A stretch of DNA of 64,000 nt from a virus, in the IMG/VR virus record IMGVR_UViG_3300027509_000002, positions 1 through 64,000 of that record, one strand, 5' to 3'. This document shows positions 1 through 64,000 of the stretch, piece by piece. A program made the position numbers and the translations under genes. How positions within the stretch are numbered: position 1 is the first letter of the stretch; each line of letters starts with the position of its first letter. The notes beneath the pieces are model-generated. The model saw only the letters and a program-made list of their open reading frames with translations. It was not told the DNA's origin and searched no databases.

Positions 1-137
1 AAGACACCTCTGATGGTGCAAGGCGAGTATTGAAGTTCATTTATCTTGAAACACTTCATGGAGGCACATCACAGTCATCAGGTGGAAATGATTACGAATG
101 GTATGTTGTAGAAGATAATTTATATACCGTTGACTAA
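1..137 (+). CDS. 3' end of an upstream CDS (partial, function unknown)
   Basis: Frame 3 is open from the window edge (..NDYEWYVVEDNLYTVD) to TAA 135-137. That stop overlaps the next ATG as TAATG. Confidence 0.4.
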   Translation, partial: DTSDGARRVLKFIYLETLHGGTSQSSGGNDYEWYVVEDNLYTVD

Positions 138-1051
138 TGAGGGTACTGGTAACATCAAATCACACTAATATTACAGGTGTAAATACCTTTTTATATACTT
201 TTATCGCTACATTGAAAAAAGAAATAAAAGATATAGAGATAGATTTTTATGTACCATTCTCTAATTATACCCCGTCTCATTTTGAAGATTATTTAGAACA
301 ATACATTGCAAACTTTTTCATTGTCTATCCACAAGAATCTGATTACGATTACATCTATTATTCTTACAAAAGCAATATTGAGTTTAGAAAAGATACATTT
401 GCCAAAAAGGGTTTTTTTGTGCACGGACTCATGAACCCTGACTATGCCATTAAAGATGACATGAATATCGACAAATCATTTGTCTTTGGAGAGAGATCTA
501 TGAAGCATACAGAGCACAAAGACAAGGTGCTCATTAGAAACTTTGTCGATCTTAAAAGATTTAAGCCTGTAAAACTAAACAAGGAATTGCATACTGTGGC
601 GATTTTTAGGCCAAGAAATAGAGATGTAGGATATATTAATCTTAAACAGGCATGTAAACAACTAGGGCTTTGTTTAAAGGTCATAGGAGGCATTGAAGAC
701 TGTTTTGGTAATGTAGCGAACTGGAATGTCGAAAAGGATCTTAGAGAGGCTGATTTGGTGGTTGCTACAGGTAGATGCATGCATGAAGCTATGGCAATGG
801 GTATTCCAGTAATAAATGGCGGATTATTTCCAAGTGAAGGATATATTGATTCAGAGAAAAAATTTCTTGAAGGATTGGAAACGAATTCTTCTGGATGGAT
901 TACACGGGCTTTAAAGCCATTAAACGAAGCATCAGTAGACGATATAGTGAAAGAATTAAGTAAATGGAAACATTCGGATGGAGCTCTTATGAGAAAGTGT
1001 GCAGAAAAGCATCTTAATCCAGCCTCCTTTATAAAAAAAATATTATTTTAG
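137..1051 (+). CDS. GT-B fold glycosyltransferase (family 1/4-like)
   Basis: C-terminal EADLVVATGRCMHEAMAMGIPVINGG resembles the EAMAxGxPV sugar-nucleotide binding region of GT-B enzymes. Confidence 0.55.
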   Translation: MRVLVTSNHTNITGVNTFLYTFIATLKKEIKDIEIDFYVPFSNYTPSHFEDYLEQYIANFFIVYPQESDYDYIYYSYKSNIEFRKDTFAKKGFFVHGLMNPDYAIKDDMNIDKSFVFGERSMKHTEHKDKVLIRNFVDLKRFKPVKLNKELHTVAIFRPRNRDVGYINLKQACKQLGLCLKVIGGIEDCFGNVANWNVEKDLREADLVVATGRCMHEAMAMGIPVINGGLFPSEGYIDSEKKFLEGLETNSSGWITRALKPLNEASVDDIVKELSKWKHSDGALMRKCAEKHLNPASFIKKILF

Positions 1052-1055
1052 AGTT

Positions 1056-1760
1056 ATGAAGTTAGTTTATACAAATGCAGATCAGCCCAAAGAGATTCAA
1101 AAGAATCCACTTGTTTCTTTAGGTGGGTATATATCAAGCACCACTATTCCAAGTGGCAGGGACAATAATATTTTTCCCTCACCAAGTAATTTTAATATTG
1201 AAAACAATAAGAAAGAAATTAGAATGGTGGCATTGCATAATACAAATGACACTGTGGCATCGGGTGTGAAAATGAAATTGATCTTTCCATCTGAAAGTAT
1301 TTTTTCTTATAATATTGCGGTGGTATCAGCAGGCGATTGCAAGGGTGAAGACAAATATGAATTGCTTGGCGGTACAGGAGATCTACCTTATTATTCTGAA
1401 CTATTGGGTGCTACAAGTGATGTAGAAATCGAACTAGGCTCTATTGAACCAGATAAATCTTTAGGTATTTGGATTCAAAGATGCATTAAGGCATCAAAAA
1501 AATGCAAAACATCAGCACTTCTGAATTCTGGTAACTGTGATGTATGGAAAAAGAAATACAAAGAATTAACCCAAGATACATCCGATGAATGCGAAAGTGA
1601 AGAGCTGGGTGATTTTATCTTACAGGTATCTTTTAATGAAGACCCCATAGAAGAAGTAGTGGATGAAAGCGAGAGCTCTATATCTATTTCTGATTCTAAC
1701 TCAACTTCTATTTCTGAATCTAATTCATGCTCTGACTCTGAATTCAATCTATCACTATGA
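1056..1760 (+). CDS. hypothetical protein with Ser/Glu-rich acidic tail
   Basis: ORF track. Tightly packed after the previous gene. The C-terminus ESESSISISDSNSTSISESNSCSDSE is low complexity. Confidence 0.5.
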   Translation: MKLVYTNADQPKEIQKNPLVSLGGYISSTTIPSGRDNNIFPSPSNFNIENNKKEIRMVALHNTNDTVASGVKMKLIFPSESIFSYNIAVVSAGDCKGEDKYELLGGTGDLPYYSELLGATSDVEIELGSIEPDKSLGIWIQRCIKASKKCKTSALLNSGNCDVWKKKYKELTQDTSDECESEELGDFILQVSFNEDPIEEVVDESESSISISDSNSTSISESNSCSDSEFNLSL

Positions 1761-2671
1761 GTGGTAAAAAATCGTACAAGTTTAACGCAGGTAAATACGA
1801 AGGAAAAACCTTTAAATGGGTTTTTGACAATGATCTTAAATACTTTAGATCTTTTGCTAAGCGTAAGGGATATGCAGAGCTCAGTGATGCAGCAAAGAAG
1901 TCATTCAATCAGTATTTAGCTACATCAGCTCTATTACCTGAAAAATTAAAATCCAAAGAAGTATCTAAGGATCTTGATAAAGATATTTTGCAGCAGGCCA
2001 TGGACATCTACTTTGAGTCAGGAAACTACTTTAAAGCAAAGACTTGGCTTAGTGAAAACAAATTAGCCAAAGGACGTTCTAGCGAGTATTTAGGGGTCTT
2101 AAAACAAATATATTCAGAAGCACTAGAGGGGGAAAAGAAAAGTTTAATTGAACTACATATCAATAGATATGAAGCCATGCAAAACAAATTACTAGACACC
2201 GAGATTGATTCGGATGGAGAACACTACGTCAAAAGATTATCTAATGTTTTAAATAAAGCAGTAGATGTCATGATTGCGAAGGAAAAAATGATGGGTTTAC
2301 ATACCAAAGTCTTTAAGGTGGAATTAAATAACTATTACGAACAACAAAAATCCATTGATGTTTCTAATTTAGATTTTACCAAACTATCAGCAGAAGAGCA
2401 AAATGAACTATTGACAATTTTTGGCAATATCGATTCAAATAAAGAGGGATTTGCTGTCATTACAGGTAGCAATAAACGAGACGATATAGTAGAAGATGTA
2501 GATTTTGAAGACGTAATTGAAGCACCCGTTGCCGATTCACCAGTAGAAGCAGAACCTCTATCTCCAAAGCCAGTAGGAGCACAGACACTACACGATGTAA
2601 AAAGATCTATAGCAAAAGCTGTGGAGCAAAAAATGAAAGATAAATTAGCATCAAAGGGAAAGAAGTTGTAG
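1757..2671 (+). CDS. hypothetical protein, paralog of the 28003-28473 product (small-terminase-like is only a guess)
   Basis: ATGA overlap with the previous ORF. It shares AKEKMMGLH..V.NN..DFTKLS with the 28003 product. Confidence 0.5.
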   Translation: MSGKKSYKFNAGKYEGKTFKWVFDNDLKYFRSFAKRKGYAELSDAAKKSFNQYLATSALLPEKLKSKEVSKDLDKDILQQAMDIYFESGNYFKAKTWLSENKLAKGRSSEYLGVLKQIYSEALEGEKKSLIELHINRYEAMQNKLLDTEIDSDGEHYVKRLSNVLNKAVDVMIAKEKMMGLHTKVFKVELNNYYEQQKSIDVSNLDFTKLSAEEQNELLTIFGNIDSNKEGFAVITGSNKRDDIVEDVDFEDVIEAPVADSPVEAEPLSPKPVGAQTLHDVKRSIAKAVEQKMKDKLASKGKKL

Positions 2672-2680
2672 ATTTGTTGC

Positions 2681-3643
2681 GTGAGAATTGATCCTGAGCA
2701 AATATTATCTCTATTAAGAAGAGTTAGACGACCTGATTCTAAGGGTAATGTGAGATCTGAGTGTCCTTTTTGCGGACAAGATGAATTCTATATTAATATA
2801 GAAAAAGAAAACTACCCATTCCAATGCTGGCGTAAATCCAAGTGTGGAGAATCTGGGTTTTTACCAAAATTATTAAAGGAGCTAGGTGAAACGAGTCTAC
2901 TGGATAACCTAAACACGGTCAATTTAGAAAATAAGCTGGAACTATTGGTTTTCGATAGTATTCAAAAAAATGAAGACATTGATCTATCTATTAAAGCCGA
3001 ATCACTGCCTTTAGGTTTTAAAAGAGTATATGAAGATGCCTATGCTACATCACGTGGCATTACCGACTTTAAAAAATACATTGTAGGGTACACAAATCTC
3101 ACTACCCGTCTCAGGAAATACATTGTAGTAGCCATTACACAAGATGAAGCCGTTTGTGGATATATAGCAAGGGACACTACTGGTCAGCAGCAGCCAAAGT
3201 ATTTAAACTCTATCACAGCATTTAGTAAAATACTATTTGGATTTGATGAAATAAATGGTGCTACAGAAACTTTAATTGTTGTTGAAGGCTTATTTGATAA
3301 AATAAACATTGAGAATCTATTAGGGCTTGATAAACAGCATGAAATTAAATGCGTATGTACATTTGGATGTAAAGTATCAGATGAGCAGCTTCATAGAATA
3401 AAAGAAAAAACAATGGTGAAGACTTTGATTCTCATGTATGACAATGACGTGCATCGAATGATCACTAAGGCGTACAATAAAACGTCACCACACTTTGAGT
3501 CAGTCATGATCGCTAACATACCATATTTTGATGTAGATGCAGGCGACATAAGTGCTAAGCAATTACAAACGGTCTTATCAGATCACATTATCACGGGTGA
3601 AACATACATCTCTAATACCATTAAAGCCAACAAATTAGCCTAG
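2681..3643 (+). CDS. DNA primase (zinc finger plus TOPRIM)
   Basis: GTG start. Cys4 finger CPFCGQDEF..QCWRKSKCGESG. TOPRIM acidic motifs IVVEGLFD and LMYDNDV. Confidence 0.75.
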   Translation: MRIDPEQILSLLRRVRRPDSKGNVRSECPFCGQDEFYINIEKENYPFQCWRKSKCGESGFLPKLLKELGETSLLDNLNTVNLENKLELLVFDSIQKNEDIDLSIKAESLPLGFKRVYEDAYATSRGITDFKKYIVGYTNLTTRLRKYIVVAITQDEAVCGYIARDTTGQQQPKYLNSITAFSKILFGFDEINGATETLIVVEGLFDKINIENLLGLDKQHEIKCVCTFGCKVSDEQLHRIKEKTMVKTLILMYDNDVHRMITKAYNKTSPHFESVMIANIPYFDVDAGDISAKQLQTVLSDHIITGETYISNTIKANKLA

Positions 3644-3648
3644 TTTAC

Positions 3649-3657
3649 TATATTTAT
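3649..3657 (+). promoter_or_regulatory. promoter-like TATATTTAT box
   Basis: One instance of the recurrent TAT(A/T)TTTAT 9-mer, 15 nt upstream of ATG 3672. Confidence 0.3.
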
Positions 3658-3671
3658 ATAATATAGAAACA

Positions 3672-4136
3672 ATGGCAAAGTCAAGAAATTTATCAATATA
3701 CGAACTCTTTGAGGTATTACAGCGAGAATATGTAATATGCGTGCTACGTTCTAAAATATATCCGTACCAAAAGCACAAGAAATATTGGGCATTTGTCGCT
3801 GAAAAGAAAAAAGATAAGATTTTAGACATAGCTAATAGAAACATGCTACCCAATATCTTTAGTTCACCAGATGTAAAGAAAAGCATTGAAATGATTATCT
3901 ATGGTAATTCTGGCTACCCTAACTTCATATACAAAGATGAAGAGCAAAGAAGCATGCAGGAAAAATGGGACTATGTTAATTATTTCAGTAAACTATCCGA
4001 AGTCACATTTGTACACGAAGGCAATACTTGCGTGGGCAGTATAGCTCAGTTTGATTTTACGAAAAAAAACATAGATATTCTCTATAAAGGTGAGATCATT
4101 TCATTAACGCCAGAAGATGTCACTAGGATTCTCTAG
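3672..4136 (+). CDS. hypothetical protein
   Basis: ORF track. Preceded by the promoter-like box. No recognisable motif. Confidence 0.5.
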   Translation: MAKSRNLSIYELFEVLQREYVICVLRSKIYPYQKHKKYWAFVAEKKKDKILDIANRNMLPNIFSSPDVKKSIEMIIYGNSGYPNFIYKDEEQRSMQEKWDYVNYFSKLSEVTFVHEGNTCVGSIAQFDFTKKNIDILYKGEIISLTPEDVTRIL

Positions 4137-4746
4137 TGATGCATTTATCAGAAAATCTACACTGAGCACAAATCTTTGAGGTAGAGCTAAAGTAAATGGA
4201 CTGACTCATGCACCAATCCATCCCTTGTTTTTCATTTAAAAACAATTTACGATCTGAATCTTTCACAGCATCGTAATTAATATCTTGTTCTTTGACTGGT
4301 GGATATACTCTATCTTTAATCTCTTTTTTTGAAATACCATTGTCTACACAAAAGACATGTTTTTCCTCCGCATAATCATATGTCGCATATCTACCCATCC
4401 ATGCATCTACAGAAGATTTCTTAAATAAGTCCGCAGGGGTTATTTTACCAAATACAGTGGGGGTAAATCTTTGTGGGTCATTTTTCTTATAGTACGTCAA
4501 TCTACCAAATTGGAATAAAATGTACGTAAACATCCATTCAAACCCAATAGAACCCCAATTAGATGTCTTTAGTACACTGGAAACCAGATACTTAGACTTT
4601 TTTGCATGTGCAGAAATAGCAAAATCATTAATGCAAAAATCTGCCTGTTTGTAGTATTTTTGGTAAATATACACATAAATGCGTATTAGATTACACATGT
4701 CTTCATGTACGTTATTCTTCAACTTGCTGGATTTGTCTTTTTTCAT
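4123..4746 (-). CDS. hypothetical protein
   Basis: ORF track. Last gene of the minus-strand arm, tail-to-tail overlap with 3672-4136. The start may be an internal Met. Confidence 0.45.
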   Translation of the reverse strand: MKKDKSSKLKNNVHEDMCNLIRIYVYIYQKYYKQADFCINDFAISAHAKKSKYLVSSVLKTSNWGSIGFEWMFTYILFQFGRLTYYKKNDPQRFTPTVFGKITPADLFKKSSVDAWMGRYATYDYAEEKHVFCVDNGISKKEIKDRVYPPVKEQDINYDAVKDSDRKLFLNEKQGMDWCMSQSIYFSSTSKICAQCRFSDKCITRES

Positions 4747-6112
4747 TAATTACTGAGTCCCAAAATAATTTACAAGTTTTATCTCCATCGTAAAACCTAC
4801 CCAAATGTAAAGATTGACAAATATTCATTGTCTGTCCAGATTTCCCTTCCCTAAATTTGTCTATATGCAATCGGGCTACTTGATTACTATATTCATCAGA
4901 AGTAGCATTGATGGTAATGAAGTAAGAAAATGGATACAATACGTTTTTAGCATCTGATATATTGTCTCGTGTTAGCACAAAATCAGGATTATTATATATA
5001 GCTGGCATGACATTATTGGATTGAGTGGCAGTTACCGTTGCACAGTCCAAGTCTTTAGATATATCAGTGATCATTTCAGCAAGATGTTTTCTTCTTTCTC
5101 TTTCATCTTTTCCACTATGCTTTTTTGTATAGGTTTCACCCGTTTGCAGTAGCTCTAAGTAGTCAAAACAAACTAAGTCTATTTTACCTATCTGGCGTTC
5201 AATATCAATCAAAATTCGCCTACATGAGTCAATGGTGACTTCATCAAAAGAATTAGAAGATATAACGGTAATGTCACCACCACCACCAGCCATTTTTTTG
5301 GCAGTAGAATACACAGCTTCCCGTTTATTATGATCAAGTTCACCCATAGCCATTTTTGCAATAGGTGTACCTGTCCAAGCTGCATCAAATAGAAGCATGG
5401 TCTGCTCTTTAGATCCCTCGAATGAAAAATACACAACATTCTTTTTTCTTGCAAACGCCTGAATACTGAGCCAACGCATCATGGTGGACTTACCAGCCCC
5501 ACTTCTACCCATTAGCAGACACGACTGTTTTCTTATTAATCCACCTCCTAAATAGTAGTCTAATTCGTTAATGCCAGTCGCAATTTTGTTAGAGTTTCCT
5601 TCCTCTGCTAGTTTAGACCTATATATTTGTCGTTCAGTAAAATTATTATATACGCCCTCATAGTCTTTTTTAACCATACTAAAAGATATGGCTTGTTCCA
5701 TTTTTCTATAGAATCTACCCAATGCTCTATCTCTATCTTCTGCACTGGTAGCTTTTTGGTATTCTTCTGTTTCAGTAGTGTGCGTATGAATAAATTTTGT
5801 GTGACGTAGCCATCCTTCAAAATCCTGAGCAATACTATAATGCCTATCTCTTACATCACATTGGTTAATGTCAAACAGGATCTTTACAACTTCTTCATCT
5901 TTTTCAAACTCCTGAGTCAATCCACCATACGTAGGCAACTGTCTACCATGAAGAGCAAAGTTATACTTTACATGCTTAAATAGTTTTTTAAATGCCTCAG
6001 AGGGTAAATATTCAAACTGCATGTGATCAATTAATAACCCCATGTAGTATTTGGATTCTATGCTGATTTTGAAAAGTTCAAATAGGAAGTCTTTTTGTAA
6101 AAATCTACTCAT
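4712..6112 (-). CDS. DnaB-like replicative helicase
   Basis: Walker A LLMGRSGAGKST and Walker B-like DLVCFDYLELL in a RecA-fold C-terminal half. Lies in a replication gene neighbourhood. Confidence 0.7.
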   Translation of the reverse strand: MSRFLQKDFLFELFKISIESKYYMGLLIDHMQFEYLPSEAFKKLFKHVKYNFALHGRQLPTYGGLTQEFEKDEEVVKILFDINQCDVRDRHYSIAQDFEGWLRHTKFIHTHTTETEEYQKATSAEDRDRALGRFYRKMEQAISFSMVKKDYEGVYNNFTERQIYRSKLAEEGNSNKIATGINELDYYLGGGLIRKQSCLLMGRSGAGKSTMMRWLSIQAFARKKNVVYFSFEGSKEQTMLLFDAAWTGTPIAKMAMGELDHNKREAVYSTAKKMAGGGGDITVISSNSFDEVTIDSCRRILIDIERQIGKIDLVCFDYLELLQTGETYTKKHSGKDERERRKHLAEMITDISKDLDCATVTATQSNNVMPAIYNNPDFVLTRDNISDAKNVLYPFSYFITINATSDEYSNQVARLHIDKFREGKSGQTMNICQSLHLGRFYDGDKTCKLFWDSVINEKRQIQQVEE

Positions 6113-6148
6113 TGTGTCGTGATTGTTTTTTTTAATAGGAATTGCAAT

Positions 6149-8062
6149 TTAAACAATTTGAGTAATACCATTTACTTTTTCAACAACTATTTTATTAACA
6201 TTATGGATGGTTTCTGGATCAACGTGCGTAATCAGTAGGATTGTCGAGTCTATATTTTTTATAGAATCCACCAAAGAAACAAAGCCCTCGGAATCGATTG
6301 ATTCTAAAACTTCATCAATGCACATTAAATTAAGTCCATAAGGAGCTACATTTTTATTAATAATTTTATTCAGTGCAGACATGCACGCAAAATCTACCTT
6401 AGCCTTTTCTCCACCACTAAATGAACCAAATGGCTCTTCACCAACTCCATTTCTGGCAATAGATACAGTAATCTTATCTTTTAGTTTACCAGAAGCCAAC
6501 ATCTTATAGCCACTAATAGAGACCCTGTGAGGGCATTGCATGGCCGTGAGCACGTCATTGGCCTCTTGTTGGATATAGGATAAGGAATTGTTGGCGATAG
6601 TGGTCTTAAAGCTCGTTATAAGGGATTGAGATGAAGCATAAAGTTTCACAATAGACGATTCTAGTTCCTGCACTTCTTTTTCGATAGACTCGTTCTTTGC
6701 TTCACAATACTTAATTTGATCACTAATTTTACCCTTGTCTGCATCCGCTATCATCTTCTGCAATGACTCAATCTGAGTTGTTTGACTCGCATGTATGCTT
6801 TTTAAAGAGGTTATTTCGGATTCAATGATCTGTAATGCATTTTGCCCTTCCTGCTGCCTCATACGCAAGTCTTGATGCTCTTTTTTAGCTAAATCTAACT
6901 CAGTGGTGTCAAAATTGGTCTTAATCTCCGATATTTTATCTTCATTAACCCTTATTTTGTTACGAATTTCTTCTAAAACACCCCTGATTTCATTACAAAA
7001 TGCCTCAGCTTCCCCTATATTTTTCTCCACAGTCTCGATAGGCGTAGATGCATCGTTAATGGAAAATGTATATTGACATTTGGGACACGTAGCCTGAGAA
7101 ACAAGTGATCCCTGCATCTTATTAACCATTGTAGTGGCTTCCAATAATGCCTCGTTAGACTTACGTGCCTGCTCATTTAATTTATCTATATTAACATGAT
7201 AATTGTGAATCTGCTGCTTTTGATCCAACAAGGTTTTTTGAGCTATCTGTTCTGCATAGTCACCTTTGGCCTTCACTTCTTCTGGATTAATAACGATCAT
7301 GGTAGAAGACATGCCCATTTTCACCTCTATGTCGGTTAATGTACCCTGTGATTTCTTTAGGAGCTCTTCTGCATCGTTTTGCCATTTCTGCTTTTGTTCA
7401 TCTATGGATTCCATGCTGGCCTTAAAGGCTATTATACTGGCATTGTTATTATCTATCTCATGTCTCTTATGAGCAATGTCTGATTTAATTTTATCGATGT
7501 CCGTCTTAATCATGTCGTCCACGGGATCAAGTACATCAATCTTAGAAAACCGATTAATTAATTCTTTCTTGACTTTATCAGATGCATTGAAAAAAGACGT
7601 GTATTTTTCTTTACTAATTAAGAAATAGTCATCGATCTCACTGGAACTGAGCTTTAGTTTTTCCAAAATGAATTTATCACTTTCGGTAATATTCATGTCC
7701 ACAAGATGCTCCTGTAAGTTACCATTGATAAATATTTTACACTTGTTAGATGACTTAGAAGCAAAGTATTTTTCTATTAACATTTCTTCATTAATAACGG
7801 TATTTTTTAACACCATTTTTATATAACCATCTGATTGTCCGTGTCTTACAATGTCTTTTTTATTAACGTTTTTAATCGTTTTTGTCGTTAACCCAAGTTT
7901 AATGCACTCCAACAGTGTCGATTTTCCACTACCATTAGAGTGTGCATCTGGATCAGTACTATTGATTCCATATATAAGGCTCAGTGCATTATTGTTAACC
8001 TGCCATACTTGATCAGCAATAGACATGATATTTGATATTTGTACTTTTTCAATATTCCACAT
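6149..8062 (-). CDS. SbcC/Rad50-like recombination ATPase (T4 gp46 type)
   Basis: Walker A SNGSGKSTLLECI. Long coiled coil with a central CPKC zinc hook. Signature FSGGEKAKV and Walker B LMCIDEVLESID. Confidence 0.85.
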   Translation of the reverse strand: MWNIEKVQISNIMSIADQVWQVNNNALSLIYGINSTDPDAHSNGSGKSTLLECIKLGLTTKTIKNVNKKDIVRHGQSDGYIKMVLKNTVINEEMLIEKYFASKSSNKCKIFINGNLQEHLVDMNITESDKFILEKLKLSSSEIDDYFLISKEKYTSFFNASDKVKKELINRFSKIDVLDPVDDMIKTDIDKIKSDIAHKRHEIDNNNASIIAFKASMESIDEQKQKWQNDAEELLKKSQGTLTDIEVKMGMSSTMIVINPEEVKAKGDYAEQIAQKTLLDQKQQIHNYHVNIDKLNEQARKSNEALLEATTMVNKMQGSLVSQATCPKCQYTFSINDASTPIETVEKNIGEAEAFCNEIRGVLEEIRNKIRVNEDKISEIKTNFDTTELDLAKKEHQDLRMRQQEGQNALQIIESEITSLKSIHASQTTQIESLQKMIADADKGKISDQIKYCEAKNESIEKEVQELESSIVKLYASSQSLITSFKTTIANNSLSYIQQEANDVLTAMQCPHRVSISGYKMLASGKLKDKITVSIARNGVGEEPFGSFSGGEKAKVDFACMSALNKIINKNVAPYGLNLMCIDEVLESIDSEGFVSLVDSIKNIDSTILLITHVDPETIHNVNKIVVEKVNGITQIV

Positions 8063-8065
8063 ATT

Positions 8066-9097
8066 CTATGATTTTAATGCTTTTTTAATGTAATTATGAG
8101 ATAAGTCGATAATTGATTGATCTATATCTGATGACGTTCCTGTAAAGGTCGTAAAGGCTTCTAAGAGATCACTTTCTTTATATTCTTTCAGTTCGGTTCT
8201 ATTTGATGTCTTGGTTTCATATCGCATATCAAACATGGTAAACTGTTCAAAATCTTTTTTATTCATATTCTTTAATTGATCTTCTGTGCCAGTAACCTTA
8301 ATACGCACATGATTATTTTCATGATTCTTAGATAAGTCTTTCATGGCTTTTTGCATGTCTTTTACATTGGATGCATCATATCCTATGGTATAGTACTCAG
8401 GGAAATCTAGTTTTAAAAACTCTAAAGAGCCATCTTCACTTAGAATATGTACACCCTTGTCATTATCTTCACCATAATTGGCTGGGTATAGTGAGCCTAA
8501 GTAATGAATCCTATCATTTATGGATGATTTATTGTGATAATGGCCTACATAAACGGAATCAAATCTATTAAAAAGATCTGCTGTAATGTTATTTTTAACA
8601 GACGTTCCACCATTGTTTTTCACTCCATTTACAGCTATGTGGGTGATCAGAATGTTTCTTTTACCCTCCACAATTTTCAGGTCAGAAAGTCTTTGCCAAT
8701 ACGATCCATCTTCTTTGAAGTACGGTAGCATATGAAAGACCATGTGTGCAGATATGTGATCAATAGAGTATTCAGGATCATAAACACTTAATGCTTCATG
8801 GTGTCTAAAAACATCAAGATAGCTCTCTGATTTTTCCAGATTGGTGCGATCATGATTCCCTGGGATTACATGCATGTGCAAGCCCCCCTCGTGTATTTGA
8901 TCAAGAATATAATCAAAGCATCGCAAAACAGAAAGAGACTGTGCTTTTCTGGCATTGAACATATCACCTCCATGTAATATATGTTTAATATCATATTTTT
9001 TGCAAACATCAATGATTTGATCAAACAGATTTTCAATTAAAGATATATTGGACTCTTTTATGTGTGTGTCCATCACAATAAGATATTTATTTTCCAT
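8066..9097 (-). CDS. SbcD/Mre11-like nuclease (T4 gp47 type)
   Basis: Phosphoesterase motifs VMDTHI, GGDMFN, GNHD, THIAVNG and GHYH. Start moved to MENKYL (ATG at 9097) from the longer track ORF. Confidence 0.85.
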   Translation of the reverse strand: MENKYLIVMDTHIKESNISLIENLFDQIIDVCKKYDIKHILHGGDMFNARKAQSLSVLRCFDYILDQIHEGGLHMHVIPGNHDRTNLEKSESYLDVFRHHEALSVYDPEYSIDHISAHMVFHMLPYFKEDGSYWQRLSDLKIVEGKRNILITHIAVNGVKNNGGTSVKNNITADLFNRFDSVYVGHYHNKSSINDRIHYLGSLYPANYGEDNDKGVHILSEDGSLEFLKLDFPEYYTIGYDASNVKDMQKAMKDLSKNHENNHVRIKVTGTEDQLKNMNKKDFEQFTMFDMRYETKTSNRTELKEYKESDLLEAFTTFTGTSSDIDQSIIDLSHNYIKKALKS

Positions 9098-9138
9098 GAC
9101 GGTAAAATTAGTTATTTTTAATACACAAAACCAGTACA

Positions 9139-9303
9139 ATGAAAAAAATAATATTTTTAATTATCGCTATTACCTTCACAACTGTTTCCTGCACTAAGGA
9201 TGCTAGTATCTATGGTAAGAAAAAATCTTCAATTAAGGGCAAAGCACATGCTGGTATGCATGATAGAGGCGGAAAAGCTGTTTGGTTTAATCACAGGCGT
9301 TAA
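9139..9303 (+). CDS. small lipoprotein, 54 aa (below ORF-track cutoff)
   Basis: ATG 9139, TAA 9301-9303. Product is MKKIIFLIIAITFTTVSCTKD.. with a lipobox Cys at residue 18. It fills the gap between two minus-strand genes. Confidence 0.5.
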   Translation: MKKIIFLIIAITFTTVSCTKDASIYGKKKSSIKGKAHAGMHDRGGKAVWFNHRR

Positions 9304-10331
9304 AACCCGATACCCTTTTTAGTCACGGATGTCTCTGCCTGAGAATCCATATTATATATATCACATAACCTCATGGGTTCTGTAGTCACGTAATCCACTC
9401 CTAATTTTTTCAATAAAGCATTAGCCTTGTCTGGAACTAAATCCTGTATCTCAGACTGCAACAATAAACGTCCTTTTCTTAACAAGGCGGTGTCAATATT
9501 ATTGATGTCACTATTGATAGTGCAAATGATCTTAATGTTTAATAAATCCTTCATCAATCCATCGGTAAGATTTAATATAGTACTCACATAAGGATTAACT
9601 CCCTGATCTCTTGATCCCAAGATGTTTTCAGCATCTTCAATAATGATAATAGAATTTTTTAAGTCTTCTAATGCAAAATCCATAAAGGATGGGTCAATGA
9701 ACATGTCAATCATATTGTTGGGCAAGAACACAAACTTTTTGGGCACTTCTTTTACAAGGGATCTAATGAGGCTGGTCTTTCCAGTACCAGGTTCAGAGTG
9801 AAAGATCACCAACGATTCCTTGTTTTCAGCTAAACTGCTTTTCAAAAACGCATAATCGACCAGCGTATCTTCATTATAATTTAATGAAATATCTGTAGAT
9901 TGTGTAATGACATCAAAATCAATTAAATAAAGCCCCATGTTACTCGAACCTACAATATGAACTGTATTTTTGTTATTGGGATCATTAGAAATATATGACT
10001 TTATTGACATAAAAATCTGATAACCCGAAATTTTTTCAGGAATAAACGTAAATGTACACCACGTTGTTTTTTTCTTATTGTTTAACGACATTGACATCAC
10101 CATGCCTTGCTCAAAAACCACTTTATTATTATCCAGTGATCGATATTCTTTTCGGACAGTATTGGTTCGCATTAACCTACGTCTCATTTTTTTCACCTCA
10201 CTGGTCTTGATCTCAAAATTGAGTTTGTGATAAACATACACATCGAATTCAGAAACCATTAAATAATGGGCATATTCATAATCGTCTGGATGTGGTGCGG
10301 AACTATTGCTTAAAAAACTCATGTACGTCAT
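9300..10331 (-). CDS. classical AAA ATPase
   Basis: Walker A HSEPGTGKTSL, Walker B IIIIEDAENI, second region of homology DTALLRKGRL. The start is probably MTYMSF. Confidence 0.75.
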   Translation of the reverse strand: MTYMSFLSNSSAPHPDDYEYAHYLMVSEFDVYVYHKLNFEIKTSEVKKMRRRLMRTNTVRKEYRSLDNNKVVFEQGMVMSMSLNNKKKTTWCTFTFIPEKISGYQIFMSIKSYISNDPNNKNTVHIVGSSNMGLYLIDFDVITQSTDISLNYNEDTLVDYAFLKSSLAENKESLVIFHSEPGTGKTSLIRSLVKEVPKKFVFLPNNMIDMFIDPSFMDFALEDLKNSIIIIEDAENILGSRDQGVNPYVSTILNLTDGLMKDLLNIKIICTINSDINNIDTALLRKGRLLLQSEIQDLVPDKANALLKKLGVDYVTTEPMRLCDIYNMDSQAETSVTKKGIGF

Positions 10332-10350
10332 ATTTATATTAGCAATATAT

Positions 10351-10387
10351 AAAAAAAATCCCCAAAACAAATTAATTGTAATGGGGA
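10351..10387 (-). terminator. Rho-independent terminator (minus strand)
   Basis: Minus strand reads TCCCCA, a 17-nt loop, TGGGGA, then T8. It lies just downstream of the 10414-11658 gene. Confidence 0.6.
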
Positions 10388-10413
10388 CTTATGAACAAGC
10401 AAACATGAATAAT

Positions 10414-11658
10414 CTATTGCTTGCCCAATTTTTCTCTTAATGTAGCTAAGTGATCTAATGTCTCATCAGCCGTTTTAGAAACTGATGTAGCTTCTGGTGC
10501 AATAATTGGTGCAGTTTCAGCTACAGGCGTTTTTAAAGCGTGTATGGCTACTCTAATGTCGTCATCTGACATTTCAGAAGACACAACAACTGGTAATTCA
10601 TTTGTCACAATATACGACTTCAATTCAACTCTATTCATAGTTGATGGATCAGTCATGTTTGTAACTGGCATTGGAGCGGTTGTTGTCGCTTCTGGTGCTA
10701 CTGCTGCCTGAGTCTTTACCTCATCCTTTGTTGGTGCATCTGGTATATAGTTTGCAAGCTCTTCTAATTTAGCTAAGAAATCAGGTCTTTTCAATAAACC
10801 GATATTTCTTTCCTCATCGTAATACTTAATACCCTCTAAAGCCCAATCAAAGTGATTTCTATTGTAAACATTCACATACACGTCATCTAAAGACTTCATG
10901 TCAGCTAATTGATTCATGATAGATGCTGGAACTGGATATTCAGTAACTCTCCTATCTGCACCAAGTTTTTTACAAAGCTCAGTTGTGTAGTAGTTTTTAA
11001 TATCATTTGGATTCGTTTTGATAATGATTGGTAAACCCAATACAGAATCAGAAAAAGGATCAGAATCACCTACGATTTGCCCCTCTGCCATTTCACTATT
11101 AGTAATGTCATGCACTCTCTTCACAATAGAAGGCTTTAGAGCTAAAATACCTACATCACCCCAAACTTCTTTACCCGTTGCATCAGTAGTGATTTGCACT
11201 GCATAAACAACGCCCTCAGTAGTCATATTCATAGACCAAAGTGGTTTTCTTTGAAATTTACCGATAACATCTGCCTCAATTGGCCCTCTGTCTCCTAAAA
11301 AATGCTCTGTAGTAACTAAGTGAGCCAAGTGAGCCTTATATAGTTCAATAGGGTCATTTGGAATATTAGCCCCATGCTGTACAGCATTATATAGTTTTTT
11401 TGGCTTCAATGCTATTTGATCAGTTTTTTCATTATTAATCCAAACTTCTGCTGCACGTTTTGTAAAATAGTGCTTAGACATTTGAATATAAGAACCTGAT
11501 TTTGAATCTGGATGTGCTGGAAGTATTCTAAACTTGTGCACCCCTGCATCTTTGTAACTAAGAAAGGTCAATTTTCCTTTTGAACCCCCCTGTGATTGTT
11601 TCATTTCACCAGCTATCTGATTTAAGATAGATAATGAAGAACCTTTTTGATCATTCAT
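10414..11658 (-). CDS. putative ssDNA-binding protein (tentative)
   Basis: The N-terminal pattern GKLTFLSYKDAGVHKFRILP recalls the gp32-type N-terminus. It has a low-complexity A/P/T linker and sits in the replication module. No zinc finger was seen. Confidence 0.3.
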   Translation of the reverse strand: MNDQKGSSLSILNQIAGEMKQSQGGSKGKLTFLSYKDAGVHKFRILPAHPDSKSGSYIQMSKHYFTKRAAEVWINNEKTDQIALKPKKLYNAVQHGANIPNDPIELYKAHLAHLVTTEHFLGDRGPIEADVIGKFQRKPLWSMNMTTEGVVYAVQITTDATGKEVWGDVGILALKPSIVKRVHDITNSEMAEGQIVGDSDPFSDSVLGLPIIIKTNPNDIKNYYTTELCKKLGADRRVTEYPVPASIMNQLADMKSLDDVYVNVYNRNHFDWALEGIKYYDEERNIGLLKRPDFLAKLEELANYIPDAPTKDEVKTQAAVAPEATTTAPMPVTNMTDPSTMNRVELKSYIVTNELPVVVSSEMSDDDIRVAIHALKTPVAETAPIIAPEATSVSKTADETLDHLATLREKLGKQ

Positions 11659-11678
11659 GTGTTTAAATTTATAATTTA

Positions 11679-11691
11679 TTATAAAAACAAA
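11679..11691 (-). promoter_or_regulatory. promoter-like TTTGTTTTTATAA box (minus strand)
   Basis: Exact 13-mer shared with 25298-25310, 20 nt upstream of the ATG at 11658. Confidence 0.35.
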
Positions 11692-11726
11692 ACTATTATA
11701 AAAGTTTTACAATAACTCGCTTTTTT

Positions 11727-12257
11727 CTATTTATTTTTTTTAATAACCTCATTTATTTGATTCTCAATGAGTTCTGCACTAAAATCTTCTGGCACGATAC
11801 TCTTAGATAGAGACAAAAGGGCATCGCCTTTAGCCTTTAAAGAAAACATAAAGCTCTTTGCAATGGAACATCCCTGTTCTGCATCAGCTATCTTTTTTTT
11901 GATCTCTGTATATCTAGGGTCTAATTTAACTGCATTTTCTAAATCATTTATGGTTGGTGCTTTAAACTTTACATTACCTTTTGAATCCGTAGTTTCTATA
12001 GTTAAAGCATCTTTCTTTTCTCCCCAAAGTGTACCAAATACAATATCCTCCTGTATCTTTAATAGTCGCAATTCCTTATCTGCCTGAGCCGATAAAATAG
12101 ATGCATTGTTTAAGGAAACGGGATTTAATAGTAATTCACCAACTACGTTGGCATGATCAATTGATATGATATTGTCGACATCGACATTTTCAGCATATCC
12201 CTCTGTTTTAAAATTAATTGTTTTTCCTCCTATTTCTATTGGTATAATATAGCTCAT
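11727..12257 (-). CDS. hypothetical protein
   Basis: ORF track, in the replication/recombination arm. No recognisable motif. Confidence 0.5.
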   Translation of the reverse strand: MSYIIPIEIGGKTINFKTEGYAENVDVDNIISIDHANVVGELLLNPVSLNNASILSAQADKELRLLKIQEDIVFGTLWGEKKDALTIETTDSKGNVKFKAPTINDLENAVKLDPRYTEIKKKIADAEQGCSIAKSFMFSLKAKGDALLSLSKSIVPEDFSAELIENQINEVIKKNK

Positions 12258-12261
12258 ATTG

Positions 12262-12564
12262 TTATTTGTTAAATGTGTTTATATAGTCTTGATCTTCTTT
12301 GTAGAACCAGAATCCAGGTTTCAGTTTAATCCATCCGCATGCAATACATACTTGCTGTAGTCTCAAATCGGCATTTTCTTCCCAAAAAGCCATCAGCTCT
12401 CTATGCACAGCAAAACACCGAATGGCATCCTGCTTAATATCTTCTAACTCTTCCTCAGTGTACTCTTCACCTTCACTAGCGTATAGCCAGACAAAATACA
12501 AGTACCAATCATCTGGTGTCTTTATTTTACTCTTAAACCACTCTATTCGTTTTATATCTCTCAT
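12262..12564 (-). CDS. hypothetical protein
   Basis: ORF track. Overlaps the upstream gene by 4 nt. Confidence 0.5.
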   Translation of the reverse strand: MRDIKRIEWFKSKIKTPDDWYLYFVWLYASEGEEYTEEELEDIKQDAIRCFAVHRELMAFWEENADLRLQQVCIACGWIKLKPGFWFYKEDQDYINTFNK

Positions 12565-13442
12565 AACTGATCTTTTAGTGATAAATATCTTGTTCCTTTT
12601 AAAAACTGCTGCATTTTAAATGGTCTGTGATAAGTATAATGGGCTTCTAAGAATATTGAATCTTCAAATTTCCCATTGAATGTCACAAGATCCCATGATT
12701 TTTGCATTTTATCAAAGGTAATAGAATCTTTGTAAAGAACATTGGCAATAGCCATCATTTTTTCTAAATCTAGTAATCCATCAGAAATAAAAGCCTCTTT
12801 TTTAGCAATAATCTTCTGCAATGCTTTAGGGCCAACGCCTTTTCTCACTACACGTGGTATATTGTCAGAAACATCACCCAAAAGGATTTTCTCTATGGTT
12901 ACATTTTCTGGAATAATGAGATGCTTACTAAAGTCATCTTTTTTATGAAATATATTGGTGTCAAATATCGAATCAGAGGTCACAAATAATCGATTGTTAC
13001 CCTTTTTCAAAGATAAAGAAGCAATATCTTTCTTTAAATATTGATGTAAGTCTTTATCATTAGATATAATGACACTGGGATCATATAGTTTGGTGCACAA
13101 ATATATAAGATCATCTGCCTCTAAGCCATCGTGCTTTAACGTAATGACTCCATTGCTCTTCAAGAACCATTCTACTTCATCTAAACAGTCGTAGAACCAT
13201 TTCTCTTTTTTCATGCCTCTATTGGCCTTGTAGTTCGGGTCTATGTCCTTACGGTAACTCCTACTGTCAAAACAACAAATCACTTTATCTACCTTTACAA
13301 ACATATTCACTATGTATGAAAAATCGATAAAGAACTTACGAACCATGTGATGTGCATTTTCTTCATCACTTTGATTCTGGTACGACTGCACCTTAAAAAA
13401 AGAACGATAATAGATATTGGATATGTCTACTAATAGATTCAT
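12561..13442 (-). CDS. 5'-3' exonuclease / flap endonuclease (T4 RNase H, Pol I 5'-nuclease family)
   Basis: PIN-like N-terminus MNLLVDISNIYYRSFF. Acidic clusters CCFDSRSYRKD, GLEADDLI and ISNDKDLHQYL. Helical arch region LLGDVSDNIPRV. Confidence 0.8.
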   Translation of the reverse strand: MNLLVDISNIYYRSFFKVQSYQNQSDEENAHHMVRKFFIDFSYIVNMFVKVDKVICCFDSRSYRKDIDPNYKANRGMKKEKWFYDCLDEVEWFLKSNGVITLKHDGLEADDLIYLCTKLYDPSVIISNDKDLHQYLKKDIASLSLKKGNNRLFVTSDSIFDTNIFHKKDDFSKHLIIPENVTIEKILLGDVSDNIPRVVRKGVGPKALQKIIAKKEAFISDGLLDLEKMMAIANVLYKDSITFDKMQKSWDLVTFNGKFEDSIFLEAHYTYHRPFKMQQFLKGTRYLSLKDQL

Positions 13443-13877
13443 CTAATCTTCACTAAGAATTGCGGTGTGATTGTCTATAGGTGTAGTATTCAGTGCCGTT
13501 GTGCCATCAGTCATAGAAAAACCATTTGTTCTACCAGTATCAATACACAATAAGGAATCGTTCATTTCAGACTTATTTTTTTCTTCCTCCCTCATGCATA
13601 TTGCCAGAATACCATAATTAATTAAATCCATTAGACTATCTTCAACAGGTTCGTTCTTCACTTCTGTTTTAGTAGCTAAATTATTGAGCCTCACAATTTT
13701 TGTATTCATAAAACGCAAAATAGAGCCATAGTCTGTATCTCCACTAAGTTTTGCGGTTAATTTAAAGTTACTTAATACATCACCTGATGCTGCATAGTCA
13801 TGCCCCTTTTTTTGTCGTAATTCGTGTAATTCTGAAAATATCCTTTCATATACTACTTTTTGCTCTTCACTTGTCAT
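13443..13877 (-). CDS. MazG-like / DUF1599-like all-alpha NTP pyrophosphohydrolase (tentative)
   Basis: Pattern KKGHDYA..NTKIVRL..EPVEDSLMDLINYGILA resembles MazG-type phage proteins. Overlaps dnaE by 4 nt. Confidence 0.35.
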   Translation of the reverse strand: MTSEEQKVVYERIFSELHELRQKKGHDYAASGDVLSNFKLTAKLSGDTDYGSILRFMNTKIVRLNNLATKTEVKNEPVEDSLMDLINYGILAICMREEEKNKSEMNDSLLCIDTGRTNGFSMTDGTTALNTTPIDNHTAILSED

Positions 13878-16800
13878 TTTATGATTAATTTACTCTGTTT
13901 ATATGATTGTATTTGTACGTTATCTGATCTAAAATCTTTTCTCAAAACGCCTTGAAAATTTACCAACTTACCCTTAGCCGATAATATTTTGTCTTTATTA
14001 GGAGATAAAAAATCATTCCATATAATAGCTTCAATTTTATTTGAATTCTGTTCTACAGTAATCTTACATATCTCACCTACTTTAGTGTTAAACACCCTTG
14101 TTTCTCTAACAATACCAATGACACTGGCTATCTTACCAATATGTTTTTTAGTAATGGAATTAATCTGCATTGGATTTGAAAGTGCACCACCAAGCCCTGC
14201 ATAATCGATAATAGCATAGCCACATAAATCCTTTTGCTTTATTGCAAATGCGGTATTGCTGCATAATCCAGACCCATTCATGAAATCTGTATAGTCATCT
14301 GAATGCATAGTGGCGTGCAACAATGAAGCCCGATTAGAATATTTCGTTCCAACATTCTCAACTTCATCAAATGCACCGCACAATATAAGATTGGTTAGCG
14401 TTCTCTTATCAATTTTTACCCTTGAAACAAAATCATTTAGGCTATAAAATAGCCCCTTTTTTCTTTCCTGAACAACTAAATCTACCTTTTTAACACCGAC
14501 ATACTTAATTGACGATAAAGACCAGTATATTGTATTGTTATCAAAATCTGTATAATAGCTATCACCAGATTTATTGATGTCTGGTGGCATTAGCTTCATG
14601 TGAGCGTTCACACTAATCTCATCTATAATGGATGACAAATTTCTATCGCTGGCATATTGTAGTGCAGTAGTATAGAATTCAAGTGGATAATAACTTTTGA
14701 GCCATTGCGTATAATACCCTGTAATACCGTAACATGCAGCATGAGACTTATTAAAGGCATATTCACCAAAATATTCAATATCTGTCCATAAAGTCGAGGC
14801 TTGTTCTTCTGTATATTGGGAACTAGACATAATGCCATCGATAAATTGATTTTTATACTTCATTAATAAATCAATCGATTTCTTTCCAATGGCTTTTCTC
14901 ATGTCATCAGCATCACCTAAAGTAAAACCAGCCAGATCCGTACAGATCTTCATTACCTGCTCTTGATAGCATAGAACCGAATGCGTTTCATTTAAAATAG
15001 ACTCAGATTTAGGATAATAATTTGGTGCTTCATCACCATTCTTAACTTTAATGTATCTAAGGTGCGATCCTGAGCCCATTGCACCAGGTCTGTACAGCGA
15101 TACCGTTGCAATAATATCTTCAATCGTATTAGGCTTCAATTGCATGCAATAATCCTTTAACCCTGCACCCGACAATTGAAATATATCTTCATTAAACCCC
15201 TTATGAAACAAGCTAAATACTTTTTTATCATTCAATGGTATATCTAGCATATTCAGATCAATACCCTTTGATTGCTTCACTAAAGACTTGATATTCATTA
15301 TCTTATCAAGCTGATTTAAACCCAATAAATCAAGTTTTAAAAAACCATGTCCCTCCAATGTATCTTTTTCCCACTCTGTCACATTATGTCCATCCACTTT
15401 TCTTACAGGCAAATAATCATATACGGTAGTAGGATTACCCTTAGCATCTTCACTAGGGACGATTACAATACCTGCTGCATGAATACCAAATGAACGGGGC
15501 TGCAATTCTAACTGCTCAATCATTTCAATGAGCTTGTGGTGCTTGTTAATTGCCTTTTTGAGTTTCGGTGCAGAAGCAGCAGCTTTAAATAAAGCCTGAA
15601 TTCCATTTCCTGCATCACTTGGGATCATAGCAGTTAGATAATTCGCATCTTTAAACTTTTCACCTCCATACTTAAATAAATCTTTACATAAAGATCGTAA
15701 CTTTAATGCCTGATTTGTTCCAATGAATGCGACATTATTTTCTCCATACTTAGAGAATATATGGTCAATGATTTCCTGTCTATGAGCAGATGGAACATCT
15801 TGATCAATATCTGGCAACGTACCCTTCATTAAACGTGCCTCATTTAAGAAACGTTCAAATAGTAAGCCGTAGGCAATCGGGTCTACTTCCACTATATCTA
15901 GCAAATATGCTATCAAAGATCCAGCAGCAGAACCCCTGCCAATACCAGTGAGTATCTTTTTACCTTTACAATAAAGAATAATGTCCTTTAGTATCAAAAA
16001 ATAGTCAATCACATTACCCTTAGATAACACCATCGCCTCTTTTTCAACTCGCTTCATATATACGGCTTCATCTAAGCCCATAGCAGACACTTTTCTTTGA
16101 AACCCTTCCATAACATAGTGCATAAAGAGATCACTGCTGCTAGAGGCCAATTGCTTTTCCTGTTCACTAAAAATGTACTTTGGTAAATAAGACTGTTCTT
16201 TAACTATGGTGTAGTTACAGTTGTCGCATATATCATTTGTGTTTTTAATGCCATCAGAAAACAACTGCATTAAGAGCTCTTTGTTTTTAAAAAGAGGTGC
16301 ACATTCAATAAATAATTCCTGAAAAGACTTTAGGTATTGGTTTTTGGATAAATTATAGAAACCAGAACCACCGATTTCATTTACCAATATCTTAGTAAAA
16401 GAATCTTCTTTGTCTAAATAAAATGCATCCTGTATTACAACGGGCTTAAACTCATCCATGTGCTTATCAAAGTAAGCCTTTAAATAATTAAGTCGCTTTA
16501 AATCGGTACTATTAGATTTAAACTCGGCAAAATCCACTTGATAATATACATCTGTCATAGAAGACAAGATAAACAGATTACTTAAATCAGTATCGGTGCA
16601 CACCACAATAAAGAGACCATCCATTAGTTTAAAAAAGTCGCCTTCATTGATATAGCCAGCATTCTCTTCTATGGATCTGTGAATGCTTAATAAATTTTTC
16701 CATCCCACTTTACTTTTACAATAAAGTTTTACGTCATATTTAATGTTTTTTGCCCCCATAACGGTGGCCTGCATGCCAATAATGGATTTTAACCCATACT

Positions 16801-17245
16801 GCTCACATGCACCTTGAAACTCTATTACGCCTGCCAATGTATTATGCTCGGCAATACCCAACGATTTATAGCCAGAGAATTTAGCCTTTTTACACCAATC
16901 CTGATAGCTTCTAGTGCCATTTAAAATCTCATACTTACCATGAACACCTAAAAAGGCGTAAAGTTCCTCAGAAGCCCCAATTGACATACCTATGTACTTT
17001 AAAGGCTGTATCTGAAAATATTCTTTACGACTATAATAGTATTTAGTGCCAAATAAAAACATATAGTAATCACACGACTCTAAGTCCTTTATGGTTTTCT
17101 CTGTGAACTGAATCTCAAATTGATCGTCAAAGGTAAAATCCTGCACACGATGTACATGCAAATATCTTTTACCATCTATCACGTAGACACTGCCCTGTTG
17201 TTCAAAGTCAATATTATATGTCTGTAGCCACTTAATAAGCCCCAT
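13874..17245 (-). CDS. dnaE: DNA polymerase III alpha subunit (DnaE-type replicase)
   Basis: 1123 aa. PHP region GIAEHNTLAGV, GRGSAAGSLIAYLLDI, palm motif LPDIDQD, HAAGIVI, and an OB-like C-terminus. Confidence 0.9.
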   Translation of the reverse strand: MGLIKWLQTYNIDFEQQGSVYVIDGKRYLHVHRVQDFTFDDQFEIQFTEKTIKDLESCDYYMFLFGTKYYYSRKEYFQIQPLKYIGMSIGASEELYAFLGVHGKYEILNGTRSYQDWCKKAKFSGYKSLGIAEHNTLAGVIEFQGACEQYGLKSIIGMQATVMGAKNIKYDVKLYCKSKVGWKNLLSIHRSIEENAGYINEGDFFKLMDGLFIVVCTDTDLSNLFILSSMTDVYYQVDFAEFKSNSTDLKRLNYLKAYFDKHMDEFKPVVIQDAFYLDKEDSFTKILVNEIGGSGFYNLSKNQYLKSFQELFIECAPLFKNKELLMQLFSDGIKNTNDICDNCNYTIVKEQSYLPKYIFSEQEKQLASSSSDLFMHYVMEGFQRKVSAMGLDEAVYMKRVEKEAMVLSKGNVIDYFLILKDIILYCKGKKILTGIGRGSAAGSLIAYLLDIVEVDPIAYGLLFERFLNEARLMKGTLPDIDQDVPSAHRQEIIDHIFSKYGENNVAFIGTNQALKLRSLCKDLFKYGGEKFKDANYLTAMIPSDAGNGIQALFKAAASAPKLKKAINKHHKLIEMIEQLELQPRSFGIHAAGIVIVPSEDAKGNPTTVYDYLPVRKVDGHNVTEWEKDTLEGHGFLKLDLLGLNQLDKIMNIKSLVKQSKGIDLNMLDIPLNDKKVFSLFHKGFNEDIFQLSGAGLKDYCMQLKPNTIEDIIATVSLYRPGAMGSGSHLRYIKVKNGDEAPNYYPKSESILNETHSVLCYQEQVMKICTDLAGFTLGDADDMRKAIGKKSIDLLMKYKNQFIDGIMSSSQYTEEQASTLWTDIEYFGEYAFNKSHAACYGITGYYTQWLKSYYPLEFYTTALQYASDRNLSSIIDEISVNAHMKLMPPDINKSGDSYYTDFDNNTIYWSLSSIKYVGVKKVDLVVQERKKGLFYSLNDFVSRVKIDKRTLTNLILCGAFDEVENVGTKYSNRASLLHATMHSDDYTDFMNGSGLCSNTAFAIKQKDLCGYAIIDYAGLGGALSNPMQINSITKKHIGKIASVIGIVRETRVFNTKVGEICKITVEQNSNKIEAIIWNDFLSPNKDKILSAKGKLVNFQGVLRKDFRSDNVQIQSYKQSKLIIK

Positions 17246-17550
17246 TATCCCTGTCTGCCGTGTTTGCGTTCAAAATATCTTCTGTCTTTACCTCCCAAAG
17301 TAGGCATAATTTCTTTCTTAAAGTGCTCAGTAGCTCTTTTTTTTGCTTCTGCTTTAGTACGTCCTTTTTTGTGTTTTCCAGAAATAATAGTAAAGGCGTG
17401 TCCATCACCCTGTTCTCGAACATCTACATTTTCCTTAGTACACTCTGGGCATACAGGGTTTTTTTCACGATTAGACCAAACATATTCTTTAAAATAATGC
17501 TCACAGTCATTACACTGAAAACTCTCTTCATATAGGGTTATTCTACTCAT
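17245..17550 (-). CDS. zinc-ribbon protein (FmdB-like)
   Basis: YEESFQCNDCEHYF..NPVCPECTK gives a CxxC..CPxC ribbon, followed by a basic tail. Confidence 0.45.
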   Translation of the reverse strand: MSRITLYEESFQCNDCEHYFKEYVWSNREKNPVCPECTKENVDVREQGDGHAFTIISGKHKKGRTKAEAKKRATEHFKKEIMPTLGGKDRRYFERKHGRQG

Positions 17551-18278
17551 ATTTCTTCAATTCTTTCTTTAGCTATTTCAAAATATTTATCATCCATTTC
17601 TATTCCTATGAAATTTCTGTTTAGATTCTTACACGCTACTCCTGTTGTTCCTGATCCCATACAGTTATCCAAAACAAGATCTCCTTCGTCACTAAATGAA
17701 CTAATTAGAAATTCCATTAAGCTTACTGGTTTTTGTGTGGGATGGAGCTGATCTTGTCTTCTCCATTTTTGTTGAAAAAATTGCACTGTCCCTGGGTATC
17801 TAAAGCCATAATTAACAGTCTCGCTATCGTTTGTTACCCCTAATTTATGATTATTAGGTTTACTGCCTTTATTAGCTTTTCTTTTCCTGTAGTAAGGCTC
17901 TCCTTTTATTAATTGAGGGTTGTACTTAACTTTTCCGCTACCAAATATCAGAATACTCTCATGCTTTGCAATTGGTCTATACTTAGCAGTAAAAGCACTT
18001 CCGCTTTTGCTTTTATGCCATACAATTTCATACTTATACATTTTTTCATTACTTAATGCAAGTTTGTAGGTGAATAATCCTGTACCAAACAAAGCAATAG
18101 CACCGCCCTTCTTTATAATTCTTTTGTATTGCTCCCACAGCAAATTATTAGGCATTGCATTATCCCAATCATTTGAAGTGCTGCCATAAGGTAAGTCACA
18201 GCAAATAAAATCAACACTATCGTCTGGAATGTTTTTCATTTCCTCTAAGCAGTCGCCTTTTATTAAATTAATTTTCAT
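17547..18278 (-). CDS. DNA methyltransferase, beta-class N6A/N4C, variant motif IV
   Basis: Motif IV reads CDLPYGS rather than DPPY. HPTQKP is present. C-terminal motif I is NCMGSGTTGVA. Confidence 0.8.
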   Translation of the reverse strand: MKINLIKGDCLEEMKNIPDDSVDFICCDLPYGSTSNDWDNAMPNNLLWEQYKRIIKKGGAIALFGTGLFTYKLALSNEKMYKYEIVWHKSKSGSAFTAKYRPIAKHESILIFGSGKVKYNPQLIKGEPYYRKRKANKGSKPNNHKLGVTNDSETVNYGFRYPGTVQFFQQKWRRQDQLHPTQKPVSLMEFLISSFSDEGDLVLDNCMGSGTTGVACKNLNRNFIGIEMDDKYFEIAKERIEEI

Positions 18279-19047
18279 TTATTCTGTTTTTTGCTATTTC
18301 AAAGTATTTGTCATCTTGTTCAATTCCTATGAAGTTTCTGTTTAAGTTCTTAGCTGCTACTCCTGTTGATCCTGAACCCATTGTGAAATCAAGCACTGTT
18401 TCACCTTCATTGGTGTAGGTTTTAATTAAGTATTCCATTAGTTCTACTGGTTTTTGTGTTGGGTGAACTCTTGCGTTTATATCAAATTTATAAGTTTTTG
18501 TTTTCGCCTGCGGTATTGGCACTGGATAACAAATTATACTAAATGGATTTCTAGTGCCATCGTCTTTTTTATATTTCCTTACAGATTTTGCATAGATCGT
18601 GTTTCCAAACTCTACTTCCTTAAAGGTTTTTCGTTTAGTTAAGAATTCTTTATCTGTCACTCCCCATTTCTGTGGTAAATATTGGTATTTAGAAGATTTA
18701 GAAAATACAATAATGTTTTCATGCACCTTAATATGCTTTTGTTTTGCCCCAAAGCCACTACCGCCCTTGTTTTTTAACCAAATAATGTCATCTCTAAAGT
18801 TTTTAATATTACTCATCCTTAATGCACTACTAAACGGCTCACTACCAAATAAAACAATAGCCCCGTTAGGTTTTATAATTCTATGCAACTGCTCCCACAT
18901 AGGCTCAAAAGGAATAACCGAATCCCACTTACAAGCAGTAGTTCCATAAGGAGGATCTGTGATAATAGCATCTACTTTTATTCCTAAATCCACCATGCCT
19001 TGCATAATTTCAAGGCACTCTCCTTTAAATAAATCTATATCACTCAT
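18268..19047 (-). CDS. DNA methyltransferase, beta-class N6A/N4C
   Basis: Motif IV TDPPYGT, HPTQKP, C-terminal motif I FTMGSGSTGVA. Paralog of 17547-18278. Confidence 0.85.
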   Translation of the reverse strand: MSDIDLFKGECLEIMQGMVDLGIKVDAIITDPPYGTTACKWDSVIPFEPMWEQLHRIIKPNGAIVLFGSEPFSSALRMSNIKNFRDDIIWLKNKGGSGFGAKQKHIKVHENIIVFSKSSKYQYLPQKWGVTDKEFLTKRKTFKEVEFGNTIYAKSVRKYKKDDGTRNPFSIICYPVPIPQAKTKTYKFDINARVHPTQKPVELMEYLIKTYTNEGETVLDFTMGSGSTGVAAKNLNRNFIGIEQDDKYFEIAKNRINEN

Positions 19048-19577
19048 ATCTCTTTACAAATTACGTCACGTACATACTTAGCTATCAATAGCGAATCACA
19101 TACATTGTCATTCGGGACTCTAGCTCTATCGCTTTTTCTTAAATCCGCATCTGGGAAATATTTCTGACAAGCCAATATCGACATCTGTTTATTGTCTTTA
19201 GTGGATCTACCAGTTTTTGATTTCTTAAAATAAAGCTGCGGTACTTCTTTAAACATTTCTTTTTGCCATGTTTTAGGTGCAATTAAGGCATATGGAAAAT
19301 TCATGGCTTCTAATATACCCTCTATTTTACCACAGGATTTACCCAATTGGAATGTCTGCTTTGCACCTACACTGTACATTGCATGTAAATCTTCACACCC
19401 CACAATTGTTTTCATGGGATCAAGGTTTTCTAATACATTAATTAACGAATCATATCTGTTAATTTTGGGGTCTCCAAGTAAAGGATATTTTCCAATAACA
19501 CCGTTGTCAGTTAATAAGGTGGCGAATCCCTGTTTACCAGGATCAATGCCGATAAACCAATTATAATTTTTTAGCAT
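19044..19577 (-). CDS. RuvC-like Holliday junction resolvase
   Basis: Acidic motifs WFIGIDPGKQG, GCEDLHAM and NDNVCDSLLIAKY match the RuvC-type catalytic layout. Confidence 0.6.
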   Translation of the reverse strand: MLKNYNWFIGIDPGKQGFATLLTDNGVIGKYPLLGDPKINRYDSLINVLENLDPMKTIVGCEDLHAMYSVGAKQTFQLGKSCGKIEGILEAMNFPYALIAPKTWQKEMFKEVPQLYFKKSKTGRSTKDNKQMSILACQKYFPDADLRKSDRARVPNDNVCDSLLIAKYVRDVICKEI

Positions 19578-19610
19578 TTAACAAATATACACTTTTTCAT
19601 TTAAGATCTG

Positions 19611-19626
19611 CATTGATTATATTTAT
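19611..19626 (+). promoter_or_regulatory. promoter-like box CATTGATTATATTTAT
   Basis: Exact 16-mer also present at 38933-38948. It ends 2 nt before GTG 19629. Confidence 0.4.
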
Positions 19627-19628
19627 TT

Positions 19629-19859
19629 GTGGACAAAAAGATTGATACAAAAGATAAGAACCTGAAAATCATGAAGATACTTCTGGATGCCATTGAAAGA
19701 AGCCCGACAACTGATTTTCAAAAAATTCTTTACTTTTCAGGCGTAACCAACTTAGTTGATTTAGAGCTAGAAAACGATGAAGTCATGCCCCTATTTGCAT
19801 CAGATGTGTATGAAAGTAGTGAACAAACACTAGAAAAAACAATGTCCTTTTGTAATTAA
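19629..19859 (+). CDS. hypothetical acidic protein (the only + ORF inside the minus arm)
   Basis: ORF track with a GTG start. ATG 19671 is an alternative start. Tail-to-tail with the terminase gene. Confidence 0.4.
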   Translation: MDKKIDTKDKNLKIMKILLDAIERSPTTDFQKILYFSGVTNLVDLELENDEVMPLFASDVYESSEQTLEKTMSFCN

Positions 19860-21325
19860 AGGAACATGTAGTCAAAATCGCCTTCCATCAATAGGTCTGT
19901 AACTCCATGCACAAATCCATCCACCATATCGTCATTAGTAGAATTGGGGAAAGTGCATAGTTGATCCATAAAAGCAGTAACATACGAACCCTTTATAACT
20001 CTAACCCTACGGGACTCTAATAGAGGTGAAATAGCATTTAGCCTAGTAATTTTGTCATCTTTAGGTGATGGCAGCTCTACAACGTTTAGCATAGTAGAAG
20101 CCCTTAATTGAGACACCACAGACTTACCAGAAGATTTGGGCTCTATCTTTACCTTTGAATTCTGATTGTATCTATTCGCTATACAAAACTGTGGAATATA
20201 TTTTACCAGCTCATGAAATTCTTTTCTAATCTCCTGAGCATTAGCTACATATACAATATTATCTTTCTTAAACATTACCAAAATACCCGTAGCATCGTTT
20301 TCTTGTTTAGCGGTTTCAGCAGTATCAAGGTAAAAATTCATGGGACTATTAATTAAGTCTAAGGTAACTGACTCTGCATCCACCATGTCGAACCAAGACC
20401 TTTTCACCATATTACCTTCATCTGGGGCTGGACGTTGTTGCAATTGTCCTGCTGCCTCTGATGAACCCATTTGTTTTTTATAGTTATTTAGCTCTATGCG
20501 ATCAAAACGATCTGGCCAAAATAATCCATCTATATAATTCTCTTCTAGTTCCTTTGGCGATAAAATGGCATGATCTTTTTCACTCGCTAATTCGGCTGGA
20601 ATACAAATGTGATCATAAAAAGATCGATTGTTGGCTAATAAAAACCCACTAAGGTCTTCTTCATGTAGTCGTTGCATAACCACAATTCTAACACCCACCT
20701 TGGGCTGATTCAAACGGTTATATAAAGTGCCAGTATAGAAATCATTTGCATTTTTACGTTCTACTAAAGATTTAGATTTTTTAGGGTTCAAGGGGTCATC
20801 GAGTATTATTATATCTGCCCCCTTACCAGTAACAGTACCACCAGTACCAACGCTATATCTGACTCCACCACCAGCAATGGTAATAGAACCAATGGCATCA
20901 GTAGTCACCTTCACCTTATCTCCATAAAATTCATGAAACCATGGTGAATTCATTAGCTGTCTTGATTTCTTGGCCAAATCCATAGCTAAATCAGCAGTAT
21001 AAGAAACACAGATAAATTTCATTGTAGGATCTATTGTCCAGCACCATATAGGAAACACAACTGATACAATTAGTGATTTGGCTGCTCTAAAGGGCATATT
21101 GATAATTATATCATTACCCTTTGCTTTATTGACATTTATTCTAAAGGCTTCATCTTGAAGAATATCACAGAGATATTTTATGTGCCAGTTGTCCGAGTAT
21201 ATTCCACCTGGGTGCAAGGCCAGATAAGCATCCTTAAAAAACTCATAGTATGATCTACTATATACCGTTCTTTTTAATTGCTTGAATACATCTTCATTTA
21301 TATACTTACCTATTTCAAAAGTCAT
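19856..21325 (-). CDS. terL: terminase large subunit
   Basis: ATPase motifs MPFRAAKS (Walker A-like) and GADIIILDDPLNP (Walker B). C-terminal nuclease acidic motifs YLDTAET and NDDMVDGFVHG. Confidence 0.85.
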   Translation of the reverse strand: MTFEIGKYINEDVFKQLKRTVYSRSYYEFFKDAYLALHPGGIYSDNWHIKYLCDILQDEAFRINVNKAKGNDIIINMPFRAAKSLIVSVVFPIWCWTIDPTMKFICVSYTADLAMDLAKKSRQLMNSPWFHEFYGDKVKVTTDAIGSITIAGGGVRYSVGTGGTVTGKGADIIILDDPLNPKKSKSLVERKNANDFYTGTLYNRLNQPKVGVRIVVMQRLHEEDLSGFLLANNRSFYDHICIPAELASEKDHAILSPKELEENYIDGLFWPDRFDRIELNNYKKQMGSSEAAGQLQQRPAPDEGNMVKRSWFDMVDAESVTLDLINSPMNFYLDTAETAKQENDATGILVMFKKDNIVYVANAQEIRKEFHELVKYIPQFCIANRYNQNSKVKIEPKSSGKSVVSQLRASTMLNVVELPSPKDDKITRLNAISPLLESRRVRVIKGSYVTAFMDQLCTFPNSTNDDMVDGFVHGVTDLLMEGDFDYMFL

Positions 21326-21638
21326 CTTTTTTAAAACTACCTATTTTTTCTAGCAACAACAAAGTGTCGAGTGCTTTATTTATACGATCTTGATCTTTAC
21401 CCTCTGACTTAAAGCTATGGATTTGTTCTACATGGTCACAAATGAGTCCAGCAAATGAATATTTGGTTTTATCTTTAATTTGTAAATATGCGACATACAT
21501 CATGGTATGGAACAATTCAAAATTTCCCTCTTCATTTTTACTTAAAGATGCCTTATAGATGCGTTCCACTTTCTTTTTAAAAAGGGGGTCTTTTATAAAG
21601 TCTTTTATTTCTAAAGTTATTTCATCTTCCTGTATCAC
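21315..21638 (-). CDS. hypothetical protein
   Basis: ORF track. Overlaps terL by 11 nt. Confidence 0.5.
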   Translation of the reverse strand: MIQEDEITLEIKDFIKDPLFKKKVERIYKASLSKNEEGNFELFHTMMYVAYLQIKDKTKYSFAGLICDHVEQIHSFKSEGKDQDRINKALDTLLLLEKIGSFKKDDF

Positions 21639-22162
21639 TTGATTCTCATATAAATTTCCATGTCAGAGGGGGCAGTCATGTTTCCATCAAAAAATGGCTT
21701 AATAAATCGTCTTAATTTAAACCTGCCCCGTTTACTCTTTTTTATAAAAATAACCTTTTTGTCTATAATGAAGCGATATGTGCCCCTTGTTTCATGTATT
21801 TTAAGGCCATATGGAATAAAGGTTTCTACTGATACACATTTTTCAACGATCTTAACACCATGGTCGTATACACAGCAATATAGGCTAATTTTGCCATCAC
21901 CATCACAATTCCATCCAAATCTAGCACTATTTTTACGCTGGCCTGAAAACAATCGAGATGTAAAACCAAATAAGGTATTTATGTCTTGATCAAATCGATT
22001 ATTGTATTTGTATAAACAAGAATCTGTAAACATGACATCACATTTAACCCTATATCCAAATATAAAGCCAAAAGAAAAAAAGGATCGTTTGCCTCTTTTT
22101 ATCTTAACGTCATTATTCCAGAAAAAAAGTATTCCTCTTAATCGATCTAAAATCTTAATCAT
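21635..22162 (-). CDS. hypothetical protein
   Basis: ORF track. 4-nt overlap with the downstream gene. Basic and aromatic-rich. Confidence 0.45.
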   Translation of the reverse strand: MIKILDRLRGILFFWNNDVKIKRGKRSFFSFGFIFGYRVKCDVMFTDSCLYKYNNRFDQDINTLFGFTSRLFSGQRKNSARFGWNCDGDGKISLYCCVYDHGVKIVEKCVSVETFIPYGLKIHETRGTYRFIIDKKVIFIKKSKRGRFKLRRFIKPFFDGNMTAPSDMEIYMRIK

Positions 22163-22403
22163 TTATAGTTGCCTTGCATTTCGCCAAAAGCATAGCACAA
22201 ACTTCATCTACGGTCTTGTACATATCCTTTTCTTGAAATAATTTTCCTTTTTCATTTGCATAAAAAATATCCTTTTTTTCTAATTTAACAGAAACAATAG
22301 AGGTTTTTTTAATACAATACATTTTATCACCATGATAAGTTGTTTCATATACATAAAAAAATTCGTCTGAGATCTGGTATGGTAGTGATTCTATAAGGTT
22401 CAT
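22155..22403 (-). CDS. hypothetical protein
   Basis: ORF track. Confidence 0.45.
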   Translation of the reverse strand: MNLIESLPYQISDEFFYVYETTYHGDKMYCIKKTSIVSVKLEKKDIFYANEKGKLFQEKDMYKTVDEVCAMLLAKCKATIND

Positions 22404-22433
22404 GTGTATTTGATTGTATATAAGTATAACAAA

Positions 22434-23126
22434 TCAAAACTCAAAAACACTACGGGGTTTAAATTCTTTTTCTACACCTGCACCAGCAGATCCACCTCGC
22501 ATTCTATTAATAAAGTACACTAACAGATCTCTAGTGGCATTTACATCGTTCATGGCCTCATGAGCATCAAACTCTTCTAAATTGGCTGCCCTACATGCTT
22601 TTGTGAGACTAAATCCATTTACATTGTCGTCATTTGCCCACAATACTCTAGCTAAAATCATGGTACACACAGAGTCAGGTGCAAAAAACTTCACCATATT
22701 TCCTCTTAACTGCCTAAAACAGTTACCTCCTGATATATGTTTGCTTAAATCTTCATTTACATGAGCAAAGGCATATGATAAAAATCCAATATCAAATTGC
22801 ACATTATGCCCCACAAGTACAGGCTTTTTCATCTTCGCCCCACATTCTTTAATCTGCTTAAAAATGGCTTGGATGTCCTTCACTACTTCCCCTATGTGCT
22901 TACCCTTCATTAAATCAGCAAGATTAGTATTGGTGTAATCCAATGCCTTTTGTTCACATACTAGATTATCGTATGGAATAACATATGTGCTGTATTCAGC
23001 AACAGTTTTAAAGTCTACTGAATTAATTGTTTTTACAGCTATTTGTGTAATCGGATTCTTATTTGAATCAAGCCCACCAGTTTCAACGTCAAAAATGATA
23101 AAATTATTTGCTTTTCCTAAATCCAT
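22434..23126 (-). CDS. DnaQ-like DEDDh 3'-5' exonuclease
   Basis: ExoI FIIFDVETGGLD, ExoII GHNVQFDIGFL, ExoIII HEAMNDVNAT. Confidence 0.85.
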   Translation of the reverse strand: MDLGKANNFIIFDVETGGLDSNKNPITQIAVKTINSVDFKTVAEYSTYVIPYDNLVCEQKALDYTNTNLADLMKGKHIGEVVKDIQAIFKQIKECGAKMKKPVLVGHNVQFDIGFLSYAFAHVNEDLSKHISGGNCFRQLRGNMVKFFAPDSVCTMILARVLWANDDNVNGFSLTKACRAANLEEFDAHEAMNDVNATRDLLVYFINRMRGGSAGAGVEKEFKPRSVFEF

Positions 23127-23127
23127 G

Positions 23128-23334
23128 TTAATTTTCTTTTAAGATATATACGTTCACTCCGTATTGATTAGTTTTAATAATTTCTACATCACCAAAATGC
23201 CTCGGTAATCTTTCATTTTGAATATACTTATAGACATCCACTTCTTTAAAAGAAGCCCCTGATTTTTTGACATATGTTTTATTCATGTGCTCTAAAAGAG
23301 TGGCAAATGTGTATTCGTTTTGTTTTAAAATCAT
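23128..23334 (-). CDS. hypothetical protein
   Basis: ORF track. Confidence 0.45.
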   Translation of the reverse strand: MILKQNEYTFATLLEHMNKTYVKKSGASFKEVDVYKYIQNERLPRHFGDVEIIKTNQYGVNVYILKEN

Positions 23335-23801
23335 TGTTTTACTTTATAACGGTTATATAATTCTTCTGAAACACCTCTAATATATTTCATATTGTTCTCA
23401 TAATCTAATAATTGGTCTCTTTTTTTTGGATTTTCCCATATCTTATGACACCCATTTGTTCCAATAAAATCCATGCAATGAAACTGTATGTTTTTTTCAT
23501 CGTATATGAGCTCAGGAAACCCAAAGCCCTTACAGTCTGCCCTAGAGATGAGATGAGAATGTGACAAGGCCGTGTGTCCACCACACCCTGTACAGACTCG
23601 TGATCTATTTTCATCTATATACTGACACGTTTTTTTATACATTGCTTCTATATCACGTTGTTTGGAGCTCACACCAATGCTTTTCTTTTTTGCCTTAGAA
23701 TCCAATCTTGATCTATTGCAAGAATTACATAAGAAGTGCCTCTTATTTACAATTGGGCGTTCGTGCTCACAAGCACTACATATATCAATTTTGTAAGTCA
23801 T
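23331..23801 (-). CDS. Cys-rich zinc-binding protein, NinG/HNH-like nuclease candidate
   Basis: CSACEH..CNSCNR and CTGCGGHTALSHSHLISR motifs. The family assignment is uncertain. Confidence 0.3.
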   Translation of the reverse strand: MTYKIDICSACEHERPIVNKRHFLCNSCNRSRLDSKAKKKSIGVSSKQRDIEAMYKKTCQYIDENRSRVCTGCGGHTALSHSHLISRADCKGFGFPELIYDEKNIQFHCMDFIGTNGCHKIWENPKKRDQLLDYENNMKYIRGVSEELYNRYKVKQ

Positions 23802-24051
23802 CTACTCTAATCCAGTTATATGTTTTAGCACCAATATTGGCTGCATGTTCATTCATTTTACGATACACATAGGCTTTATCAAAAGCACCGAATTCTTGAA
23901 AAGGTCTGTGACTGCATGCTTTAAACACATAGTATTTGTAAAACACCTCTTCTTTTTCTGTTTTACTATTGTAGGCTTTATCTTTTGTAAAAACAATAGC
24001 ATACTTCAATGCTTTTTTGCCCTTAAAAAAATCAATTATTTTATTCCACAT
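23785..24051 (-). CDS. hypothetical protein
   Basis: ORF track. Confidence 0.45.
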   Translation of the reverse strand: MWNKIIDFFKGKKALKYAIVFTKDKAYNSKTEKEEVFYKYYVFKACSHRPFQEFGAFDKAYVYRKMNEHAANIGAKTYNWIRVDDLQN

Positions 24052-24055
24052 ATTC

Positions 24056-25288
24056 TTAATTTATTACCATTTCGGCATTACTGTTAATAATATTACTTTT
24101 ACTGGCCTCTAGCATTTTTACATCGACATTTGTAAGCTGCGTATCATCTTCATTAAACAAGTGCCAAGACCTCTTTATTTTATGAAACTGGAAGCCTTCA
24201 ACTCGGCCAAATTTTCTAACATTGTTGGAAAAGTCCACAACAACTCCATATTTTTTATCAGGATGTATTCTGGTTATTCTACCAATAATTTGATAATACA
24301 AAGAAATTGAGGCCGTTGGTCTGGCCATCACAATGCAATCTAACTGTGGGTGATCAAAGCCCACAGATAGAATCGTTACGTTAATCACTATTCGTATATC
24401 CATAGACTTAAATCCACTTACAATACGATCACGTTCCTTTTTCTTTAATTTAGAGTGCAGTACCTCCGATTTCGGTATAATACTTTGTAGCTCTTCTGCT
24501 TTTTCAATGTCACTCACAAAGATCAATATACTCTTTCTATCTTCATTATCATTAATCTTACCTAAGATCTTCCACTTGATTGTCTCTTCATCGTACATGA
24601 TATTGATCGACTCCAACGTATATTCTGAGCCTATAGTGTTGTATTTCAGATACTTATTGTCAACTTCTACTATATCATACACAATTGGACTCCAATACTT
24701 TAGTCTAGTAACCTCCTGAATCTGAGCCACATAAAGAATATCTTTAAAGAAATCACCCCTTTTTTTGCTATGGCTGGTGAGCATCTTAGCATAACTAAAG
24801 GCTTGCATTTGAAACGAGCCTCTTTCCAGCTTAAAAGGTGTAGCAGTTAATCCAAGTACATTTGGTATTGCTGCCTCTGTTACAAATACCCTAAGCATGC
24901 CATCAGCTTCACGAGAAAACCTGTCACATTCATCCATAATGAGCTTAGTAAAACCCAATTCTTTAAACTCTGCACCCATTTTCTTTATACTCCCTAGAGT
25001 AGCAAAGGTAACGTCTGATATTTCTTTCTTGCCAAAGGAAGCAGAATAAACAGAAGCAGTTCCACCATTCATGGTATATTTTTCGTAATTTTGAGCCAAT
25101 AGTTCTTTAGAGGGTTGTAGCACTAAAACCTTACCATCTACTTTTTCTGCAATTTTTGCAATACAAATAGATTTACCGAATGCTGTAGGTAAAACAAGTA
25201 TAGATGGACGTGTTTTTTTCTTAGTATTTAAGAACTCAATGCCTATTCTAACTGGCTCTACCTGATTTTCTCTTAGTGTGATTGACAT
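24056..25288 (-). CDS. SF2 DEAD/DEAH-box DNA helicase
   Basis: Motif I LPTAFGKS, motif II IMDECDRF, motif III GLTATP, motif VI QIIGRITR. Confidence 0.85.
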   Translation of the reverse strand: MSITLRENQVEPVRIGIEFLNTKKKTRPSILVLPTAFGKSICIAKIAEKVDGKVLVLQPSKELLAQNYEKYTMNGGTASVYSASFGKKEISDVTFATLGSIKKMGAEFKELGFTKLIMDECDRFSREADGMLRVFVTEAAIPNVLGLTATPFKLERGSFQMQAFSYAKMLTSHSKKRGDFFKDILYVAQIQEVTRLKYWSPIVYDIVEVDNKYLKYNTIGSEYTLESINIMYDEETIKWKILGKINDNEDRKSILIFVSDIEKAEELQSIIPKSEVLHSKLKKKERDRIVSGFKSMDIRIVINVTILSVGFDHPQLDCIVMARPTASISLYYQIIGRITRIHPDKKYGVVVDFSNNVRKFGRVEGFQFHKIKRSWHLFNEDDTQLTNVDVKMLEASKSNIINSNAEMVIN

Positions 25289-25297
25289 TATAATAAT

Positions 25298-25314
25298 TTA
25301 TAAAAACAAATGTA
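25298..25314 (-). promoter_or_regulatory. minus-strand promoter elements (TACATTTG -7 box plus TTTGTTTTTATAA)
   Basis: The reverse complement reads TACATTTGTTTTTATAA. TACATTTG fits the Bacteroidota TAnnTTTG -7 consensus. It lies 9-24 nt upstream of ATG 25288. Confidence 0.45.
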
Positions 25315-25362
25315 AACTAAATTTATTTGTTTCACATTACTTTTTTATGTAAAATTTTTAAT

Positions 25363-25370
25363 TACTTTTG
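25363..25370 (+). promoter_or_regulatory. plus-strand TAnnTTTG -7 box (TACTTTTG)
   Basis: Perfect TAnnTTTG match pointing into about 490 nt with no long ORF before recA. Confidence 0.35.
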
Positions 25371-25487
25371 CCCTAGCATAAGATTATTGTTGGATATTAA
25401 CCAGAGGGTTTCACGACAGCTTTAACACCTAAATAGGTAGCGTTCCCTAATAAAACAGACCGATACTTTCTCTTAAATCAGATAAAT

Positions 25488-25643
25488 GGGTTTTCTAAAA
25501 GACTTGCTACCCGATCTGAGCCATACTTGATACCTTATTTATACAGTAATGCGTGGGAGCAAATCTTTCTTAGAGCCCCTATTTCTTCTCTTTATTAACT
25601 TAAAGGGGGGATTTAGGGGGGTTTCTTTAAAGAAAGACTTGCT
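25488..25643 (+). repeat. imperfect direct repeat GGGTTT(T)CT..AAAGACTTGCT, two copies
   Basis: Copies at 25488-25508 and 25618-25643. The exact 11-mer AAAGACTTGCT occurs at 25498-25508 and 25633-25643. Confidence 0.6.
25605..25621 (+). other. two G6 tracts (GGGGGGATTTAGGGGGG)
   Basis: G6 at 25605-25610 and at 25616-25621, in an otherwise AT-rich genome. Confidence 0.7.
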
Positions 25644-25693
25644 TTTTCTCACCTTCTTAGTTTCCTTTTTTCCAGTAATACACACATATATTA

Positions 25694-25709
25694 TTCTCTA
25701 AATAGAGAA
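25694..25709. promoter_or_regulatory. palindrome TTCTCTA-AA-TAGAGAA
   Basis: 7-bp perfect arms with a 2-nt spacer. Operator-like. Confidence 0.4.
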
Positions 25710-25760
25710 AAAAAGAGGTAGAACCAGTAGTGAACATTAATACTATTTAAAGGGAAAAAA

Positions 25761-25779
25761 AACCAAATATAATTTGGTT
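25761..25779. promoter_or_regulatory. palindrome AACCAAAT-ATA-ATTTGGTT
   Basis: 8-bp perfect arms with a 3-nt spacer, 82 nt upstream of the recA ATG. Operator-like. Confidence 0.45.
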
Positions 25780-25860
25780 AAAAAACTAATAGTTAAGTTG
25801 TTAGCAATTAGTTACCTACTTATAGTGCTATTTAGGATATTTATTATATATTGCAATAAT

Positions 25861-26817
25861 ATGAAGAAAGAATTGCAAAGTATTATAGATCAAGTATCTA
25901 GTAAAATGGGTAAAAACTCATTAATGGCATTAGGAGAAACTGCTGATACTAATATTGATGTTATTTCTACTGGTTCATTAGCATTAAATGAAGCATTAGG
26001 TATAAATGGGTTTCCAAAAGGTAGAATAGTGGAAATATATGGTCAAGAATCATCAGGTAAGACCACATTATGTATTCATGCTATAGCAGAATGTCAAAAA
26101 AATGGTGGAATATGTGCTGTAGTAGATGCAGAACATGCTTTTGATCCAGCTTATGCTACTAATTTAGGGGTTAATATAGACGATTTACTCATATCACAGC
26201 CTGATTGTGGTGAAGATGGATTAGATACTGTAGAAGAGCTTGTAAAGACTAATCAGGTGGATCTAATTATTGTAGATTCTGTATCTACTCTTACTCCTAG
26301 AAGTGAATTAGAGGGTAATATGGGTGATTCTTCTATGGGTGTACATGCTAGGTTAATGAGTCAAGCACTTAGGAAATTAGTAGCTATTGTACATAAAACA
26401 AAAACTTGTGTTATTTTTATTAACCAGATTAGAATGAAAATTGGTGTAGTATTTGGTAATCCAGAAACTACTACTGGTGGTAATGCATTAAAGTTTTATT
26501 CCTCTATGCGTTTAGAGATAAGAAAATCTACACCATTGAAAAAAGGTGAAGATGTGTATGGAAATAAGACAAAAGTAAAAATCGTAAAGAATAAACTAGC
26601 CCCACCTTTTAAGAAATGTGAATTTGACATTTTATATGGAACTGGTATTGACTATTTCGGTGAGATTTTAGATAAGGCCACTGTTTTAGGTATTGTTCGT
26701 AAAAAAGGAGCATGGTATAAATACAATGATAGTAATATTGGACAAGGTAGAGAAAGCACGGTAAATCTACTTAGAGATAATCCAGAATTAGTAGAGGAAT
26801 TAACAAGTAAGTTCTAA
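25861..26817 (+). CDS. recA: RecA recombinase
   Basis: [15 protein letters not shown] (Walker A), [10 protein letters not shown], and an L2-like [26 protein letters not shown]. Start set to ATG 25861, not the TTG at 25774. Confidence 0.9.
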
Positions 26818-27131
26818 TGACACCAGAAGAATTCTATTATAGAGATAAGGGCATGATGAGGCTATTGTTAGCTTTATTTGATATGGATGAAGATGATCAT
26901 GATTGTTTACAGGAAGGGTGTAGACATATAGACGATGCTACTCCAAGTGAACTAGATTCTTTACTTAGAGAACATGATTATTTACATAAATTCTCAGATC
27001 CAGAAACTACAGAGTATTTATCGAATTGTAGCTTACCTGTATTAGAAAAGGTAAGGGTTATTTTAGAAAAAAATGAAAGTTTTTTAGCATGTGCCGTTGT
27101 TAGGGATCTTATTAAAAAAGAAAACACATGA
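26817..27131 (+). CDS. hypothetical acidic protein between recA and the sigma factor
   Basis: ORF track. Overlaps both neighbours (ATGA-type coupling). Confidence 0.5.
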   Translation: MTPEEFYYRDKGMMRLLLALFDMDEDDHDCLQEGCRHIDDATPSELDSLLREHDYLHKFSDPETTEYLSNCSLPVLEKVRVILEKNESFLACAVVRDLIKKENT

Positions 27132-28003
27132 AAAAGATAGTCATTACACCCTCTATAACGAATTGGAGAATTAAGTCTGTGTATCGATACATGCAGGACC
27201 TACAAGACACTACTTCTAATACTAAAGCAGAAGAGCAGGCTTTATTTAAACGTCTTAGAGAGGATGGTGACGAGTCTGCTAGAGAGAATATTATAAAGTC
27301 TAACCTTAGATTTGTTATCACTGTAGCAAAGCAGTATCAGAATCAAGGTATATCTTTAGATGACTTAATTGCAGAGGGTAATGTGGGATTATTAGATGCC
27401 ATTGATAGATTTGATACGACTAAGGACTTAAAGTTTTTCTCGTATGCTGTATGGTGGATTAGATACTACATAACCTACGCCATAGCAAGACAAAGTAGAA
27501 TTGTTGCCTTACCTATGAATAAAATCAATAATATTGTGAAAATCAATAGACATATTGAAAGACGTGAGCAGGAATTAGGGAGAGCTGTGAAAAAAGGAGA
27601 TATAGAAGAAACTATTAAGCAAGATGTACCAACGATCACTACAGATGACTTCAATGTTTGTTATGGTGCTAGAGATAGATCTATTTCTTTAGATTCTACA
27701 CTATCTTCACAAGATGAGGTACATACGCTAGTAGATACAATGGAGAGTGAAGATATTTACTATAGAACAGAAGACCGTATCTTAAATAAGGACGTAAAGA
27801 CCAATCTCATGGAATTGTTAGAGACCTTACATGTCATTGAAAAAGATATTTTGTTGTGGCAATTTGAAATGAATAATCCATTCAAATGCATGAATGATAT
27901 TCTTATCACATATGCTTTAAGCAATAAGCAGTATAACTTTATTTACAATAGAGCTTTGGAAAAGTTAAAGAAATCAGGTAGGAGCTCACTCATTAAGAGA
28001 TAG
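27128..28003 (+). CDS. sigma-70 family RNA polymerase sigma factor
   Basis: Region 2 reads ENIIKSNLRFVITVAKQYQNQGISLDDLIAEGNVGLLDAIDRFD..FFSYAVWWIRYYI. A C-terminal region 4-like HTH is present. Confidence 0.85.
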   Translation: MKKIVITPSITNWRIKSVYRYMQDLQDTTSNTKAEEQALFKRLREDGDESARENIIKSNLRFVITVAKQYQNQGISLDDLIAEGNVGLLDAIDRFDTTKDLKFFSYAVWWIRYYITYAIARQSRIVALPMNKINNIVKINRHIERREQELGRAVKKGDIEETIKQDVPTITTDDFNVCYGARDRSISLDSTLSSQDEVHTLVDTMESEDIYYRTEDRILNKDVKTNLMELLETLHVIEKDILLWQFEMNNPFKCMNDILITYALSNKQYNFIYNRALEKLKKSGRSSLIKR

Positions 28004-28473
28004 TGGAGAAAAAAAAGACACATATCAGAGGCTTAGAGCAAAAAAAGCTGAATGACGATGTTATTTTGGACATTATGGACAAAAAAATTCGTGGTTACAC
28101 TATGAATGAGATGTTTTCTTGGTTCAATGAGCAATACCCAAAGCAATCGAAAGAGAACTTTAAGTCTTACTATAATCATGCCATTAGGAGAATTGTGCAT
28201 GTAGCATCTGAATTAACAGAAAATGTGATTAATCAGCATATTCACCTCTATGAGAAAATATATGGCGATTTTAGAGAGGTCAACAATGTAGATGGCATGA
28301 TGCGAACATTAAATGCTAAAGAAAAACTAATGGGGTTTCACTCCAATGTATATCAATTCAGTGTAAATAACATCTTAGGTGAAAAAGAAGAGGAATTAAG
28401 GTTCGATTTTTCTAAACTATCTTCTAAAGATCAAAAGAGAATATCAGAACTATTACAAAAAGCGGTTGTATAA
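28003..28473 (+). CDS. HTH-containing protein, small-terminase-like candidate, paralog of 1757-2671
   Basis: The N-terminus is HTH-like (DIMDKKIRGYTMNEMFSWF). AKEKLMGFH..V.NN..DFSKLS is shared with the 1757 product. It sits three genes upstream of portal. Confidence 0.35.
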   Translation: MEKKKTHIRGLEQKKLNDDVILDIMDKKIRGYTMNEMFSWFNEQYPKQSKENFKSYYNHAIRRIVHVASELTENVINQHIHLYEKIYGDFREVNNVDGMMRTLNAKEKLMGFHSNVYQFSVNNILGEKEEELRFDFSKLSSKDQKRISELLQKAVV

Positions 28474-28688
28474 TGACAAAGACTATTAAAAAAAGACGAG
28501 CAATACAATTAAAGATTGCTGACATGATGGATGACTCTGTTTATACAGACATCACATCAGAGGAATTACTAACTAAATTAAAATACAATATGGAACTAGA
28601 CCCACTATTGAAGGCCAACAAGCATGATGTAGAGGAAGTTCAGAATATTGTTCAATCATTGTGGCATAAAATAGAAGAAATCAAATGA
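28473..28688 (+). CDS. hypothetical protein
   Basis: ORF track. Start overlaps the previous stop. Confidence 0.5.
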   Translation: MTKTIKKRRAIQLKIADMMDDSVYTDITSEELLTKLKYNMELDPLLKANKHDVEEVQNIVQSLWHKIEEIK

Positions 28689-29140
28689 GCAAAAAGATAT
28701 TAATACCAGGCAAGGAAAACGTCATCAAAGAACAAGAACCCTTAATAGAAGATGCACAGGTCATAGCAGAGAACACAGAAGCTAAAACAGAAATGACAAT
28801 GGATCAAATTGTACAAGGGTACAAAGAAAAGGCATATGAGCTTCAAAAAGAGTTCCCTAATTGGTTTACGGTAACTCGTTTCATTAAAGATTTCTTTTCG
28901 CCTCCACCTAGCTTATCACCAAAGCAAAAAAAAGAGATGGAGAATCAAGCATTGGCAATTTTAGAGCAATTCAAATATATGAGTGTTATGGTGTCAAAGA
29001 ATGATACCAGTGATCAATTTAGGACTAAATATAAATTTGATATTGAGAAAAAAGAACTAAAGGTGCTTTTAGAAAAGGAGCTTGAAGAAACAAAAAGGCT
29101 TGTAAAAAGGCTAAAAGAGCGTTTAAAGGGACTATCTTAA
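28685..29140 (+). CDS. hypothetical coiled-coil protein
   Basis: ORF track. ATGA overlap with the previous ORF. Confidence 0.5.
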   Translation: MSKKILIPGKENVIKEQEPLIEDAQVIAENTEAKTEMTMDQIVQGYKEKAYELQKEFPNWFTVTRFIKDFFSPPPSLSPKQKKEMENQALAILEQFKYMSVMVSKNDTSDQFRTKYKFDIEKKELKVLLEKELEETKRLVKRLKERLKGLS

Positions 29141-29154
29141 ATGGCTGTATTTGT

Positions 29155-29163
29155 TATTTTTAT
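29155..29163 (+). promoter_or_regulatory. promoter-like TATTTTTAT box (context TTTGTTATTTTTATAAAT)
   Basis: 18 nt upstream of the portal ATG. Confidence 0.3.
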
Positions 29164-29180
29164 AAATAACCACACGTATT

Positions 29181-30776
29181 ATGGATAGCGAACAAAAAAA
29201 ATTTTCTTCTAAGATTGATGAACTGCGAGATAAAGAGGAAAAACTAAAAATTGAAAAATCTTTAGTTTTAAAAAATGCTCTACATAGTCAGGATGTAGTT
29301 GAAATCCAAAAGGCTCAAAATTACATTTCTTCTGTTTCTGATAAGAAAACGACTACTTCAAATAAGTCGTTACTTATTGATCCACAGGCTGTTACGTCAA
29401 ATGGTTTCTTAGATAAGAACTATCGTGTTTCCTACAATGTACTTAGAAATATGGCCAAAGTGCCAATTATTAAGGCTATTATTGAAACACGTAAGGAGCA
29501 AGTATTGTCTTTTTGTGAACCACAGAAAAACAAGTATTCTGTAGGGTTTGTTGTAAAGCCAAAAGATCATGACGAATCTAAAGACTTGTCCAAAGCACAG
29601 CAGTCACGAATTAAGGAATTGACATCTTTTATTCTTAACTGTGGTGACAAGGCGAATACATTTCATGGTGATACATTCAATTCTTTTACTAGGAAATTTA
29701 TGGATGACTCACTTACTTTAGATCAGGGTACATGGGAAAATGTTTATGCTAGAAGTGGTAAGGAGCTGGTGGAATTTATGGCTACAGATGGTGCTACATA
29801 TAGAATTGCCGATTCCTTTAATGACGAGTCAAGGCATAAAGAAAAATTGGTTAGAGGCTATCTACCGTATTACGTGCAGGTTTACAATGGTGCTATATCA
29901 GCCGAGTTTTACCCATGGGAGCTTACATTTGCTGTAAGAAACCCACAAAGTAACATATATAGCTTTGGTTACGGTAAGAGTGAGCTAGAAGATCTGATTT
30001 CAACTGTTACCAGTATCATTAATGCTGATTCGTATAATTCAAACTATTTTAAAGTAGGAGCTAATCCAAAAGGTATCTTAAAGGTATCTGGAAACATATC
30101 TACTTCACGTTTAGAGGAATTCAAGAATCACTGGCAAAGTCAGGTTGCAGGTGTACGAAATGCACACAAATTACCAGTTATAGAAGCTGATAAGATGGAC
30201 TTCATTAGTACGCAGACCAACAATAAAGACATGGAGTACGGCAAATACCAAGAGTATTTGATCAAATTGGCTTGTGCAGCTTATAAGATAGATCCATCAG
30301 AGGTAGGTTTTCCTATGAGTGGATCAAGTGATTCAGCACCAATGTTTGAGGGTAACAATGAAGCTAGATTAAAGTATTCTAAAGATAAAGGGTTAAAGCC
30401 TCTATTAAAGTTCTATCAGCATTATTTGAATAGAAACATAATGGAGATTAAAGATCCAAATTATGAGATAGAGTTTGTTGGTTTAGATGCTGAGACACCT
30501 GAGCAGGAGCTTGAAAAGAACATTAAAGAGGTTTCTAACTATAAAACAGTCAATGAGGTTCGTAAGTCCGTGGGATTAGATCCGTTAGACGATGGCGACA
30601 TTATTTTGAATCCAGTGATGCTACAAGCAAAGCAGATGGCCATGATGGGCGATGAAGAATCGAATGACTACATGGATGAGTCAGGAGATATGGGCATGGA
30701 TAGTTTAGGAGAGGAAGAAGAAAATCCATTTATGAAGGCCATACAGGTGGAAACAGATCGTATTTTAAGTGAGTAA
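29181..30776 (+). CDS. portal protein
   Basis: 531 aa. The core YFKVGANPKGILKVSG..EEFKNHWQSQVAGVRNAHKLPVIE..YQEYLIKLACAAYKIDPSEVGF is typical of portal families. Acidic C-terminus. Confidence 0.75.
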   Translation: MDSEQKKFSSKIDELRDKEEKLKIEKSLVLKNALHSQDVVEIQKAQNYISSVSDKKTTTSNKSLLIDPQAVTSNGFLDKNYRVSYNVLRNMAKVPIIKAIIETRKEQVLSFCEPQKNKYSVGFVVKPKDHDESKDLSKAQQSRIKELTSFILNCGDKANTFHGDTFNSFTRKFMDDSLTLDQGTWENVYARSGKELVEFMATDGATYRIADSFNDESRHKEKLVRGYLPYYVQVYNGAISAEFYPWELTFAVRNPQSNIYSFGYGKSELEDLISTVTSIINADSYNSNYFKVGANPKGILKVSGNISTSRLEEFKNHWQSQVAGVRNAHKLPVIEADKMDFISTQTNNKDMEYGKYQEYLIKLACAAYKIDPSEVGFPMSGSSDSAPMFEGNNEARLKYSKDKGLKPLLKFYQHYLNRNIMEIKDPNYEIEFVGLDAETPEQELEKNIKEVSNYKTVNEVRKSVGLDPLDDGDIILNPVMLQAKQMAMMGDEESNDYMDESGDMGMDSLGEEEENPFMKAIQVETDRILSE

Positions 30777-31125
30777 GCTAGGCATTAAGGACATATTGAT
30801 TATTGTCATGGCTATTGGACTCATTTATTTATTCTGGACAAATCGCAAGTTTGATAAGGAAAGAGATATGCGAAGCGAAGAAGTGCGAAAAGCAAAAGAA
30901 TCTGCTGCTTTTTTTGATGAACAGCTTATTTATTTGGATTCATTAATCGTATTAAATCAATCCCAATTTGAGCAAGCACAGATTGCCATAGATAGTTTAC
31001 AAACTAAAAAGAGAAAAAATGAAATCATATATGCACCTAAATACATTGAAATACGCAACAGTAATGCTACTACTATTGACAAGCTTTTTGAAGACATATT
31101 CACAAGGCACGGTATTGAGCACTAA
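30769..31125 (+). CDS. N-terminal TM plus coiled-coil protein
   Basis: GTG start overlapping the portal stop. TM segment ILIIVMAIGLIYLFW followed by a charged helical region. Confidence 0.45.
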   Translation: MSKLGIKDILIIVMAIGLIYLFWTNRKFDKERDMRSEEVRKAKESAAFFDEQLIYLDSLIVLNQSQFEQAQIAIDSLQTKKRKNEIIYAPKYIEIRNSNATTIDKLFEDIFTRHGIEH

Positions 31126-31459
31126 TGGTGATACATTAAAAGCATTTACCATGAATCAATCTAGGTTTTTGGCTGAAAGCGTAGTTCACTTAGAGCACTG
31201 CGAACAAGATTTGGCGATTTCAGACTCTATCATAGTTGAAAAAAATAAGCAAATTCTTAATGTCATGGATTTTTACCAATTCGAGAAAAATAAGTTTGAA
31301 GGAATGGAAAAGGTGGCAGGAAACTATATTGCTTTATCTCAAACATTAGATTTAGACAATAAGAAAAATACTAAAAAGATTAATAGAAAAAATTCTTGGT
31401 TAAAAATCATGTTTGGAGCACTTGTGGCACAAACAGTATACATAGTTGTTGGCAAATAA
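31019..31459 (+). CDS. protein with signal-like N-terminus and C-terminal TM
   Basis: Overlaps the previous ORF by about 100 nt in another frame. ATVMLLLLTSFLKTYSQG is signal-like. C-terminal TM is IMFGALVAQTVYIVVG. Confidence 0.4.
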   Translation: MKSYMHLNTLKYATVMLLLLTSFLKTYSQGTVLSTNGDTLKAFTMNQSRFLAESVVHLEHCEQDLAISDSIIVEKNKQILNVMDFYQFEKNKFEGMEKVAGNYIALSQTLDLDNKKNTKKINRKNSWLKIMFGALVAQTVYIVVGK

Positions 31460-31692
31460 TGATTGATCCACTTCAAATAGGAGGTTTTAAGGCATCTAAA
31501 GATGAAAATGGTAATTGGATATACAAGGCATCCACTAATGCCATTAAACCTAAGAAAAAGCCACAGTATAAAGATAAGCCACAGTTTCCAGTAATTGCTC
31601 AATATGAAGCGTTTGAAAAAAAGCAGATGGAACAGAATATTGAGGTGATGGCCAAGGAAATATTAAAATATTTAAAAAAGTATTCTAAATAA
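31459..31692 (+). CDS. hypothetical basic protein (77 aa)
   Basis: Start set to ATG 31459 (TAATG overlap with the previous stop) rather than the alternative start at 31396. Confidence 0.4.
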   Translation: MIDPLQIGGFKASKDENGNWIYKASTNAIKPKKKPQYKDKPQFPVIAQYEAFEKKQMEQNIEVMAKEILKYLKKYSK

Positions 31693-31697
31693 TCGTT

Positions 31698-32645
31698 ATG
31701 TCTAGTATCTTAAATCCAGATCAAATCAATGAATTGTTGTCTATTATAGAAAGACAAAACATTGTTATGTTTTCCAACAAGTTTGGCAAAGATTTTTTAA
31801 ATCAAGAGCAACAACTAATGCTAAATGCCATGGGTGTAGATTTAGAAAATCAATACGATGCTACAAAAGATGTCGCTAAGATGTCTTTTCATTTGGGTAT
31901 GTTAAGTGAAGTAATAAAAGATACCGATTTAGAAAACCTGAACTTTGAGCACTTAAAGGAATATATCTCATCAGGTAAAAATATTCCATTAAACAAGGAA
32001 CAGCAGTTTGCACTAAAGAGTATTAAAAACCAATATTTAGGAGACATAAAGGCTAATGGTAACAGAATATTCTCTGACATTAACAATGTACTGGTGAATG
32101 CTGAAAAAGAAAATAGAGATGCTTACGAGAAAATAATACGAGATGAAATAGAGCAGGGTTTTTTAGATAAGAAAACTGTTTCTGAAATTGCACGTGATTT
32201 AGCACGTATGACAGGTGATTGGAATCGTAACTTTAGAAGAATGGTGGATTTTATCATGCATACTGCATACTCAGAGGGCAGGGCAGAGTATTTAAGAATG
32301 GAATACGGAGACGATGTGTTAGTGTGGGTACGTGTTTTTAATGGAGCTTGTAAGATCTGTAATAAGCTATATAAGAAGCCGAGAACAGGAGAGCCTAAAT
32401 TATTTAAGTTGTCTGAATTGAGAGCCAATGGAAATAATATAGGGTTTAAGCAAAAGGATTGGAAAGAGGTTGTGCCACCAATGCATCCACATTGTAGATG
32501 CTTATTAGAAAGATATGACGGTAAGTATAAGTGGAATAAAAAAACAAAGGATTTTACAGACGAAAACGAGAATTGGAAACCGCAACGCACAATAGATAGG
32601 CCAAAAGCCACTATTACTATTGGGGATGTAACTTATAAAGTATAG
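31698..32645 (+). CDS. MuF / SPP1 gp7-like minor head (morphogenesis) protein
   Basis: The C-terminal signature VVPPMHPHCRCLLERY is typical of the Mu F family. It lies downstream of portal. Confidence 0.75.
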   Translation: MSSILNPDQINELLSIIERQNIVMFSNKFGKDFLNQEQQLMLNAMGVDLENQYDATKDVAKMSFHLGMLSEVIKDTDLENLNFEHLKEYISSGKNIPLNKEQQFALKSIKNQYLGDIKANGNRIFSDINNVLVNAEKENRDAYEKIIRDEIEQGFLDKKTVSEIARDLARMTGDWNRNFRRMVDFIMHTAYSEGRAEYLRMEYGDDVLVWVRVFNGACKICNKLYKKPRTGEPKLFKLSELRANGNNIGFKQKDWKEVVPPMHPHCRCLLERYDGKYKWNKKTKDFTDENENWKPQRTIDRPKATITIGDVTYKV

Positions 32646-32694
32646 TGGAGACTTATAAAAGGATAATCGGTTTATTAACTAAAACAAATGAATT

Positions 32695-33102
32695 ATGGGT
32701 ATAGTGTTATTTTTCGTATCAATCGCTTTATTGGCGTTATTGATAATTCCAGGTTTTGTAGCAAGTGTGATCATTATGATCGTACACGCAACAAAAGGAA
32801 AATTTTTAAAGATGTTTTGGAAACAAACGAATGATCTATTTATGGCAGGTGCTATAAGTGTAGATGTTTTCGGCAATGTTTTCTTTCAGCATTTATTTGA
32901 CATTGCTCTTATTAAAAAAGGAGGCTATCGCTTTGGTAGATTGGGTGAAACAATTTCAAGTGCTCTTGGTAAAAACAAAGAGCTAGACAAGCTAGAGTGG
33001 TTCGGCAAGTTATTAGCTAACACATTAGACTGGTTAGATCCAAATCACTGTATTAAGTCCATACAGCCCTTTGATGACGATGATCAACGAATTAGAAAAT
33101 AA
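32695..33102 (+). CDS. membrane protein
   Basis: N-terminal hydrophobic segment IVLFFVSIALLALLIIPGFVASVIIMIV. Confidence 0.5.
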   Translation: MGIVLFFVSIALLALLIIPGFVASVIIMIVHATKGKFLKMFWKQTNDLFMAGAISVDVFGNVFFQHLFDIALIKKGGYRFGRLGETISSALGKNKELDKLEWFGKLLANTLDWLDPNHCIKSIQPFDDDDQRIRK

Positions 33103-33113
33103 GCAATGCAATA

Positions 33114-33140
33114 AGAGGAAAGAAACATTCCTCTTTTTTT
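33114..33140 (+). terminator. Rho-independent terminator
   Basis: AGAGGAA, a 7-nt loop, TTCCTCT, then a T run. Confidence 0.65.
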
Positions 33141-33202
33141 ATACAAAAAATTCTTGAATAATAAAAATTTTATATATATTGACTTGTAATTAAAAAATTC
33201 GT

Positions 33203-34759
33203 ATGAAGTTCAAACAGTTAAAGCCCGAAGACATTAAATTAATTAAAGACACTCATTCGGATAATACGTTACCGTGGGATGAAAGATTAAGGACATTGTG
33301 TGACAAATTTGGGGTCACTCAAAGATCTATTAGGAGGTGGACAAGCAAATTAGAGTTAACTAAGCCCACTGCAAAAGACCCAAAGCAGTTAAAAGATGCT
33401 AAGAAAAAGAAATTCAATAAAAAATCTCAGTTTTTTATTATTACTTGGGCACAAAACGATACACCTGTGCACGATTTGTTTTTTGATAACATTACAGCAT
33501 ATGCGAATCACTTAGAAGCCGAGATACATGTGATGGCAGGCAGATACAAAAACCCTACATCTGTGTTCTCTGATAAGAATCATGATTCTTGGGCAAACAG
33601 GCTCACACCCTATTTAGATGCCAGCAGACACAATGTACATAAATATATGTCTATTATGAGTGATGTTAAGATCCAGCCTACAGCAGTCAATCCACTTTCG
33701 GGTATGGCAGCAATGAGTAAGGAGAATTCGTGCATATATGGACACCCAAAGGTACAGATGGAGACCTTACCTGTTTTAAATGGCATGCACCCAAAAATGA
33801 TGTTCACCACTGGATCATGTACTGTAGCTAATTATACGGATTCAAAGGCAGGCAAAAAGGGAGAATTTTATCATGAGCTTGGATTTGTGGTTGTAGAAAT
33901 AAAAGATAAAAAGAGGTTCTTTGTTCGTCAAGTGGTAGCAGACAAGAAAACTGGTGCATTTACTGATTTACATTCATATGTTTCTGCTGGATCAATACAA
34001 AAAAACGAAGCGGTTGATGCACTTATAATGGGTGATTTGCACATTGGAGACCATGATCAGCAGGTAATAGATGCTACAGATTCTATTATTGCAGATTTAA
34101 AGCCAAAATATATTATTGCACATGATATACAAGACGGTAAGTCTGTGAATCCTCATGAACAGGAAGATCCATTTTTGAGATATAAAAGAGAAATTAGCAA
34201 TGATAACGATTTAGAAAAAGAAATTGAAGCAATGCTGGACTTCTTAGCGAAATATGAAGATCAAAATGTCGTGATCGTTAGATCTAATCATGACGATTTT
34301 ATAGATAGGTATCTAAAAAAGCAGGATTGGAAAAAAGACATTAAGAACTCTTTGTCTTATATGAAGTATGCTCAGCTATTATTAGAAGACAAAGCCCCAA
34401 AGGGTGTCGTGCCATATTTAATAGAGCAAAGATTTCCTCACTTTAAAACACTTGGTTTAAACGACTCTTTTAGGGTTAATGGATGGGAACTATCACAGCA
34501 TGGCCACATTGGCTCTAATGGAAGCAGAGGGGGTATTCAGCAGTTCAGGAAACTAAATACTAAAATGATTACTGGCCACACGCATTCAGCACAAAGAAAA
34601 GATGGTGTAGTAACGGTTGGAACTTCTACAAAATTAAGAGTAGGTTATAATAATGGAGCAAGTGGATGGATTCATGCTCATGGGCTATTGCATCCAGATG
34701 GTAAGGTACAGCACATTTTCTTCTTTGATGGAGAATATACTATGTTATCTGCCAATTAG
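33203..34759 (+). CDS. HTH plus calcineurin-like metallophosphoesterase
   Basis: N-terminal HTH-like CDKFGVTQRSIRRWTSK. C-terminal motifs LIMGDLHIGDHD, AHDIQDG, VRSNHDDF, SQHGHIG and ITGHTHS. Confidence 0.7.
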   Translation: MKFKQLKPEDIKLIKDTHSDNTLPWDERLRTLCDKFGVTQRSIRRWTSKLELTKPTAKDPKQLKDAKKKKFNKKSQFFIITWAQNDTPVHDLFFDNITAYANHLEAEIHVMAGRYKNPTSVFSDKNHDSWANRLTPYLDASRHNVHKYMSIMSDVKIQPTAVNPLSGMAAMSKENSCIYGHPKVQMETLPVLNGMHPKMMFTTGSCTVANYTDSKAGKKGEFYHELGFVVVEIKDKKRFFVRQVVADKKTGAFTDLHSYVSAGSIQKNEAVDALIMGDLHIGDHDQQVIDATDSIIADLKPKYIIAHDIQDGKSVNPHEQEDPFLRYKREISNDNDLEKEIEAMLDFLAKYEDQNVVIVRSNHDDFIDRYLKKQDWKKDIKNSLSYMKYAQLLLEDKAPKGVVPYLIEQRFPHFKTLGLNDSFRVNGWELSQHGHIGSNGSRGGIQQFRKLNTKMITGHTHSAQRKDGVVTVGTSTKLRVGYNNGASGWIHAHGLLHPDGKVQHIFFFDGEYTMLSAN

Positions 34760-34760
34760 T

Positions 34761-34769
34761 TATTTTTAT
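34761..34769 (+). promoter_or_regulatory. promoter-like TATTTTTAT box
   Basis: Ends 4 nt before ATG 34774. Confidence 0.3.
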
Positions 34770-34773
34770 ATTA

Positions 34774-34995
34774 ATGGAAAAAGTTCAAGAACATATCCAC
34801 ACCGCATCTTGTAATTATCGTGCTACGACTCCTTTGTTTTGGAGAAAATTGGGTGATGCTTTGCTAGGCGTACATGCTACCATCACAGCAGCAGCCATTT
34901 ACAATGAAGAACATTGGTTGGCATATACTGCGTTAGGTATTGGTGTAGTGGGAAAGTTTTTAACAGACTTCTTTAAAGAAAAAAACGGACAATAA
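34774..34995 (+). CDS. small membrane protein (holin-like size)
   Basis: 73 aa with two hydrophobic segments, ALLGVHATITAAAIY and LAYTALGIGVVGKFL. Confidence 0.4.
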   Translation: MEKVQEHIHTASCNYRATTPLFWRKLGDALLGVHATITAAAIYNEEHWLAYTALGIGVVGKFLTDFFKEKNGQ

Positions 34996-35010
34996 ACAAT
35001 TTAATATACT

Positions 35011-35319
35011 ATGAAAGATTTAAGATTTAGAGGCGAAATAGGCTCAGATTCAATTAACGTAACATTTAGATGTAATACGTTCAGTGAAACACAGGATAAT
35101 TTAACCATTGTTGCTATCACTGAGGGTGAAGCATTTAATGCAAATGATATAAATTCAGATGTAGTTTTGAGACATTTTGGTAATTTCAAACCAGGATGGG
35201 CTTCTTTAAAAGATATGAAAGATTTTGCAACAGCAAATTCTTTAGATCTTTATATCTCTGATCCAAACGGAGACGGCAAGATCGTACTGGTAGATGGTTC
35301 TGCTAGTATCAGTGAGTAA
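35011..35319 (+). CDS. hypothetical protein
   Basis: ORF track. Confidence 0.5.
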   Translation: MKDLRFRGEIGSDSINVTFRCNTFSETQDNLTIVAITEGEAFNANDINSDVVLRHFGNFKPGWASLKDMKDFATANSLDLYISDPNGDGKIVLVDGSASISE

Positions 35320-35345
35320 TCACTAATCTGTTTTTTTATTTCATA

Positions 35346-35381
35346 AGGAGGGCTAGTTGTTCATGCAACTGCCCTCTTTTT
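35346..35381 (+). terminator. hairpin terminator
   Basis: AGGAGGGC, a 17-nt loop, GCCCTCTT, then T-rich sequence. It overlaps the 5' extension of the track ORF 35357. Confidence 0.5.
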
Positions 35382-35384
35382 ATT

Positions 35385-35393
35385 TATTTTTAT
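35385..35393 (+). promoter_or_regulatory. promoter-like TATTTTTAT box
   Basis: Ends 2 nt before ATG 35396. Confidence 0.3.
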
Positions 35394-35395
35394 AT

Positions 35396-35938
35396 ATGAT
35401 TTGGTATTTTACGCCTTACGGAATCGATAAGGACTTAGGAAAAGCATATAATCAATATGCTAAATTGGTAACAGACAAAGACGATTGGATTTGTTTTTTA
35501 GATGCAGACACGTGTATAGGGCTTGTGCCTAAGTTTGGGCATGTATTGCAGGAAATAGTAGACTTATATCCCGATACAGGCTTATTTACATCCTACGCCT
35601 CTAGGATTGGCAATAAGCAACAAAGATTTGCAGGTAAAATAAGTGAAGATCCAAACATATTGAATCATAAAAAAATAGCCAAGTCTCAGGTTCATCACTA
35701 TAAAACGAGAGTAAAAGAACTGAATAAGATTATTTCAGGGCATTTAATGATGGTTAAGAAGTCAACTTGGGATGCCATTGGTGGAGCACCCGAAGGAATT
35801 GGTATTTTATCCATTGACAATTGGATTAGTAAAAGAATATTGCGTTCAGGTAAAAATATTTTGCTCATGGAGGGCATTTATTTGTTTCACTTTTACAGAT
35901 TAGATACTGGAAAACAAGACAAAAGCCATTTACTATGA
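35396..35938 (+). CDS. GT-A (family 2-like) glycosyltransferase
   Basis: DxD motif WICFLDADTC, and LMMVKKSTWDAIGG typical of GT2. Start moved to ATG 35396, downstream of the hairpin. Confidence 0.5.
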   Translation: MIWYFTPYGIDKDLGKAYNQYAKLVTDKDDWICFLDADTCIGLVPKFGHVLQEIVDLYPDTGLFTSYASRIGNKQQRFAGKISEDPNILNHKKIAKSQVHHYKTRVKELNKIISGHLMMVKKSTWDAIGGAPEGIGILSIDNWISKRILRSGKNILLMEGIYLFHFYRLDTGKQDKSHLL

Positions 35939-36678
35939 AAGACATACCGTTAATAATCCCAAATTTTAACCAGCTTACTTATTTAAAGAATCTTATTACA
36001 TGGTTTCATTATTACTATCCAGAAAATAAGGTTTTTGTGATTGATAATTTATCTAATTATAAACCATTATTGGATTGGTATGGCGATAACAAGGATCACC
36101 GAATACATATAGTGAGATGCAGTGTTAATAATTGCGGTGTCAACTTAGAAACGTTTATTAAAAAACATATACATGGACAATATAAATACTACTGCATTAG
36201 TAATGCGGATATAATGCCACACCCTAATGTACCTGAGAACTTCTTAGAGATCTTTAAGGACACTTTAAATACATATCGGTTACATAGAGTTGGTTTTCAG
36301 CTTATATTAGATGATTTGCCTGATTTCATAGATAATAGAGTGGAGATCTTAAAGAATGAAAGAAAGTTTTGGAAGAAGCCCATGGATATAATACACAAAG
36401 GAAAAAAATATCGTGGGTATAAAGCACCTATCGATTTAACATTTGCCCTTTATACTGTTAAAAATGGTGGCTGGAAATTTAAAGATAGAACCAAATCGAT
36501 TTGGGAAAATTCATTGAGGTTGTTTAGAGCGTTCCATTTTGGATGGTATATTGATCCTAAAACACAAATTCAAGAAACAATTCAGTATTTTAAAAACGCA
36601 AAAACAAAATCTGATAAAGCGAAATTGAAGGGAAATCTAAAGGGTATTAATACATATAGGCCAAAAACATTCAGATGA
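35935..36678 (+). CDS. GT-A (family 2-like) glycosyltransferase
   Basis: N-terminal IPLIIPNFNQLTYLKNLI..VFVIDNLSNY matches the GT2 nucleotide-binding pattern. Confidence 0.5.
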   Translation: MKDIPLIIPNFNQLTYLKNLITWFHYYYPENKVFVIDNLSNYKPLLDWYGDNKDHRIHIVRCSVNNCGVNLETFIKKHIHGQYKYYCISNADIMPHPNVPENFLEIFKDTLNTYRLHRVGFQLILDDLPDFIDNRVEILKNERKFWKKPMDIIHKGKKYRGYKAPIDLTFALYTVKNGGWKFKDRTKSIWENSLRLFRAFHFGWYIDPKTQIQETIQYFKNAKTKSDKAKLKGNLKGINTYRPKTFR

Positions 36679-37403
36679 CAATCTCTTTAACAACTATTAC
36701 TTTTTATAAGATTTATCAAAATCTCATATTCCAAAAGCCTTTTCATTATACTAGATTTGGGGACGGGGACTTAATGATTATGCATGGTAAGGATGAAAAA
36801 TTTCATGATGCATCAGAGGATTTAACAAGGGAGCTGATAGAGTCTTTTTTAATAGAAGATCCAAAATACTTGAAGGCGTTAAGTGGAAATTATGAGAATG
36901 AGGAACACATGTCTAAGGGTGTTTTTGCACCCTTTGATAACAAATCGGAGCTTGAAGATATGGCTTTTGCATTAAATCCTGAGAGAACCCAATACGAGAA
37001 CCCAATAGCCCTACATTATTTTTACTGCTTTGAATACCCATTGTTCCACAGAATGATGTTAAAGTACATTAAGCCAGCAAAAAAGATGTTTATTGGCTGT
37101 GTAGATAAAGAGGTTGCAGAAACATTATTTGGTAAGATTGATATTTATGTGCGAACAGCCCCATATAATTCCTACAAAGACATAGATAGTTGGTATTTGC
37201 AGGTATTGGACGGGATGCACGATGTCGATCTTATTTTACCCTGTACAGGCATATCTACAAGGGTGGTGCAAAAAAGAATATATGAAGCAGGCTTTAAGGG
37301 GTCATCAATAGATTTTGGAAGCATTATTGATAGTTTTGCTGGTTTTCCTACGCGTAAATGGATCAAAAAATTGGGTTTACATGAAAATAGAAGAGAAGGA
37401 TAA
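36675..37403 (+). CDS. possible GT-D (DUF1792-like) glycosyltransferase
   Basis: YTRFGDGDLMIMHG recalls the RFGDGE motif. This is weak evidence. The gene is embedded between GT genes. Confidence 0.3.
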   Translation: MTISLTTITFYKIYQNLIFQKPFHYTRFGDGDLMIMHGKDEKFHDASEDLTRELIESFLIEDPKYLKALSGNYENEEHMSKGVFAPFDNKSELEDMAFALNPERTQYENPIALHYFYCFEYPLFHRMMLKYIKPAKKMFIGCVDKEVAETLFGKIDIYVRTAPYNSYKDIDSWYLQVLDGMHDVDLILPCTGISTRVVQKRIYEAGFKGSSIDFGSIIDSFAGFPTRKWIKKLGLHENRREG

Positions 37404-38193
37404 AAAATCTGGTATTTATTGCATTAAAAATGTAATAAATGGAAAAATGTATATTGGCAGTGCCACATACATAAGGTCTAGGTGGAATTTACATAGAAAA
37501 CAATTAAAGGAGAATATGCATCATTCTAAAAAACTCCAAAGAGCATGGAAGAAGTATGGCGGTAAAAATTTTTTATTTGAAATATTAGAGTATTGCAAAA
37601 TTGATTTTTTAGTAGAAAGAGAGCAGTATTTTTTAAACAATATTTTAAAAGCAGATGAAGATTCAAGGTATTTTGAAGACTATGGATATAATATTTTGAG
37701 AACCGCTAATTCTCTTTTGGGATTTAAGCATTCAGATGAAACAAAAAAGAAGATGTCTGATGCAAAGATTGGCTATATTCCTTGGAATAAAGGTAAGTCT
37801 GGGTTTACAGTGTTAGATGACACAAAAAGAAAAATAAGCAGCACTTTGAAGGGATATGTAAGACCTTCATTTACCAAAGAACATAGGAAAAAACTTGCCG
37901 AGGCAAATAAAAATAGATCATGCGACAGAAGTGCTATGTCGAAAAAAGGGAATAAAAAACGAATGTCAAATCCCAAATTTCTGAAACATTTAGAAAACCT
38001 AGTGACTATGGCAACAAGTGCAAAACAAAAAATAGTTTGGAAAATTGATCCATTAACTAATAAAGTGGTGGAGCAATTTGATTCAATCAATGAAGCAGGA
38101 GAGTCTATTAATAAGGGTGCTCGCAAATATATACGAATTTCGTCTCGAAAAAAGACGACATATAAGGGGTTTTTATGGAAAATAGAGAGTTAG
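37381..38193 (+). CDS. GIY-YIG homing endonuclease with NUMOD3 repeats
   Basis: GIYCIKNVINGKMYIGSATYIRSRWNLHRKQL, then HSDETKKKMSDAKIGYIPWNKGKSG. Start at ATG 37381. Confidence 0.85.
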   Translation: MKIEEKDKKSGIYCIKNVINGKMYIGSATYIRSRWNLHRKQLKENMHHSKKLQRAWKKYGGKNFLFEILEYCKIDFLVEREQYFLNNILKADEDSRYFEDYGYNILRTANSLLGFKHSDETKKKMSDAKIGYIPWNKGKSGFTVLDDTKRKISSTLKGYVRPSFTKEHRKKLAEANKNRSCDRSAMSKKGNKKRMSNPKFLKHLENLVTMATSAKQKIVWKIDPLTNKVVEQFDSINEAGESINKGARKYIRISSRKKTTYKGFLWKIES

Positions 38194-38927
38194 TTGATGT
38201 GGTTTTTAAACTTGGTATTGGGTCAAATTATGCAGATAGGGAGCTAAGATATGCTCTTAGGAGTCTATATCATTTTAAGGACTTAGGAAAGGTTTTTGTT
38301 GTTGGACATAAACCAAGTTGGTTAAATGATGAGAAGGTGATACATATTCCAGCCACCGATCCCTACAAAGCCTCAAAAGATTGTAATTTAATCAATAAGC
38401 TCATATTGGCATCAGTACATCCTGAATTGTCAGATCAGTTTCTTAATATGTCTGACGATCAAGTATTTTTAAGAGATATAGATGCATCTTTTTTTATAAA
38501 ACCCATATATGACAATACACCCATGTCCAAAGCATTAGAGCCCAATAAGGTTTTGAATAAATGGCAGAAGAGATTAAGAAATACCAAAAATGCTTTAGTT
38601 AAGAATCATTACAGTTATAATTGCTATGAAACCCATATGCCCTGTTTGATCAATAAGCATGATTTTATGACAACTATATTTAAATATGATTATGGATTTG
38701 ACATTGGATATGTGGGCAATACTCTGTATTACAATACTTTAAGGGCAAATGGGAGGTCTTTAAGGCCAATAGATCTTATCAGGTTAGGAAAGAAAACGTT
38801 AGCCTCACAGATCATTAGAGAAGCCACTGGAAAAGTCTTTTTGAACTACACCAATAAAGCCATGGATGAAAATCTTTTGAATGCATTAGATCATTTGTTT
38901 CCTAATAAATCAGTATATGAGAAGTAA
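38175..38927 (+). CDS. hypothetical protein, possible sugar/phosphosugar transferase
   Basis: Last gene of the GT island. NMSDDQVFL is a DxD-like motif. No firm family assignment. Confidence 0.25.
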   Translation: MENRELVDVVFKLGIGSNYADRELRYALRSLYHFKDLGKVFVVGHKPSWLNDEKVIHIPATDPYKASKDCNLINKLILASVHPELSDQFLNMSDDQVFLRDIDASFFIKPIYDNTPMSKALEPNKVLNKWQKRLRNTKNALVKNHYSYNCYETHMPCLINKHDFMTTIFKYDYGFDIGYVGNTLYYNTLRANGRSLRPIDLIRLGKKTLASQIIREATGKVFLNYTNKAMDENLLNALDHLFPNKSVYEK

Positions 38928-38932
38928 TTAGT

Positions 38933-38948
38933 CATTGATTATATTTAT
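38933..38948 (+). promoter_or_regulatory. promoter-like box CATTGATTATATTTAT
   Basis: Exact copy of 19611-19626. It ends 3 nt before ATG 38952. Confidence 0.4.
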
Positions 38949-38951
38949 ATA

Positions 38952-39452
38952 ATGAAAATCAGTGATCACATATCATATAGGGAAGCAATCAAATCAAATA
39001 CAGCAATTAGGTACGGAATCTTAAATTTACCAGATAAAGATCACATTGAGGCCATGAAATTACTTGCTGAGAAAATTTTTGAGCCAGTGAGAAAAGTCAA
39101 CAATAAGCCTATTGCAGTCACTTCATTCTTTAGAAATGAGCGACTTAATAGCATTATTGGTGGATCTAGTAGTTCACAGCACATGTCAGGTGAAGCAATG
39201 GATATAGATGCAGATATTTATTCCAATGGTATTACAAATGGCTGGATTTTTCACTATATTAGAAAAAATCTTGATTTTGATCAATTAATTGCCGAATTTC
39301 CAGATAAATATGGCCGTCCTAGATGGATTCATGTATCGTACTCGAAAAGAGGAAATAGAAATATGGCATTGGTGGCAAAGAAAAAGAAGTTTGGCAATAA
39401 AATAAAGACCGTATATGAAATATATGATCCTAAAAAACATTTAATTAAGTAA
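38952..39452 (+). CDS. peptidase M15 family endolysin (cell-wall peptidase)
   Basis: SSSQHMSGEAMDIDA and RWIHVSY form the H..D..H zinc site typical of M15 / VanY-like phage lysins. Confidence 0.7.
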   Translation: MKISDHISYREAIKSNTAIRYGILNLPDKDHIEAMKLLAEKIFEPVRKVNNKPIAVTSFFRNERLNSIIGGSSSSQHMSGEAMDIDADIYSNGITNGWIFHYIRKNLDFDQLIAEFPDKYGRPRWIHVSYSKRGNRNMALVAKKKKFGNKIKTVYEIYDPKKHLIK

Positions 39453-39453
39453 A

Positions 39454-39585
39454 ATGGCAAAGATTACTGTATCAGGCAAGCAAGTGTCTGCAAAAAAGAA
39501 AAGAAAAGGTGTACACTCTAAAAAGAAAACATCTAAAAATATCGGTGCAAAAAACTATAAAAAGCCCTCTGTAGGACAGGGATAA
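39454..39585 (+). CDS. 43-aa highly basic peptide (below ORF-track cutoff)
   Basis: Product is MAKITVSGKQVSAKKKRKGVHSKKKTSKNIGAKNYKKPSVGQG. It exactly fills the gap between the endolysin and the first giant ORF. Confidence 0.45.
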   Translation: MAKITVSGKQVSAKKKRKGVHSKKKTSKNIGAKNYKKPSVGQG

Positions 39586-39596
39586 AAAATAAAGAT

Positions 39597-41414
39597 ATGA
39601 GCAATATACTAGAATTTGGTGAAGAGTTTGATTATCAGGATATAAATGCCCCTAGACGGGAGCAAATGCAGAAGTCATTTATTCAAGATGAAGAGTCAAT
39701 TGAAAAGGGAAACGTGAAGGGTCATTGGAGAACCACTAAGTCTGGCAAAAAGGTGTTCGTGAAAGACCATAGCAATGCGAAAACCAAAAAAGATTCTTTA
39801 TCAGCAAAAGAAAAAAGAGGCATAGAAGAAAGAACAAAAGAGAGAGCTGAAAAAATTGATTATTTATCTGATTATGAAAAACAGCCTAAAGAAGTACAGG
39901 CTATCATGGAGACTCTATCAGAGGGTGATGAATATGGATCTGATTCACCAGATGGATTAGAAGCAGCTCAAAAGAAACTTGCTGCTATTGGCTGGAAAAT
40001 GGAATACGGATTAGATGGTGGAGTGCATACATTAGAGCCGATTCAAAACAAAAAAAAAGCACTGCCAAAATATGATCAGTCATCCATAGATCAGGCAGCT
40101 AAACATATTTCTAGTATGACGGGCACACGAGATTCTGCCGTGAAGGATTTTGCCTCTGAAAATAACATTGATATAATGAAATTGGCTACGTATGTGGGGT
40201 CAAAGAAAATAAAACCAATGGATTTTTCGACAGCTATTTCAGGAAACAAGGGTAATCCATATGCTACAAAAATTGTAGATGCACTCACCAAGTCTCATGA
40301 GGAAACCATCGAAAAGGGTGGCTCAAAGCAAATCACCATTACACACAACAAAACAGGAAAAGAATTAACTGGTAGGTGGGTAACAATTAATGGTTCACAC
40401 GTATTTGTTTCAGGCGGTGGAGTTGAAATAGGAGCTAAAGAGATTAAGAACTATAGTGAAGGAAAAGGTGGTTCAGGTAAGTCAGAAGACACTAAGGGTA
40501 AAAAGGCTCTAAAGGAAGTGCAGAATAAAGACGATTTTGCTAGAAAAAATATTTCTGGTGATGAGCGTAGAGCTTTAAAGTCTAAATACGATGGTATGAG
40601 CAAGGATGAGCGAGCAGGACGTACTTGGGAGGCTTATTTGAACGATGAGGCCAAGAAAAAAGGAGGCGATAGTTCAGAAAAGACATCAGAAAAGACATCA
40701 GGAAAGAAGTCGGAGATTGAGGCCGTTAAACCTGGTGAAACAGTAACAGAAAAAGACGTTAACCCAGTAGAAAAAAAAGACGAGTCTTATAAGAAAACCG
40801 ATAAGTGGAAGGCTTTACATTCAAATGACAAAAAATCTATAGAAGCAGCAAAGAATTTAAAACATCTTGATTTAGATAAACTCACGTCTTCTGAATATTC
40901 TGATTTACAGGAAATGTTTGTTATAGTGGAGATGGAAATGCCAAGATCAGAAATAACCGCAGGAGATGAGATTGCTTTTAGATTACAATATGCCAATGCC
41001 GATGAAAAATTTAATGGGGTTTCTTTAAAAGACATGTATAAACTAGATGCAGGCAACGCAGCCGATTCTAAAGCAATGAATAAATGGTCAGAGGCGAAAG
41101 AGAAGAAAGTAAACGATGCCCTAGATGCATTTGAGAAGGAGGTTCAGAAAGAAATAGATGAAAAAAATCAAGTGGTACAGCAGGTAGCTAAGGAGGGCGT
41201 GAATATGAAGAACATTGCATCCATTATCTCTTCATCAATAGCGATTGAATACTTCACAGAAGAACTCAATGAAGACATATTAAATCAGCTTACTGCATTA
41301 GACAAGAAATACAATAAGCCTGTAGATCCAAATCAGCAAAGAATGTTTAAATCAGTTCAATCTATCACAGATAGAATTGAAGGTATATCGGACAAACTTG
41401 ACAGCCTTATATAA
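39597..41414 (+). CDS. K/E-rich polyvalent-type virion protein 1 (605 aa)
   Basis: Low-complexity charged linkers. Two IEKG plus hairpin modules: GHWRTTKSGKKVFVKDH and GRWVTINGSHVFVSGG. Confidence 0.6.
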   Translation: MSNILEFGEEFDYQDINAPRREQMQKSFIQDEESIEKGNVKGHWRTTKSGKKVFVKDHSNAKTKKDSLSAKEKRGIEERTKERAEKIDYLSDYEKQPKEVQAIMETLSEGDEYGSDSPDGLEAAQKKLAAIGWKMEYGLDGGVHTLEPIQNKKKALPKYDQSSIDQAAKHISSMTGTRDSAVKDFASENNIDIMKLATYVGSKKIKPMDFSTAISGNKGNPYATKIVDALTKSHEETIEKGGSKQITITHNKTGKELTGRWVTINGSHVFVSGGGVEIGAKEIKNYSEGKGGSGKSEDTKGKKALKEVQNKDDFARKNISGDERRALKSKYDGMSKDERAGRTWEAYLNDEAKKKGGDSSEKTSEKTSGKKSEIEAVKPGETVTEKDVNPVEKKDESYKKTDKWKALHSNDKKSIEAAKNLKHLDLDKLTSSEYSDLQEMFVIVEMEMPRSEITAGDEIAFRLQYANADEKFNGVSLKDMYKLDAGNAADSKAMNKWSEAKEKKVNDALDAFEKEVQKEIDEKNQVVQQVAKEGVNMKNIASIISSSIAIEYFTEELNEDILNQLTALDKKYNKPVDPNQQRMFKSVQSITDRIEGISDKLDSLI

Positions 41415-42895
41415 TGGAGTTTTTTGACGACATAGAAAAAGCTCATGATCCCTCAAAAGGGGGTAAATTGGTTAAGAAAACCATTGTAGATAAAACTGGT
41501 AAAAGAACCACTAAGTGGGTCAGCAAGGAACAAGCATCTAAGATGCAGGGAGGCCAAAACACTGATCCAGAAGAAGCACCAGTAGATACTACTAAAATCA
41601 CTGACTTACCAAGTAACCACAAAGCTGCTTTAGAGGTTATTAAGGAGTCTATGGACAATGGGGACTTAGATCATGCCTTAGAGCTTGCCAATAAGCTACC
41701 AGACGAGGTAAAGGAATATATACCTAAAGAGGATTGGAAAAAGCTATTGACTAAACGTGAAGAAGAGTCGGAGCAGGATGCAGAAAATAAGTCAGAGCCT
41801 AAGTCAGAGACTAAGAAAGAGACTAAGCCGAAAAAAAAGAAAGATACAAAAGACGGTATTGAGTATGCAGATGAGGAAATAGTGGGGGCAATTGGCGATC
41901 AATCTAATGCCAAAATGGATGCAAAAATAGATGGAAAAGTAGTTGGTACAGTTTCTTATTCTATATATGAAGGCCAGCCATCAATCCAAATGATAGAGGT
42001 TGGTAAAGATCAAAAAAGAAAATCGATTGCCACTAACTTAATGAAAAATCTACAGAAGAAATATCCAGATGTAGAAATTGACTTGGGTGGCTTTATGACA
42101 GAGGAAGGATCTAATTTTATATCAAAGCTAGATCGAGAGTTTGTCCCCAATACAGCATATAGTGATACAGAAGAACTAATATCTCAGTTACAACAGCAAA
42201 GTGATAAAATCATTGAGGAAATTTCCAACAATAATTACACCAATGCTGATACATTAGATGACATTAGCGACACTATCTATGATTTGAAGGTGGAATTAGA
42301 GGAAGCTGAAAAAGGCAAATATATTATCAATACTAAGGATAAAAAAGTATTGACGGATAAAGAAATATTTGCCGAATATGACCAAGAAGTATCAAAATAT
42401 TCAGAAGATCAGGTTTATAGCTTAAATGAATATAGAGGTGCAGACTATAGAGATATTAATGCAGATCTTAGAGATGACAATGAACTTAATGAAGATAATC
42501 AGCGAATAGTGGACGACATAGATTCGGCCTTTATTCCATCAAAGCAAGATATGGTTCTTACTAGAGGCATTGCAGGTAAATCAGATGAAAAGATAAAGTT
42601 TTTTCTTGATTTAGAAGTAGGTGATGAATATACAGACAAGGGATATTCTTCAACTAGCGTAAGTGCTGATGCCGTAGATGGGTTTTTAGATAACATGTCA
42701 CCACAGTTTAGTAAATCTAAAATGGTTTTAACAATTGTGGCTAAAAAGGGTTCAAAAATTGTGCCTATGCAAAATGTGGGGTCTGAACACAGCAATGAAG
42801 AATATAAAAAGGAAAAGGAAATTTTATTACCAAGAAACAGCAAATTTAAGGTGTTATCTAAAACAAATGGTGCAATGAAAGTGCAGTTATTATGA
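41414..42895 (+). CDS. GNAT-like plus ADP-ribosyltransferase (R-S-ExE class) fusion protein
   Basis: The ART triad is LTRGI (R384), YSSTSV (STS 413-415) and EKEILLPRNSKF (E467-x-E469), preceded by YRGADYRDINADLR. The middle region VGTVSYSIY..KRKSIATNLMKNL is GNAT-like. Confidence 0.75.
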   Translation: MEFFDDIEKAHDPSKGGKLVKKTIVDKTGKRTTKWVSKEQASKMQGGQNTDPEEAPVDTTKITDLPSNHKAALEVIKESMDNGDLDHALELANKLPDEVKEYIPKEDWKKLLTKREEESEQDAENKSEPKSETKKETKPKKKKDTKDGIEYADEEIVGAIGDQSNAKMDAKIDGKVVGTVSYSIYEGQPSIQMIEVGKDQKRKSIATNLMKNLQKKYPDVEIDLGGFMTEEGSNFISKLDREFVPNTAYSDTEELISQLQQQSDKIIEEISNNNYTNADTLDDISDTIYDLKVELEEAEKGKYIINTKDKKVLTDKEIFAEYDQEVSKYSEDQVYSLNEYRGADYRDINADLRDDNELNEDNQRIVDDIDSAFIPSKQDMVLTRGIAGKSDEKIKFFLDLEVGDEYTDKGYSSTSVSADAVDGFLDNMSPQFSKSKMVLTIVAKKGSKIVPMQNVGSEHSNEEYKKEKEILLPRNSKFKVLSKTNGAMKVQLL

Positions 42896-45800
42896 AAGAC
42901 AGATTTATATCCCAAGACAGCAAAGGCTTAGAAAAAGAGATAAGTGTAAAAACAGAAGAGGTTGTTGAAAAAGGACATTCAAATACTAAACTGGTTAAGA
43001 AGCAGGTATTGGTGAATAGGAATGGCAAATCTTTTTATCAAACAGTATATGTTAACCCCGAAACAGGGGAGGAATCAGATACACCAAAAGGAGAAGAGAT
43101 TTCACCCGTTTTAAACGGTATGGAGATTATCAAGTATTCTGATAAAGCCATGCTTATAAAGGGCGATACTTATGTAAACAAAGAGGATTTAAGAGCAGTT
43201 AAAAAGGAAATCGGTGTTGGTAGCTGGAACGCTAAATTGCAGGGGTGGATATTTCCCATTAAATTCAAAGATACTATTCTTGGCTCTTTATGGTCAAAGC
43301 AAATGGAAAAGGGCAATGAAGAAAAAGCCAATGCCATAAAGAACCAAAAGAATGCATCACTTGAAACAGGTGATTTAGCCAGCATTGATGGCCAAGTTGG
43401 TGTTGTAGAAGAAGAAGTTTCAGATTCTAATGGGGTTAAATACAATATTTCTTTGGAGGATGGAAATAAATTGTCTGGCGTAAGCGAAAAAGCTATTTCT
43501 GTAGATCCTGAAACAGACGACAATAAGGTAGCCGAAGCCGTTAATGAAGCCAATGAATTTAATCGAAATAAGACGGCTAAAAAAATATATGGCATTAAAC
43601 CCATAGAAAATGTTCATGAATACACTCTTTCCGACTATTTAGGTTTACATGGAATAACTCAGGAAGAGATAGATAATGCAGTAGCTAAATTAAACTCAAA
43701 GAAGCCAGCTAAGAAACGATCTTCTTTTTCTGGATCATCTACTAGCACAAGATCAACGTCTGGTGAACCCAAAGAGCTCAGTAGGCAACAATTGATCAGC
43801 AAACTAATATATAAACACTATCAATCTGTACAGAAAGCGTTGAACGAAGGCAAATCGGTGTCAGAAAATGTATTGTCCATCTATCCAGATCTAACGCCAC
43901 AAGAGACAGAAGAAAAAGAAGAAGCGGTAGCGGAAGTACCAAAAGAAAAAGAAGCGATGTCAGAAGAGACAAAGCGTAAAATTTCTGAGGCATTGAAGGG
44001 TAAAAAAAGAGGGGGCAAAGAAGTAGAAGAGTGGAAAGAAAAACTATCTGCATTAGAAGTTGAGTTGGAGATCAATCAAAAGGAATTTTATGATTTTAAT
44101 AGGCCAGAATATTCCGATCCTGATTATAACGAACGAAATGTACAGCTTGGAGAGCTACGTACAAAAATAGACGGTCTTAAAAAGTCAATTCATGATACAA
44201 AAAATACCATAAAGGCATTAGAAAACGGAGGATCTATAATGTCTGTAGAAGATAAGTTGGGGAATATACATGATAATATTCCTAGCTTTATTGGAACTTC
44301 TACTGAGGATGTTATGTATGATGAAGATACTATACTAAATAAAGAAAAGCCAGATTTTATACCAGAAATGGACGAAGACTTGCTTGAAAGAGGGAAGTAT
44401 ATGCCAGATGCCATAAAAATCGGTGCTGATCAATATTTGGTGGCTACAAGAAAATATACTGAGAGTTCCAGAAAAACTGGTGAAAGAGGTTATGGAGAAT
44501 TCGTAAAAGAATATAATCCCAATGAACCAGGATATGCCGTTATGAGTCTTGATCAACTTGTTTTAACACAAGACTACTATATTACAAGAGCAAAGGCAAA
44601 AAATAAACAAAAAGCTGCCAAAGACAATCAAAGACAATTAGATCATTGGAATGGCTTATCTGATAAAAGAAAAGAGTATTATTTAATGCAGAGGGGACTA
44701 TATAGAAAACTATCTGCTAAAAAGAAAAAGGAAATTAGCTCAGAGCAATGGGATAGCATGTCATGGCAAGATAGAGAAGAGCATTATAAGCCAATTAAAA
44801 AATTTGGTGTAAAAAGAGTAAGTGTTTATTCTTCTGATAAAACAATGGCTAGTTCGTTTCACTCTATGTATGAAAGATTTACTGATCCAGAAGCAACTAG
44901 AGTTAATGGGGCTGGGAAAACTCTTAAAAGAGGCGAAGGTAGGGGATATGCTCATCCAATTGTTGTAAAAGAGTGGAATACTTTAAGAAATGATTTGGAG
45001 ATAAAATCCAACGATATTAGAATGTATCGTGAAGAATTGGGCGATGGTACTTTTTCAAAGGGAAGAGAAACAGCTTATGGAGACAGTGGTGTTTCCAATG
45101 CCCTTTTAGATTCTCATGGTCTTAAAGTAAAAAGGCAAAATGGAGATGAAATATCGCCAAAAGAAATAGATGAAATTAAGAGTTCTTGGGAAGATGTTAC
45201 GAAATCATTTGGCCCACTAAAAGAAAACGCCAAAGAATTTGGATTAAAAATATCTCATTCTGGGGATAAATTAATGCATGCCAGAAAAGCTCTTGGACTT
45301 TATACCCCAGCACACAAAGCAATTGGTGTAACTGCTAAGGTGGGTCAAGATCAATTTAGCTTTACCCTTGGTCATGAAGTCGCACACTGGATTGATAATT
45401 CATTAGGCAAAAAAGAGGGTAGAAGATTTGCATCTGATAATTTTGAGTCTACTGCTGGCCAAATAGCAAAGACACTTAGAGAAAAAATGAATGGTGAAAA
45501 GCCAAGTAAGTACTATAACAGTACTTGCGAGTGCTTTGCTAGAGCCTTAGAGCAATATCATGCTGTAGAAAGCGTTGGTGAAACTGCTGCTAGAGGCGAA
45601 TCAGGAAAGCCATATTTTGACATGGACTATTATGCATCTAAGTCGGTTTACGATAATGACATAAAGCCATTGATCGAGAAGTTTTTAGGTGAGAATAAAG
45701 AATTTTTTAAATCATTCGGAGCTATGGATATTACAAAAGGATTTATTAAGACATTAATGGATGCAGGATCAAAGTTTCTAGGATCTGATAAGAAAGAGAA

Positions 45801-46281
45801 AACTAAAGATTTTGCTGACTGTATTGTATTTAATAAAAAGGCAGAGGTGCTATTGTTGAAAAGAGCAGATAATGGGAAGTATTGGCTACCAGGTGGAAGC
45901 GTGGACACTGATGACACCAATCATGAAGTAGCAGCCTTTAGAGAGCTTGTAGAGGAAACCAATCTAATTCCAGACATACACGCCTTTAGTGATACAAAAG
46001 TGGCTAAGAATGGCGGTAATATTTACGTATATGTAGTAATGCCAGAAACAGAAATGGTAGTCTTAGATCCAGATGAACATACTGATTTTGGTTGGTATAA
46101 CATGTCAGAAATTGAAGATTTAGCTATTTTATTCGGATCTCATGATCTATTAAGAGAAATGGTAGGTAAGGCTAAGCACACTCTTTTTGACAGCGTTGCT
46201 CAGGCAGCATTTAACTCTGGACAAATAACAGAAGATGAGTACCTTAATGGTCTTAGTTTTCTAAAGAACGGACACCTATAG
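42892..46281 (+). CDS. 1129-aa polyvalent protein with HExxH metallopeptidase-like motif and C-terminal Nudix domain
   Basis: NUMOD3-like SEETKRKISEALKGKKRG. HEVAH at 45373-45387. Nudix box LPGGSVDTDDTNHEVAAFRELVEETNL starts at 45892. Confidence 0.7.
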   Translation: MKDRFISQDSKGLEKEISVKTEEVVEKGHSNTKLVKKQVLVNRNGKSFYQTVYVNPETGEESDTPKGEEISPVLNGMEIIKYSDKAMLIKGDTYVNKEDLRAVKKEIGVGSWNAKLQGWIFPIKFKDTILGSLWSKQMEKGNEEKANAIKNQKNASLETGDLASIDGQVGVVEEEVSDSNGVKYNISLEDGNKLSGVSEKAISVDPETDDNKVAEAVNEANEFNRNKTAKKIYGIKPIENVHEYTLSDYLGLHGITQEEIDNAVAKLNSKKPAKKRSSFSGSSTSTRSTSGEPKELSRQQLISKLIYKHYQSVQKALNEGKSVSENVLSIYPDLTPQETEEKEEAVAEVPKEKEAMSEETKRKISEALKGKKRGGKEVEEWKEKLSALEVELEINQKEFYDFNRPEYSDPDYNERNVQLGELRTKIDGLKKSIHDTKNTIKALENGGSIMSVEDKLGNIHDNIPSFIGTSTEDVMYDEDTILNKEKPDFIPEMDEDLLERGKYMPDAIKIGADQYLVATRKYTESSRKTGERGYGEFVKEYNPNEPGYAVMSLDQLVLTQDYYITRAKAKNKQKAAKDNQRQLDHWNGLSDKRKEYYLMQRGLYRKLSAKKKKEISSEQWDSMSWQDREEHYKPIKKFGVKRVSVYSSDKTMASSFHSMYERFTDPEATRVNGAGKTLKRGEGRGYAHPIVVKEWNTLRNDLEIKSNDIRMYREELGDGTFSKGRETAYGDSGVSNALLDSHGLKVKRQNGDEISPKEIDEIKSSWEDVTKSFGPLKENAKEFGLKISHSGDKLMHARKALGLYTPAHKAIGVTAKVGQDQFSFTLGHEVAHWIDNSLGKKEGRRFASDNFESTAGQIAKTLREKMNGEKPSKYYNSTCECFARALEQYHAVESVGETAARGESGKPYFDMDYYASKSVYDNDIKPLIEKFLGENKEFFKSFGAMDITKGFIKTLMDAGSKFLGSDKKEKTKDFADCIVFNKKAEVLLLKRADNGKYWLPGGSVDTDDTNHEVAAFRELVEETNLIPDIHAFSDTKVAKNGGNIYVYVVMPETEMVVLDPDEHTDFGWYNMSEIEDLAILFGSHDLLREMVGKAKHTLFDSVAQAAFNSGQITEDEYLNGLSFLKNGHL

Positions 46282-46333
46282 TATATAACACACTGTTTCC
46301 CAACAAGTTGTGTAAATAAGATATAATGTACAT

Positions 46334-46360
46334 GCATGTTCACGTGAGCGTGTCACATGC
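46334..46360 (+). other. GC-rich hairpin in an intergenic region
   Basis: GCATGT/ACATGC outer stem and CACG/CGTG inner stem with a 4-nt loop. No T tract follows. Confidence 0.5.
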
Positions 46361-46398
46361 CATATATAGTCTTTGTAATCGGTTAATAATGACTTAAC

Positions 46399-46407
46399 TA
46401 TTTTTAT
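46399..46407 (+). promoter_or_regulatory. promoter-like TATTTTTAT box
   Basis: 15 nt upstream of ATG 46422. Confidence 0.3.
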
Positions 46408-46421
46408 ACAAAGAAACTATT

Positions 46422-49019
46422 ATGGAATTCCTCAATTTTGATAAAGACAACAATACATTCTTATTCAAGAATGAATATGATCACATAATTAGAAAATCAG
46501 CAAGCCAAGTAATTGAGCAACATCCTGATTTAGCTATTGAGATCACAAAAAATATATTTGATTTTGTAGAAAAGGGTGCAAAAGCAAACGCTGGCGAAAT
46601 TAGAGAGCATGGTGGTGTAAAGATGCAAAAATTAGCATCTGGAAAATGGGCTAAGGTAGGTTCATCTAAGGGCAAATCAGATGCCAAGGGAAGCGAATCT
46701 ATCCAGAATGCCATCAATGTACGAGAAAAGGCTTTAAAGATGGCTAGAGATAGCGGTAACGAAGGCATTATTTCTAAACTATCTACGCAGTTAACGGATC
46801 TTAAAGCTCAATTGAAGGGTGCTAAAACTACTGTAGAGAAATCAGCAGAGCAGGATTTAGAAAAAGCTACATACAAAGATACTCCTGAAAATAGAAAGTT
46901 AGGTAGAGTTGGTAAAGAATGGGGTGGAAAGAAAGAAGGACAAAAAAACACTGATGGATCACAATCTAGTGGCAAGACCGTTAAAATATCTGAGAATTTA
47001 CGTTTGGAGGGCACACCAAATAAAGAGTTTGCCGAAGGAATTTTAAGTGCTCTTAGGTCATACCCAAAAGGGCATCATGCTAGGCCATTTATGCCAAATA
47101 AAGAATATGGTTCTGTTTATGGTGTAAAACTGACAACTCTTAAAGAAACGACCGAAAAAGATTTAGAAAGATTGGAGATTTTTGCTAGAAAAATATTGTC
47201 TGACGATCCCAATATAAAAGTTAAAAAATCAGACGATCAAGACATAGAGAAAGCACAGAAGTATATTAGACGAACTGGAACGCCAGGAAACTATAAGTAC
47301 GAATATGCTGATTCAAAATCAAATGTAAGAGGCCACAAAAATACTGTAGTAGAATCTGATGAAAATAAGATGAAAATCTTACAGGGTCAATTAGAAGAAG
47401 ATACTATCAAAAGAGCAAAGGCAAAAGAAGAGGGTAATTCTACCAAAGAAGCACATTTTGATCATGAAGTGAAAAGGCTTAGAAAAGAGATTGGAGAATT
47501 GAGAGCTAACGGTACAGACGAAAAAAAGGAATTAGAGGCACATAAGGAGAGCGATAAAAAGACTCCAAGCCCAGAAGCGGTCTTTAAGGAAGTATATGAC
47601 AAATATAACGCTAAGGATTATTTTGGGGAAAAGAGCCGCATAGAGTCAGCCGTTAAACAGTGGAAGTCTTTTCTTGAAAGAGGTGATGAAGGTGCAAAAA
47701 AATATACTAAAGAAGACGTAGTGCAGCATATGGAACGTGCCATTGCAGCCGAGGCAAAGCACACTTTTGATACACTAAAGACAGCTATTGATAGTAAAGA
47801 TATAAACAAGTTAAAATCAAGAGTTCGTTATGATCAGCCATATACAAAAGAGCTTTTCTCAAAATTAACAGGTATTAGTGTACCCAGCACAAATGCACAA
47901 ATTAATACCATGCTGGACCAATTTGCATCCGACAGTAAAAAAAAAATTGAAAAATCAGATAGCCAAGAAATAGAAAAGGCTCAAAAAAAAGGGTACTACA
48001 GAACCCTAAAAAGTGGCAAAAAAGTATATGTTAAGCCACATCAAGATTCGAGAACAAAGAAAGAGGAAAAGACATTTGTAATACGATCTAGGGTAAAGGA
48101 TGCCAACAATAAACTATTAGATGACGTGCATGTATCTGTGCAAGCCAACAGTGCACAGGAAGCAGAAGAAAAAGCAGCAGCTAAGCTAAGTGAAAATCCT
48201 GCATACCCTAAAGATGGCAGATTGGAATTAGTAGATGTAAATATTGCTGATTCAAAGAGTTTAGAGCAAAAAAGGGCTCAGGGTAAATTAGACTTACTAC
48301 GCAAAAGAATCACTAAAGAAGTTAAGAAGCTAGAACAAAAAGATCTATTGGATATAGAACGAAAAATGATAGAGAGCACAGTTAAAGAATGGCAGAATTG
48401 GGCAAAAGAGTATGAGAAAGCTGCCAATAGCACTCCACTTCCAATAAAGAATATGCCTGAGTTTATGAGCTATTTGAACAGCTTCTACGGTAAAGATGGT
48501 GTATATCCAAATAAAATGGGGGAAGATGTCAAAGAATCTGATGTGATTGATGCTATTAAATATGCTGCATCAAAAGGATATAATTTTGACAATGGTGACA
48601 GTATGGATCGTGAAACGGTTAGAGACATATTAACTGAGCGAAATCTGATTGATCCTAATTATGACAATAGCCATGCCAATGAAGAGAAAATAGTCGTTCC
48701 TGCTGATGAAGCACCGAAACAGCCAGACCATACAGTAGCAAAAACTATTTTACAGCAATTGGGTGGAAGTCAATTTACGGCTATGACAGGAGCAAAGAAC
48801 TTTGGAGCAGATGCAAATAAGTTAATGTTTAAAATAGCGAAAAATGCCAAAAACGTAACTCATGTTTCCATCACTTTAAACGGGAAAGATTTATATGACG
48901 TGAAATACATTAATGTTAGAGGATCTAATATAAAGACCATGAGCGAAAGCAATGATATTTATGCTGATATGTTAGTAAACGATTTTGAACAAAATACAGG
49001 AATGTACACAAGAATTTAA
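46422..49019 (+). CDS. K/E-rich polyvalent-type virion protein 4 (865 aa)
   Basis: Internal repeat KSD(D/S)Q(D/E)IEKAQK. The module GYYRTLKSGKKVYVKPHQDSRTKK matches the 39597 product. Confidence 0.6.
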   Translation: MEFLNFDKDNNTFLFKNEYDHIIRKSASQVIEQHPDLAIEITKNIFDFVEKGAKANAGEIREHGGVKMQKLASGKWAKVGSSKGKSDAKGSESIQNAINVREKALKMARDSGNEGIISKLSTQLTDLKAQLKGAKTTVEKSAEQDLEKATYKDTPENRKLGRVGKEWGGKKEGQKNTDGSQSSGKTVKISENLRLEGTPNKEFAEGILSALRSYPKGHHARPFMPNKEYGSVYGVKLTTLKETTEKDLERLEIFARKILSDDPNIKVKKSDDQDIEKAQKYIRRTGTPGNYKYEYADSKSNVRGHKNTVVESDENKMKILQGQLEEDTIKRAKAKEEGNSTKEAHFDHEVKRLRKEIGELRANGTDEKKELEAHKESDKKTPSPEAVFKEVYDKYNAKDYFGEKSRIESAVKQWKSFLERGDEGAKKYTKEDVVQHMERAIAAEAKHTFDTLKTAIDSKDINKLKSRVRYDQPYTKELFSKLTGISVPSTNAQINTMLDQFASDSKKKIEKSDSQEIEKAQKKGYYRTLKSGKKVYVKPHQDSRTKKEEKTFVIRSRVKDANNKLLDDVHVSVQANSAQEAEEKAAAKLSENPAYPKDGRLELVDVNIADSKSLEQKRAQGKLDLLRKRITKEVKKLEQKDLLDIERKMIESTVKEWQNWAKEYEKAANSTPLPIKNMPEFMSYLNSFYGKDGVYPNKMGEDVKESDVIDAIKYAASKGYNFDNGDSMDRETVRDILTERNLIDPNYDNSHANEEKIVVPADEAPKQPDHTVAKTILQQLGGSQFTAMTGAKNFGADANKLMFKIAKNAKNVTHVSITLNGKDLYDVKYINVRGSNIKTMSESNDIYADMLVNDFEQNTGMYTRI

Positions 49020-49029
49020 TATATATAAT

Positions 49030-50721
49030 ATGACACCAAAAAATAATTTTAAATTTTATATCAACGCTGATATATCCAAAGCCAAAAATGGCAAGGATAT
49101 GATCATTCAGGGTATCGCTTCTACATCTGCTAAAGATTCACAAGGCGAATTCCTAGATCCTAGAACATTTGATTTGAATGATTTTAACTGGATTAACTGG
49201 AATCACAAAGGAAAAGATGATCCATCTACAATTATAGGTGAACCAATACATGCAGAAGTCAATGAAAAAAATGAGCTCTTTATTAAGGGTCTATTATATG
49301 ACGATGTTCCAATGGCTAAGGCTACTTACAAATTAATGAAGGCATTACAGAAGTCACCAACTGGAAACAGGTTAGGGATGTCTGTAGAGGGTAGAGTAAT
49401 CGAAAGAGACTCTATGAACCCAGCTAAGATATTGAAATCAAAGATCACAGGCGTAGCGATATGCCCAGTGCCAGTAAACGGTGCTACATGGACTGAACTA
49501 ATCACTAAGGGATATACAGAAAATGAGACTCCGATATACGATATAGATCAATATGCAGATAAAGAGGTCGAAAAAGCGATGTCTATTGAAGGCACTACAG
49601 GAGCTTTAGAGAACGAAGGTATTGATCGTAAATTAGAACATGAATCGGTGGAGGGTACAAAGAAGAAAAAGAAGAAAAAGAACGGGGAAACGGTAGATTT
49701 AAAGGTGTTAACTAAATCGGAAGCCTATAAATCTATATTTAATTATTTTTATATCAACGATATAGCGAAAGCTAAACAAATTTATTCTTTAATAGAAAAC
49801 ATTAGTATTATGGACAAACAACAAATTACTAAAGAAACAATTGAAAAAGCACTTGAAATTATCAAGGTTGCTGATTCTGTAGTTTCTAGTAACGAGGATG
49901 CTACATCGGATGTAGTTGAAACATCAGAAGAGATAGAAACTACTGCCGAAGCTACGGAAGAAGTTGAAAAGTCTGAAACAGAAAACATTGAAAAAGGTGA
50001 AAAAACAAACGATGCACCTGACAATGTAGAAGAAAAAGAAGCGGTAGCTGAAAAAGATGAAGATTCAGAAGAAGAAGATGAAGATGTGGAAAAAAGCATC
50101 TATAAGTCGGCTTGCAATTATGCCAAAAAACTATTTAGTAAGGGCATGGATGAAGATGAAATCAAAAAGGCTATGAGTAAAGTATATTCTAAAGATGTAA
50201 CTACAAAGGCATGTGCTTCTGTAGATATGGGAGCAAACGCTGCTGCTAACATGGGAGGAATTACACCACAAGGTAGTATCAAAAAATCTGAAACCATCGA
50301 GTTAGAAAAAAGTTTTTCTGCTATGGCTGACAAATTTGAGAATCTTTCTAAATCTTTTGAAGAAAAATTTGATACAATCAAAAAATCTTATGACAATTTA
50401 TCAGAAGAGAATTCTACTTTAAAAAATAGAATCAAAGAAATTGAAAATACACCGACTGCACCAAAGTCTCTTATCTCTAAATCATGGGCTGAAAGGTTCG
50501 AGAGTAAAATAAAAGAGGGTGGTGATATAGAAAAGGGTGAAATCTATAGTTTAAGCAATAAACAATCAAGAGAGGATCTAATCAACAAGGCATTTGAAAT
50601 GGCTATTGAAAAAGGAGATGACGATCTTTCTCGAATCGTAAAAGGCTTAGAGGCCACAAAACAGATTGACGATAGAGGTCAGGCTAAATTAAAAGCGTTA
50701 GGAATCAACGTATTACCGTAA
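49030..50721 (+). CDS. prohead serine protease (HK97/S78-like) fused to an acidic scaffold-like domain
   Basis: The N-terminal IIQGIASTSAKDSQGE..NWNHKG..RLGMSVEGRV has a His/Ser layout like S78 proteases. The C-terminal half is E/D/K-rich coiled coil. Start at ATG 49030. Confidence 0.6.
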   Translation: MTPKNNFKFYINADISKAKNGKDMIIQGIASTSAKDSQGEFLDPRTFDLNDFNWINWNHKGKDDPSTIIGEPIHAEVNEKNELFIKGLLYDDVPMAKATYKLMKALQKSPTGNRLGMSVEGRVIERDSMNPAKILKSKITGVAICPVPVNGATWTELITKGYTENETPIYDIDQYADKEVEKAMSIEGTTGALENEGIDRKLEHESVEGTKKKKKKKNGETVDLKVLTKSEAYKSIFNYFYINDIAKAKQIYSLIENISIMDKQQITKETIEKALEIIKVADSVVSSNEDATSDVVETSEEIETTAEATEEVEKSETENIEKGEKTNDAPDNVEEKEAVAEKDEDSEEEDEDVEKSIYKSACNYAKKLFSKGMDEDEIKKAMSKVYSKDVTTKACASVDMGANAAANMGGITPQGSIKKSETIELEKSFSAMADKFENLSKSFEEKFDTIKKSYDNLSEENSTLKNRIKEIENTPTAPKSLISKSWAERFESKIKEGGDIEKGEIYSLSNKQSREDLINKAFEMAIEKGDDDLSRIVKGLEATKQIDDRGQAKLKALGINVLP

Positions 50722-50724
50722 TCA

Positions 50725-50735
50725 ATTATATTTAT
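50725..50735 (+). promoter_or_regulatory. promoter-like ATTATATTTAT box
   Basis: 11-mer shared with the 16-mer boxes, 24 nt upstream of the capsid gene ATG. Confidence 0.35.
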
Positions 50736-50758
50736 AAATAAACTTAAAGTTAACAAAA

Positions 50759-52222
50759 ATGAACAACACTTTAGACGATATGCAAAACGGATTCGCTGGT
50801 GACGGTGGGCAAGATGCAGAGTACTTATTGAAAGCTATGCAAGCTGGTCACATCACAGGACGTGAAACCGCAAATCAGTCTTTAACGCAAGAGCCGTTAA
50901 AAGCTGAATCTTTAGAAAAGACATTGAAATTATTAGATCACAGAACAAGTGATTTAAAATTAATCAATGCAATGCCAAAAATGACTGCTTATAACACAGT
51001 TGAAGAATTTATTCAGTTAGAGTCTTATGGTAATCAACGTGGAGGTTTTTACGGGGAAGGAGAACTTTCTGATGTAGAAGATTCTAAGTATGTAAGACGT
51101 GCTGAAAAGATCAAGTACTTACAAGTAACTGGATCTGTAACTCTTCAAGCACAAATGGTGAAATCTTTTGTTCCAGCAATGGCTAAAGAGGTTTCTAACA
51201 AAGTAATGTGGATTCAGCGTAGAGCGAATACCTTTATCACTAAAGGAAACGAGAATATCGTTCCAGAAGAGTGGAATGGTTTATATGCACAGCATGCTTC
51301 TATTGGAACTGGTAGCGGTTTCTTATATAATAACCTTGATGCGTATTACGGATCAGAAGTTGTTGTAGATTTAAGAGGAAAGTCTCTTAAACAAGAGGAT
51401 GTAGAAGACGGAGCAGTAAGAGTAGATGCTAATTTTGGTATTCCAACTCACTTATTTGCTGCACCAGTTGTAATCTCTGCTTTAGCAAAAGATTATTACA
51501 ATGATCAGCGTATCTTAATGAACGGTGGTGGATATGACGGTGTTATTGGAACAGTTCCAAAGGCTATTTCTACTACTATGGGTGACATCACTCTAGGAAA
51601 CGATAAATTCATGGCTGCTGAGCCTGCTAAGTTATCATCTAATACTGCTACAAGTGTGAAAGCACCTGCTGCCCCTGTAGCTGATGCTTCACCTGCACTT
51701 GCTACTGATGGTTCATCTGTACTTGAAGCTGGTGAAGATGGCCCAGTATTTTATGCTGTGTCTGCCATCAATAGATATGGAGAGTCTGCATTAACAGTTC
51801 AAGGAGCTGCTGTAACTCTTACAGTTGGATCATCTGTAGATTTAGATTTCTCTGCTGGTGTAGGATCTGCATTCGCTGCAACTGCATTTAGAGTATATAG
51901 AACTAAAGTAAACGGTGCGAACACTGGTAAGTTTTACCCAATCTTTGAAGTATCTGCTGCTGAATTAGCTTCTGGCTATGATAGTGCTGCACCTGGTCTT
52001 GCAAGAGACAGACATAGATTACTTCCTGACTGTGAAACTGCATTCTTAGCTGAGATGACAGAAGAAGCAATGAGCTTTAAGCAACTTGCACCTGTATCTA
52101 AGTTAGACCTTGCTGTAGTTGGATTGAGTAGATCTTTTGTAGCATTCTTATTTGCAACGCCTCAGTTGTATGCACCTAAGAAAATGGTTAAGTTTGTAAA
52201 CGTTGGGAAAACTCTTAACTAG
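50759..52222 (+). CDS. major capsid protein (HK97-fold type)
   Basis: 487 aa, immediately after the protease/scaffold gene. Locally higher GC and Ala/Gly/Val-rich. A strong terminator follows. Confidence 0.75.
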   Translation: MNNTLDDMQNGFAGDGGQDAEYLLKAMQAGHITGRETANQSLTQEPLKAESLEKTLKLLDHRTSDLKLINAMPKMTAYNTVEEFIQLESYGNQRGGFYGEGELSDVEDSKYVRRAEKIKYLQVTGSVTLQAQMVKSFVPAMAKEVSNKVMWIQRRANTFITKGNENIVPEEWNGLYAQHASIGTGSGFLYNNLDAYYGSEVVVDLRGKSLKQEDVEDGAVRVDANFGIPTHLFAAPVVISALAKDYYNDQRILMNGGGYDGVIGTVPKAISTTMGDITLGNDKFMAAEPAKLSSNTATSVKAPAAPVADASPALATDGSSVLEAGEDGPVFYAVSAINRYGESALTVQGAAVTLTVGSSVDLDFSAGVGSAFAATAFRVYRTKVNGANTGKFYPIFEVSAAELASGYDSAAPGLARDRHRLLPDCETAFLAEMTEEAMSFKQLAPVSKLDLAVVGLSRSFVAFLFATPQLYAPKKMVKFVNVGKTLN

Positions 52223-52245
52223 AACTTATTAACATATTAATCATT

Positions 52246-52270
52246 AAAGCCCTCTTATGAGGGCTTTTTT
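52246..52270 (+). terminator. Rho-independent terminator after the capsid gene
   Basis: AAAGCCCTC, loop TTAT, GAGGGCTTT, then a T run. Confidence 0.85.
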
Positions 52271-52273
52271 GTT

Positions 52274-52282
52274 TATTTTTAT
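52274..52282 (+). promoter_or_regulatory. promoter-like TATTTTTAT box (context TTTTGTTTATTTTTATATAT)
   Basis: 24 nt upstream of ATG 52306. Confidence 0.3.
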
Positions 52283-52305
52283 ATATAAAATTTAATATAA
52301 CAATC

Positions 52306-52779
52306 ATGGTAAAATTAAAATCATTGTCAAAAGGCACTACTGGTCAAGCAATCATACTTCCTTTAGTTGGACAAGTTGAATTCGATACAGATAACTGTAT
52401 TGAAATAGATGAAGAATTAGTAGATGATCTTTTAGGCTTACAGTTCGGTATAGAGCTTGTAAAAGAAGAAGATGAAGAAGCAAAAGAAGAAGAGGTTCAT
52501 GTAGATGAAACTGAAACTGTAGAAGATGCAACAGATGCCATTAATACAGGTATAGATCCATTAGACGAAATTGAAGTAACGGAAGAAGCTATCAAAGAAG
52601 AAGTAGAGTCTAAACAGATGACAGAAGAAGAAATTTTTGAATATCAACAATCTACATTACAAGAATACTCTGTAAAAGACTTACGTTCTTTGTTAGAAGA
52701 TTTCCCAAAAGAAGAAACAAAGAAGTTAAAAAATAAGTCAGCAATCGTTAATTACTTAGCGAAGAAAAACTTATCTTAA
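52306..52779 (+). CDS. acidic protein with C-terminal HeH/SAP-like motif
   Basis: E/D-rich centre. The C-terminus YSVKDLRSLLEDFPKEETKKLKNKSAIVNYLAKK resembles Rho-N/HeH DNA-binding motifs. Confidence 0.4.
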   Translation: MVKLKSLSKGTTGQAIILPLVGQVEFDTDNCIEIDEELVDDLLGLQFGIELVKEEDEEAKEEEVHVDETETVEDATDAINTGIDPLDEIEVTEEAIKEEVESKQMTEEEIFEYQQSTLQEYSVKDLRSLLEDFPKEETKKLKNKSAIVNYLAKKNLS

Positions 52780-53565
52780 ATGCCTACAATTAACCTACAA
52801 TCAAAGTCTAAAGAATCTACTGGTTTAATATTATCAGCAGCAGATATAAAAGAAAATTATTTATTTGGTGTTAGAATAGAAGATCAAGATGGAATTCCTA
52901 TTGGTGACGATATATTTGAAATGTATATCAAAGCTGCACAGGATGAAATAGAAAAGTATTTGAATCTGAAACTACAGAGACAAATATTTGAAGAGAATCT
53001 ATCCTTTAGGCATGAAGAGTGGGAGCATTGGGGATTTATTAAGACTACATACCCAGTTGTATGTAATCTATCCTTAAAAGGGTTCTTAGGGTCTACTAAA
53101 CAAGTAGAATACCCATTGGAGTGGATAACCACCAGAAAATCATCAGAAGACGGTTTATATCATAGAAGTATATACATGGTTCCTGTGTCTTCTGGTGGTC
53201 AAACTTCTAATATATTGTTCTCAGGCGTAATTCCTAGTTTAAACTACTATGCTTCAACAGATATTCCTTTTTATTGGAATTTAGCGTATGTAACTGGTTT
53301 TGAGAAGATTCCAGCCGATATATTAAATGTAGTTGGTAAATTAGCATCAATAAACTTGTTTCATATTGCAGGAGATCTTATATTAGGTGCAGGGATAGCC
53401 TCACAATCAATAGGCATAGATGGATTGAGTCAAAGCATAAGTACAACGTCCTCAGCAACTAACAGCGGCTATGGATCAAGAATTTTGGGCTATCAAAATG
53501 ATTTAAAGAAACAAATACCGTTGCTGCGTGATTTTTATAGAGGCTTTAACTTTACATCAGTATAA
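52780..53565 (+). CDS. virion structural protein (head completion / connector candidate)
   Basis: Assigned from its position after the capsid gene. No diagnostic motif. Confidence 0.3.
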   Translation: MPTINLQSKSKESTGLILSAADIKENYLFGVRIEDQDGIPIGDDIFEMYIKAAQDEIEKYLNLKLQRQIFEENLSFRHEEWEHWGFIKTTYPVVCNLSLKGFLGSTKQVEYPLEWITTRKSSEDGLYHRSIYMVPVSSGGQTSNILFSGVIPSLNYYASTDIPFYWNLAYVTGFEKIPADILNVVGKLASINLFHIAGDLILGAGIASQSIGIDGLSQSISTTSSATNSGYGSRILGYQNDLKKQIPLLRDFYRGFNFTSV

Positions 53566-54275
53566 TGAAAGTAGATCATGTTATATATTGCACCACTAAT
53601 TTAATCAATGGTAAAAAATACATTGGTTACAACAAATACAATGATCCAAAATATTTGGGTTCAGGTAAGATATTGAAGTGGGCGATAAAAAAACATGGTA
53701 AGGAGAACTTTAAGAAACAAATACTAGAATATTGTGAAACGCAAGAAAATGCAGATATAGCAGAACAGTATTGGATTGATTACTTTGGTGCAGTAGAGTC
53801 AGATGTATTCTATAATATGGCTAGAGGGGGTCTAAAGCCTAATTTTGGGGATATATGGAATAAGGGGAAGTCAGGTTGTTATTCCAAGGAAACAATAGAA
53901 AAAATAAGGCAGGGAAGTATTGGGAACACAAATGCATCTGGCAAAAGAACCTTGGAACAAAGAAAACGTATATCAGATGCTACTAAAAAAGCTAGGGCAA
54001 GAATGCCATGGGAGGTTAAACAAAGGGGAGGTTTTGCTTGCAAGGGTACACCTAAGCCACCTAGAACCAAGGAATATGTGGCAAAAATGAAAGCATCTCA
54101 TACAGGCAAAATCCCATGGAACAAAAAGAATTTAAAGAGGTACGACTTAGAGAATAAGTTAATTCGTATATATGAGTTGGCCAGAGATGTTAATCAGGAT
54201 GACATCAAATTATTTGATTTAAACACTGTAGTAGATAAAGATATTGTTTTTGAAAATAGTTATTGGAGATTTTAA
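53565..54275 (+). CDS. GIY-YIG homing endonuclease with NUMOD3 repeats
   Basis: VIYCTTNLINGKKYIGYNKY and LGSGKILKWAIKKHG, then YSKETIEKIRQGSIGN and HTGKIPWNKK. TAATG overlap with the previous gene. Confidence 0.85.
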   Translation: MKVDHVIYCTTNLINGKKYIGYNKYNDPKYLGSGKILKWAIKKHGKENFKKQILEYCETQENADIAEQYWIDYFGAVESDVFYNMARGGLKPNFGDIWNKGKSGCYSKETIEKIRQGSIGNTNASGKRTLEQRKRISDATKKARARMPWEVKQRGGFACKGTPKPPRTKEYVAKMKASHTGKIPWNKKNLKRYDLENKLIRIYELARDVNQDDIKLFDLNTVVDKDIVFENSYWRF

Positions 54276-54278
54276 TAT

Positions 54279-55091
54279 ATGGCTAATAATAAGAAAATAG
54301 AGATTCAAAGTACACCAACGGGTATTAGTAAGCCAAGGCCAGATTTCAGAAAAGGAGATTTTGAGATAGCCATACATCAAAAGGGTTATAACGTACTGCA
54401 CGAGAAAGCACTACATTGCCCCTGCAAAAGTAAATCAGTAGGTGGACAATTAAGTGACTGTCAAAATTGTGGAGGTACAGGATGGGCATTTATCAATCCA
54501 GTAAAGACTAGATTCATTATACACTCAATGAATCATTCTACTGAGTATAAAGAGTGGTCAGAAGAAAATAGAGGCACTGCAAGTATATCTACAAGGGATA
54601 TAGAAGAAATATCATTTATGGATCGTGTAACGGTCTTACATGGCATTTCTATATTTAATGAGGTTAGATATTTAAAGATGAAAAATGACTTATTGTTTTT
54701 CTCACTTACTTATCCAGTAAAGGAAATAGAATATCTAGCATTATTTGAATCACCTACACTACCATACTTACAGTTAACAGAAGATGAAGATTATACAATA
54801 GAGAATAACTTCATATTTTTAGATGAAAAGTTTAGAACCTTGGTAGAAGGAAATGAACAAGCGGATCAAATATCTATAACAGTTAGGTATAAACATAATC
54901 CACAGTATCACATTATCGATATTCCAAGGCATACAATGTTAACGAACATAGATAAAGGACAAAGAGAACAATCAGATATAGTAATGCCAATCCATGCAAT
55001 TGGTAGATATACACACTACGTACTAGATACGGAAAATATAAATGGAGATCGTATAATAGATAATAGCTTACCGATAGAAGAAAGTTGTTAG
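54279..55091 (+). CDS. structural protein with DnaJ-type zinc finger
   Basis: HCPCKSKSVGGQLSDCQNCGGTGW contains CxC..CxxCxGxG. Confidence 0.35.
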   Translation: MANNKKIEIQSTPTGISKPRPDFRKGDFEIAIHQKGYNVLHEKALHCPCKSKSVGGQLSDCQNCGGTGWAFINPVKTRFIIHSMNHSTEYKEWSEENRGTASISTRDIEEISFMDRVTVLHGISIFNEVRYLKMKNDLLFFSLTYPVKEIEYLALFESPTLPYLQLTEDEDYTIENNFIFLDEKFRTLVEGNEQADQISITVRYKHNPQYHIIDIPRHTMLTNIDKGQREQSDIVMPIHAIGRYTHYVLDTENINGDRIIDNSLPIEESC

Positions 55092-55092
55092 T

Positions 55093-55878
55093 ATGGTTAT
55101 ACCAATTACATTAGACTTGGTAGATATAGCTAGAGAGATGTCACTTGATAAGAAGCAAGTGGATCAAATGATAGACTATTCTATGAGCGAGATAGCGAAA
55201 GAATTTGAGGCAAGGTGGAGGGCAACTGCATCCAGAGAATTAACGTCCACTAGAGGGGCTTATTTGAGCTCATTAAGTGTAGTTGATGAAGGTTTATTAA
55301 AATCTGCTGTGGTATTAGACTACAGCCAAGAGAAAATAGTTAGAATGATTGAAGAGGGTGCAACAGCTTTTGACATGAAACTAAGTTTTGCTCAATCCGA
55401 TAAGAAAGTAGAAAAAGAAGATGGGGGCTGGTACTTAACAATACCATTCAGTGTAGGATCAACAGGAACAACAAAAGAAAACTTTAGTACCATAATGCCT
55501 AAAAAGGTATATGATATAGCAAAGACAAAAGAGTTCGGTCAGAGTGTTACTAAAAGAGACTTAGAAGATATTCCAGACGGCATACCAGAACCAAAGCCAA
55601 AGCCAAGATTAGAGATACCTAAAACCAATGCATTTAAAGATTATGAACGCAAGGGAAGTATATATGAGGGTATAACAAGAACAAAGGATAAGGGAACAGG
55701 CAATGGAACTTATACATCGTTTAGGAGGGTTAGTGATAATTCGGATGAGGGGGCGTGGATTCATCCAGGCATGGAGGCAAAGAACTTAGCCGAGAAAACC
55801 TACAATGAATTCAAAGGTACAATGAGCAATACATTAACAGATATTATAGACAACGCATTGTTTAATTTAAAACTTTAA
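55093..55878 (+). CDS. hypothetical structural protein
   Basis: ORF track, in the structural operon. Confidence 0.4.
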   Translation: MVIPITLDLVDIAREMSLDKKQVDQMIDYSMSEIAKEFEARWRATASRELTSTRGAYLSSLSVVDEGLLKSAVVLDYSQEKIVRMIEEGATAFDMKLSFAQSDKKVEKEDGGWYLTIPFSVGSTGTTKENFSTIMPKKVYDIAKTKEFGQSVTKRDLEDIPDGIPEPKPKPRLEIPKTNAFKDYERKGSIYEGITRTKDKGTGNGTYTSFRRVSDNSDEGAWIHPGMEAKNLAEKTYNEFKGTMSNTLTDIIDNALFNLKL

Positions 55879-55892
55879 TATATATTAGCCCC

Positions 55893-56006
55893 ATGGATAA
55901 GATAGTAGAAAGTGTATGTATGGTGTGTAAGCATAGATGGATAACCTTTAAAGGCATACATATATGTAATAAGTGTAAAGGGAAAAGTAAAGTAAAAAAG
56001 AAATGA
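55893..56006 (+). CDS. 37-aa zinc-ribbon peptide (below ORF-track cutoff)
   Basis: Product is MDKIVESVCMVCKHRWITFKGIHICNKCKGKSKVKKK. ATGA overlap with the next ORF. Confidence 0.4.
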   Translation: MDKIVESVCMVCKHRWITFKGIHICNKCKGKSKVKKK

Positions 56007-56299
56007 AGAAGCAAATAAGCATGTATTTCATAGTATTAATGGCCAGTACACCAATGACATTAATAATAACTACATATAAGACTCATAGTGTAGCTACAGT
56101 AGATGAATTCTTACAAGAAAATTACTTTGAAGTATTAGAAGTAGGAGAGGGTGATCATGACTGCGAATGTGATGAAATATTCACAACAAAGTTTACAGCT
56201 ATTACACCTGTAAAGAAAGATACAGTAGAGGGCTGCGTGTGTGAAGGCATAATACGTGGTAAAATTATAAAAATGAATCAAGTCATTGATAATCAATAG
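56003..56299 (+). CDS. hypothetical protein with N-terminal TM and CxC pairs
   Basis: ORF track. MYFIVLMASTPMTLIITTY is hydrophobic. Cys pairs at DCECDE and GCVCEG. Confidence 0.4.
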   Translation: MKKQISMYFIVLMASTPMTLIITTYKTHSVATVDEFLQENYFEVLEVGEGDHDCECDEIFTTKFTAITPVKKDTVEGCVCEGIIRGKIIKMNQVIDNQ

Positions 56300-56367
56300 G
56301 ATAGAATATATAGTTTTATAATAAATTATAATAAAACTTTTTTTAAGAAACTCACAATCACACAGTT

Positions 56368-57123
56368 ATGCTCACATTAGTACCAGAAATAATTATTCAC
56401 GACACCATAGAAAAGGTATTAGCAGCCGTCAAGAATGACTTAAATAATACGGTCAAAGAAGAAGATACGATCCTATTTAAGCTATTAGCAGATCAGAAGT
56501 TGGAACGCTACAGTTTATATGAGCAAGCTAAGACAGTGTTTAATAAGGAATCAGATGACGTTAGAAAGATAGCCGTTAATGTTATGTTCAATAGAAACAA
56601 AATGTCATCACCAACTATCCACATAACCCTACCATCAGAAGATGAGGTTACAAAGACATTAGGGTTGGGTATGGGAGAATATGAGTCAGCGTTCTTTTCA
56701 GATGAGGGAGAAAATGCTGGAAAGTATAGAGAAACGTATTCTAAGCGATTTAAGGGTAGTTTTAATGTTGTGATAACCTCAGACAACGTAAATGAGATAA
56801 TATTGATCTATTACGTGCTTAGAGCACTTATCATTGGTGCATTGAATCATTTTTATGGGTATTGTATGTATAACTTTCATTTAGGAGGTCGAGACATGAT
56901 GCTTAATCCAGATTTAGTGCCAAAGCATATATTCATGAGATCATTAACCATTAGTTTTGAGTATAATACAGGAGCAGTAAGTTTACATGCGAATGAATTC
57001 TTTAATGGGTGTTTAAGCACCGTAACAGGTGAAATAGATGCAGAGGCTACCAATGGCGTTCCATTTCCAGTAGTAGAACCAGATGTAGATCCAGAAGATG
57101 AAGCTCACTGTGATCCTGAGTAA
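56368..57123 (+). CDS. hypothetical structural protein
   Basis: ORF track. Last gene before the tandem terminator hairpins. Confidence 0.4.
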   Translation: MLTLVPEIIIHDTIEKVLAAVKNDLNNTVKEEDTILFKLLADQKLERYSLYEQAKTVFNKESDDVRKIAVNVMFNRNKMSSPTIHITLPSEDEVTKTLGLGMGEYESAFFSDEGENAGKYRETYSKRFKGSFNVVITSDNVNEIILIYYVLRALIIGALNHFYGYCMYNFHLGGRDMMLNPDLVPKHIFMRSLTISFEYNTGAVSLHANEFFNGCLSTVTGEIDAEATNGVPFPVVEPDVDPEDEAHCDPE

Positions 57124-57145
57124 CAAATGACACATATATATAGAT

Positions 57146-57190
57146 GAGACAGAGATAGTCTCTTAAAAGGGCTTATTTGAGCCCTTTTTT
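57146..57190 (+). terminator. tandem hairpins, the second a Rho-independent terminator
   Basis: First hairpin is GAGAC, a 7-nt loop, GTCTC. Second is AAAAGGGCT, a 6-nt loop, AGCCCTTTT, then a T run. Confidence 0.75.
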
Positions 57191-57243
57191 ATTTCCTAAC
57201 TAATTGCTTGCGTGGCACTTTACTTTTTTATAGATTTGTTTTC

Positions 57244-57495
57244 ATGGTAGGAGAAAAAAGATATTTTGAAAAGAACGGAGTCGTTTACGAAGTAGAAGTA
57301 ATGTTCCAGACGAGCCCTAATGGCTATCATGTAATAGATCGTAAGGCTAGTACACGTAAAAAGGTCAAGTCATGGACAGTAAGACCCCATTCATTACATG
57401 AACAGAACTCAACAATGTATAATCGATACATAAAGCAAAAGAAACTTAAAAGGTATGCACAGAGGCGTAATAATCTTTATTTAAGCAAAAAATAA
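57244..57495 (+). CDS. hypothetical basic protein
   Basis: Start moved to ATG 57244 (MVGEKRYF), downstream of the terminator. Confidence 0.4.
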   Translation: MVGEKRYFEKNGVVYEVEVMFQTSPNGYHVIDRKASTRKKVKSWTVRPHSLHEQNSTMYNRYIKQKKLKRYAQRRNNLYLSKK

Positions 57496-58292
57496 TGAGA
57501 TCAGAACCAAACTTACATTTCAACTGTAATATAGAGCAAGGTCATAAGCAATTTGTCAGTCAAAGTGCATATCGTGAGCATGGCATGTATCATTCATTGA
57601 TCAGTCATGAAATGGCCAACGGTCATGGACACATACTTAGTCATGGACATTATCCACCAGAATATGACATTAAAGGTTATAATGGATGGCCAGAATATCC
57701 AGATGTATCTAAGCTAGATATTCATTGTAAGGTCACAGGGGACACCCATGATCGATTATGGGCAGAGGAAAGAGAGCGTATCAGGTTAGAAGAAAAACGG
57801 TATTGGCAAGAGATGGCTGAGGCAGAAAGAGCTGAGGAACGTAAAAAAGCAAAGTTAGCAAGGCAAAAAGAAAAGAGAGCTAAGGCTAAAGAAGAGAGGA
57901 AAGCTACTAAGAAGATTATTAAAGAGACTAAAAAGAAGCCTAAAAGAATTATTGAGGAATTTAACCATAAGGTAGAAGTACAAAGAAAAGACCCTGAGCC
58001 AATACCAGAATATAGGCCAATCGAAAGACCTGAGCCAATCGAAAAGCATACGCCAAGGCCAGAACCATTTTTTAAGATAGAACGGTTAACGAATATAGAG
58101 GAAAGAATAAAGAAGCGTACCCAAAGATATGCTGATATTGAATATCAAGGCGGCTTAGATCGTATCGTATTAAATAAGCCAAGGTTTTGGTCAGCAGAAA
58201 CAGTATCTATTAGCAACAAAAATAAAAAATGGAAAGATGAACTAAATGACTTGACAAGGAATTGGAAGTTTGGTAGCTTAGTAGAAGATTAA
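57495..58292 (+). CDS. His-rich / charged / Pro-Glu repeat protein
   Basis: Contains HGMYHSLISHEMANGHGHILSHGHYPPEY, a K/E/R block, and PEPIPEYRPIERPEPIEKHTPRPEPF. Confidence 0.5.
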   Translation: MRSEPNLHFNCNIEQGHKQFVSQSAYREHGMYHSLISHEMANGHGHILSHGHYPPEYDIKGYNGWPEYPDVSKLDIHCKVTGDTHDRLWAEERERIRLEEKRYWQEMAEAERAEERKKAKLARQKEKRAKAKEERKATKKIIKETKKKPKRIIEEFNHKVEVQRKDPEPIPEYRPIERPEPIEKHTPRPEPFFKIERLTNIEERIKKRTQRYADIEYQGGLDRIVLNKPRFWSAETVSISNKNKKWKDELNDLTRNWKFGSLVED

Positions 58293-58305
58293 TATATTTG
58301 ATCAA

Positions 58306-58845
58306 ATGAAAAAGGAATATAAAGAAATAGATTTGGCTGCTGGATATACCATAGAAGATGCTATGAGAGAGCTTAAATCATTAGATGGACTATATAAAGC
58401 TGAATTCAATGGCGTAATGCTATACAATGACGTAGATCATTTAGATTCAGCATATATGAAGATCACTGGTAAAAACAAAGCTGATCACGATGCATACGTG
58501 AATAGGCAAATGGAAAGTCGAAAGCGAATCAAAAAAGAACACATTATGTCAATTCCAAGCCTAACTAAACAGTGGTTAGATAAAGGCAAAGCGGTTTTAG
58601 ATGAAAAATATATGGAGTATTGGACTGAATGCGTACCAATACGATTAGGAGACTTATATAATGGAATGGAGCTAGGTATGTGCTTAGCTATAATCAAGCC
58701 CTTAAACGAAGGATGTGACATGAAAGAAGCAAAGAATATAATAGACGAACAAGGTCACTCAGGAATGTCTTATGGATTGGTTAGATCAATGGTAAGATCA
58801 TTCTGCGATAGAGGTGAAGAATTTTATAAAAACACACAATATTAG
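58306..58845 (+). CDS. hypothetical protein
   Basis: ORF track. Confidence 0.5.
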   Translation: MKKEYKEIDLAAGYTIEDAMRELKSLDGLYKAEFNGVMLYNDVDHLDSAYMKITGKNKADHDAYVNRQMESRKRIKKEHIMSIPSLTKQWLDKGKAVLDEKYMEYWTECVPIRLGDLYNGMELGMCLAIIKPLNEGCDMKEAKNIIDEQGHSGMSYGLVRSMVRSFCDRGEEFYKNTQY

Positions 58846-58847
58846 TT

Positions 58848-59069
58848 ATGACTAGAAAAGATTTAAAGAAACACTGGCATATTTTAAAGGCATTAAAAAA
58901 GGGATGGGTTGAGCCGAGTGATGTTGAGTATTATGCAGACTATGGATGGAGGGGTAAAAATAGTTTCTTCTCACTTTTTTGTGCTATGAATAACAAATTC
59001 AAGTTAAGACTAACCAAAGCAGGCAAAGAAAAGATTAACAAAGCTAAAAAAATAGATTATGGCAAATAG
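58848..59069 (+). CDS. hypothetical protein
   Basis: ORF track. Confidence 0.45.
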   Translation: MTRKDLKKHWHILKALKKGWVEPSDVEYYADYGWRGKNSFFSLFCAMNNKFKLRLTKAGKEKINKAKKIDYGK

Positions 59070-59262
59070 AGAAGAATTAAGATTTAAAGTAAATGATAAG
59101 GTTATGGATAAAGAAAGGGGTGTTGGCAAGGTTGTTTCTACCAATGTTAGCAATACATACCCAATATGTGTTAAATTTGGCGAAAACTTGTACCATACTT
59201 TCACAGAAAATGGGCAAATAAATGAGTTGGAAAACACCGTATTAGTAAAAATGAAGAAATGA
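59059..59262 (+). CDS. hypothetical protein
   Basis: ORF track. Overlaps both neighbours. Confidence 0.45.
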   Translation: MANREELRFKVNDKVMDKERGVGKVVSTNVSNTYPICVKFGENLYHTFTENGQINELENTVLVKMKK

Positions 59263-59504
59263 AAAATAAAATTAAAAAAATAATAGCAAGGATTTTTGGA
59301 ATTAAAATAGATAACGGAGTTACAAACATTGTTATAAAATATACGGATTTAGAAACCATTGACTTGACTGGTCTTAATTTAGCAGATGGATGTGAGGTAG
59401 ATTTAACTCAAAACTTTAGACTCCAAAATATTATTGTTCCAAAACAAAATGAGCATGGAGGAATCAAAATAGAGTTAAATGCAATTAAGAAAATAAGCAC
59501 ATGA
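59259..59504 (+). CDS. hypothetical protein
   Basis: ORF track. ATGA couplings at both ends. Confidence 0.45.
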   Translation: MKNKIKKIIARIFGIKIDNGVTNIVIKYTDLETIDLTGLNLADGCEVDLTQNFRLQNIIVPKQNEHGGIKIELNAIKKIST

Positions 59505-59671
59505 AAAATAAAATAATAATAGGATGTGTGGCGTGTTTTTTATTAAGTGGATGTAGTGAATCAACCTTAAATGAATCTAGGCTTACTAACATAAAGGATT
59601 TAAACTTTGGGCACTTATTGACATTGGTAATTATTCACGGGTTTATGACATCAAGAAAAATAGAGAAATGA
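59501..59671 (+). CDS. small lipoprotein, 56 aa (below ORF-track cutoff)
   Basis: Product starts MKNKIIIGCVACFLLSGCSES with lipobox LSGC. ATGA overlaps with both neighbours. Confidence 0.5.
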   Translation: MKNKIIIGCVACFLLSGCSESTLNESRLTNIKDLNFGHLLTLVIIHGFMTSRKIEK

Positions 59672-60084
59672 ATAACAAAGAAAAAAGAATAAAGTACTTA
59701 GAATTAAAATTAGACGCCATCTGTGATCATTTGAGGCTTTACGTAACACAAAAGTCATTAATGAGTGATGAGTTCACAGTAATTGAGCGACCTGAAATAG
59801 AAGAATTTGATTTGTCAGCACTGAAAGGCTATGGAGAATGTAATTTATCGGATGGGTTTGATTTAAGTGGGTTGCCACAAAAAATAGAATGGAAGGTAGG
59901 AGAAAAGGTTTGGGATTTTGTTTATGGTTGGGGGGTTGTTGATTATTTAGCAAAACAATCAAATTATATTGAAGTTGACTTTGAAAGTGAATGCACTTCT
60001 ACATCCTATGAACTTAATGGAAATATGATAGGAGCAACAAACAGAACCCTATTCAAAAAAGAAATGAAATTAGTTGAGAAATGA
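59668..60084 (+). CDS. hypothetical protein
   Basis: ORF track. Confidence 0.5.
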   Translation: MNNKEKRIKYLELKLDAICDHLRLYVTQKSLMSDEFTVIERPEIEEFDLSALKGYGECNLSDGFDLSGLPQKIEWKVGEKVWDFVYGWGVVDYLAKQSNYIEVDFESECTSTSYELNGNMIGATNRTLFKKEMKLVEK

Positions 60085-60539
60085 AAGACATCAAATACTG
60101 GAAAGAAAACGCAGAAGAGGATTATCGAACAACGCCAATAAGCGTATTGAAATATATCACGAAGCTAGAGTCATTGGTTAATGATAGAAACTCTAAGATA
60201 TTGAATTGGTGGTCTAAGACAAGAGATGAGGTGTTTAGTGAGCACATGGAAAGATTCAAGAGTCTAAAGCCAGTGCATATTCCTCAATGCGATAACGAGA
60301 ATCCAATGAGCTATGATATAGAAGAGGCACGAAAAATGATGCTAAAGCCATATAGATGTATAGGATGTAGAGGTGTATTGAGTGCAACAGATGAGCAAAG
60401 GGCTACGGGGTTTATAATAGGAAATCCAAATATAGGACAGAATCAGGTTACAGCAGTCTGTACATGTCCAGAGCCATTTTTAACACATGAAGATTGGTAT
60501 AAATATTTAGATAAAATGACAGATGGAAAAACAATATAG
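60081..60539 (+). CDS. hypothetical protein
   Basis: ORF track. Cys motifs at CIGCRG and CTCPEP. Confidence 0.5.
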   Translation: MKDIKYWKENAEEDYRTTPISVLKYITKLESLVNDRNSKILNWWSKTRDEVFSEHMERFKSLKPVHIPQCDNENPMSYDIEEARKMMLKPYRCIGCRGVLSATDEQRATGFIIGNPNIGQNQVTAVCTCPEPFLTHEDWYKYLDKMTDGKTI

Positions 60540-60543
60540 AGTA

Positions 60544-60663
60544 ATGCTTTTTATGGACGACACATATCAAGTAATAAACACGATAGATAATTCAACAGCT
60601 TTTCAGGGCAGTTTATCAGACTGCAATGCATGGTTACAGTTAAACGATAAAGGATATATATGA
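60544..60663 (+). CDS. 39-aa peptide (below ORF-track cutoff)
   Basis: Product is MLFMDDTYQVINTIDNSTAFQGSLSDCNAWLQLNDKGYI. It fills a gap and is ATGA-coupled to the next ORF. Confidence 0.35.
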   Translation: MLFMDDTYQVINTIDNSTAFQGSLSDCNAWLQLNDKGYI

Positions 60664-60926
60664 GCCAGTGTAATCACAGAATAGGAGAGTTTGACGACAT
60701 GGATTTATATGTGGATAACTATATAATATTATTGAAGGAGGGTGCTTGCATGAATGCAGGAATAAATGAAGTATATAAGCATACTGCTTTTAAAAAGAGT
60801 ACAGAAGATCCATTAGAGTTCATGGATGGTAGGTTAGGGTATATAATTAGAAACAACTATTGCCCCAATTGCGGAGAAAAGCTAAATTGGAAAACATTAA
60901 AACAAAAGCTACAGGAGTCGTTATGA
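60660..60926 (+). CDS. hypothetical zinc-ribbon protein
   Basis: ORF track. An N-terminal Cys plus CPNCGEK. Confidence 0.45.
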   Translation: MSQCNHRIGEFDDMDLYVDNYIILLKEGACMNAGINEVYKHTAFKKSTEDPLEFMDGRLGYIIRNNYCPNCGEKLNWKTLKQKLQESL

Positions 60927-61144
60927 GCAAAAAACATTCAGATTTAGAAATAGCACACTTTAAGTCATTTACAATACATGAAAAAATGGACGTATTTGTT
61001 GATTTAAAGCGAGAGGGGAAATTTACAAAGCGTAAAAACAACGAACTGCTAATCAATGGAGTGGTAACAGAGCTGATTGAAGATTATTCATTTTTGTTAA
61101 ATTTCTTTAAATCAGAAAAGGAAAAACAAAATGATCCAGTGTGA
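60923..61144 (+). CDS. hypothetical protein
   Basis: Start moved to ATG 60923 (MSKKHSD), ATGA-coupled to the previous stop. Confidence 0.4.
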   Translation: MSKKHSDLEIAHFKSFTIHEKMDVFVDLKREGKFTKRKNNELLINGVVTELIEDYSFLLNFFKSEKEKQNDPV

Positions 61145-61568
61145 CAAGTGCGGTAAGATACATGGTACAATAGAAGAAGCTCAAAAGGGCTATAAGATGG
61201 CGGATGGTGGCATTGTTAAGGGTATATCCAAGGCATCCGTTGTTCCAGTGTGCCAATGTGCATTAGATGTCGGTACAAAGAACATGCAGAAAATAGAGTC
61301 TATCCATCAAGATAGATTGAGCATGAAGGCATCTATGGATAACTATAAGAATAAGCGAAGCAAGTCCGATTTCACCAATGAAGACGATTATTCTAAATTC
61401 AGAGCTTATGAAGTAGTAATAGAAAGCAATGCTAGGGACATACATGAGCTACAAAAGGACTTAATGGTATCTAAGGAACATATTGCCACATTAGAAGAGA
61501 AAGTGTCTTATTTAACGTGGTTTGCGTTTTTAGCATCACTAGCTTTGTTATTTTTGGTACTGTATTGA
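61131..61568 (+). CDS. tail-anchored membrane protein
   Basis: N-terminal CDKCGK. C-terminal TM LTWFAFLASLALLFLVLY. Confidence 0.45.
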   Translation: MIQCDKCGKIHGTIEEAQKGYKMADGGIVKGISKASVVPVCQCALDVGTKNMQKIESIHQDRLSMKASMDNYKNKRSKSDFTNEDDYSKFRAYEVVIESNARDIHELQKDLMVSKEHIATLEEKVSYLTWFAFLASLALLFLVLY

Positions 61569-61589
61569 AATAATCTGTATATTTGAGAC

Positions 61590-62105
61590 ATGGAAACAGT
61601 AAAAGATGAATTAAGCAGAAACAGCAGAGCAGTAATTAATGCACATGCAGCAGGATATAAAGTAACCAAGGAAGGAGAACTAATATCTTCTACAGGGGTT
61701 CAACGAGTATGTAAAGAAGCAGGTAGAGGAAATCACCTATATAAAGAAATATCTTTCAGAGTAGATGGCAAGCATGCAAGACTTAGGGTGCATAGGTTGC
61801 AAGCATTCCAGAAGTTTGGAATGAAAATGTTTGAAAAAGGTATGGTTGTAAGACACCTAAACGGCAATCCATTGGATAATTCGTTTGACAATATTGCCAT
61901 TGGCACTGCTAGTGAAAACATGATGGACAGACCACAGGCGGTAAGACAGGCTCATGCAGAACATGCAGCATCTTTTAACACTAAACATGCACATGAATCG
62001 GTATATGCATACTACTGCGGTGTTAGGTCATATAAAAAAACAATGGAGAAATTCAATATTTCAAGTAAAGGAACATTGAATCATATCATTAAGAAATTTA
62101 AGTAA
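61590..62105 (+). CDS. HNH (HNH_3-type) homing endonuclease
   Basis: RLRVHRLQAFQKFG..VVRHLNGNPLDNSFDNIAIGTASENMMD gives the H-N-N/H motif. Confidence 0.75.
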   Translation: METVKDELSRNSRAVINAHAAGYKVTKEGELISSTGVQRVCKEAGRGNHLYKEISFRVDGKHARLRVHRLQAFQKFGMKMFEKGMVVRHLNGNPLDNSFDNIAIGTASENMMDRPQAVRQAHAEHAASFNTKHAHESVYAYYCGVRSYKKTMEKFNISSKGTLNHIIKKFK

Positions 62106-62111
62106 AGATAT

Positions 62112-62256
62112 AATCAAATGGTGGAATTGGTAGACACTGAGTTAGAGAGAGGAAAGACCGCATGTATTAAGGTTTGAAACTTTACCTTACTAACAATATG
62201 TTTTGCACTGAAATACATTAAGTGTAAGATTGTAGGTTCGAGTCCTACTTTGATTA
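62112..62256 (+). tRNA. non-canonical tRNA-like gene (Leu-type D arm, 145 nt)
   Basis: Acceptor AATCAAA/TTTGATT with discriminator A, and U8. D arm GTG-GAATTGGTAGA-CAC. T arm GTAGG-TTCGAGT-CCTAC. There are 94 nt between the D and T arms, and I could find no 5-bp/7-nt anticodon arm by hand. Confidence 0.5.
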
Positions 62257-62294
62257 CAACTGACACCTCCTTTTATCTGGATTGAGTTTTGACT

Positions 62295-62317
62295 GCTAGG
62301 AAAGACTAGCTTTTTTT
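62295..62317 (+). terminator. Rho-independent terminator after the tRNA-like gene
   Basis: GCTAG, loop GAAAGA, CTAGC, then T7. Confidence 0.75.
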
Positions 62318-62333
62318 AACTTTAAACAACACA

Positions 62334-62591
62334 ATGAAATATTTAATTATACCAGCAATACTTTTCAGCCTTAACGCAAAAGCTCAAAGAGTGAGTGATC
62401 CATGCATGTATAATGACTCAGTAGTTTATGTAGATACAGAAGTAGTGTATAATGATACAATACAGCTATCGACTAGAATCTTTAATGACTCAGTGGCATA
62501 CAAAGAGTATATACAAATGCTTATGAGACAGGAAGAGGATGTGATTAAAAATCTATATTATTACAACGGACGGCCAATTATGGCTCATTAA
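62334..62591 (+). CDS. small secreted protein
   Basis: Signal peptide MKYLIIPAILFSLNAKAQ. Confidence 0.5.
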   Translation: MKYLIIPAILFSLNAKAQRVSDPCMYNDSVVYVDTEVVYNDTIQLSTRIFNDSVAYKEYIQMLMRQEEDVIKNLYYYNGRPIMAH

Positions 62592-62892
62592 CATTGTTCT
62601 TTTGGGCCAGTAAGGCATGCAGTACTGGTGAATCATAGTGGCCATTGACACCAACTTCAATCACATATTCTGTATAGTCAGTCCAATATCCTCTAAAAAT
62701 AAAAGTGTCTTCATCATATTGATCAGCAACAAACGAAATACTATAAGGATCAAAAGTCTCTTCAATCATTAATCTGTTTCCATCTTCTAAGTGTACTACA
62801 TGAAAAACAGTATTATCATCAACAACGGTGTGTTGAAATTCTGAAAAATTATTGAAAGTTGCAAGCATCATCATTACTAAAAGGCTATCCAT
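62578..62892 (-). CDS. hypothetical protein (lone minus-strand ORF)
   Basis: ORF track. Converges on 62334-62591 with a 14-nt overlap. Confidence 0.4.
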   Translation of the reverse strand: MDSLLVMMMLATFNNFSEFQHTVVDDNTVFHVVHLEDGNRLMIEETFDPYSISFVADQYDEDTFIFRGYWTDYTEYVIEVGVNGHYDSPVLHALLAQKNNVNEP

Positions 62893-62955
62893 GGTATTAT
62901 GGTTTATTTGGTTTATATTAGTCTTACACGTAAAACAAAGATAAAAGGTTACATT

Positions 62956-63138
62956 ATGATAAGCAAAATTTTCTGGAATATATTCGCATCCCTCACCACA
63001 TTATTTGTCGTTTACCTTGTTTTGGCTTTTGTAGCTGGAACAATTGATTGCTTGGATTGGAATATATGGGTCAGGCTTGCATATGCTTTTGTATTTTTAA
63101 GAGTTGTATTTGTATTCGTAACAAGTGTAGCAGAGTAG
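62956..63138 (+). CDS. small two-TM membrane protein
   Basis: Start moved to ATG 62956. Product starts MISKIFWNIFASLTTLFVVYLVLAFVAG, and RLAYAFVFLRVVFVFV follows. Confidence 0.45.
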   Translation: MISKIFWNIFASLTTLFVVYLVLAFVAGTIDCLDWNIWVRLAYAFVFLRVVFVFVTSVAE

Positions 63139-63140
63139 AT

Positions 63141-63470
63141 ATGAAGAACGCAAGACTATATGTACCAAAGATACAGTCGCTATATGCGATATTCTTTGAC
63201 GGTAAGAATGAAAAGGAGCTGATCGAGTTTGTAGGTGAATACCATGACATTGTTCGTGCAGAGATGGCAGATATTAAAAAATTGATGTTTCTGGATGCTG
63301 ATGACAAATTAATAGCAGTGGCACTGGAAGGGTGCTATACCATTAAGCATATGCACGGTCAATTTGAAATGATGGGTGAACAAGAATTCAAAAGTAGATA
63401 CGAGATAGTGCCTACGTGGGATGATCTAAGAAATAATTTATTTAGGGCAGAGCATAATGTATATGTGTAA
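63141..63470 (+). CDS. hypothetical protein
   Basis: Start moved to ATG 63141 (MKNARLYV), 2 nt after the previous stop. Confidence 0.45.
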   Translation: MKNARLYVPKIQSLYAIFFDGKNEKELIEFVGEYHDIVRAEMADIKKLMFLDADDKLIAVALEGCYTIKHMHGQFEMMGEQEFKSRYEIVPTWDDLRNNLFRAEHNVYV

Positions 63471-63520
63471 AATTGATAAATACATATTAATGTATTAACT
63501 TTGAAGCAAAATTTAACACA

Positions 63521-64000
63521 ATGGAAGATAAAATACATGAATTAATAAAGATAGCTATGCCCATTAGTATAGATGACAAAGGTAGACAAGTAACCTCTGC
63601 AAGAGACCTATATACTTTCCTAGAATTGAAGGAAAGATTCTCAAAATGGATGGATCGCATGCTGAGCTATGGATTTTCGGAACACACTGATTATCAGCGT
63701 GTGTACCATTTGGTACACCCGACAAAAGGAGCACCATCAGTAAAGAAATTAGACTATGCTCTTACATTAGATACCAGTAAGCATATAGCTATGGTTCAAA
63801 AGACACCAAAAGGTAAATTAGCAAGACAGTATTATATCGATATAGAAAAAAAGCATAGAACACACCAGCATGCATTACCACAGACTTATGCAGCAGCTCT
63901 TTTTGAGGCAGCTAAAATGGCAGCTAGAAATGAAGAGCTAGAAAAAGGACTAACGGAGTGTAGACCGTTTTTAAATTATGCAGAAGCGTTCATGGGTACT
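63521..64000 (+). CDS. AntA-like antirepressor domain protein (5' partial, runs off the window)
   Basis: Open frame from ATG 63521 to the window end. ARDLYTFLELKERFSKWMDRMLSYGFSEHTDY matches the AntA/AntB N-terminal pattern. Confidence 0.6.
   Translation, partial: MEDKIHELIKIAMPISIDDKGRQVTSARDLYTFLELKERFSKWMDRMLSYGFSEHTDYQRVYHLVHPTKGAPSVKKLDYALTLDTSKHIAMVQKTPKGKLARQYYIDIEKKHRTHQHALPQTYAAALFEAAKMAARNEELEKGLTECRPFLNYAEAFMGT

Follow-up and report, generated by a model that had tools for sequence, protein, structure and literature searches.

The window analysed here is a stretch of 64,000 nucleotides (64 kb) of phage DNA. Its longest non-coding stretch is a gap of 572 nt (25289-25860). According to the list of open reading frames and Pfam, this gap separates two divergent genes, i.e., an SF2 helicase on the − strand (24056-25288) and recA on the + strand (25861-26817). 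The leftward arm is a helicase-to-terminase operon, which starts at the gap and contains the large terminase TerL (19856-21325). The rightward arm carries the recA, sigma factor and portal genes, the sigma factor gene (27128-28003) being 1.3 kb from the gap. The phage is of Bacteroidota type, with a genome of about 99 kb and a host belonging to Bacteroidota, and the gap is identical in three independent assemblies of it. The phage has its own replisome genes (Toprim primase, 2681-3643; DnaB-type helicase, 4712-6112; DnaE-type polymerase, 13874-17245) and carries recA, RuvC and SbcCD for recombination. The sole AAA+ protein of the window is Cdc48-like, and no initiator-like gene (Phage_rep_O, DUF1376, DnaD or DnaA-like) was found in the window.

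A preliminary description of this DNA had considered the gap as the only long non-coding stretch and had placed it between a replication arm and a recA/sigma/late arm. Gene content and Pfam agree with this placement, and the other long gaps free of ATG-started ORFs turn out to be coding: 2681-3643 encodes the Toprim primase with a GTG start and 63471-64000 belongs to an ORF continuing past the window end. All nine motifs listed in that description are found at their positions. Within the gap, an ORF of 50 aa on the + strand and one of 48 aa on the − strand were rejected as genes, both having neither a Pfam match nor a counterpart in L156, the only syntenic relative found. The product of the former is hydrophobic, as T-rich DNA tends to encode. 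GC skew tracks gene orientation, including in the segment 1-4136, and is uninformative on replication.

The gap is characterized by two AT-rich flanks (16.5% GC for 25289-25379 and 23.5% for 25661-25860), both among the five least stable 100-bp windows of the 64 kb. The core (25380-25660), previously noticed as GC-richer, has 37.0% GC; it is indeed richer than the flanks but near the genome average (34.5% for the window), and it is conspicuous because the flanks are so poor in GC. In the left flank, a TACATTTG box lies on the − strand (25307-25314), 18 nt upstream of the helicase ATG, and a TACTTTTG box faces right on the + strand (25363-25370). Both had been taken for −7 boxes. The positions are right, but the promoter assignment is weakened by the chance frequency of the TAnnTTTG class, which occurs 42 times on the + strand and 50 times on the − strand of the window for a composition expectation of about 43 per strand. 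Inspection of the sequence shows no TTTG at the usual −33 spacing from the TACTTTTG box. It is plausible, on positional grounds, that the TACATTTG box is a leftward promoter element; the TACTTTTG box might mark where a + strand transcript begins, some 235 nt ahead of the G tracts described below.

Three distinct perfect palindromes are present in the 572 nt, i.e., about 9 times the density of the window and the highest value of 222 tiles. They include TTCTCTA-AA-TAGAGAA (25694-25709) and AACCAAAT-ATA-ATTTGGTT (25761-25779). The inverted arms AACTAAT/ATTAGTT, also noted previously, are part of an inverted repeat with 13-nt arms that are 85% complementary (AACTAATAGTTAA / TTAGCAATTAGTT, 25784-25813). 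The coordinates given previously for the palindromes are confirmed, but their number is reached in 15 of 300 Markov simulations of the gap itself, i.e., they are modestly enriched, the excess over the region's own composition being marginal. Such features could belong to a regulatory hub, in which divergent promoters and operator palindromes for a phage regulator or the sigma factor would switch the two operons, with no origin of replication. The divergent gene layout, the palindrome density, the proximity of the sigma factor gene and the TACATTTG box near the helicase start all fit this explanation. It is nevertheless improbable in our opinion: the palindromes barely exceed expectation, no regulator gene adjoining the region was identified, and the hairpin and G tracts described below are left unexplained. 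Moreover, a hub is compatible with an origin and does not exclude it.

The imperfect direct repeat reported in the preliminary description is real and larger than described. The 11-mer AAAGAYTTGCT has three copies within 150 nt, for an expected number of about 2 per 64 kb: copies A (25498-25508) and C (25633-25643) are on the + strand (AAAGACTTGCT) and copy B (25558-25568) is inverted (AAAGATTTGCT). There is also an imperfect 24-nt direct repeat on the + strand (CCAGTAATACACACATATATTATT / CCAGTAGTGAACATTAATACTATT, 25672-25747; 71% identity, 52 nt apart), i.e., a weak two-copy family. Compared with the repeats of lambda-type origins, the content of the gap thus amounts to two direct and one inverted copies of the 11-mer and to this weak pair. 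A classical iteron array (at least three direct repeats) was not found in the gap; the iterons suggested earlier are at best the three 11-mers, and the adjacent initiator gene is absent. No DnaA box (TTATCCACA, at most 1 mismatch) is present in 25200-25900, while 22 are scattered over the rest of the window.

Copies B and C are the 5' and 3' feet of an 88-nt imperfect inverted repeat (25557-25644), i.e., a potential hairpin or cruciform, which was absent from the preliminary description. Its stem is AT-rich and imperfect, with 40 bp. The fold energy is −41.1 kcal/mol as + strand RNA (z = −6.0 with reference to shuffles) and −29.8 kcal/mol as − strand RNA (z = −5.6); as DNA, z is −4.2 and −3.6. 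The hairpin is steadier as + strand RNA because of G-U pairs. In the remainder of the core (25371-25557), the fold energy is no lower than that of shuffled sequences (z about 0).

The 3' arm of this hairpin contains the two G6 tracts, 5 nt apart, that had already been pointed out. They form the sequence called G-box hereafter (GGGGGGATTTAGGGGGG, 25605-25621, + strand). The window has only three G6 runs, two of them here. The G-box contains an exact GGGGGATTTAGGGGG (25606-25620) extended to G6 on both sides; when up to 2 mismatches are allowed, 0.02 occurrences of GGGGGATTTAGGGGG are expected per window. The G-box is the only double-G-run site of the 64 kb, in which there is no triple-run site. 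Its second G run pairs with the C-run arm GAGCCCCTA (25573-25581, + strand), an inverted copy of TAGGGGC. The G-box is immediately followed on its 3' side by a T-rich tract of 54 nt (25622-25675, + strand; 72% pyrimidine, 50% T), a candidate unwinding tract, and directly after the hairpin foot is found a TTTTTCTC run (25644-25651), terminator-like on the + strand only. The 88-nt hairpin, the three AAAGAYTTGCT copies and the G6-ATTTA-G6 box are clearly non-random.

A hairpin followed by U5 may suggest a transcription element: a + strand transcript from about 25377 would end or be attenuated there, giving either an ncRNA of about 270 nt or a regulated recA leader, and in this terminator-type hairpin the G-rich arm would be supplied by the G-box. 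The much higher stability of the hairpin as + strand RNA, the strand of the TTTTTCTC run and the TACTTTTG box 190 nt upstream of the hairpin are consistent with this explanation. In L156, too, a small GC hairpin (GCCCCGTTTGGGC) with (TTTTTCTTTTTCTTTT)x2 after it is located at a comparable position and oriented in the same way. However, the promoter box is no more frequent than chance predicts, the 190 nt that precede the hairpin show no structure, a consensus terminator scan reported none, and the stem is long and AT-rich. Searches against Rfam 15 gave no match at the gathering threshold across the whole window; at E≤10 on 25100-26000, only noise was obtained (best score of 18 bits against a 48-bit cut-off, for a mammalian lncRNA model). 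No tRNA or tmRNA was found in the window. We thus hold the transcription element to be somewhat unlikely.

The comparison with relatives leads in the same direction. The best local alignment of the intergenic region of L156 with the gap scores 35, for a shuffle maximum of 39, i.e., this lone syntenic relative has no alignable intergenic sequence. Other relatives were searched for: the phage collection gave recA-level matches only, the helicase relatives found in IMG/VR share about 50% identity and none is syntenic, sigma factor relatives are 30-41% identical, none syntenic, with some contigs too large for a phage, and the RecA search gave one clade member only. Since there is no Rfam or tRNA match and no alignable sequence in L156, the structured ncRNA or long structured leader proposed in the preliminary description is unsupported, with only one significant hairpin in the region. 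The gap is more likely a control site acting at the DNA level than a known RNA.

The G-box is a member of a widespread motif family. In IMG/VR, the 15-mer GGGGGATTTAGGGGG has at least 120 matches, against 47 in total for an A/T-swapped control, and the 17-mer at least 120 against 13 for its control. Among the matches listed, the G-box of the window is found as an exact 15-17-mer in 27 distinct viral contexts (26 without position requirement), within replication-initiator genes. After de-duplication of the matches listed, the motif is inside a C-strand ORF of 140 aa or more in 27 of 56 contexts, and the control in 5 of 31. These ORFs belong to Phage_rep_O, DUF1376/YdaU, HTH_36/MarR-like and DUF6291+Phg_2220_C families, and are named «DNA replication protein O» or ydaU in GenBank. 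The initiators have mostly 260-370 aa, and the G-box is localized at residues 40-270, mostly 140-205. It is translated in two frames, as PPKSP and as PLNPP, and its conservation is therefore at the DNA level. The exact box is kept in 74 of 80 O-type loci, in a sample picked by protein similarity. The stretch corresponding to PPKSP in lambdoid O/ydaU genes is CCCCCTAAATCCCCC, for which a synonymous spelling is, e.g., CCGCCGAAGAGCCCG.

In initiator-gene contexts the order on the G strand, which is antisense to the gene, is always C-run, G-box, T-rich tract and iterons. Among the matches listed, a T-rich flank 3' of the box (50-70% T over at least 60 nt) is present in 26 distinct initiator-gene contexts; at least three copies of a 10-mer within 350 nt are found downstream in 26 of 50 clusters and upstream in 12 of 50; of 56 distinct viral contexts, 21 have a C5 run at 2-7 nt on the 5' side of the box (control, 2 of 31), the number being also 21 of 56 when the run is sought within 16 nt. 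The annotated rep_origin of P22 (32840-32984) contains iterons and an AT-rich tract and ends with CCCCC-TTA-CCCCC-TAAA-GGGGG, i.e., a variant of the box. This fixed place in phage origins is left unexplained by a transcription element. The 3' flank of the window copy is of the phage type: 68% pyrimidine over 60 nt, for a mean of 60% in motif contexts and 47% in the control. Its C4 run (25576-25579) is 22 nt upstream instead of 2-7 nt, and the tight C5-run hairpin of the family is absent, C4 pairing with the second G run in the longer hairpin. No description of the G-box was found in the literature searched by literal sequence (both strands, RNA spelling, shorter cores) or keyword, nor in the titles and abstracts of replication papers.

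The longest matches of the window G-box (20-25 nt) are to phage copies, those exact over 21-25 nt being in unrelated high-GC viral contigs, and 3 of the 6 longest-matching phage copies (L032, L093, L347/L388) are within initiator genes. Two other candidates were rejected. A decayed initiator gene in the gap was suggested by a tblastn match (29%, 95 aa, two stops), but this match is due entirely to the motif; a motif-free HMM of the initiator C-terminal domain gave no remnant in any frame of the gap. A longer mobile element (MITE) was discarded, no match of the gap exceeding 25 nt among about 590 loci compared. A programmed frameshift (CCC-CCU-AAA −1 or CCC-CUA-A +1 to a hidden TAA, then a C5/G5 hairpin) was considered as an explanation for the presence of the motif in the initiator genes; it is retained as no more than a side-hypothesis, since it leaves the non-coding copies unexplained.

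Non-coding copies with the same order exist: L044 has several boxes and two perfect DnaA boxes, and L031 has a CTGCTT repeat (x4), then three TGCACGTGCAAA repeats. Three phage families of Bacteroidota type have a non-coding box that precedes terminase operons; in two non-coding families of this type, a TerL-like gene follows the box at a distance of 60 nt to 2 kb. The window copy could by analogy be a packaging site (pac or cos) heading the operon that contains the large terminase and starts at the gap. This is very improbable, because TerL is 4 kb away, the box is oriented opposite to that of those families with respect to the terminase operon, and lambdoid phages carry the box within O, at a large distance from cos or pac (4-25 for the pac of P22).

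The core CCCCC-NN-GGGGGATTTAGGGGG is also abundant in Bacteroidota chromosomes, where it is mostly intergenic, at 0-10 nt from a stop codon. Among the matches listed, 41 of 56 on that side are 0-10 nt after the stop or are the stop itself. It is dispersed over many genera, with several copies per genome, often arranged in tandem or as inverted pairs at distances of 77-240 nt, and these loci commonly contain a looser C-run/G-run/G-run family as well. The G-box is thus not confined to origins, and this makes a simple origin less convincing. The position after stops is in favour of the transcription element, the G-box being then akin to this post-stop element. However, the terminator-like sense of the host element is the C strand, which is here the − strand, and no − strand gene reads towards the G-box. 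Rfam gave no match for 17 Bacteroidota loci bearing the element.

The same distribution leads one to ask if the G-box and hairpin are passengers, i.e., a degenerate REP/REPIN-like selfish or host-derived Bacteroidota repeat in the only insertion-tolerant spot of the phage genome, with no specific role for the phage. The multi-copy dispersion of the core in inverted pairs or tandem, the looser family in the same loci and the fact that L156 does without the G-box are consistent with this view. It is nevertheless unlikely. Contrary to REPs, the G-box has a single copy in 64 kb. The chromosomal type is characterized by an adjacent AAGT-CCCCC-TT arm and by a C at +1 (82%); the window copy has neither and matches the phage copies. 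Lastly, it sits in a larger, highly significant inverted repeat made of a phage-specific 11-mer.

We tentatively favour the explanation that the central module of the gap is a replication origin within a divergent promoter region, with a probability falling somewhat short of one half. What is established comprises the sequence features, the fact that they are not random, and a G-box identical to an element flanking the AT-rich tract of origins in other phages; every functional step in this phage is inferred. The AT-rich left edge (25289-25379) would be the start region of the helicase-to-terminase operon, and the AT-rich right third (25661-25860), with its three palindromes, precedes recA. Between them, the module, single in 64 kb, combines the three 11-mers, two of which close the 88-nt repeat, the G6-ATTTA-G6 3' arm and the T-rich tract. 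The G-box and inverted repeat would make a stable fixed boundary (GC clamp, cruciform or folded single strand), beside which the adjacent T-rich tract would melt; the DnaB-type helicase, Toprim primase and DnaE-type polymerase of the phage would then be loaded there. Opening could occur by two routes: either a putative protein would bind the 11-mers or the palindromes, or a transcript of the + strand, with a G-rich and then a U-rich segment, would leave an R-loop.

Several results argue for an origin: the place of the region between the replication arm and the recA/late arm, the uniqueness of the G-box in 64 kb (very unlikely by chance), the low stability of both flanks, the identical element adjoining an AT-rich tract and iterons in the initiator genes of many phages, and the phage-type flanks of the window copy (G6 runs and T-rich 3' side). 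Others argue against it: an initiator-like gene is found neither next to the gap nor elsewhere in the window, a classical iteron array and DnaA boxes were not found in the gap, L156 has no G-box, the C-run is distant, the box occurs upstream of terminase operons in the three phage families, and the core is abundant in Bacteroidota chromosomes, where an origin role is impossible. The candidate origin of the preliminary description is thus strengthened by the identity of the G tracts with an origin-flanking phage element and weakened by the same core at Bacteroidota gene boundaries.

Conservation of the same 15-22 nt at the nucleotide level, in two frames and in unrelated initiator genes of Proteobacteria and Firmicutes phages, together with the scatter at Bacteroidota gene ends, implies a constraint on the DNA or RNA itself, i.e., a fold or a widely conserved binding partner. 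It is possible, though doubtful, that the C-run/G-run/(ATTTA)/G-run G-box represents a hitherto undescribed structural element of DNA or RNA, shared across phyla and serving as the boundary of an unwinding tract in phages (at least four initiator families, the P22 variant and the free-standing copy here) and as a gene-boundary element in Bacteroidota. In this case the window copy would be the first free-standing origin of the G-box type in a phage with a DnaE/DnaB replisome. The G-box could be a two-state hairpin or a pyrimidine-purine-purine intramolecular triple helix; the sequence for this idea is the 27-mer AAGTCCCCCTTGGGGGATTTAGGGGGC and its complement. If the gap is an origin, it marks the replication start of a large Bacteroidota phage that is uncultured and encodes a replisome of bacterial type, and provides a short sequence for predicting origins in phage genomes.

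The module can be compared with four known systems. Like intrinsic (Rho-independent) terminators, it has, on the + strand, a U run after a hairpin; however, these have typically a short GC-rich stem, whereas the stem is here of 40 bp, AT-rich, imperfect and not called by the scan. Like REP/BIME (REPIN) sequences, the Bacteroidota core is short, dispersed, mostly intergenic, palindromic, in inverted pairs and tight to stops. Nevertheless, the G-box has no GTAG or CGTC head and is also found in frame inside phage genes of other phyla, and the many dispersed copies and inverted doublets of REPs, present in Bacteroidota chromosomes, are reduced to a single copy in the 64 kb.

R-loop origins (T4 oriF/oriG, the T7 primary origin, ColE1 RNA II, mitochondrial CSB II) have a G-rich run, then a T-rich tract on the non-template strand, an arrangement that favours a persistent RNA-DNA hybrid ending in the unwinding tract. 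The window likewise has a possible promoter, a G-rich run and a T-rich tract on the non-template strand, and the phage has recA, RuvC and SbcCD for recombination-dependent replication, like T4. On the other hand, its promoter motif is at chance level and the hybrid is here a proposal; the initiator genes run antisense to the G strand, so that a role in R-loops is not general.

Lambda/P22-type origins differ from the window by their surrounding or neighbouring initiator gene and by an array of four or more iterons; moreover, the O/P pair recruits the replisome of the host, while this phage encodes a DnaE/DnaB/primase replisome. The likeness lies in a GC-rich inverted repeat flanking an easily melted T-rich tract, since the tract 25622-25675 is bounded by the inverted repeat and G-box, and in the G-box itself, which is identical to the element of many O/YdaU-type genes and similar to the end of the P22 rep_origin.

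The region considered here (the gap, 25289-25860) is flanked by two divergent genes, i.e., an SF2 helicase (ResIII/Helicase_C, 24056-25288, minus strand) on the left and recA (25861-26817, plus strand) on the right. The window belongs to a contig of about 99 kb, and the intergenic sequence is identical in three independent assemblies. The preliminary description had taken the gap for the only long non-coding stretch of the window; it is indeed the longest, since the other long gaps devoid of ATG-initiated ORFs are coding. Gene callers differ about the recA start: 347 aa from TTG 25774 (two assemblies) or 318 aa from ATG 25861 (one assembly). ATG 25861 is the more likely start, because the RecA Pfam alignment begins at residue 3 of the short form and because the protein of L156, a syntenic contig, has 322 aa. 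If translation began at the TTG, the 25784-25813 palindrome would be coding, and the one at 25761-25779 partly so.

The leftward arm codes for an RNase_T exonuclease, TerL, RuvC, two methyltransferases, a DnaE-type Pol III alpha, SbcCD and a DnaB-like helicase, and the rightward arm for RecA, a sigma-70-family factor and the portal. The replisome members are of bacterial type, i.e., a Toprim primase further left than this arm (GTG start, 2681-3643, plus strand), the DnaB-like helicase (4712-6112) and the DnaE-type Pol III alpha with a PHP domain (13874-17245). Neither an initiator nor a helicase loader is recognisable in the window, the sole AAA+ protein (9300-10370) being Cdc48-like. The closest cellular RecA sequences come from Flavobacteriales, Bacteroidales and Tannerellaceae, which makes a Bacteroidota host probable. 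The operon starting at the gap, in the leftward «replication» arm, includes the large terminase gene (19856-21325), and the portal (29181-30776) is in the rightward arm, so the packaging genes are split across the divergent junction; that this junction is itself a packaging site is very improbable. The DNA methyltransferase-like ORFs (17547-18278 and 18268-19047) are adjacent and overlapping, and both match one stretch of the viral contig L139 with 36-37% identity; they are to all appearance a tandem paralogous pair. An open frame containing KKLDYALTLDTSKHIAMVQKTPKGKLARQYYIDIEKK runs past the right end of the window (63471-64000). Read by eye, we take it to resemble an antirepressor or KilA-type protein which, if so, would be unexpected, as the remaining gene set looks lytic.

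All the motifs listed for the gap in the preliminary description are found where it placed them, and they differ greatly in weight. The two «-7 boxes» are correctly positioned (18 nt separate the leftward one from the helicase ATG), but the window has 92 TAnnTTTG sites, i.e., the number expected from composition, thus their weight is positional only. The so-called GC-richer core does have 37% GC vs. 34.5% for the window, but the contrast comes only from its flanks (16.5% and 23.5% GC). Perfect palindromes are about nine times denser in the gap than in the rest of the window, an enrichment that is marginal with respect to the composition of the region itself (15/300 simulations). Clearly non-random are: (i) the 11-mer AAAGAYTTGCT, with three copies inside 150 nt of the gap; (ii) the G6 runs, three in the window, two of them in the gap and 5 nt apart; (iii) an 88-nt imperfect inverted repeat (25557-25644). 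The feet of this repeat consist of the inverted 11-mer and the second of the direct ones; its 3' arm is formed by G6-ATTTA-G6 (the G-box, 25605-25621, plus strand). Folded as plus strand RNA, it reaches -41.1 kcal/mol (z = -6.0); as minus strand RNA and as DNA (both strands) it exceeds every shuffle. The hairpin is directly followed by TTTTTCTC, which opens a 54-nt tract of 72% pyrimidine, and the 190 nt to its left fold no better than shuffles. On either side of the module is one of the two segments with the lowest stability in the neighbourhood.

The structured RNA suggested in the preliminary description is not supported: the Rfam scan that it proposed gave no family at threshold (the sub-threshold matches are noise), neither tRNA nor tmRNA was found, and the gap of L156 is not alignable with that of the window (best local score 35, up to 39 for shuffles). 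The phage is almost without relatives, similarity to the GenBank phage collection being at the recA level only, and the relatives of the helicase (about 50% identical) have no synteny. The order recA / gap / helicase is kept in L156 only, with proteins 58-68% identical and a gap of 645 nt devoid of the G-box. A small GC hairpin with matching orientation does occur at a similar position in L156, followed by two TTTTTCTTTTTCTTTT units and then by GC palindromes; the layout of the gap may thus be conserved despite unlike sequence. Within L156 4356-5000, the cores of two GC hairpins about 75 nt apart are mutual reverse complements (GCAGGCGATAGCCTGC and GAAGGCTATCGCCTTC), and a third hairpin is GTGGCTACGCCAC; the equivalent part of the window's gap has AT-rich palindromes.

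The 21-mer surrounding the G tracts is matched exactly, over 23-25 nt, by two unrelated viral contigs of high GC, and in both it adjoins iteron-like repeats. In IMG/VR, the 15-mer GGGGGATTTAGGGGG and the 17-mer GGGGGGATTTAGGGGGG have at least 120 matches each, vs. 47 and 13 in total, respectively, for the A/T-swapped controls. Because two abundant enterobacterial prophage families inflate these raw counts, contexts outweigh match numbers. Among the matches listed, after de-duplication (56 motif and 31 control contexts), (i) an ORF of 140 aa or more on the C-rich strand encloses the site in 27/56 motif vs. 5/31 control contexts; (ii) a C5 run is at most 16 nt away on the 5' side in 21/56 vs. 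2/31; (iii) the mean T content of the 3' flank is 40% vs. 28%.

The ORFs spanning the box are replication initiators (Phage_rep_O, DUF1376/YdaU, HTH_36/MarR-like winged helix, DUF6291 with Phg_2220_C), named «DNA replication protein O» or ydaU in GenBank. Within these proteins the box maps to residues 40-270 (most often 140-205), i.e., to the linker joining the N-terminal domain to the C-terminal one. Two of its frames are in use (PPKSP and PLNPP), thus conservation acts on nucleotides; the third has a stop (TAA). The order on the G strand is constant: C5, 2-7 nt, G5ATTTAG5, T-rich tract, iterons. The T-rich tract contains short pyrimidine repeats, some of them like oriC 13-mers. In a motif-unbiased sample of 80 loci picked by C-terminal protein domain, the exact box is retained in 74, and box and AT-rich tract are better conserved than the adjoining coding sequence.

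It must be added that, in the initiator genes (e.g., viral contigs L037 9719-9733, minus strand, and L034 4025-4039), the TAA would be reached by slipping -1 on C-CCC-CCU or +1 on CCC-CUA, with a C5/G5 hairpin 3' of the slip site; CUA is a rare Leu codon in E. coli. The product of such a frameshift could be a shortened initiator, reduced to its N-terminal domain. This combination of slip, stop and hairpin resembles a dnaX-type frameshift-to-stop.

The same order is found in free-standing non-coding examples, the viral contigs L044 and L031. In a divergent intergenic region of L044 (3480-3600; 57% GC contig), about six TAGGGGGAT boxes in both orientations are directly followed by two perfect DnaA boxes (TTATCCACA) 20 nt apart, i.e., by its sequence a free-standing origin-like arrangement with a G-box. 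In L031, the box is followed by four CTGCTT and then three TGCACGTGCAAA. In three Bacteroidota-type phage families the box is non-coding, in divergent regions or upstream of terminase operons.

In bacteria (one genome per species), the pattern CCCCC-NN-GGGGGATTTAGGGGG gave at least 120 matches; among the matches listed, about nine in ten are in Bacteroidota, in many genera. The Bacteroidota consensus is (A)AAGT-CCCCC-TT-GGGGGATTTAGGGGG-C (27-28 nt, with unrelated flanks). Each genome has several copies (e.g., in the contigs L506 5873-5971, L497 6403-7880 and L480 4423-4686), some as inverted pairs 77-240 nt apart, some as tandem arrays. Among the matches listed, 116 of the 137 Bacteroidota copies are intergenic, and a gene boundary is very near on the GGGGGC side: a C-sense gene stop 0-10 nt away, or the element's own TAA, in 41 cases, and a G-sense ATG 7-25 nt downstream in 19 cases. 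The genes starting at those ATGs, read by eye, presumably resemble ArgG, LeuA, AsnB, Icd and IlvB. The same loci contain 93 looser copies of design C4-6 / loop / G4-6 / (ATTTA, TTA or ATTGA) / G4-6. Rfam has nothing for these copies, and a literal-sequence search of the literature, the searchable part of which is incomplete, gave nothing relevant. The box is thus not origin-specific, being abundant in these chromosomes near gene boundaries, and in the presumptive host phylum it behaves like a REP-like or terminator-like gene-boundary element.

That the window's copy is a passenger REP-like copy is nonetheless unlikely. It occurs once in the 64 kb and is no dispersed repeat; it has no host-type hallmarks (adjacent AAGT-CCCCC-TT arm, C at +1), it has phage-type features (G6 runs, T-rich 3' side), and its longest matches are phage copies. 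Moreover, it is embedded in a far larger, highly significant inverted repeat made of the phage-specific 11-mer. A plus strand leader or sRNA terminated by the hairpin and U5 would agree with the strand-asymmetric fold, with the hairpin and T tract of L156 and with the host copies near stop codons, but the promoter motif is at chance level, the transcript body is unstructured and the strand is wrong relative to the host copies; we find it rather doubtful.

A unique origin-type module inside a divergent promoter region is the reading that we favour, tentatively, the evidence being sequence anatomy and comparative association, from which we infer every function in this phage. G-box and inverted repeat would be a fixed boundary (clamp, cruciform or folded single strand), the T-rich tract would melt beside it, and the phage DnaB-type helicase, primase and DnaE polymerase would be loaded at the melted tract. 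To open it, either a protein would act at the 11-mers or palindromes, or a plus strand transcript, first G-rich and then U-rich, would leave an R-loop. Against an origin count the lack of an initiator gene adjacent to the gap, of an iteron array and of DnaA boxes within it, the missing box in L156 and the abundance of the motif in chromosomes, where an origin role is impossible. A purely regulatory hub, compatible with the origin model, seems improbable.

A divergent control region possibly holding an origin is ordinary for a phage. The unusual part is the G-box, a short element with nucleotide-level conservation across initiator families, reading frames and host phyla, at GC contents from 34% to 68%, multiplied also in Bacteroidota chromosomes; no description of it was found in the literature, as far as this is searchable. 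Its runs are pyrimidine-purine-purine on one strand and pyrimidine-pyrimidine-purine on the other, with loops of 2-5 nt, a design that suggests a candidate intramolecular triple helix or two-state hairpin. The annotated rep_origin of phage P22 (L597, 32840-32984, in gene 18) has iterons and an AT-rich tract and ends with CCCCC-TTA-CCCCC-TAAA-GGGGG, i.e., the three-run design of the G-box with other loops, placed after the AT-rich tract as is the exact motif in other O-type genes.

Follow-up and report, generated by a model that had tools for sequence, protein, structure and literature searches.

Four large genes rich in lysine and glutamate (K/E-rich) adjoin the capsid genes of an uncultured phage of ~99 kb, and the products of these genes (O1–O4) are probably head-module cargo of the polyvalent type, predicted to be packaged, cut by the prohead protease, and injected. 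Within the analyzed window, i.e. 64,000 nt of phage DNA, O1 (39597–41414, 605 aa), O2 (41414–42895, 493 aa), O3 (42892–46281, 1129 aa), and O4 (46422–49019, 865 aa) lie on the plus strand, with exactly the lengths and coordinates given in an earlier note on this DNA. That note also placed the block between the endolysin and the prohead protease/capsid genes, in agreement with the Pfam and PHROG matches. The upstream boundary is an M15 peptidase endolysin (38952–39452, plus strand; Pfam Peptidase_M15_3, 1e-13; phrog_894, 6e-27). Downstream lie a prohead serine protease of the S78/HK97-gp4 type with an acidic scaffold-like tail (48985–50721, plus strand; phrog_1028, 1.5e-31) and the major capsid protein (MCP; 50759–52222, plus strand; phrog_752, 4.5e-61). 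The real start of the protease/scaffold gene is probably the ATG at 49030, not 48985, and its product is 43% identical to a protein of the related locus L007 that is itself above the Pfam Peptidase_S78 threshold. In tblastn searches, the MCP matched Chryseobacterium phage MA9V-3 (58.6%), Bacteroides DAC phages (39%), and SPO1-like Bacillus phages (~30–34%). The K/E richness noted earlier was likewise found, the K+E fraction being 0.22–0.25 in O1–O4 versus mostly 0.13–0.20 in the other ORFs of the window. The four gene lengths recur unchanged on a contig from another JGI sample, which rules out an assembly artefact.

Start/stop overlaps join O1 to O2 and O2 to O3, and a gap of 140 bp precedes O4. 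Between 38.9 and 52.4 kb, the plus strand has a strong intrinsic-terminator-like hairpin 3′ of the capsid gene (52246–52267) and one further match, a weak 5-pair hairpin within the capsid gene (51913–51926). The overlaps and the lack of a convincing plus-strand terminator before the end of the MCP gene suggest that O1–O4, the protease, and the MCP form a single transcription unit. The late region also contains non-structural genes, i.e. glycosyltransferase-like genes, a GIY-YIG endonuclease, and the endolysin.

The four enzyme domains that the earlier note had read from the sequence (GNAT-like, ADP-ribosyltransferase, HExxH metallopeptidase-like, and Nudix) were recovered through Pfam matches and an invariant HExxH motif. 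Pfam domains above threshold cover ~10% of the 3,092 residues of O1–O4, and ~27% when the zincin domain of O3 is added. In O2, the N-terminus MEFFDDIEK|A is followed by a basic module, a GNAT-like domain, and an ADP-ribosyltransferase (ART) domain. The GNAT-like domain (aa ~154–219; 41873–42070, plus strand; phrog_3810 acetyltransferase) is a marginal assignment: the Pfam Acetyltransf_1 match (aa 166–219) has an E value of 6e-5 and 23.7 bits versus a cut-off of 20.7, and the acetyl-CoA motif is degenerate (KRKSIA). The predicted ART is of the VIP2/C3/ExoS type (aa 323–482; 42380–42859, plus strand; Pfam ADPrib_exo_Tox, 6.4e-16; phrog_3895) and also aligned with ExoS. Its catalytic residues are readable, i.e. 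R (LTRG), S-T-S (YSSTSVS), and E-x-E (EKEILLPR).

The MuF domain had been described as a separate gene. The gene is real (31698–32645, plus strand) and encodes a MuF/SPP1-gp7-like minor head protein, which matches PHROG minor-head/head-morphogenesis profiles (2e-8), is below the Pfam and TIGRFAM thresholds (E values of 1e-3 and 2e-4), and is kept in four related loci. Its separation from the ART is backed by phrog_595, the middle of which (181–329) matches the MuF-like gene while the C-terminal part (306–499) matches O2.

O3 begins with a propeptide-like stretch that has VEK|G at aa 25, continues with a conserved core of ~910 aa (aa 32–942), and ends in a NUDIX domain. The core has 30 metagenomic homologues with identities of 35–52%, the larger of which are fused to ART-PolyVal, InPase, Kinase-PolyVal, 2H, or NUDIX domains. 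It includes a large zincin metallopeptidase domain (aa 440–945; 44209–45726, plus strand; phrog_22901, 5e-61). Its HExxH sequence, HEVAH (aa 828–832; nt 45373–45387), is invariant in the 31 family members, as are D835, E880, and H789. The AlphaFold and Foldseek check proposed earlier, applied to the HExxH region, returned a zincin fold (AF2 pLDDT 89.6, pTM 0.86). The best Foldseek matches were anthrax lethal factor, PPEP-1, and IrrE, together with phage MuF-fused and LPD-containing proteins, and SPRTN was matched as well; outside its own family, the matches are weak (E ~1e-3, TM ~0.25). A NUMOD3-like motif, MSEETKRKISEALKGKK (aa 356–372; 43957–44007, plus strand; Pfam NUMOD3, E 3e-4, 21 bits versus a cut-off of 20.4), has near-invariant columns in the alignment of the family and may serve in DNA binding. 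The NUDIX hydrolase domain (aa 975–1075; 45814–46116, plus strand; Pfam NUDIX, 4.6e-13; phrog_1198; Nudix matches in PDB) has a Nudix box that retains R-E-x2-E-E and shows a one-residue irregularity.

Of the four related loci examined, three (L005, L006, and L007) have an O3-family gene directly upstream of the protease (with or without scaffold) and MCP genes, and a portal or MuF-like gene farther upstream. No O3 homologue was found in MA9V-3 or DAC19; in both phages, a NUDIX gene is located just upstream of the protease.

The polyvalent reading of the earlier note is supported for O2 (GNAT plus ART) and for O3 (zincin plus NUDIX, and the fusions of its homologues), whereas O1 and O4 have no recognizable enzyme domain. 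O1 is an orphan: Pfam and NCBIfam gave no match, tblastn gave none in phages, sequence searches gave none in PDB, and a homologue search with aa 85–275 was empty. Its two IEK|G motifs (aa 35 and 238) each lead into a basic Gly-turn module (GHWRTTKSGKKVFVK and GRWVTINGSHVFVSGGG, respectively). The short repeated modules that had been proposed are real, as O1 aa 21–116 aligns with O4 aa 506–598 (E 9e-10). O4 has [VIL]EK[GAS] at six positions (aa 49, 138, 146, 275, 509, and 517) and basic Gly-turn modules of four kinds, and its globular parts are a mosaic of three widespread mobile modules unmatched in Pfam. Module alpha (aa 385–507; 47574–47942, plus strand), which was delimited by exhaustive HMMER searches and has no Pfam match, is helical, ~120 aa long, and also occurs as solo proteins of 128–133 aa and within other giant proteins. 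Module beta (aa 676–756; 48447–48689, plus strand) corresponds to phrog_7799, and module gamma (aa 770–865; 48729–49016, plus strand) to phrog_9437. The latter is a very common alpha+beta domain of ~95 aa (AF2 pLDDT ~97) with no fold match in PDB, and solo copies are situated in early regions of other phages. No recognizable catalytic domain was found in O4.

These results bear on an alternative that we regard as unlikely, namely that O1–O4 are internal scaffold or inner-core, DNA-organizing prohead proteins, degraded or retained, that serve head assembly and carry incidental or inactive enzyme domains. It would explain why O1 and most of O4 are without a catalytic domain, why the O3 core is conserved like a structural gene, and why K/E richness and a motif (see below) are common to O1–O4 and the protease/scaffold protein. 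However, the ART, the zincin, and the core of the Nudix box all retain their catalytic residues, and accessory domains swap freely among the homologues, as is typical of effectors. In addition, MA9V-3, the closest phage by capsid, is devoid of the O3 core, and none of the related loci has a counterpart of O1, O2, or O4, which argues that O1–O4 are dispensable for assembly.

The sequence [ILVMF]-E-K-[G/A/S] links the block to the protease: 11 copies are found in O1–O4 and eight in the S78-type protease/scaffold protein, where it is densest, while ~70 other ORFs in the window have three. The earlier reader had overlooked this shared candidate protease site. The 19 copies compare with ~2 expected from shuffled sequences. 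The motif was first spotted by eye and is hence defined post hoc, but the following tests, on 4-mers and on conditional preferences, are free of this bias. IEKG and IEKA top the list of over-represented 4-mers, 19 of 23 phi-EK sequences have G/A/S at the next position (p 4e-10), and 19 of 26 xEK[GAS] sequences are preceded by I/L/V/M/F (p 7e-8). The 30 homologues contain 78 copies, versus 19 ± 4.5 expected. The related loci examined are also enriched in the motif, an effect clearest for the L001 protease and for the polyvalent, protease, and scaffold proteins of L005, and five phages share a conserved phi-x-K-A site directly behind the protease domain.

If the motif is the cleavage site of the prohead protease, as we infer, the block would be head-packaged polyprotein cargo. 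The motif usually precedes a short basic Gly-turn module, also in relatives, and in 16 of 19 cases among the homologues it is in a fixed register before an LVKK module; it could thus be part of a structural unit instead of a scissile site. No capsid site backs the motif rule, because the lysine of the capsid sequence SLEK|T is not conserved in L005 and L006.

With similarly low probability, O1–O4 could be unpackaged, i.e. takeover or metabolic enzymes of the cytoplasm that are expressed late or separately, with the motif as a helix or linker feature of K/E-rich sequence. The non-structural genes of the late region would fit this idea, and the gap before O4 could hold a promoter. In contrast, other K/E-rich ORFs of the window (K+E 0.22–0.29, ~1,170 aa in total) have zero copies of the motif, the conditional preferences at both of its ends are strong, in five phages it is specifically the protease/scaffold proteins that share it, and members of the family carry fusions to domains characteristic of packaged polyvalent proteins.

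A still less probable variant accepts packaging and assigns the processing, before or after injection, to the zincin of O3, leaving the prohead protease uninvolved. The zincin is a hub domain of polyvalent proteins for which autoprocessing has been proposed (Iyer 2017, PMC5512222), and the catalytic residues are invariant in O3. However, MA9V-3 and DAC19, without an O3 homologue, keep the motif in protease/scaffold and small cargo proteins, and the protease/scaffold protein itself has the highest motif density. The retention of the motif in MA9V-3, which is devoid of the zincin core, favors the prohead protease over the zincin as the cutting enzyme.

For the favored reading, i.e. cargo cut by the prohead protease, the following course is predicted. 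O1–O4 would be co-transcribed with the protease and capsid genes and enter the prohead, where the S78-type protease would cut after the lysine of the motif. This would strip off short aromatic/acidic propeptides at the N-termini and free about ten fragments, most of which would start with a short basic Gly-turn module that, speculatively, anchors them to packaged DNA. By analogy with the class, infection would deliver the fragments into the cell together with the DNA, and they would act before phage gene expression. The ART and the GNAT-like domain may modify host proteins, the NUDIX domain may destroy ADP-ribose/NAD-derived or other NDP-X molecules, and the 910-aa zincin core with its NUMOD3-like motif may be a DNA-associated protease whose substrates are host proteins or the cargo. 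O1 and the modules of O4 would add effectors of unspecified activity.

In phage T4, Alt, an ADP-ribosyltransferase, and IPI–III are encoded with the head genes, their propeptides are cut by the prohead protease, and they are injected with the DNA. Short N-terminal targeting propeptides removed at a short motif are predicted here as well. However, T4 gp21 cuts after Glu (L/I-x-E), whereas here a conserved Lys is followed by a small residue, and an S78/HK97-type protease and multi-domain chains contrast with the single-domain proteins of T4. Many E proteins of SPN3US and phiKZ are head-internal and are cut by the prohead protease at a short motif, in some cases more than once per protein, and their C-terminal mature parts are ejected into the cell (PMC10052503, PMC5694885). 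They have no sequence relationship to O1–O4, and the jumbo phages that encode them use a T4-gp21-like protease with another cleavage motif; their cleavage was demonstrated by mass spectrometry, whereas it is predicted from sequence here. The Dar proteins of P1 (DarA, DarB, and DdrB), which the earlier note had invoked, are also large head-packaged anti-defence proteins, and DdrB ends in an MPTase. This likeness is purely conceptual and gains no support from domain content, as methyltransferase/helicase, DarA, and ParB-like domains were not detected in O1–O4.

The likeness to polyvalent proteins is closer. Unrelated enzyme domains in one polypeptide within a head-gene operon constitute the phage-type polyvalent syntax (Iyer 2017, PMC5512222), and O2 and O3 show this syntax. 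ART, GNAT, and zincin MPTase domains, plus NUDIX, are chained among portal, terminase, and head genes, and many domains are uncharacterized and LPD-like. The O3 family has the aspartate three residues after HExxH described for the phage-type polyvalent MPTase, and its fusion partners ART-PolyVal, InPase, and Kinase-PolyVal are Pfam families from the same work (PMC5512222). Unlike in polyvalent proteins, the content is distributed over four adjacent genes with the MuF gene 7 kb upstream, and the candidate sites match the protease/scaffold protein, not MPTase autoprocessing. No Pfam LPD or MPTase-PolyVal model was significant on the window proteins.

In myoviruses, head packaging of ARTs and Nudix proteins is frequent (Iyer 2022, PMC9503650), and the idea of packaged cargo is therefore not new. 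As in that study, a VIP2/Alt-type ART and a Nudix occur in a late head cluster, and the placement of Nudix next to the capsid-processing serine peptidase, or in fusion with it, is also described there and has its parallel here in MA9V-3 and DAC19. Members of phrog_595 join MuF and an O2-type ART in one protein, whereas here the two are separate, and the NUDIX is fused to the zincin core, not to MuF, portal, or protease. Head-packaged cargo is a known strategy, predicted here in a new, clearly punctuated form, and the new element is the motif common to O1–O4 and the protease/scaffold protein.

The four consecutive plus-strand ORFs rich in lysine and glutamate, i.e. O1 (39597-41414, 605 aa), O2 (41414-42895, 493 aa), O3 (42892-46281, 1129 aa) and O4 (46422-49019, 865 aa), were recovered with exactly the coordinates and lengths reported in the earlier note. 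The phage is uncultured; its DNA is also found on a 98,959-bp JGI metagenome contig (3300009073, Ga0114957_1000161) and, with the same gene lengths, on a contig of a second sample. O1 and O2 overlap by 1 nt, O2 and O3 by 4 nt. The fraction of K+E is 22-25% in each of the four proteins, compared with mostly 13-20% for the other ~70 ORFs of the window. This candidate cargo block is preceded by the genes of the portal (29181-30776), a MuF-like protein (31698-32645) and an M15 endolysin (38952-39452); it is followed by those of a prohead protease with a fused, acidic scaffold-like tail (48985/49030-50721) and the major capsid protein (MCP, 50759-52222). This is the virion-gene context of polyvalent proteins, i.e. 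chained multi-enzyme phage proteins proposed to be packaged in the head (Iyer 2017, PMC5512222), and it recurs in three related loci (L005-L007).

Between 38.9 and 52.4 kb, the plus-strand terminator-like matches comprise a strong hairpin at 52246-52267, after the capsid gene, and a weak 5-pair match at 51913-51926, within it. Because no strong plus-strand terminator precedes the hairpin at 52246-52267, a single late transcription unit across the block is plausible. A sigma-70 promoter scan was uninformative (41 sites vs 46 expected). Judged by the MCP, the cultured phages closest to the window are MA9V-3 of Chryseobacterium (58.6%) and the DAC/SJC phages of Bacteroides (39%), with SPO1-like Bacillus phages next (~30-34%). 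A megablast search of the 9.4-kb block against phage genomes returned no DNA-level match.

Several further features of the surrounding region were recorded. The gap between the endolysin gene and O1 contains a plus-strand ORF (39454-39585), also called as a gene by JGI, for an extremely basic 43-aa peptide, MAKITVSGKQVSAKKKRKGVHSKKKTSKNIGAKNYKKPSVGQG, which might serve to condense DNA or as an internal peptide of the head, or be of no significance. Between the MuF-like gene and the block, a 518-aa protein (33203-34759, plus strand) matches phrog_1745, “DNA transfer protein”, with an E value of 4e-153 and carries a signature of calcineurin-like metallophosphoesterases (Pfam E 5e-4); it may likewise be packaged or act early. 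Plus-strand non-structural genes break up the head operon at 35935-38927 (Pfam marks on JGI gene calls), i.e. two glycosyltransferase-like ORFs (35935-36678 and 36675-37403), a GIY-YIG/NUMOD3 homing endonuclease (about 37381-38193) and a Stealth_CR2 protein (about 38199-38927). At ~25300-25800, the coding strand switches and the GC skew is reversed, with minus-strand genes from ~4.1 to 25.3 kb and plus-strand genes from 25.8 kb on; the site may hold divergent promoters or mark a boundary related to replication.

The clearest enzyme domain of O2 is a VIP2/C3/ExoS-type ADP-ribosyltransferase (ART) at aa 323-482 (PF03496, E 6e-16, 58.7 bits vs a cut-off of 23.4), in which all catalytic residues are present, i.e. 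R (LTRG), S-T-S (YSSTSVS) and E-x-E (EKEILLPR). The GNAT match at aa 166-219 is marginal (PF00583, E 6e-5, 23.7 bits vs a cut-off of 20.7) and covers 54 residues only, and the acetyl-CoA motif (Q/R-x-x-G-x-G/A) is degenerate, K-R-K-S-I-A. The MuF-like gene scores below both curated cut-offs (PF04233, 19.8 vs 29.6 bits; TIGR01641, 21.5 vs 39.65 bits); it matches the minor-head families PHROG 115/4728 at 2e-8, is conserved in four related loci and lies beside portal genes in relatives. Its counterpart in L005 (2499-4463) carries an intein (PF14890). The middle part of the phrog_595 profile aligns to the MuF-like gene and its C-terminal part to O2, so that this family appears to consist of MuF-ART fusions, of which the window has the two halves as separate genes.

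For O3, the database search retrieved 30 homologues with 35-52% identity, all collinear with aa ~32-942. Most of them consist of this core alone (840-1100 aa), and eight are larger (1400-1730 aa). In six of the large proteins, Pfam identified ART-PolyVal, InPase, Kinase-PolyVal, 2H phosphoesterase, NUDIX, DUF5661 and DUF6496; the seventh again has InPase and DUF6496, and the eighth yielded weak LPD1/ParB-like matches only. PF18760, PF18823, PF18762 and PF13563 are among the Pfam families of the core homologues, and the names ART-PolyVal, InPase and Kinase-PolyVal were introduced by Iyer et al. 2017 (PMC5512222). LPD1 was matched weakly in two homologues only. O3 itself has a NUDIX domain at aa 975-1075 (PF00293, E 5e-13, 49.8 bits vs a cut-off of 21.1). 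Compared with the Nudix box consensus G-x5-E-x7-R-E-U-x-E-E-x-G-U, R-E-L-V-E-E is present, and the upstream G-x5-E has a spacing off by one and Asp in place of Glu. By its sequence family, O3 is a conserved core with a swappable effector.

The core is predicted to include a zincin-like metallopeptidase domain, with the HExxH helix and a downstream Glu ligand placed on a zincin fold. HExxH (HEVAH at aa 828-832 of O3) is invariant in 31 of 31 family members, as are H789, D835 and E880; D835 agrees with the signature of a widespread phage-type polyvalent metallopeptidase, i.e. an Asp in the third position after HExxH (Iyer 2017, PMC5512222). An AlphaFold2 model of aa 440-950, built from the family alignment, is a confident single domain (pLDDT 89.6, pTM 0.86). 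A Foldseek search of the PDB with this model retrieved zincins only: anthrax lethal factor (E 2.5e-3, ~280 columns), PPEP-1, IrrE/PprI, selecase and SPRTN. Among predicted viral structures, a Leptospira phage protein was matched at E 4e-29, and weaker matches were MuF-fused “head morphogenesis” proteins and “large polyvalent protein associated domain” proteins. At the sequence level, Pfam gave only a weak match for the zincin region, to DUF6782, and the family profile had no match among PDB sequences. A nearly invariant NUMOD3-like motif of the core, MSEETKRKISEALK, hints at DNA binding.

O3-family genes are directly upstream of the protease (and scaffold) and capsid genes in L005, L006 and L007, and near the terminase and portal genes in L004. 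NUDIX genes were observed just upstream of the protease/scaffold/capsid genes in MA9V-3 (L001 14001-14708) and Bacteroides phage DAC19 (L010 11390-12070), and two genes ahead of the prohead protease gene in L006 (7654-8778). This lineage of phages thus has conserved a NUDIX domain near the protease, which in the window is fused to O3. At the position of the cargo block, MA9V-3 encodes a 1459-aa protein with a low K/E content (L001 9609-13988), which from its sequence looks like an unrelated protein of the tail-fibre or depolymerase type, so the slot upstream of the protease takes very different genes. For O1-O4 themselves, a tail-fibre or tape-measure nature was rejected, as catalytic domains are present and no fibre or tape-measure profile was matched.

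The full-length database search with O4 was dominated by low-complexity words (only two proteins), and an exhaustive HMMER search was used instead. It matched 3,654 representative clusters and resolved three mobile modules, i.e. alpha (aa 385-507), beta (aa 676-756, phrog_7799) and gamma (aa 770-865, phrog_9437). Small proteins made up of alpha or gamma alone were also found, and each of the three modules recurs, in differing orders, within other multi-module proteins. None of the three has a match in Pfam. When the short basic modules discussed below, alpha and the O3 N-terminal domain were each searched against Pfam at E values up to 10, a single match was obtained, very weak and irrelevant (DUF859, E 0.078). 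The gamma model has a pLDDT of ~97; a search of PDB folds with the beta+gamma model gave no match below E 0.3, with a faint likeness to LolA, MRP1/2 and the MotA DNA-binding domain. Solo gamma genes are found among small early/replication-region genes (Rhodobacter phage RcSpartan) and beside a regulator (Pasteurella phage Pm86). Such a setting would be expected for a module that interacts with the host, and which here would be delivered by packaging rather than by early expression. One of the proteins matched by alpha, P0047 (1671 aa), has modules of another giant-protein lineage that are split by a different punctuation, [FY]-A-[KED]-G-G (e.g. AKGGEAGD, ADGGEISS, AKGGGIDD and AEGGEAKE), which may be an analogous linker or a cleavage signal for a different protease.

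O1 is an orphan, with no tblastn match in phages, no homologue of aa 85-275 and no PDB match. Counterparts of O1, O2 and O4 were found in none of five related loci, in which the MuF-like gene does have counterparts; their absence indicates that O1, O2 and O4 are variable cargo and not assembly essentials. Searches of the window proteins with NCBIfam gave nothing beyond Nudix and GNAT.

The earlier note had proposed that all four ORFs are polyvalent proteins. For O2 and O3 this is strongly supported by domain syntax, gene context and domain network; O4 belongs by association, and for O1 no independent evidence was found. Disparate domains, as described by Iyer 2017, are joined in O2 (GNAT-like and ART) and O3 (zincin and NUDIX) and partly in O4, with its three unnamed non-catalytic modules; O1 has no domain. 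The connection to the polyvalent domain network is provided by the fusions of the O3-core homologues and the HExxH..D signature. The suggested likeness to P1 Dar was not borne out by domain content, as neither a DarB methyltransferase-helicase nor a DarA or DdrB ParB-like domain was detected with Pfam, PHROG or NCBIfam. Syntax, context and network are those of phage-type polyvalent proteins (Iyer 2017, PMC5512222). In contrast to the described examples, the block is divided over four genes, the MuF-like domain is encoded on its own, the Pfam LPD and MPTase-PolyVal models gave no significant match to the window proteins, and candidate processing sites are common to the block and the protease/scaffold protein. 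The block also fits the survey of Iyer 2022 (PMC9503650), according to which myoviruses often package ARTs and Nudix proteins in the head, with their genes placed among head genes or fused to those of MuF, portal or the capsid-processing peptidase. The concept is not new, and what the block adds is the unnamed family of the 910-aa zincin core and several unnamed mobile modules.

The candidate processing site is the motif [ILVMF]-E-K-[G/A/S] (phi-E-K-small), which was first spotted by reading the sequences; the 4-mer and conditional tests are independent of that. O1-O4 contain 11 copies and the protease/scaffold protein another 8, while about 2 are expected from composition-preserving shuffles. 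The remaining ~70 ORFs of the window have only 3 copies, with none in other K/E-rich ORFs. The two words most over-represented in an unbiased scan of 4-mers were IEKG (5 vs 0.19 expected) and IEKA (4 vs 0.21). G/A/S follows phi-E-K in 19 of 23 cases (background 0.21, p 4e-10), and I/L/V/M/F precedes x-E-K-[GAS] in 19 of 26 (p 7e-8). The 30 O3 homologues have 78 copies vs 19 +/- 4.5 in shuffles. In the related loci, the enrichment is clearest for the MA9V-3 protease (8 vs 0.24) and the L005 polyvalent protein (8 vs 1.0); protease and scaffold of L005 have 4 copies each, and L006 and L007 are less enriched. A looser periodicity, phi-x-K-[S/G/A], is seen in the scaffold proteins of L006 and DAC19, and five phages have phi-x-K-A at a homologous position right after the protease domain. 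SLEK↓T of the capsid protein (↓, proposed cut) was considered as a maturation site and dropped, as the Lys is not conserved in L005 and L006.

The positions of the motif are also regular. All four proteins O1-O4 start with an aromatic/acidic peptide of 7-50 residues that ends in the motif, and the start of O2, MEFFDDIEK↓A, is similar to that of the proteases in relatives (FFVPVEVDDIEK↓A). At 8 of the 11 sites in O1-O4, a short basic Gly-turn module of one of five or six recognisable types lies within a few residues, and another two sites form the first halves of the tandem pairs VEKSAEQDLEKA and IEKSDSQEIEKA. The same tandem pairs and basic modules occur in homologues and in proteins of MA9V-3 and DAC19. 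In 16 of the 19 homologues with a recognised LVKK module, the register is fixed, i.e. phi-E-K-[AGS]-x-K-D-x-S-K followed by LVKKxVxVxRxGKxFxQTVYV. Such a register is compatible with a structural unit, and the motif may be structural and not scissile. The simplest reading of the sequences is that phi-E-K↓small is a prohead-protease cleavage site, with Lys as P1 and the small residue as P1′. HK97-type proteases cut after Lys; a literature search for Lys-specific S78 cleavage rules gave nothing usable.

The window protease (49030-50721) has no Pfam match itself. Its homologue in L007, with 43% identity, scores above the threshold of Peptidase_S78 (PF04586, 23.3 bits vs 21), and the window protease matches phrog_1028 at 1.5e-31; by sequence, it is probably of the S78/HK97-gp4 type. 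The listed ORF begins at a TTG at 48985 and overlaps the end of O4; the gene call of the second sample and the homologue N-termini (MSNKFNFFVP..., NNFKFYVEAD...) suggest that the alternative ATG at 49030 (MTPKNNFKFYINAD) is the true start. The L005 prohead protease (16207-18339, 710 aa) has ILEK↓A in its C-terminal part, followed by a WVTMNGAKVLIGGDG module and further sequence, so that the protease itself bears cargo-like modules. As the processing enzyme, the prohead protease is favoured over the zincin, because MA9V-3 and DAC19 have no O3-type zincin and yet keep the motif.

Packaging in the virion and delivery with the DNA are indicated indirectly, by the operon structure and by the candidate protease-site motif common to the block and the protease/scaffold protein. 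T4 Alt and IP proteins are cut in the prohead. The same applies to the ejection proteins of SPN3US/phiKZ (PMC10052503, PMC5694885). By analogy with these systems, O1-O4 would enter the prohead and be cut there at phi-E-K↓small into about ten fragments, which the basic Gly-turn modules might, speculatively, tether to DNA. It is possible, albeit rather doubtful, that the locus represents a head-internal polyprotein system with a grammar of its own, in which an aromatic/acidic targeting propeptide is followed by phi-E-K↓G/A/S, cut by the S78 prohead protease, a basic Gly-turn “tag” and a cargo domain; the tags would tether effectors to the packaged DNA or otherwise license ejection, the grammar would be shared across phages of Bacteroidota and others, and new anti-defence effectors would include alpha, beta, gamma and the 910-aa zincin core. 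At least five interchangeable tag types would belong to this grammar: LVKKxVxVxRxGKxFxQTVYV, G[HY][WY]RTxKSGKKV[FY]VK, GEIRExGG...GKW, KYIRRxGxPGNxKYxY and YxDxxxNRKLGRVGxxYG.

Head-packaged effectors act ahead of any phage gene expression and are therefore prime candidates for counter-defence, with possible roles in the ADP-ribosylation of host factors, the destruction of NAD/ADPR-derived immune signals and the proteolysis of DNA-bound defence proteins. Gamma, found within the 3,654 representative clusters matching O4, alpha, beta and the 910-aa zincin core are abundant unnamed modules worth screening for anti-defence activity. The locus is a compact, readable example from a poorly studied lineage of Bacteroidota phages, and if the phi-E-K-small rule is confirmed by mass spectrometry, packaged and processed cargo would be predictable from sequence alone in this lineage.

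Follow-up and report, generated by a model that had tools for sequence, protein, structure and literature searches.

A GNAT domain and an R-S-ExE ADP-ribosyltransferase joined in one protein of a phage head-gene block

Genes of the head block

The stretch of DNA analyzed here (the window) comprises 64,000 nucleotides of the IMG/VR virus record IMGVR_UViG_3300027509_000002, and the genome from which it comes, of ~99 kb, is that of a lytic myovirus, probably of Bacteroidota. The window contains a head block that opens with portal and MuF-like genes and closes with prohead protease and capsid genes, as follows.

29181-30776, + strand: portal gene (portal phrogs, E=3e-44)
31698-32645, + strand: MuF/SPP1 gp7-like minor head protein gene (phrog_115 and phrog_595, E=2e-8 to 3.5e-6; weak match to Pfam Phage_Mu_F, E=1.4e-3)
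39597-41414, + strand: 605-aa Lys/Glu-rich protein with two IEKG plus beta-hairpin motifs (open reading frame, motif scan)
41414-42895, + strand: whole gene of the 493-aa protein described here (open reading frame, identical protein on 5 metagenome contigs)
42892-46281, + strand: 1129-aa polyvalent-type protein (Pfam NUDIX, E=4.6e-13; weak DUF6782 and LPD1 matches; phrog_22901, E=5e-61)
46422-49019, + strand: 865-aa protein with four [IVL]EK[AG] motifs, just before the prohead protease (open reading frame, motif scan)
48985-50721, + strand: prohead protease/scaffold-like gene (phrog_1028, E=1.5e-31)
50759-52222, + strand: major capsid protein gene (phrog_752, E=4.5e-61)

An earlier note on this DNA had placed the gene at 41414-42895 in a head module, and the PHROG matches bear this out, since they set it between the portal and MuF-like genes on one side and the protease and capsid genes on the other. 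Its reading frame runs from ATG to TGA; it shares nucleotides with both neighbours, its start codon with the stop of the 605-aa gene upstream (TAATG) and its stop codon with the start of the 1129-aa gene downstream (ATGA). Because five metagenome contigs, drawn from at least three samples, encode the identical protein, the gene is not an assembly artefact. The upstream 605-aa protein is probably another head-internal protein, and the downstream 1129-aa protein has an N-terminal VEKG plus basic motif, an HEVAH (HExxH) sequence at nt 45373-45387, and, at its C terminus, a NUDIX domain (residues 975-1075, nt 45814-46116). The RNA polymerase core of the host carries out at least some of this phage's transcription, given that the phage also encodes a sigma factor.

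Domains of the 493-aa protein

The features recognized within the protein are as follows.

41432-41521, + strand: N-terminal I-E-K-A motif (residues 7-10), then the basic stretch DPSKGGKLVKKTIVDKTGKRTTKWV (residues 12-36) (motif sharing)
41606-41860, + strand: helical adaptor (residues 65-113) and Lys/Glu-rich linker (residues 114-149) (by-eye likeness, composition)
41861-42160, + strand: minimal GNAT core, residues 150-249, consisting of beta1-beta4, alpha3, beta5, alpha4, and beta6, without alpha1/alpha2 (Pfam, profile, AF2/Foldseek)
42014-42031, + strand: predicted acetyl-CoA pyrophosphate-binding motif A, K201-R-K-S204-I-A206 (column counts, alignment)
42161-42331, + strand: antiparallel helical hairpin and terminal beta strand, residues 250-306, completing the GNAT module (alignment, model)
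42374-42892, + strand: R-S-ExE ADP-ribosyltransferase (ART) of the Alt/VIP2 family, residues 321-493 (Pfam, PDB profile, AF2/Foldseek, BFVD)
42563-42565, + strand: catalytic Arg384 (motif position; Arg in 139/141 aligned domain instances)
42650-42658, + strand: S413-T-S415 motif (motif position; Ser in 139/141 aligned domain instances)
42803-42820, + strand: ARTT-loop region Y464-K-K-E467-K-E469 with the ExE motif (Glu in 131/141 and 141/141; aligned to the EKE of VIP2)

Both domains had been called in the earlier note, as a GNAT-like domain fused to a complete R-S-ExE ART, and both calls are upheld by profile and fold matches. The reading frame and every motif string quoted in that note are present where it put them: YRGADYRDINADLR at residues 340-353, LTRGI at residues 382-386 (with R384 at nt 42563-42565), YSSTSV at residues 411-416 (STS at nt 42650-42658), EKEILLPRNSKF at residues 467-478 (E467-K-E469 at nt 42812-42820), and, for the GNAT, VGTVSYSIYEGQPSIQMIEVGKDQKRKSIATNLMKNL at residues 177-213. 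The profile search that the note had proposed against ADPrib_exo_Tox and acetyltransferase families places both domains above the Pfam cut-offs, Acetyltransf_1 marginally.

We are confident that residues 321-493 constitute an Alt/VIP2-type R-S-ExE ADP-ribosyltransferase with intact catalytic residues. ADPrib_exo_Tox (PF03496), whose gathering cut-off is 23.4, matches residues 323-482 at 58.7 bits (E=6.4e-16), and a profile of the ART family run against the PDB finds VIP2 at an E value of 4.4e-27 with the R, STS, and ExE motifs aligned. The AF2 model of the domain (pLDDT 93.4) matches VIP2, Lmo0066, C3, iota, and C2 in Foldseek (1qs2, 8za7, 2c8g, 4h0v, and 2j3z, all at probability 1.00). In BFVD, the fold matches are phage ARTs, including T4-like Alt (models named "RNA polymerase ADP-ribosylase," E~1e-8) and ARTs that form one polypeptide with a MuF, minor-capsid, or portal protein. 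The catalytic columns are kept in 131-141 of 141 related ART instances, and all of them are present here, as is the Y-x-x-E-x-E ARTT pattern. ARTs of the ExE type can also work mainly as NAD+ glycohydrolases. The word "toxin," by which this domain had been described, fits the fold family but not the likely role: judged by its context, the protein would be an effector of the T4 Alt or polyvalent-protein kind, delivered with the virion to modify the host.

Residues 150-306 form a real but minimal GNAT module. What had been noticed from sequence was the beta4-alpha3 region of a GNAT; the family was correct but the extent too small, as the AF2 model and Foldseek matches delimit a complete module of ~155 aa that lacks helices alpha1/alpha2 and carries a helical hairpin inserted between beta6 and beta7, before the last strand. 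Taken alone, the 493-aa protein scores marginally against Acetyltransf_1 (23.7 bits, E=6e-5, cut-off 20.7). Its relatives individually reach 26-61 bits on GNAT Pfam models, with a best Acetyltransf_1 E value of 7e-30 among the 20 large GNAT-bearing proteins scanned; the family profile finds RibT (1e-6) and AcrVA5 (6IUF, 1.4e-4) in the PDB; and the AF2 model (pLDDT 94.7) retrieves only GNATs in Foldseek, RimI-like and GCN5/PCAF, over ~85 columns at an rmsd of 2.5 A. It is these homologue scores, PDB profile matches, and GNAT-only fold matches that make the assignment solid. Most relatives are solo proteins of ~175 aa with no ART, and in these the hairpin and terminal strand (residues 250-306) are conserved.

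Motif A of this GNAT family (Q/R-x-x-G-x-G/A) reads KRKSIA in the 493-aa protein, such that S204 replaces the Gly of 91/96 relatives; a few other members have Lys or Arg at that position. The final Ala (A206) and the near-invariant Arg202 (89/96 relatives) are retained, and the consensus residues kept are G178, Y182, Y185, P189, R202, A206, T207, L213, Q214, P218, E221, G225, T229, and G232. With Ser204 and no alpha1/alpha2, acetyl-CoA binding may be poor or absent.

Toward the N terminus, residues 65-149 match no family in Pfam and PHROG profile searches. When compared by eye, the helical segment 65-113 resembles N-terminal parts of two small ART proteins (P0025 and P0029), the alignment that displays those parts leaving out this region of the 493-aa protein. 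The N terminus itself shares a GGKLVKK..GK..KW motif with the small ART proteins P0020, P0046, and P0150, and the same motif is found at the C terminus of the NUDIX protein P0002. Five consecutive head proteins together contain 13 copies of the shorter [IVL]EK[AG] motif, where 1.1 would be expected; the motif is not enriched in the head proteins of MA9V-3, the closest cultured relative. Together, the I-E-K-A and basic motifs are a candidate packaging or processing tag. The corresponding slot of MA9V-3 contains no ART or GNAT, and we therefore regard 41414-42895 as accessory cargo.

A recurrent cassette and its possible role

To place this architecture among its relatives, we tallied domain maps of 23 GNAT-bearing proteins, consisting of 21 representatives of at least 1,600 aa, gp273 of Tunturiibacter phage Tunturi_5, and the 493-aa protein. 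The 21 large proteins (1,600-3,340 aa) combine this GNAT family with ART-PolyVal, LPD38, LPD23, PBECR5, SNF2, and other domains, and gp273 (1,489 aa), whose gene adjoins that of a minor head protein, combines NUDIX, ART-PolyVal, and a GNAT of the same family. An ART flanks the GNAT in 13 of the 23. The H-Y-D type begins 80-105 aa past the GNAT in six proteins, and an R-S-E ART follows after 72-241 aa in P0057, P0120, and the 493-aa protein, after 29 aa in P0016, and lies immediately N-terminal of the GNAT in P0033. Scanning of the 20 largest GNAT-bearing proteins detected ART-PolyVal in 11, ADPrib_exo_Tox in 2, and NUDIX in 2. P0016 contains six R-S-E ARTs together with its GNAT and is encoded in the TerL-portal-capsid module of an unrelated phage; related representatives have up to nine R-S-E ART domains in tandem.

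The 493-aa protein has three attributes of polyvalent proteins, namely, at least two domains of disparate biochemical activity, a late virion-gene position, and domains common to larger proteins of this kind. The GNAT-ART design is already known from sequence analysis: an ART usually flanks this GNAT family in phage polyvalent proteins, the usual partner being the H-Y-D ART-PolyVal type (Iyer et al. 2017, PMC5512222), and the combination has been proposed to act like phiKMV Rac and T4 Alt (Iyer et al. 2021, PMC7824862). The earlier statement that no characterised equivalent is known stands as far as experiment is concerned, the literature searched containing no experimentally characterised GNAT-ART fusion, but comparative genomics has described one (Iyer et al. 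2017).

We consider the 493-aa protein to be, probably, a two-enzyme, host-modifying effector of the phage polyvalent-protein kind, and we infer its packaging, its injection, the activity of each domain, and the targets from the features described above. The protein would be produced late alongside the head proteins, taken into the capsid, possibly by means of the N-terminal tag, trimmed by the prohead protease, and ejected with the DNA into the next host. There, the C-terminal R-S-ExE domain would consume NAD+ to mono-ADP-ribosylate a host protein, most likely on arginine, the residue that ExE enzymes modify, and the minimal RimI-like GNAT would transfer an acetyl group from acetyl-CoA to a host-protein amino group. 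The transcription apparatus or proteins of defence and translation would be the likeliest targets, by analogy with RNA polymerase alpha, on which both T4 Alt and phiKMV Rac act, and with Cas12a, the substrate of AcrVA5. Phage proteins coinjected with DNA act ahead of any phage gene expression, and to our knowledge very few of them have been studied beyond T4 Alt.

Three other accounts of the locus need to be weighed against this effector. It is possible, although we doubt it, that the ART is the sole enzyme and that the GNAT lost acetyl-CoA binding through G204S, now serving as a dimerisation, target-docking, or regulatory module. The departure from a Gly found in 91/96 relatives, the Lys or Arg of a few other members, the missing alpha1/alpha2 substrate arm, the long coiled hairpin, and a Pfam score just over threshold are all consistent with such a loss, and an accessory role would fit the presence of the GNAT beside an ART of either clade. 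Nearly all family-consensus residues other than position 204 are nevertheless retained, most relatives are solo proteins of ~175 aa with no ART to regulate, and GNATs bind pyrophosphate via backbone amides, so Ser may be tolerated. A separate question is whether the protein enters the virion at all. Pfam and PHROG searches recognize neither a MuF or portal fusion nor a capsid-targeting domain in it, and, because it is not fused to MuF or portal, the packaging reading rests on gene position and the N-terminal motif. A late-expressed, unpackaged intracellular modifier like T4 ModA/ModB, acting where it is made, would agree with that absence and with a case for packaging that comes from gene order alone. 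We find this account improbable, given that portal and capsid genes enclose the gene, that its translation is coupled to that of neighbours of the polyvalent type, that its N-terminal motif is common to neighbours, other small phage ARTs, and a NUDIX protein, and that ~44% of phage ARTs in published surveys occur in contexts suggestive of head packaging, i.e., fusion to a head protein, a position beside packaging or morphogenesis genes, or a T4-like context (PMC9503650).

The NUDIX domains raise the further prospect that the joint substrates of ART, GNAT, and the adjacent NUDIX are nucleic acids or small molecules derived from NAD+ instead of host proteins, for example, in a counter-defence that depletes or modifies immune signals. 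Tunturi_5 gp273 unites all three domains in a single polypeptide, at 41414-46281 they are spread over two overlapping genes, the GGKLVKK tag is also on the NUDIX protein P0002, and head-packaged Nudix and ART proteins have been proposed to counter NAD+/ADPr signalling (PMC9503650). That NUDIX is present in only 2 of the 20 large GNAT-bearing proteins and that the nearest folds of the GNAT are protein acetyltransferases, RimI-like and GCN5, argue otherwise. ExE-type R-S-E ARTs with solved structures are, moreover, mainly protein-arginine transferases, and we regard a small-molecule or nucleic acid substrate as highly improbable.

The mini-GNAT and ART might depend on each other as an obligate functional pair instead of acting as two separate effectors, a speculative proposal in which we place little confidence. 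The cassette has been assembled with two ART clades, H-Y-D and R-S-E, and selection would in that case act on the combination itself. Were the pair obligate, acetylation and ADP-ribosylation could strike one host protein, such as RNA polymerase alpha, or else the GNAT could gate the ART or direct it to its target. At 493 aa, the protein is a compact version of a cassette otherwise found inside polyvalent proteins of 1,600-3,300 aa or the 1,489-aa gp273; this size should make it easier to express, and it could serve as a model of cassette function and of whether both modifications cooperate.

Comparison with known systems

VIP2, C2-I, iota Ia, CDTa, and the C3 toxins share the catalytic fold of the 493-aa protein, together with its R, S-T-S, and E-x-E motifs. 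We rejected a binary actin-ADP-ribosylating toxin: whereas VIP2, C2, and iota toxins have an N-terminal pseudo-ART adaptor and a separate, pore-forming binding component, Pfam detects a single ART stretch here, the N-terminal half consists of tag, linker, and GNAT, and the neighbours scanned with Pfam and PHROG are phage head, polyvalent, or unassigned proteins, none of them recognisable as a binding or translocation component. The genome is that of a phage, and the target is likely bacterial, not eukaryotic actin or Rho.

AcrVA5 (PDB 6IUF), which acetylates Cas12a, and Rac of phiKMV, which acts on RNA polymerase alpha, are minimal GNATs of mobile elements. Both are directed against a host protein, as we infer for the 493-aa protein, but both are solo proteins without the helical hairpin and without an ART. 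The family profile match to AcrVA5 (E=1.4e-4) spans the beta3-beta4-motif A core, only 34 residues.

The MuF/SPP1 gp7-ART and portal-ART fusions likewise contain an Alt/VIP2-type ART, which in their case is delivered through the capsid; a Bacillus phage S4-3 protein, for instance, consists of Phage_Mu_F and ADPrib_exo_Tox, and BFVD holds many further such matches. In the phage analyzed here, the MuF-like protein is instead a separate gene (31698-32645), and the ART is joined to a GNAT and an uncharacterised N-terminal region.

T4 Alt is a head-packaged, injected R-S-E ADP-ribosyltransferase that modifies Arg265 of RNA polymerase alpha. It belongs to the same ART clade as the 493-aa protein, its gene is likewise late and head-associated, and both phages use the host RNA polymerase, ours with a sigma factor of its own. 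Alt has no GNAT, however, and we detected no sequence similarity between the two proteins beyond the ART domain.

The polyvalent GNAT-ART modules share the same mini-GNAT family (36.5% identity between the GNATs of the 493-aa protein and Tunturi_5 gp273), place an ART beside the GNAT in one polypeptide, often after a hairpin spacer of ~70-105 aa, and are likewise encoded by virion-module genes with NUDIX and zincin-type HExxH partners nearby. The 493-aa protein differs from them in its small size, in having two catalytic domains, in the Ser for Gly in motif A, and in an ART that is R-S-E (Alt/VIP2, ADPrib_exo_Tox) instead of H-Y-D ART-PolyVal. It reveals no new kind of system; what is new is that an R-S-E ART occupies the same GNAT-hairpin-ART cassette, by which Alt/VIP2-type ARTs join polyvalent-type architectures, and the tandem R-S-E ARTs extend the published picture.

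Position of the GNAT-ART gene in the head block

The window comes from a phage of ~99 kb that carries genes for a DNA polymerase, a DnaB-like helicase, SbcCD, a UvsX-like recombinase, a large terminase and a sigma factor; a search for tRNA genes found none. The closest cultured relative of its capsid protein is that of Chryseobacterium phage MA9V-3 (58.6% identity), followed by those of Bacteroides and SPO1-like Bacillus phages. The gene joining an acetyltransferase-like (GNAT) region to an ADP-ribosyltransferase (ART) domain does sit in the head module, as the earlier note held, between the portal and MuF-like genes and those of the prohead protease and capsid, and its 493-aa reading frame contains all of the motifs quoted there, residue for residue and nucleotide for nucleotide (R384, S413-T-S415, E467-K-E469 and a GNAT-like stretch at residues 177-213). 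The features are as follows.

27128-28003: RNA polymerase sigma factor gene (phrog_351, E=5e-38)
29181, plus strand: portal gene, opening the head block
31698, plus strand: gene for a MuF-like minor head protein
33203-34759: gene for a 518-aa protein (phrog_1745 "DNA transfer protein", E=4e-153) with a calcineurin-like metallophosphoesterase region
37315-38193: GIY-YIG/NUMOD3 homing-endonuclease-like ORF among glycosyltransferase/Stealth-like genes, inside the head block
38952: M15 peptidase gene, followed in series by genes for four large Lys/Glu-rich proteins (605, 493, 1129 and 865 aa)
41414-42895, plus strand: GNAT-ART gene, ATG to TGA, 493 aa
42892-46281, plus strand: gene for the polyvalent-like 1129-aa neighbor, with an N-terminal VEKG tag and a NUMOD3-like motif (residues 356-372)
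45373-45387: HEVAH (HExxH) of the 1129-aa neighbor, inside a strong phrog_22901 match
45814-46116: C-terminal NUDIX domain of the 1129-aa neighbor
48985, plus strand: prohead protease gene, after that of the 865-aa protein
50759, plus strand: major capsid protein gene, closing the head block

The start codon of the GNAT-ART gene overlaps the stop of the 605-aa gene upstream (TAATG), and its stop codon the start of the 1129-aa gene downstream (ATGA). The 518-aa gene directly follows the MuF-like gene, and its metallophosphoesterase-type product may be another enzyme delivered by the virion. The GIY-YIG ORF overlaps both of its neighbors, interrupting the glycosyltransferase-like genes.

The combination of HExxH and NUDIX in the 1129-aa neighbor is a typical polyvalent-protein make-up; by BLASTP, it has no significant similarity to either gp273 of the Tunturiibacter phage Tunturi_5 or the 1459-aa protein of MA9V-3, and it is rejected as an ortholog of both. 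In MA9V-3, the equivalent slot holds this unrelated protein of 1459 aa together with a solo NUDIX, and neither ART nor GNAT, and on account of this difference we regard the slot as one that holds variable cargo.

Five metagenome contigs, which reach ~99 kb and come from at least three samples, encode the identical 493-aa protein. Searching 1.84 billion representative proteins exhaustively returned 1,230 relatives, which split in two: among the best 150, domain HMMs place 96 on residues ~154-310 (the GNAT) and 59 on the ART. Other searches returned far less. Apart from the protein itself, a word-indexed search with the whole sequence recovered only a NUDIX protein that has its N-terminal tag, the same type of search gave no match for the GNAT region and 13 small proteins for the GNAT alignment, and a scan of IMG/VR found no relative carrying the protein. 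By tblastn, GenBank phages yielded three records for the whole protein and two for the GNAT, and plasmids yielded four.

Identity of the two domains

The earlier note had recognized an R-S-ExE ART domain, and each line of analysis bears it out. The Pfam family ADPrib_exo_Tox covers residues 323-482 (58.7 bits against a cut-off of 23.4; E=6.4e-16), and a profile built from this domain and 18 small relatives best matches VIP2 (1qs2; E=4.4e-27), with the Arg, STS and ExE positions aligned, followed by Lmo0066, CPILE/BECa, Certhrax, CDTa, iota Ia, C2-I, ExoS/T and C3. For residues 150-493, the AlphaFold2 model reaches a mean pLDDT of 93.4, and its best PDB fold matches are these same enzymes, at a probability of 1.00. 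Against predicted viral structures, phage ARTs rank best; many are joined to a minor-capsid/MuF, head-morphogenesis or portal protein, and T4-like "RNA polymerase ADP-ribosylase" proteins are among them. The catalytic columns are conserved across 141 related ART domain instances (Arg and Ser in 139 each, the first Glu in 131, the second in all), and every catalytic residue is present in the window protein; given these fold and profile matches and intact columns, the domain looks catalytically competent. A Tyr lies three residues ahead of the first Glu, an arrangement shared with iota-type ARTT loops. Membership of the binary toxins (VIP2/C2/iota type) is rejected: the protein has a single ART stretch, with no N-terminal pseudo-ART adaptor, and none of the neighbors scanned is recognizable as a binding component. 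From what is established for the family, the ExE form points to arginine as the probable acceptor.

The GNAT proved to be more than the acetyl-CoA-binding beta4-alpha3 region described in the earlier note. On its own, the window protein barely passes the Acetyltransf_1 threshold (23.7 bits against a cut-off of 20.7). Its GNAT-group relatives, mostly solo proteins of ~170-190 aa but also including 21 proteins of 1,600-3,340 aa, match GNAT Pfam models clearly, and the first structures found with the family profile are RibT (1.2e-6) and 6IUF (1.4e-4). The latter is the anti-CRISPR acetyltransferase AcrVA5 (PMC11021501), a specific kinship that we keep solely as a lead because the match covers 34 residues. 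A model of residues 150-320 (pLDDT, 94.7) has GNATs without exception as its top PDB fold matches (RimI-like CBU0801, GCN5/PCAF, RibT and aminoglycoside acetyltransferases; ~85 columns at an rmsd of ~2.5 A), and its secondary structure runs beta1-beta2-beta3-beta4-alpha3-beta5-alpha4-beta6, two long antiparallel helices and beta7. As modeled, residues 150-306 are thus a complete but minimal GNAT, without alpha1/alpha2 and with a helical hairpin inserted ahead of the last strand (a "mini-GNAT").

Recurrence of the cassette and of its N-terminal tag

To follow this arrangement, we located the GNAT and two ART types, R-S-E and H-Y-D ART-PolyVal, on representative proteins by means of domain HMMs. 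Of 23 proteins (the window protein, gp273 of Tunturi_5 and 21 large representatives that carry the GNAT), 13 have an ART directly flanking the mini-GNAT by our tally of the domain map. ART-PolyVal begins 80-105 residues past the GNAT core, just past the hairpin, in six representatives (P0084, P0111, P0068, P0064, P0078 and P0149), and an ART lies directly ahead of the GNAT in gp273, P0066 and P0033. The spacing from GNAT to R-S-E ART is 72 residues in the window protein, 90 in P0057, 29 in P0016 and 241 in P0120 (the protein upstream of P0120 is not similar to the MuF-like protein of the window). Among the 20 largest GNAT-bearing proteins, Pfam detects ART-PolyVal in 11, LPD38 in 7, and ADPrib_exo_Tox and NUDIX in 2 each.

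P0016 (1880 aa; loci L009/L010) combines six tandem R-S-E ART domains with the mini-GNAT in the terminase-portal-capsid module of an unrelated phage, and P0003 (3254 aa) has nine such domains in tandem; multicopy ART arrays are described in the literature for the H-Y-D clade only. Tunturi_5 gp273 (PP885688.1; locus L004, 4186-8655), annotated merely as "MutT/NUDIX hydrolase," is polyvalent: its 1489 residues combine NUDIX and ART-PolyVal domains with this mini-GNAT, and its gene adjoins that of a minor head protein. The human fecal contig MT837363.1 (locus L005) encodes the same mini-GNAT and hairpin at 3094-4400 within a long open reading frame, which runs on into a candidate N6-adenine-methyltransferase-like region read by eye from the translation; judged on sequence, we class its product with the polyvalent proteins of conjugative elements.

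The motif [IVL]-E-K-[AG] occurs 13 times in five consecutive proteins (39597-50721), against 1.1 expected from shuffles, and a single time among the window's 52 remaining ORFs. In four of the five proteins (those of 605, 493, 1129 and 865 aa), short basic motifs resembling beta-hairpins come directly after it (GGKLVKK..GK..KWV; G.WVTI.G.HVF; GEIR.H..G..K...GKW). The variant in the window protein, DPSKGGKLVKKTIVDKTGKRTTKWV, belongs to a ~25-aa motif (DPS.GGKLVKK.I.DK.GK...KW; window 41447-41521) that three small phage-type ART proteins (P0020, P0046 and P0150) also carry N-terminally and the NUDIX protein P0002 carries C-terminally (residues 274-300), and that looks like a portable tag on various NAD/ADPr-related effector domains. 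[IVL]-E-K-[AG] and the basic motif may serve as a cleavage site for the prohead protease, as a capsid-targeting/packaging or DNA-binding tag, or as both; MA9V-3, the closest cultured phage, shows no enrichment of [IVL]-E-K-[AG] and gives no backing to a conserved protease site.

Proposed role and comparison with known polyvalent proteins

On balance we favor a two-enzyme effector that modifies host proteins. From the identity of the domains and their context, we infer that the protein would be made late, packaged in the head and injected; its ART would then mono-ADP-ribosylate arginines, and its GNAT acetylate amino groups, of a host protein, with the transcription machinery or defense proteins as likely targets. 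The sigma factor implies that the phage uses the host RNA polymerase core for at least part of its transcription, and RNA polymerase is accordingly a plausible target for both domains.

Three other readings bear on parts of this proposal. That the GNAT is inactive or regulatory is suggested by its acetyl-CoA motif, K-R-K-S-I-A against a family consensus of R-R-K/Q-G-I-A/G, in which Ser-204 replaces a Gly present in 91 of 96 relatives; nearly all consensus residues outside this position are retained. We consider this reading unlikely. Still less probable is a protein that stays out of the virion and acts as a late modifier: Alt/VIP2 ARTs are frequently fused to MuF or adjacent to head genes, and for ~44% of phage ARTs the context suggests packaging (PMC9503650, Iyer et al. 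2022). We give least credence to the idea that the ART, GNAT and neighboring NUDIX form a counterdefense trio directed at NAD+ or nucleotides.

Polyvalent proteins have been defined as multidomain effectors that are injected together with the DNA of a phage or plasmid, with GNATs among their protein-modifying domains (PMC5512222, Iyer et al. 2017), and their ART and GNAT have been proposed to act on host RNA polymerase as T4 Alt and phiKMV Rac do (PMC7824862, Iyer et al. 2021). Because GNAT-ART pairs are already in this literature, the fusion is a known design. The view that it has no characterized equivalent holds insofar as our literature search found no experimental study of one, and overstates its novelty as a design. 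The window protein should be useful as a compact experimental model of the cassette; what is new here, as read from the sequence, is that the R-S-E clade fills the cassette's ART position, and does so in an unusually small protein.
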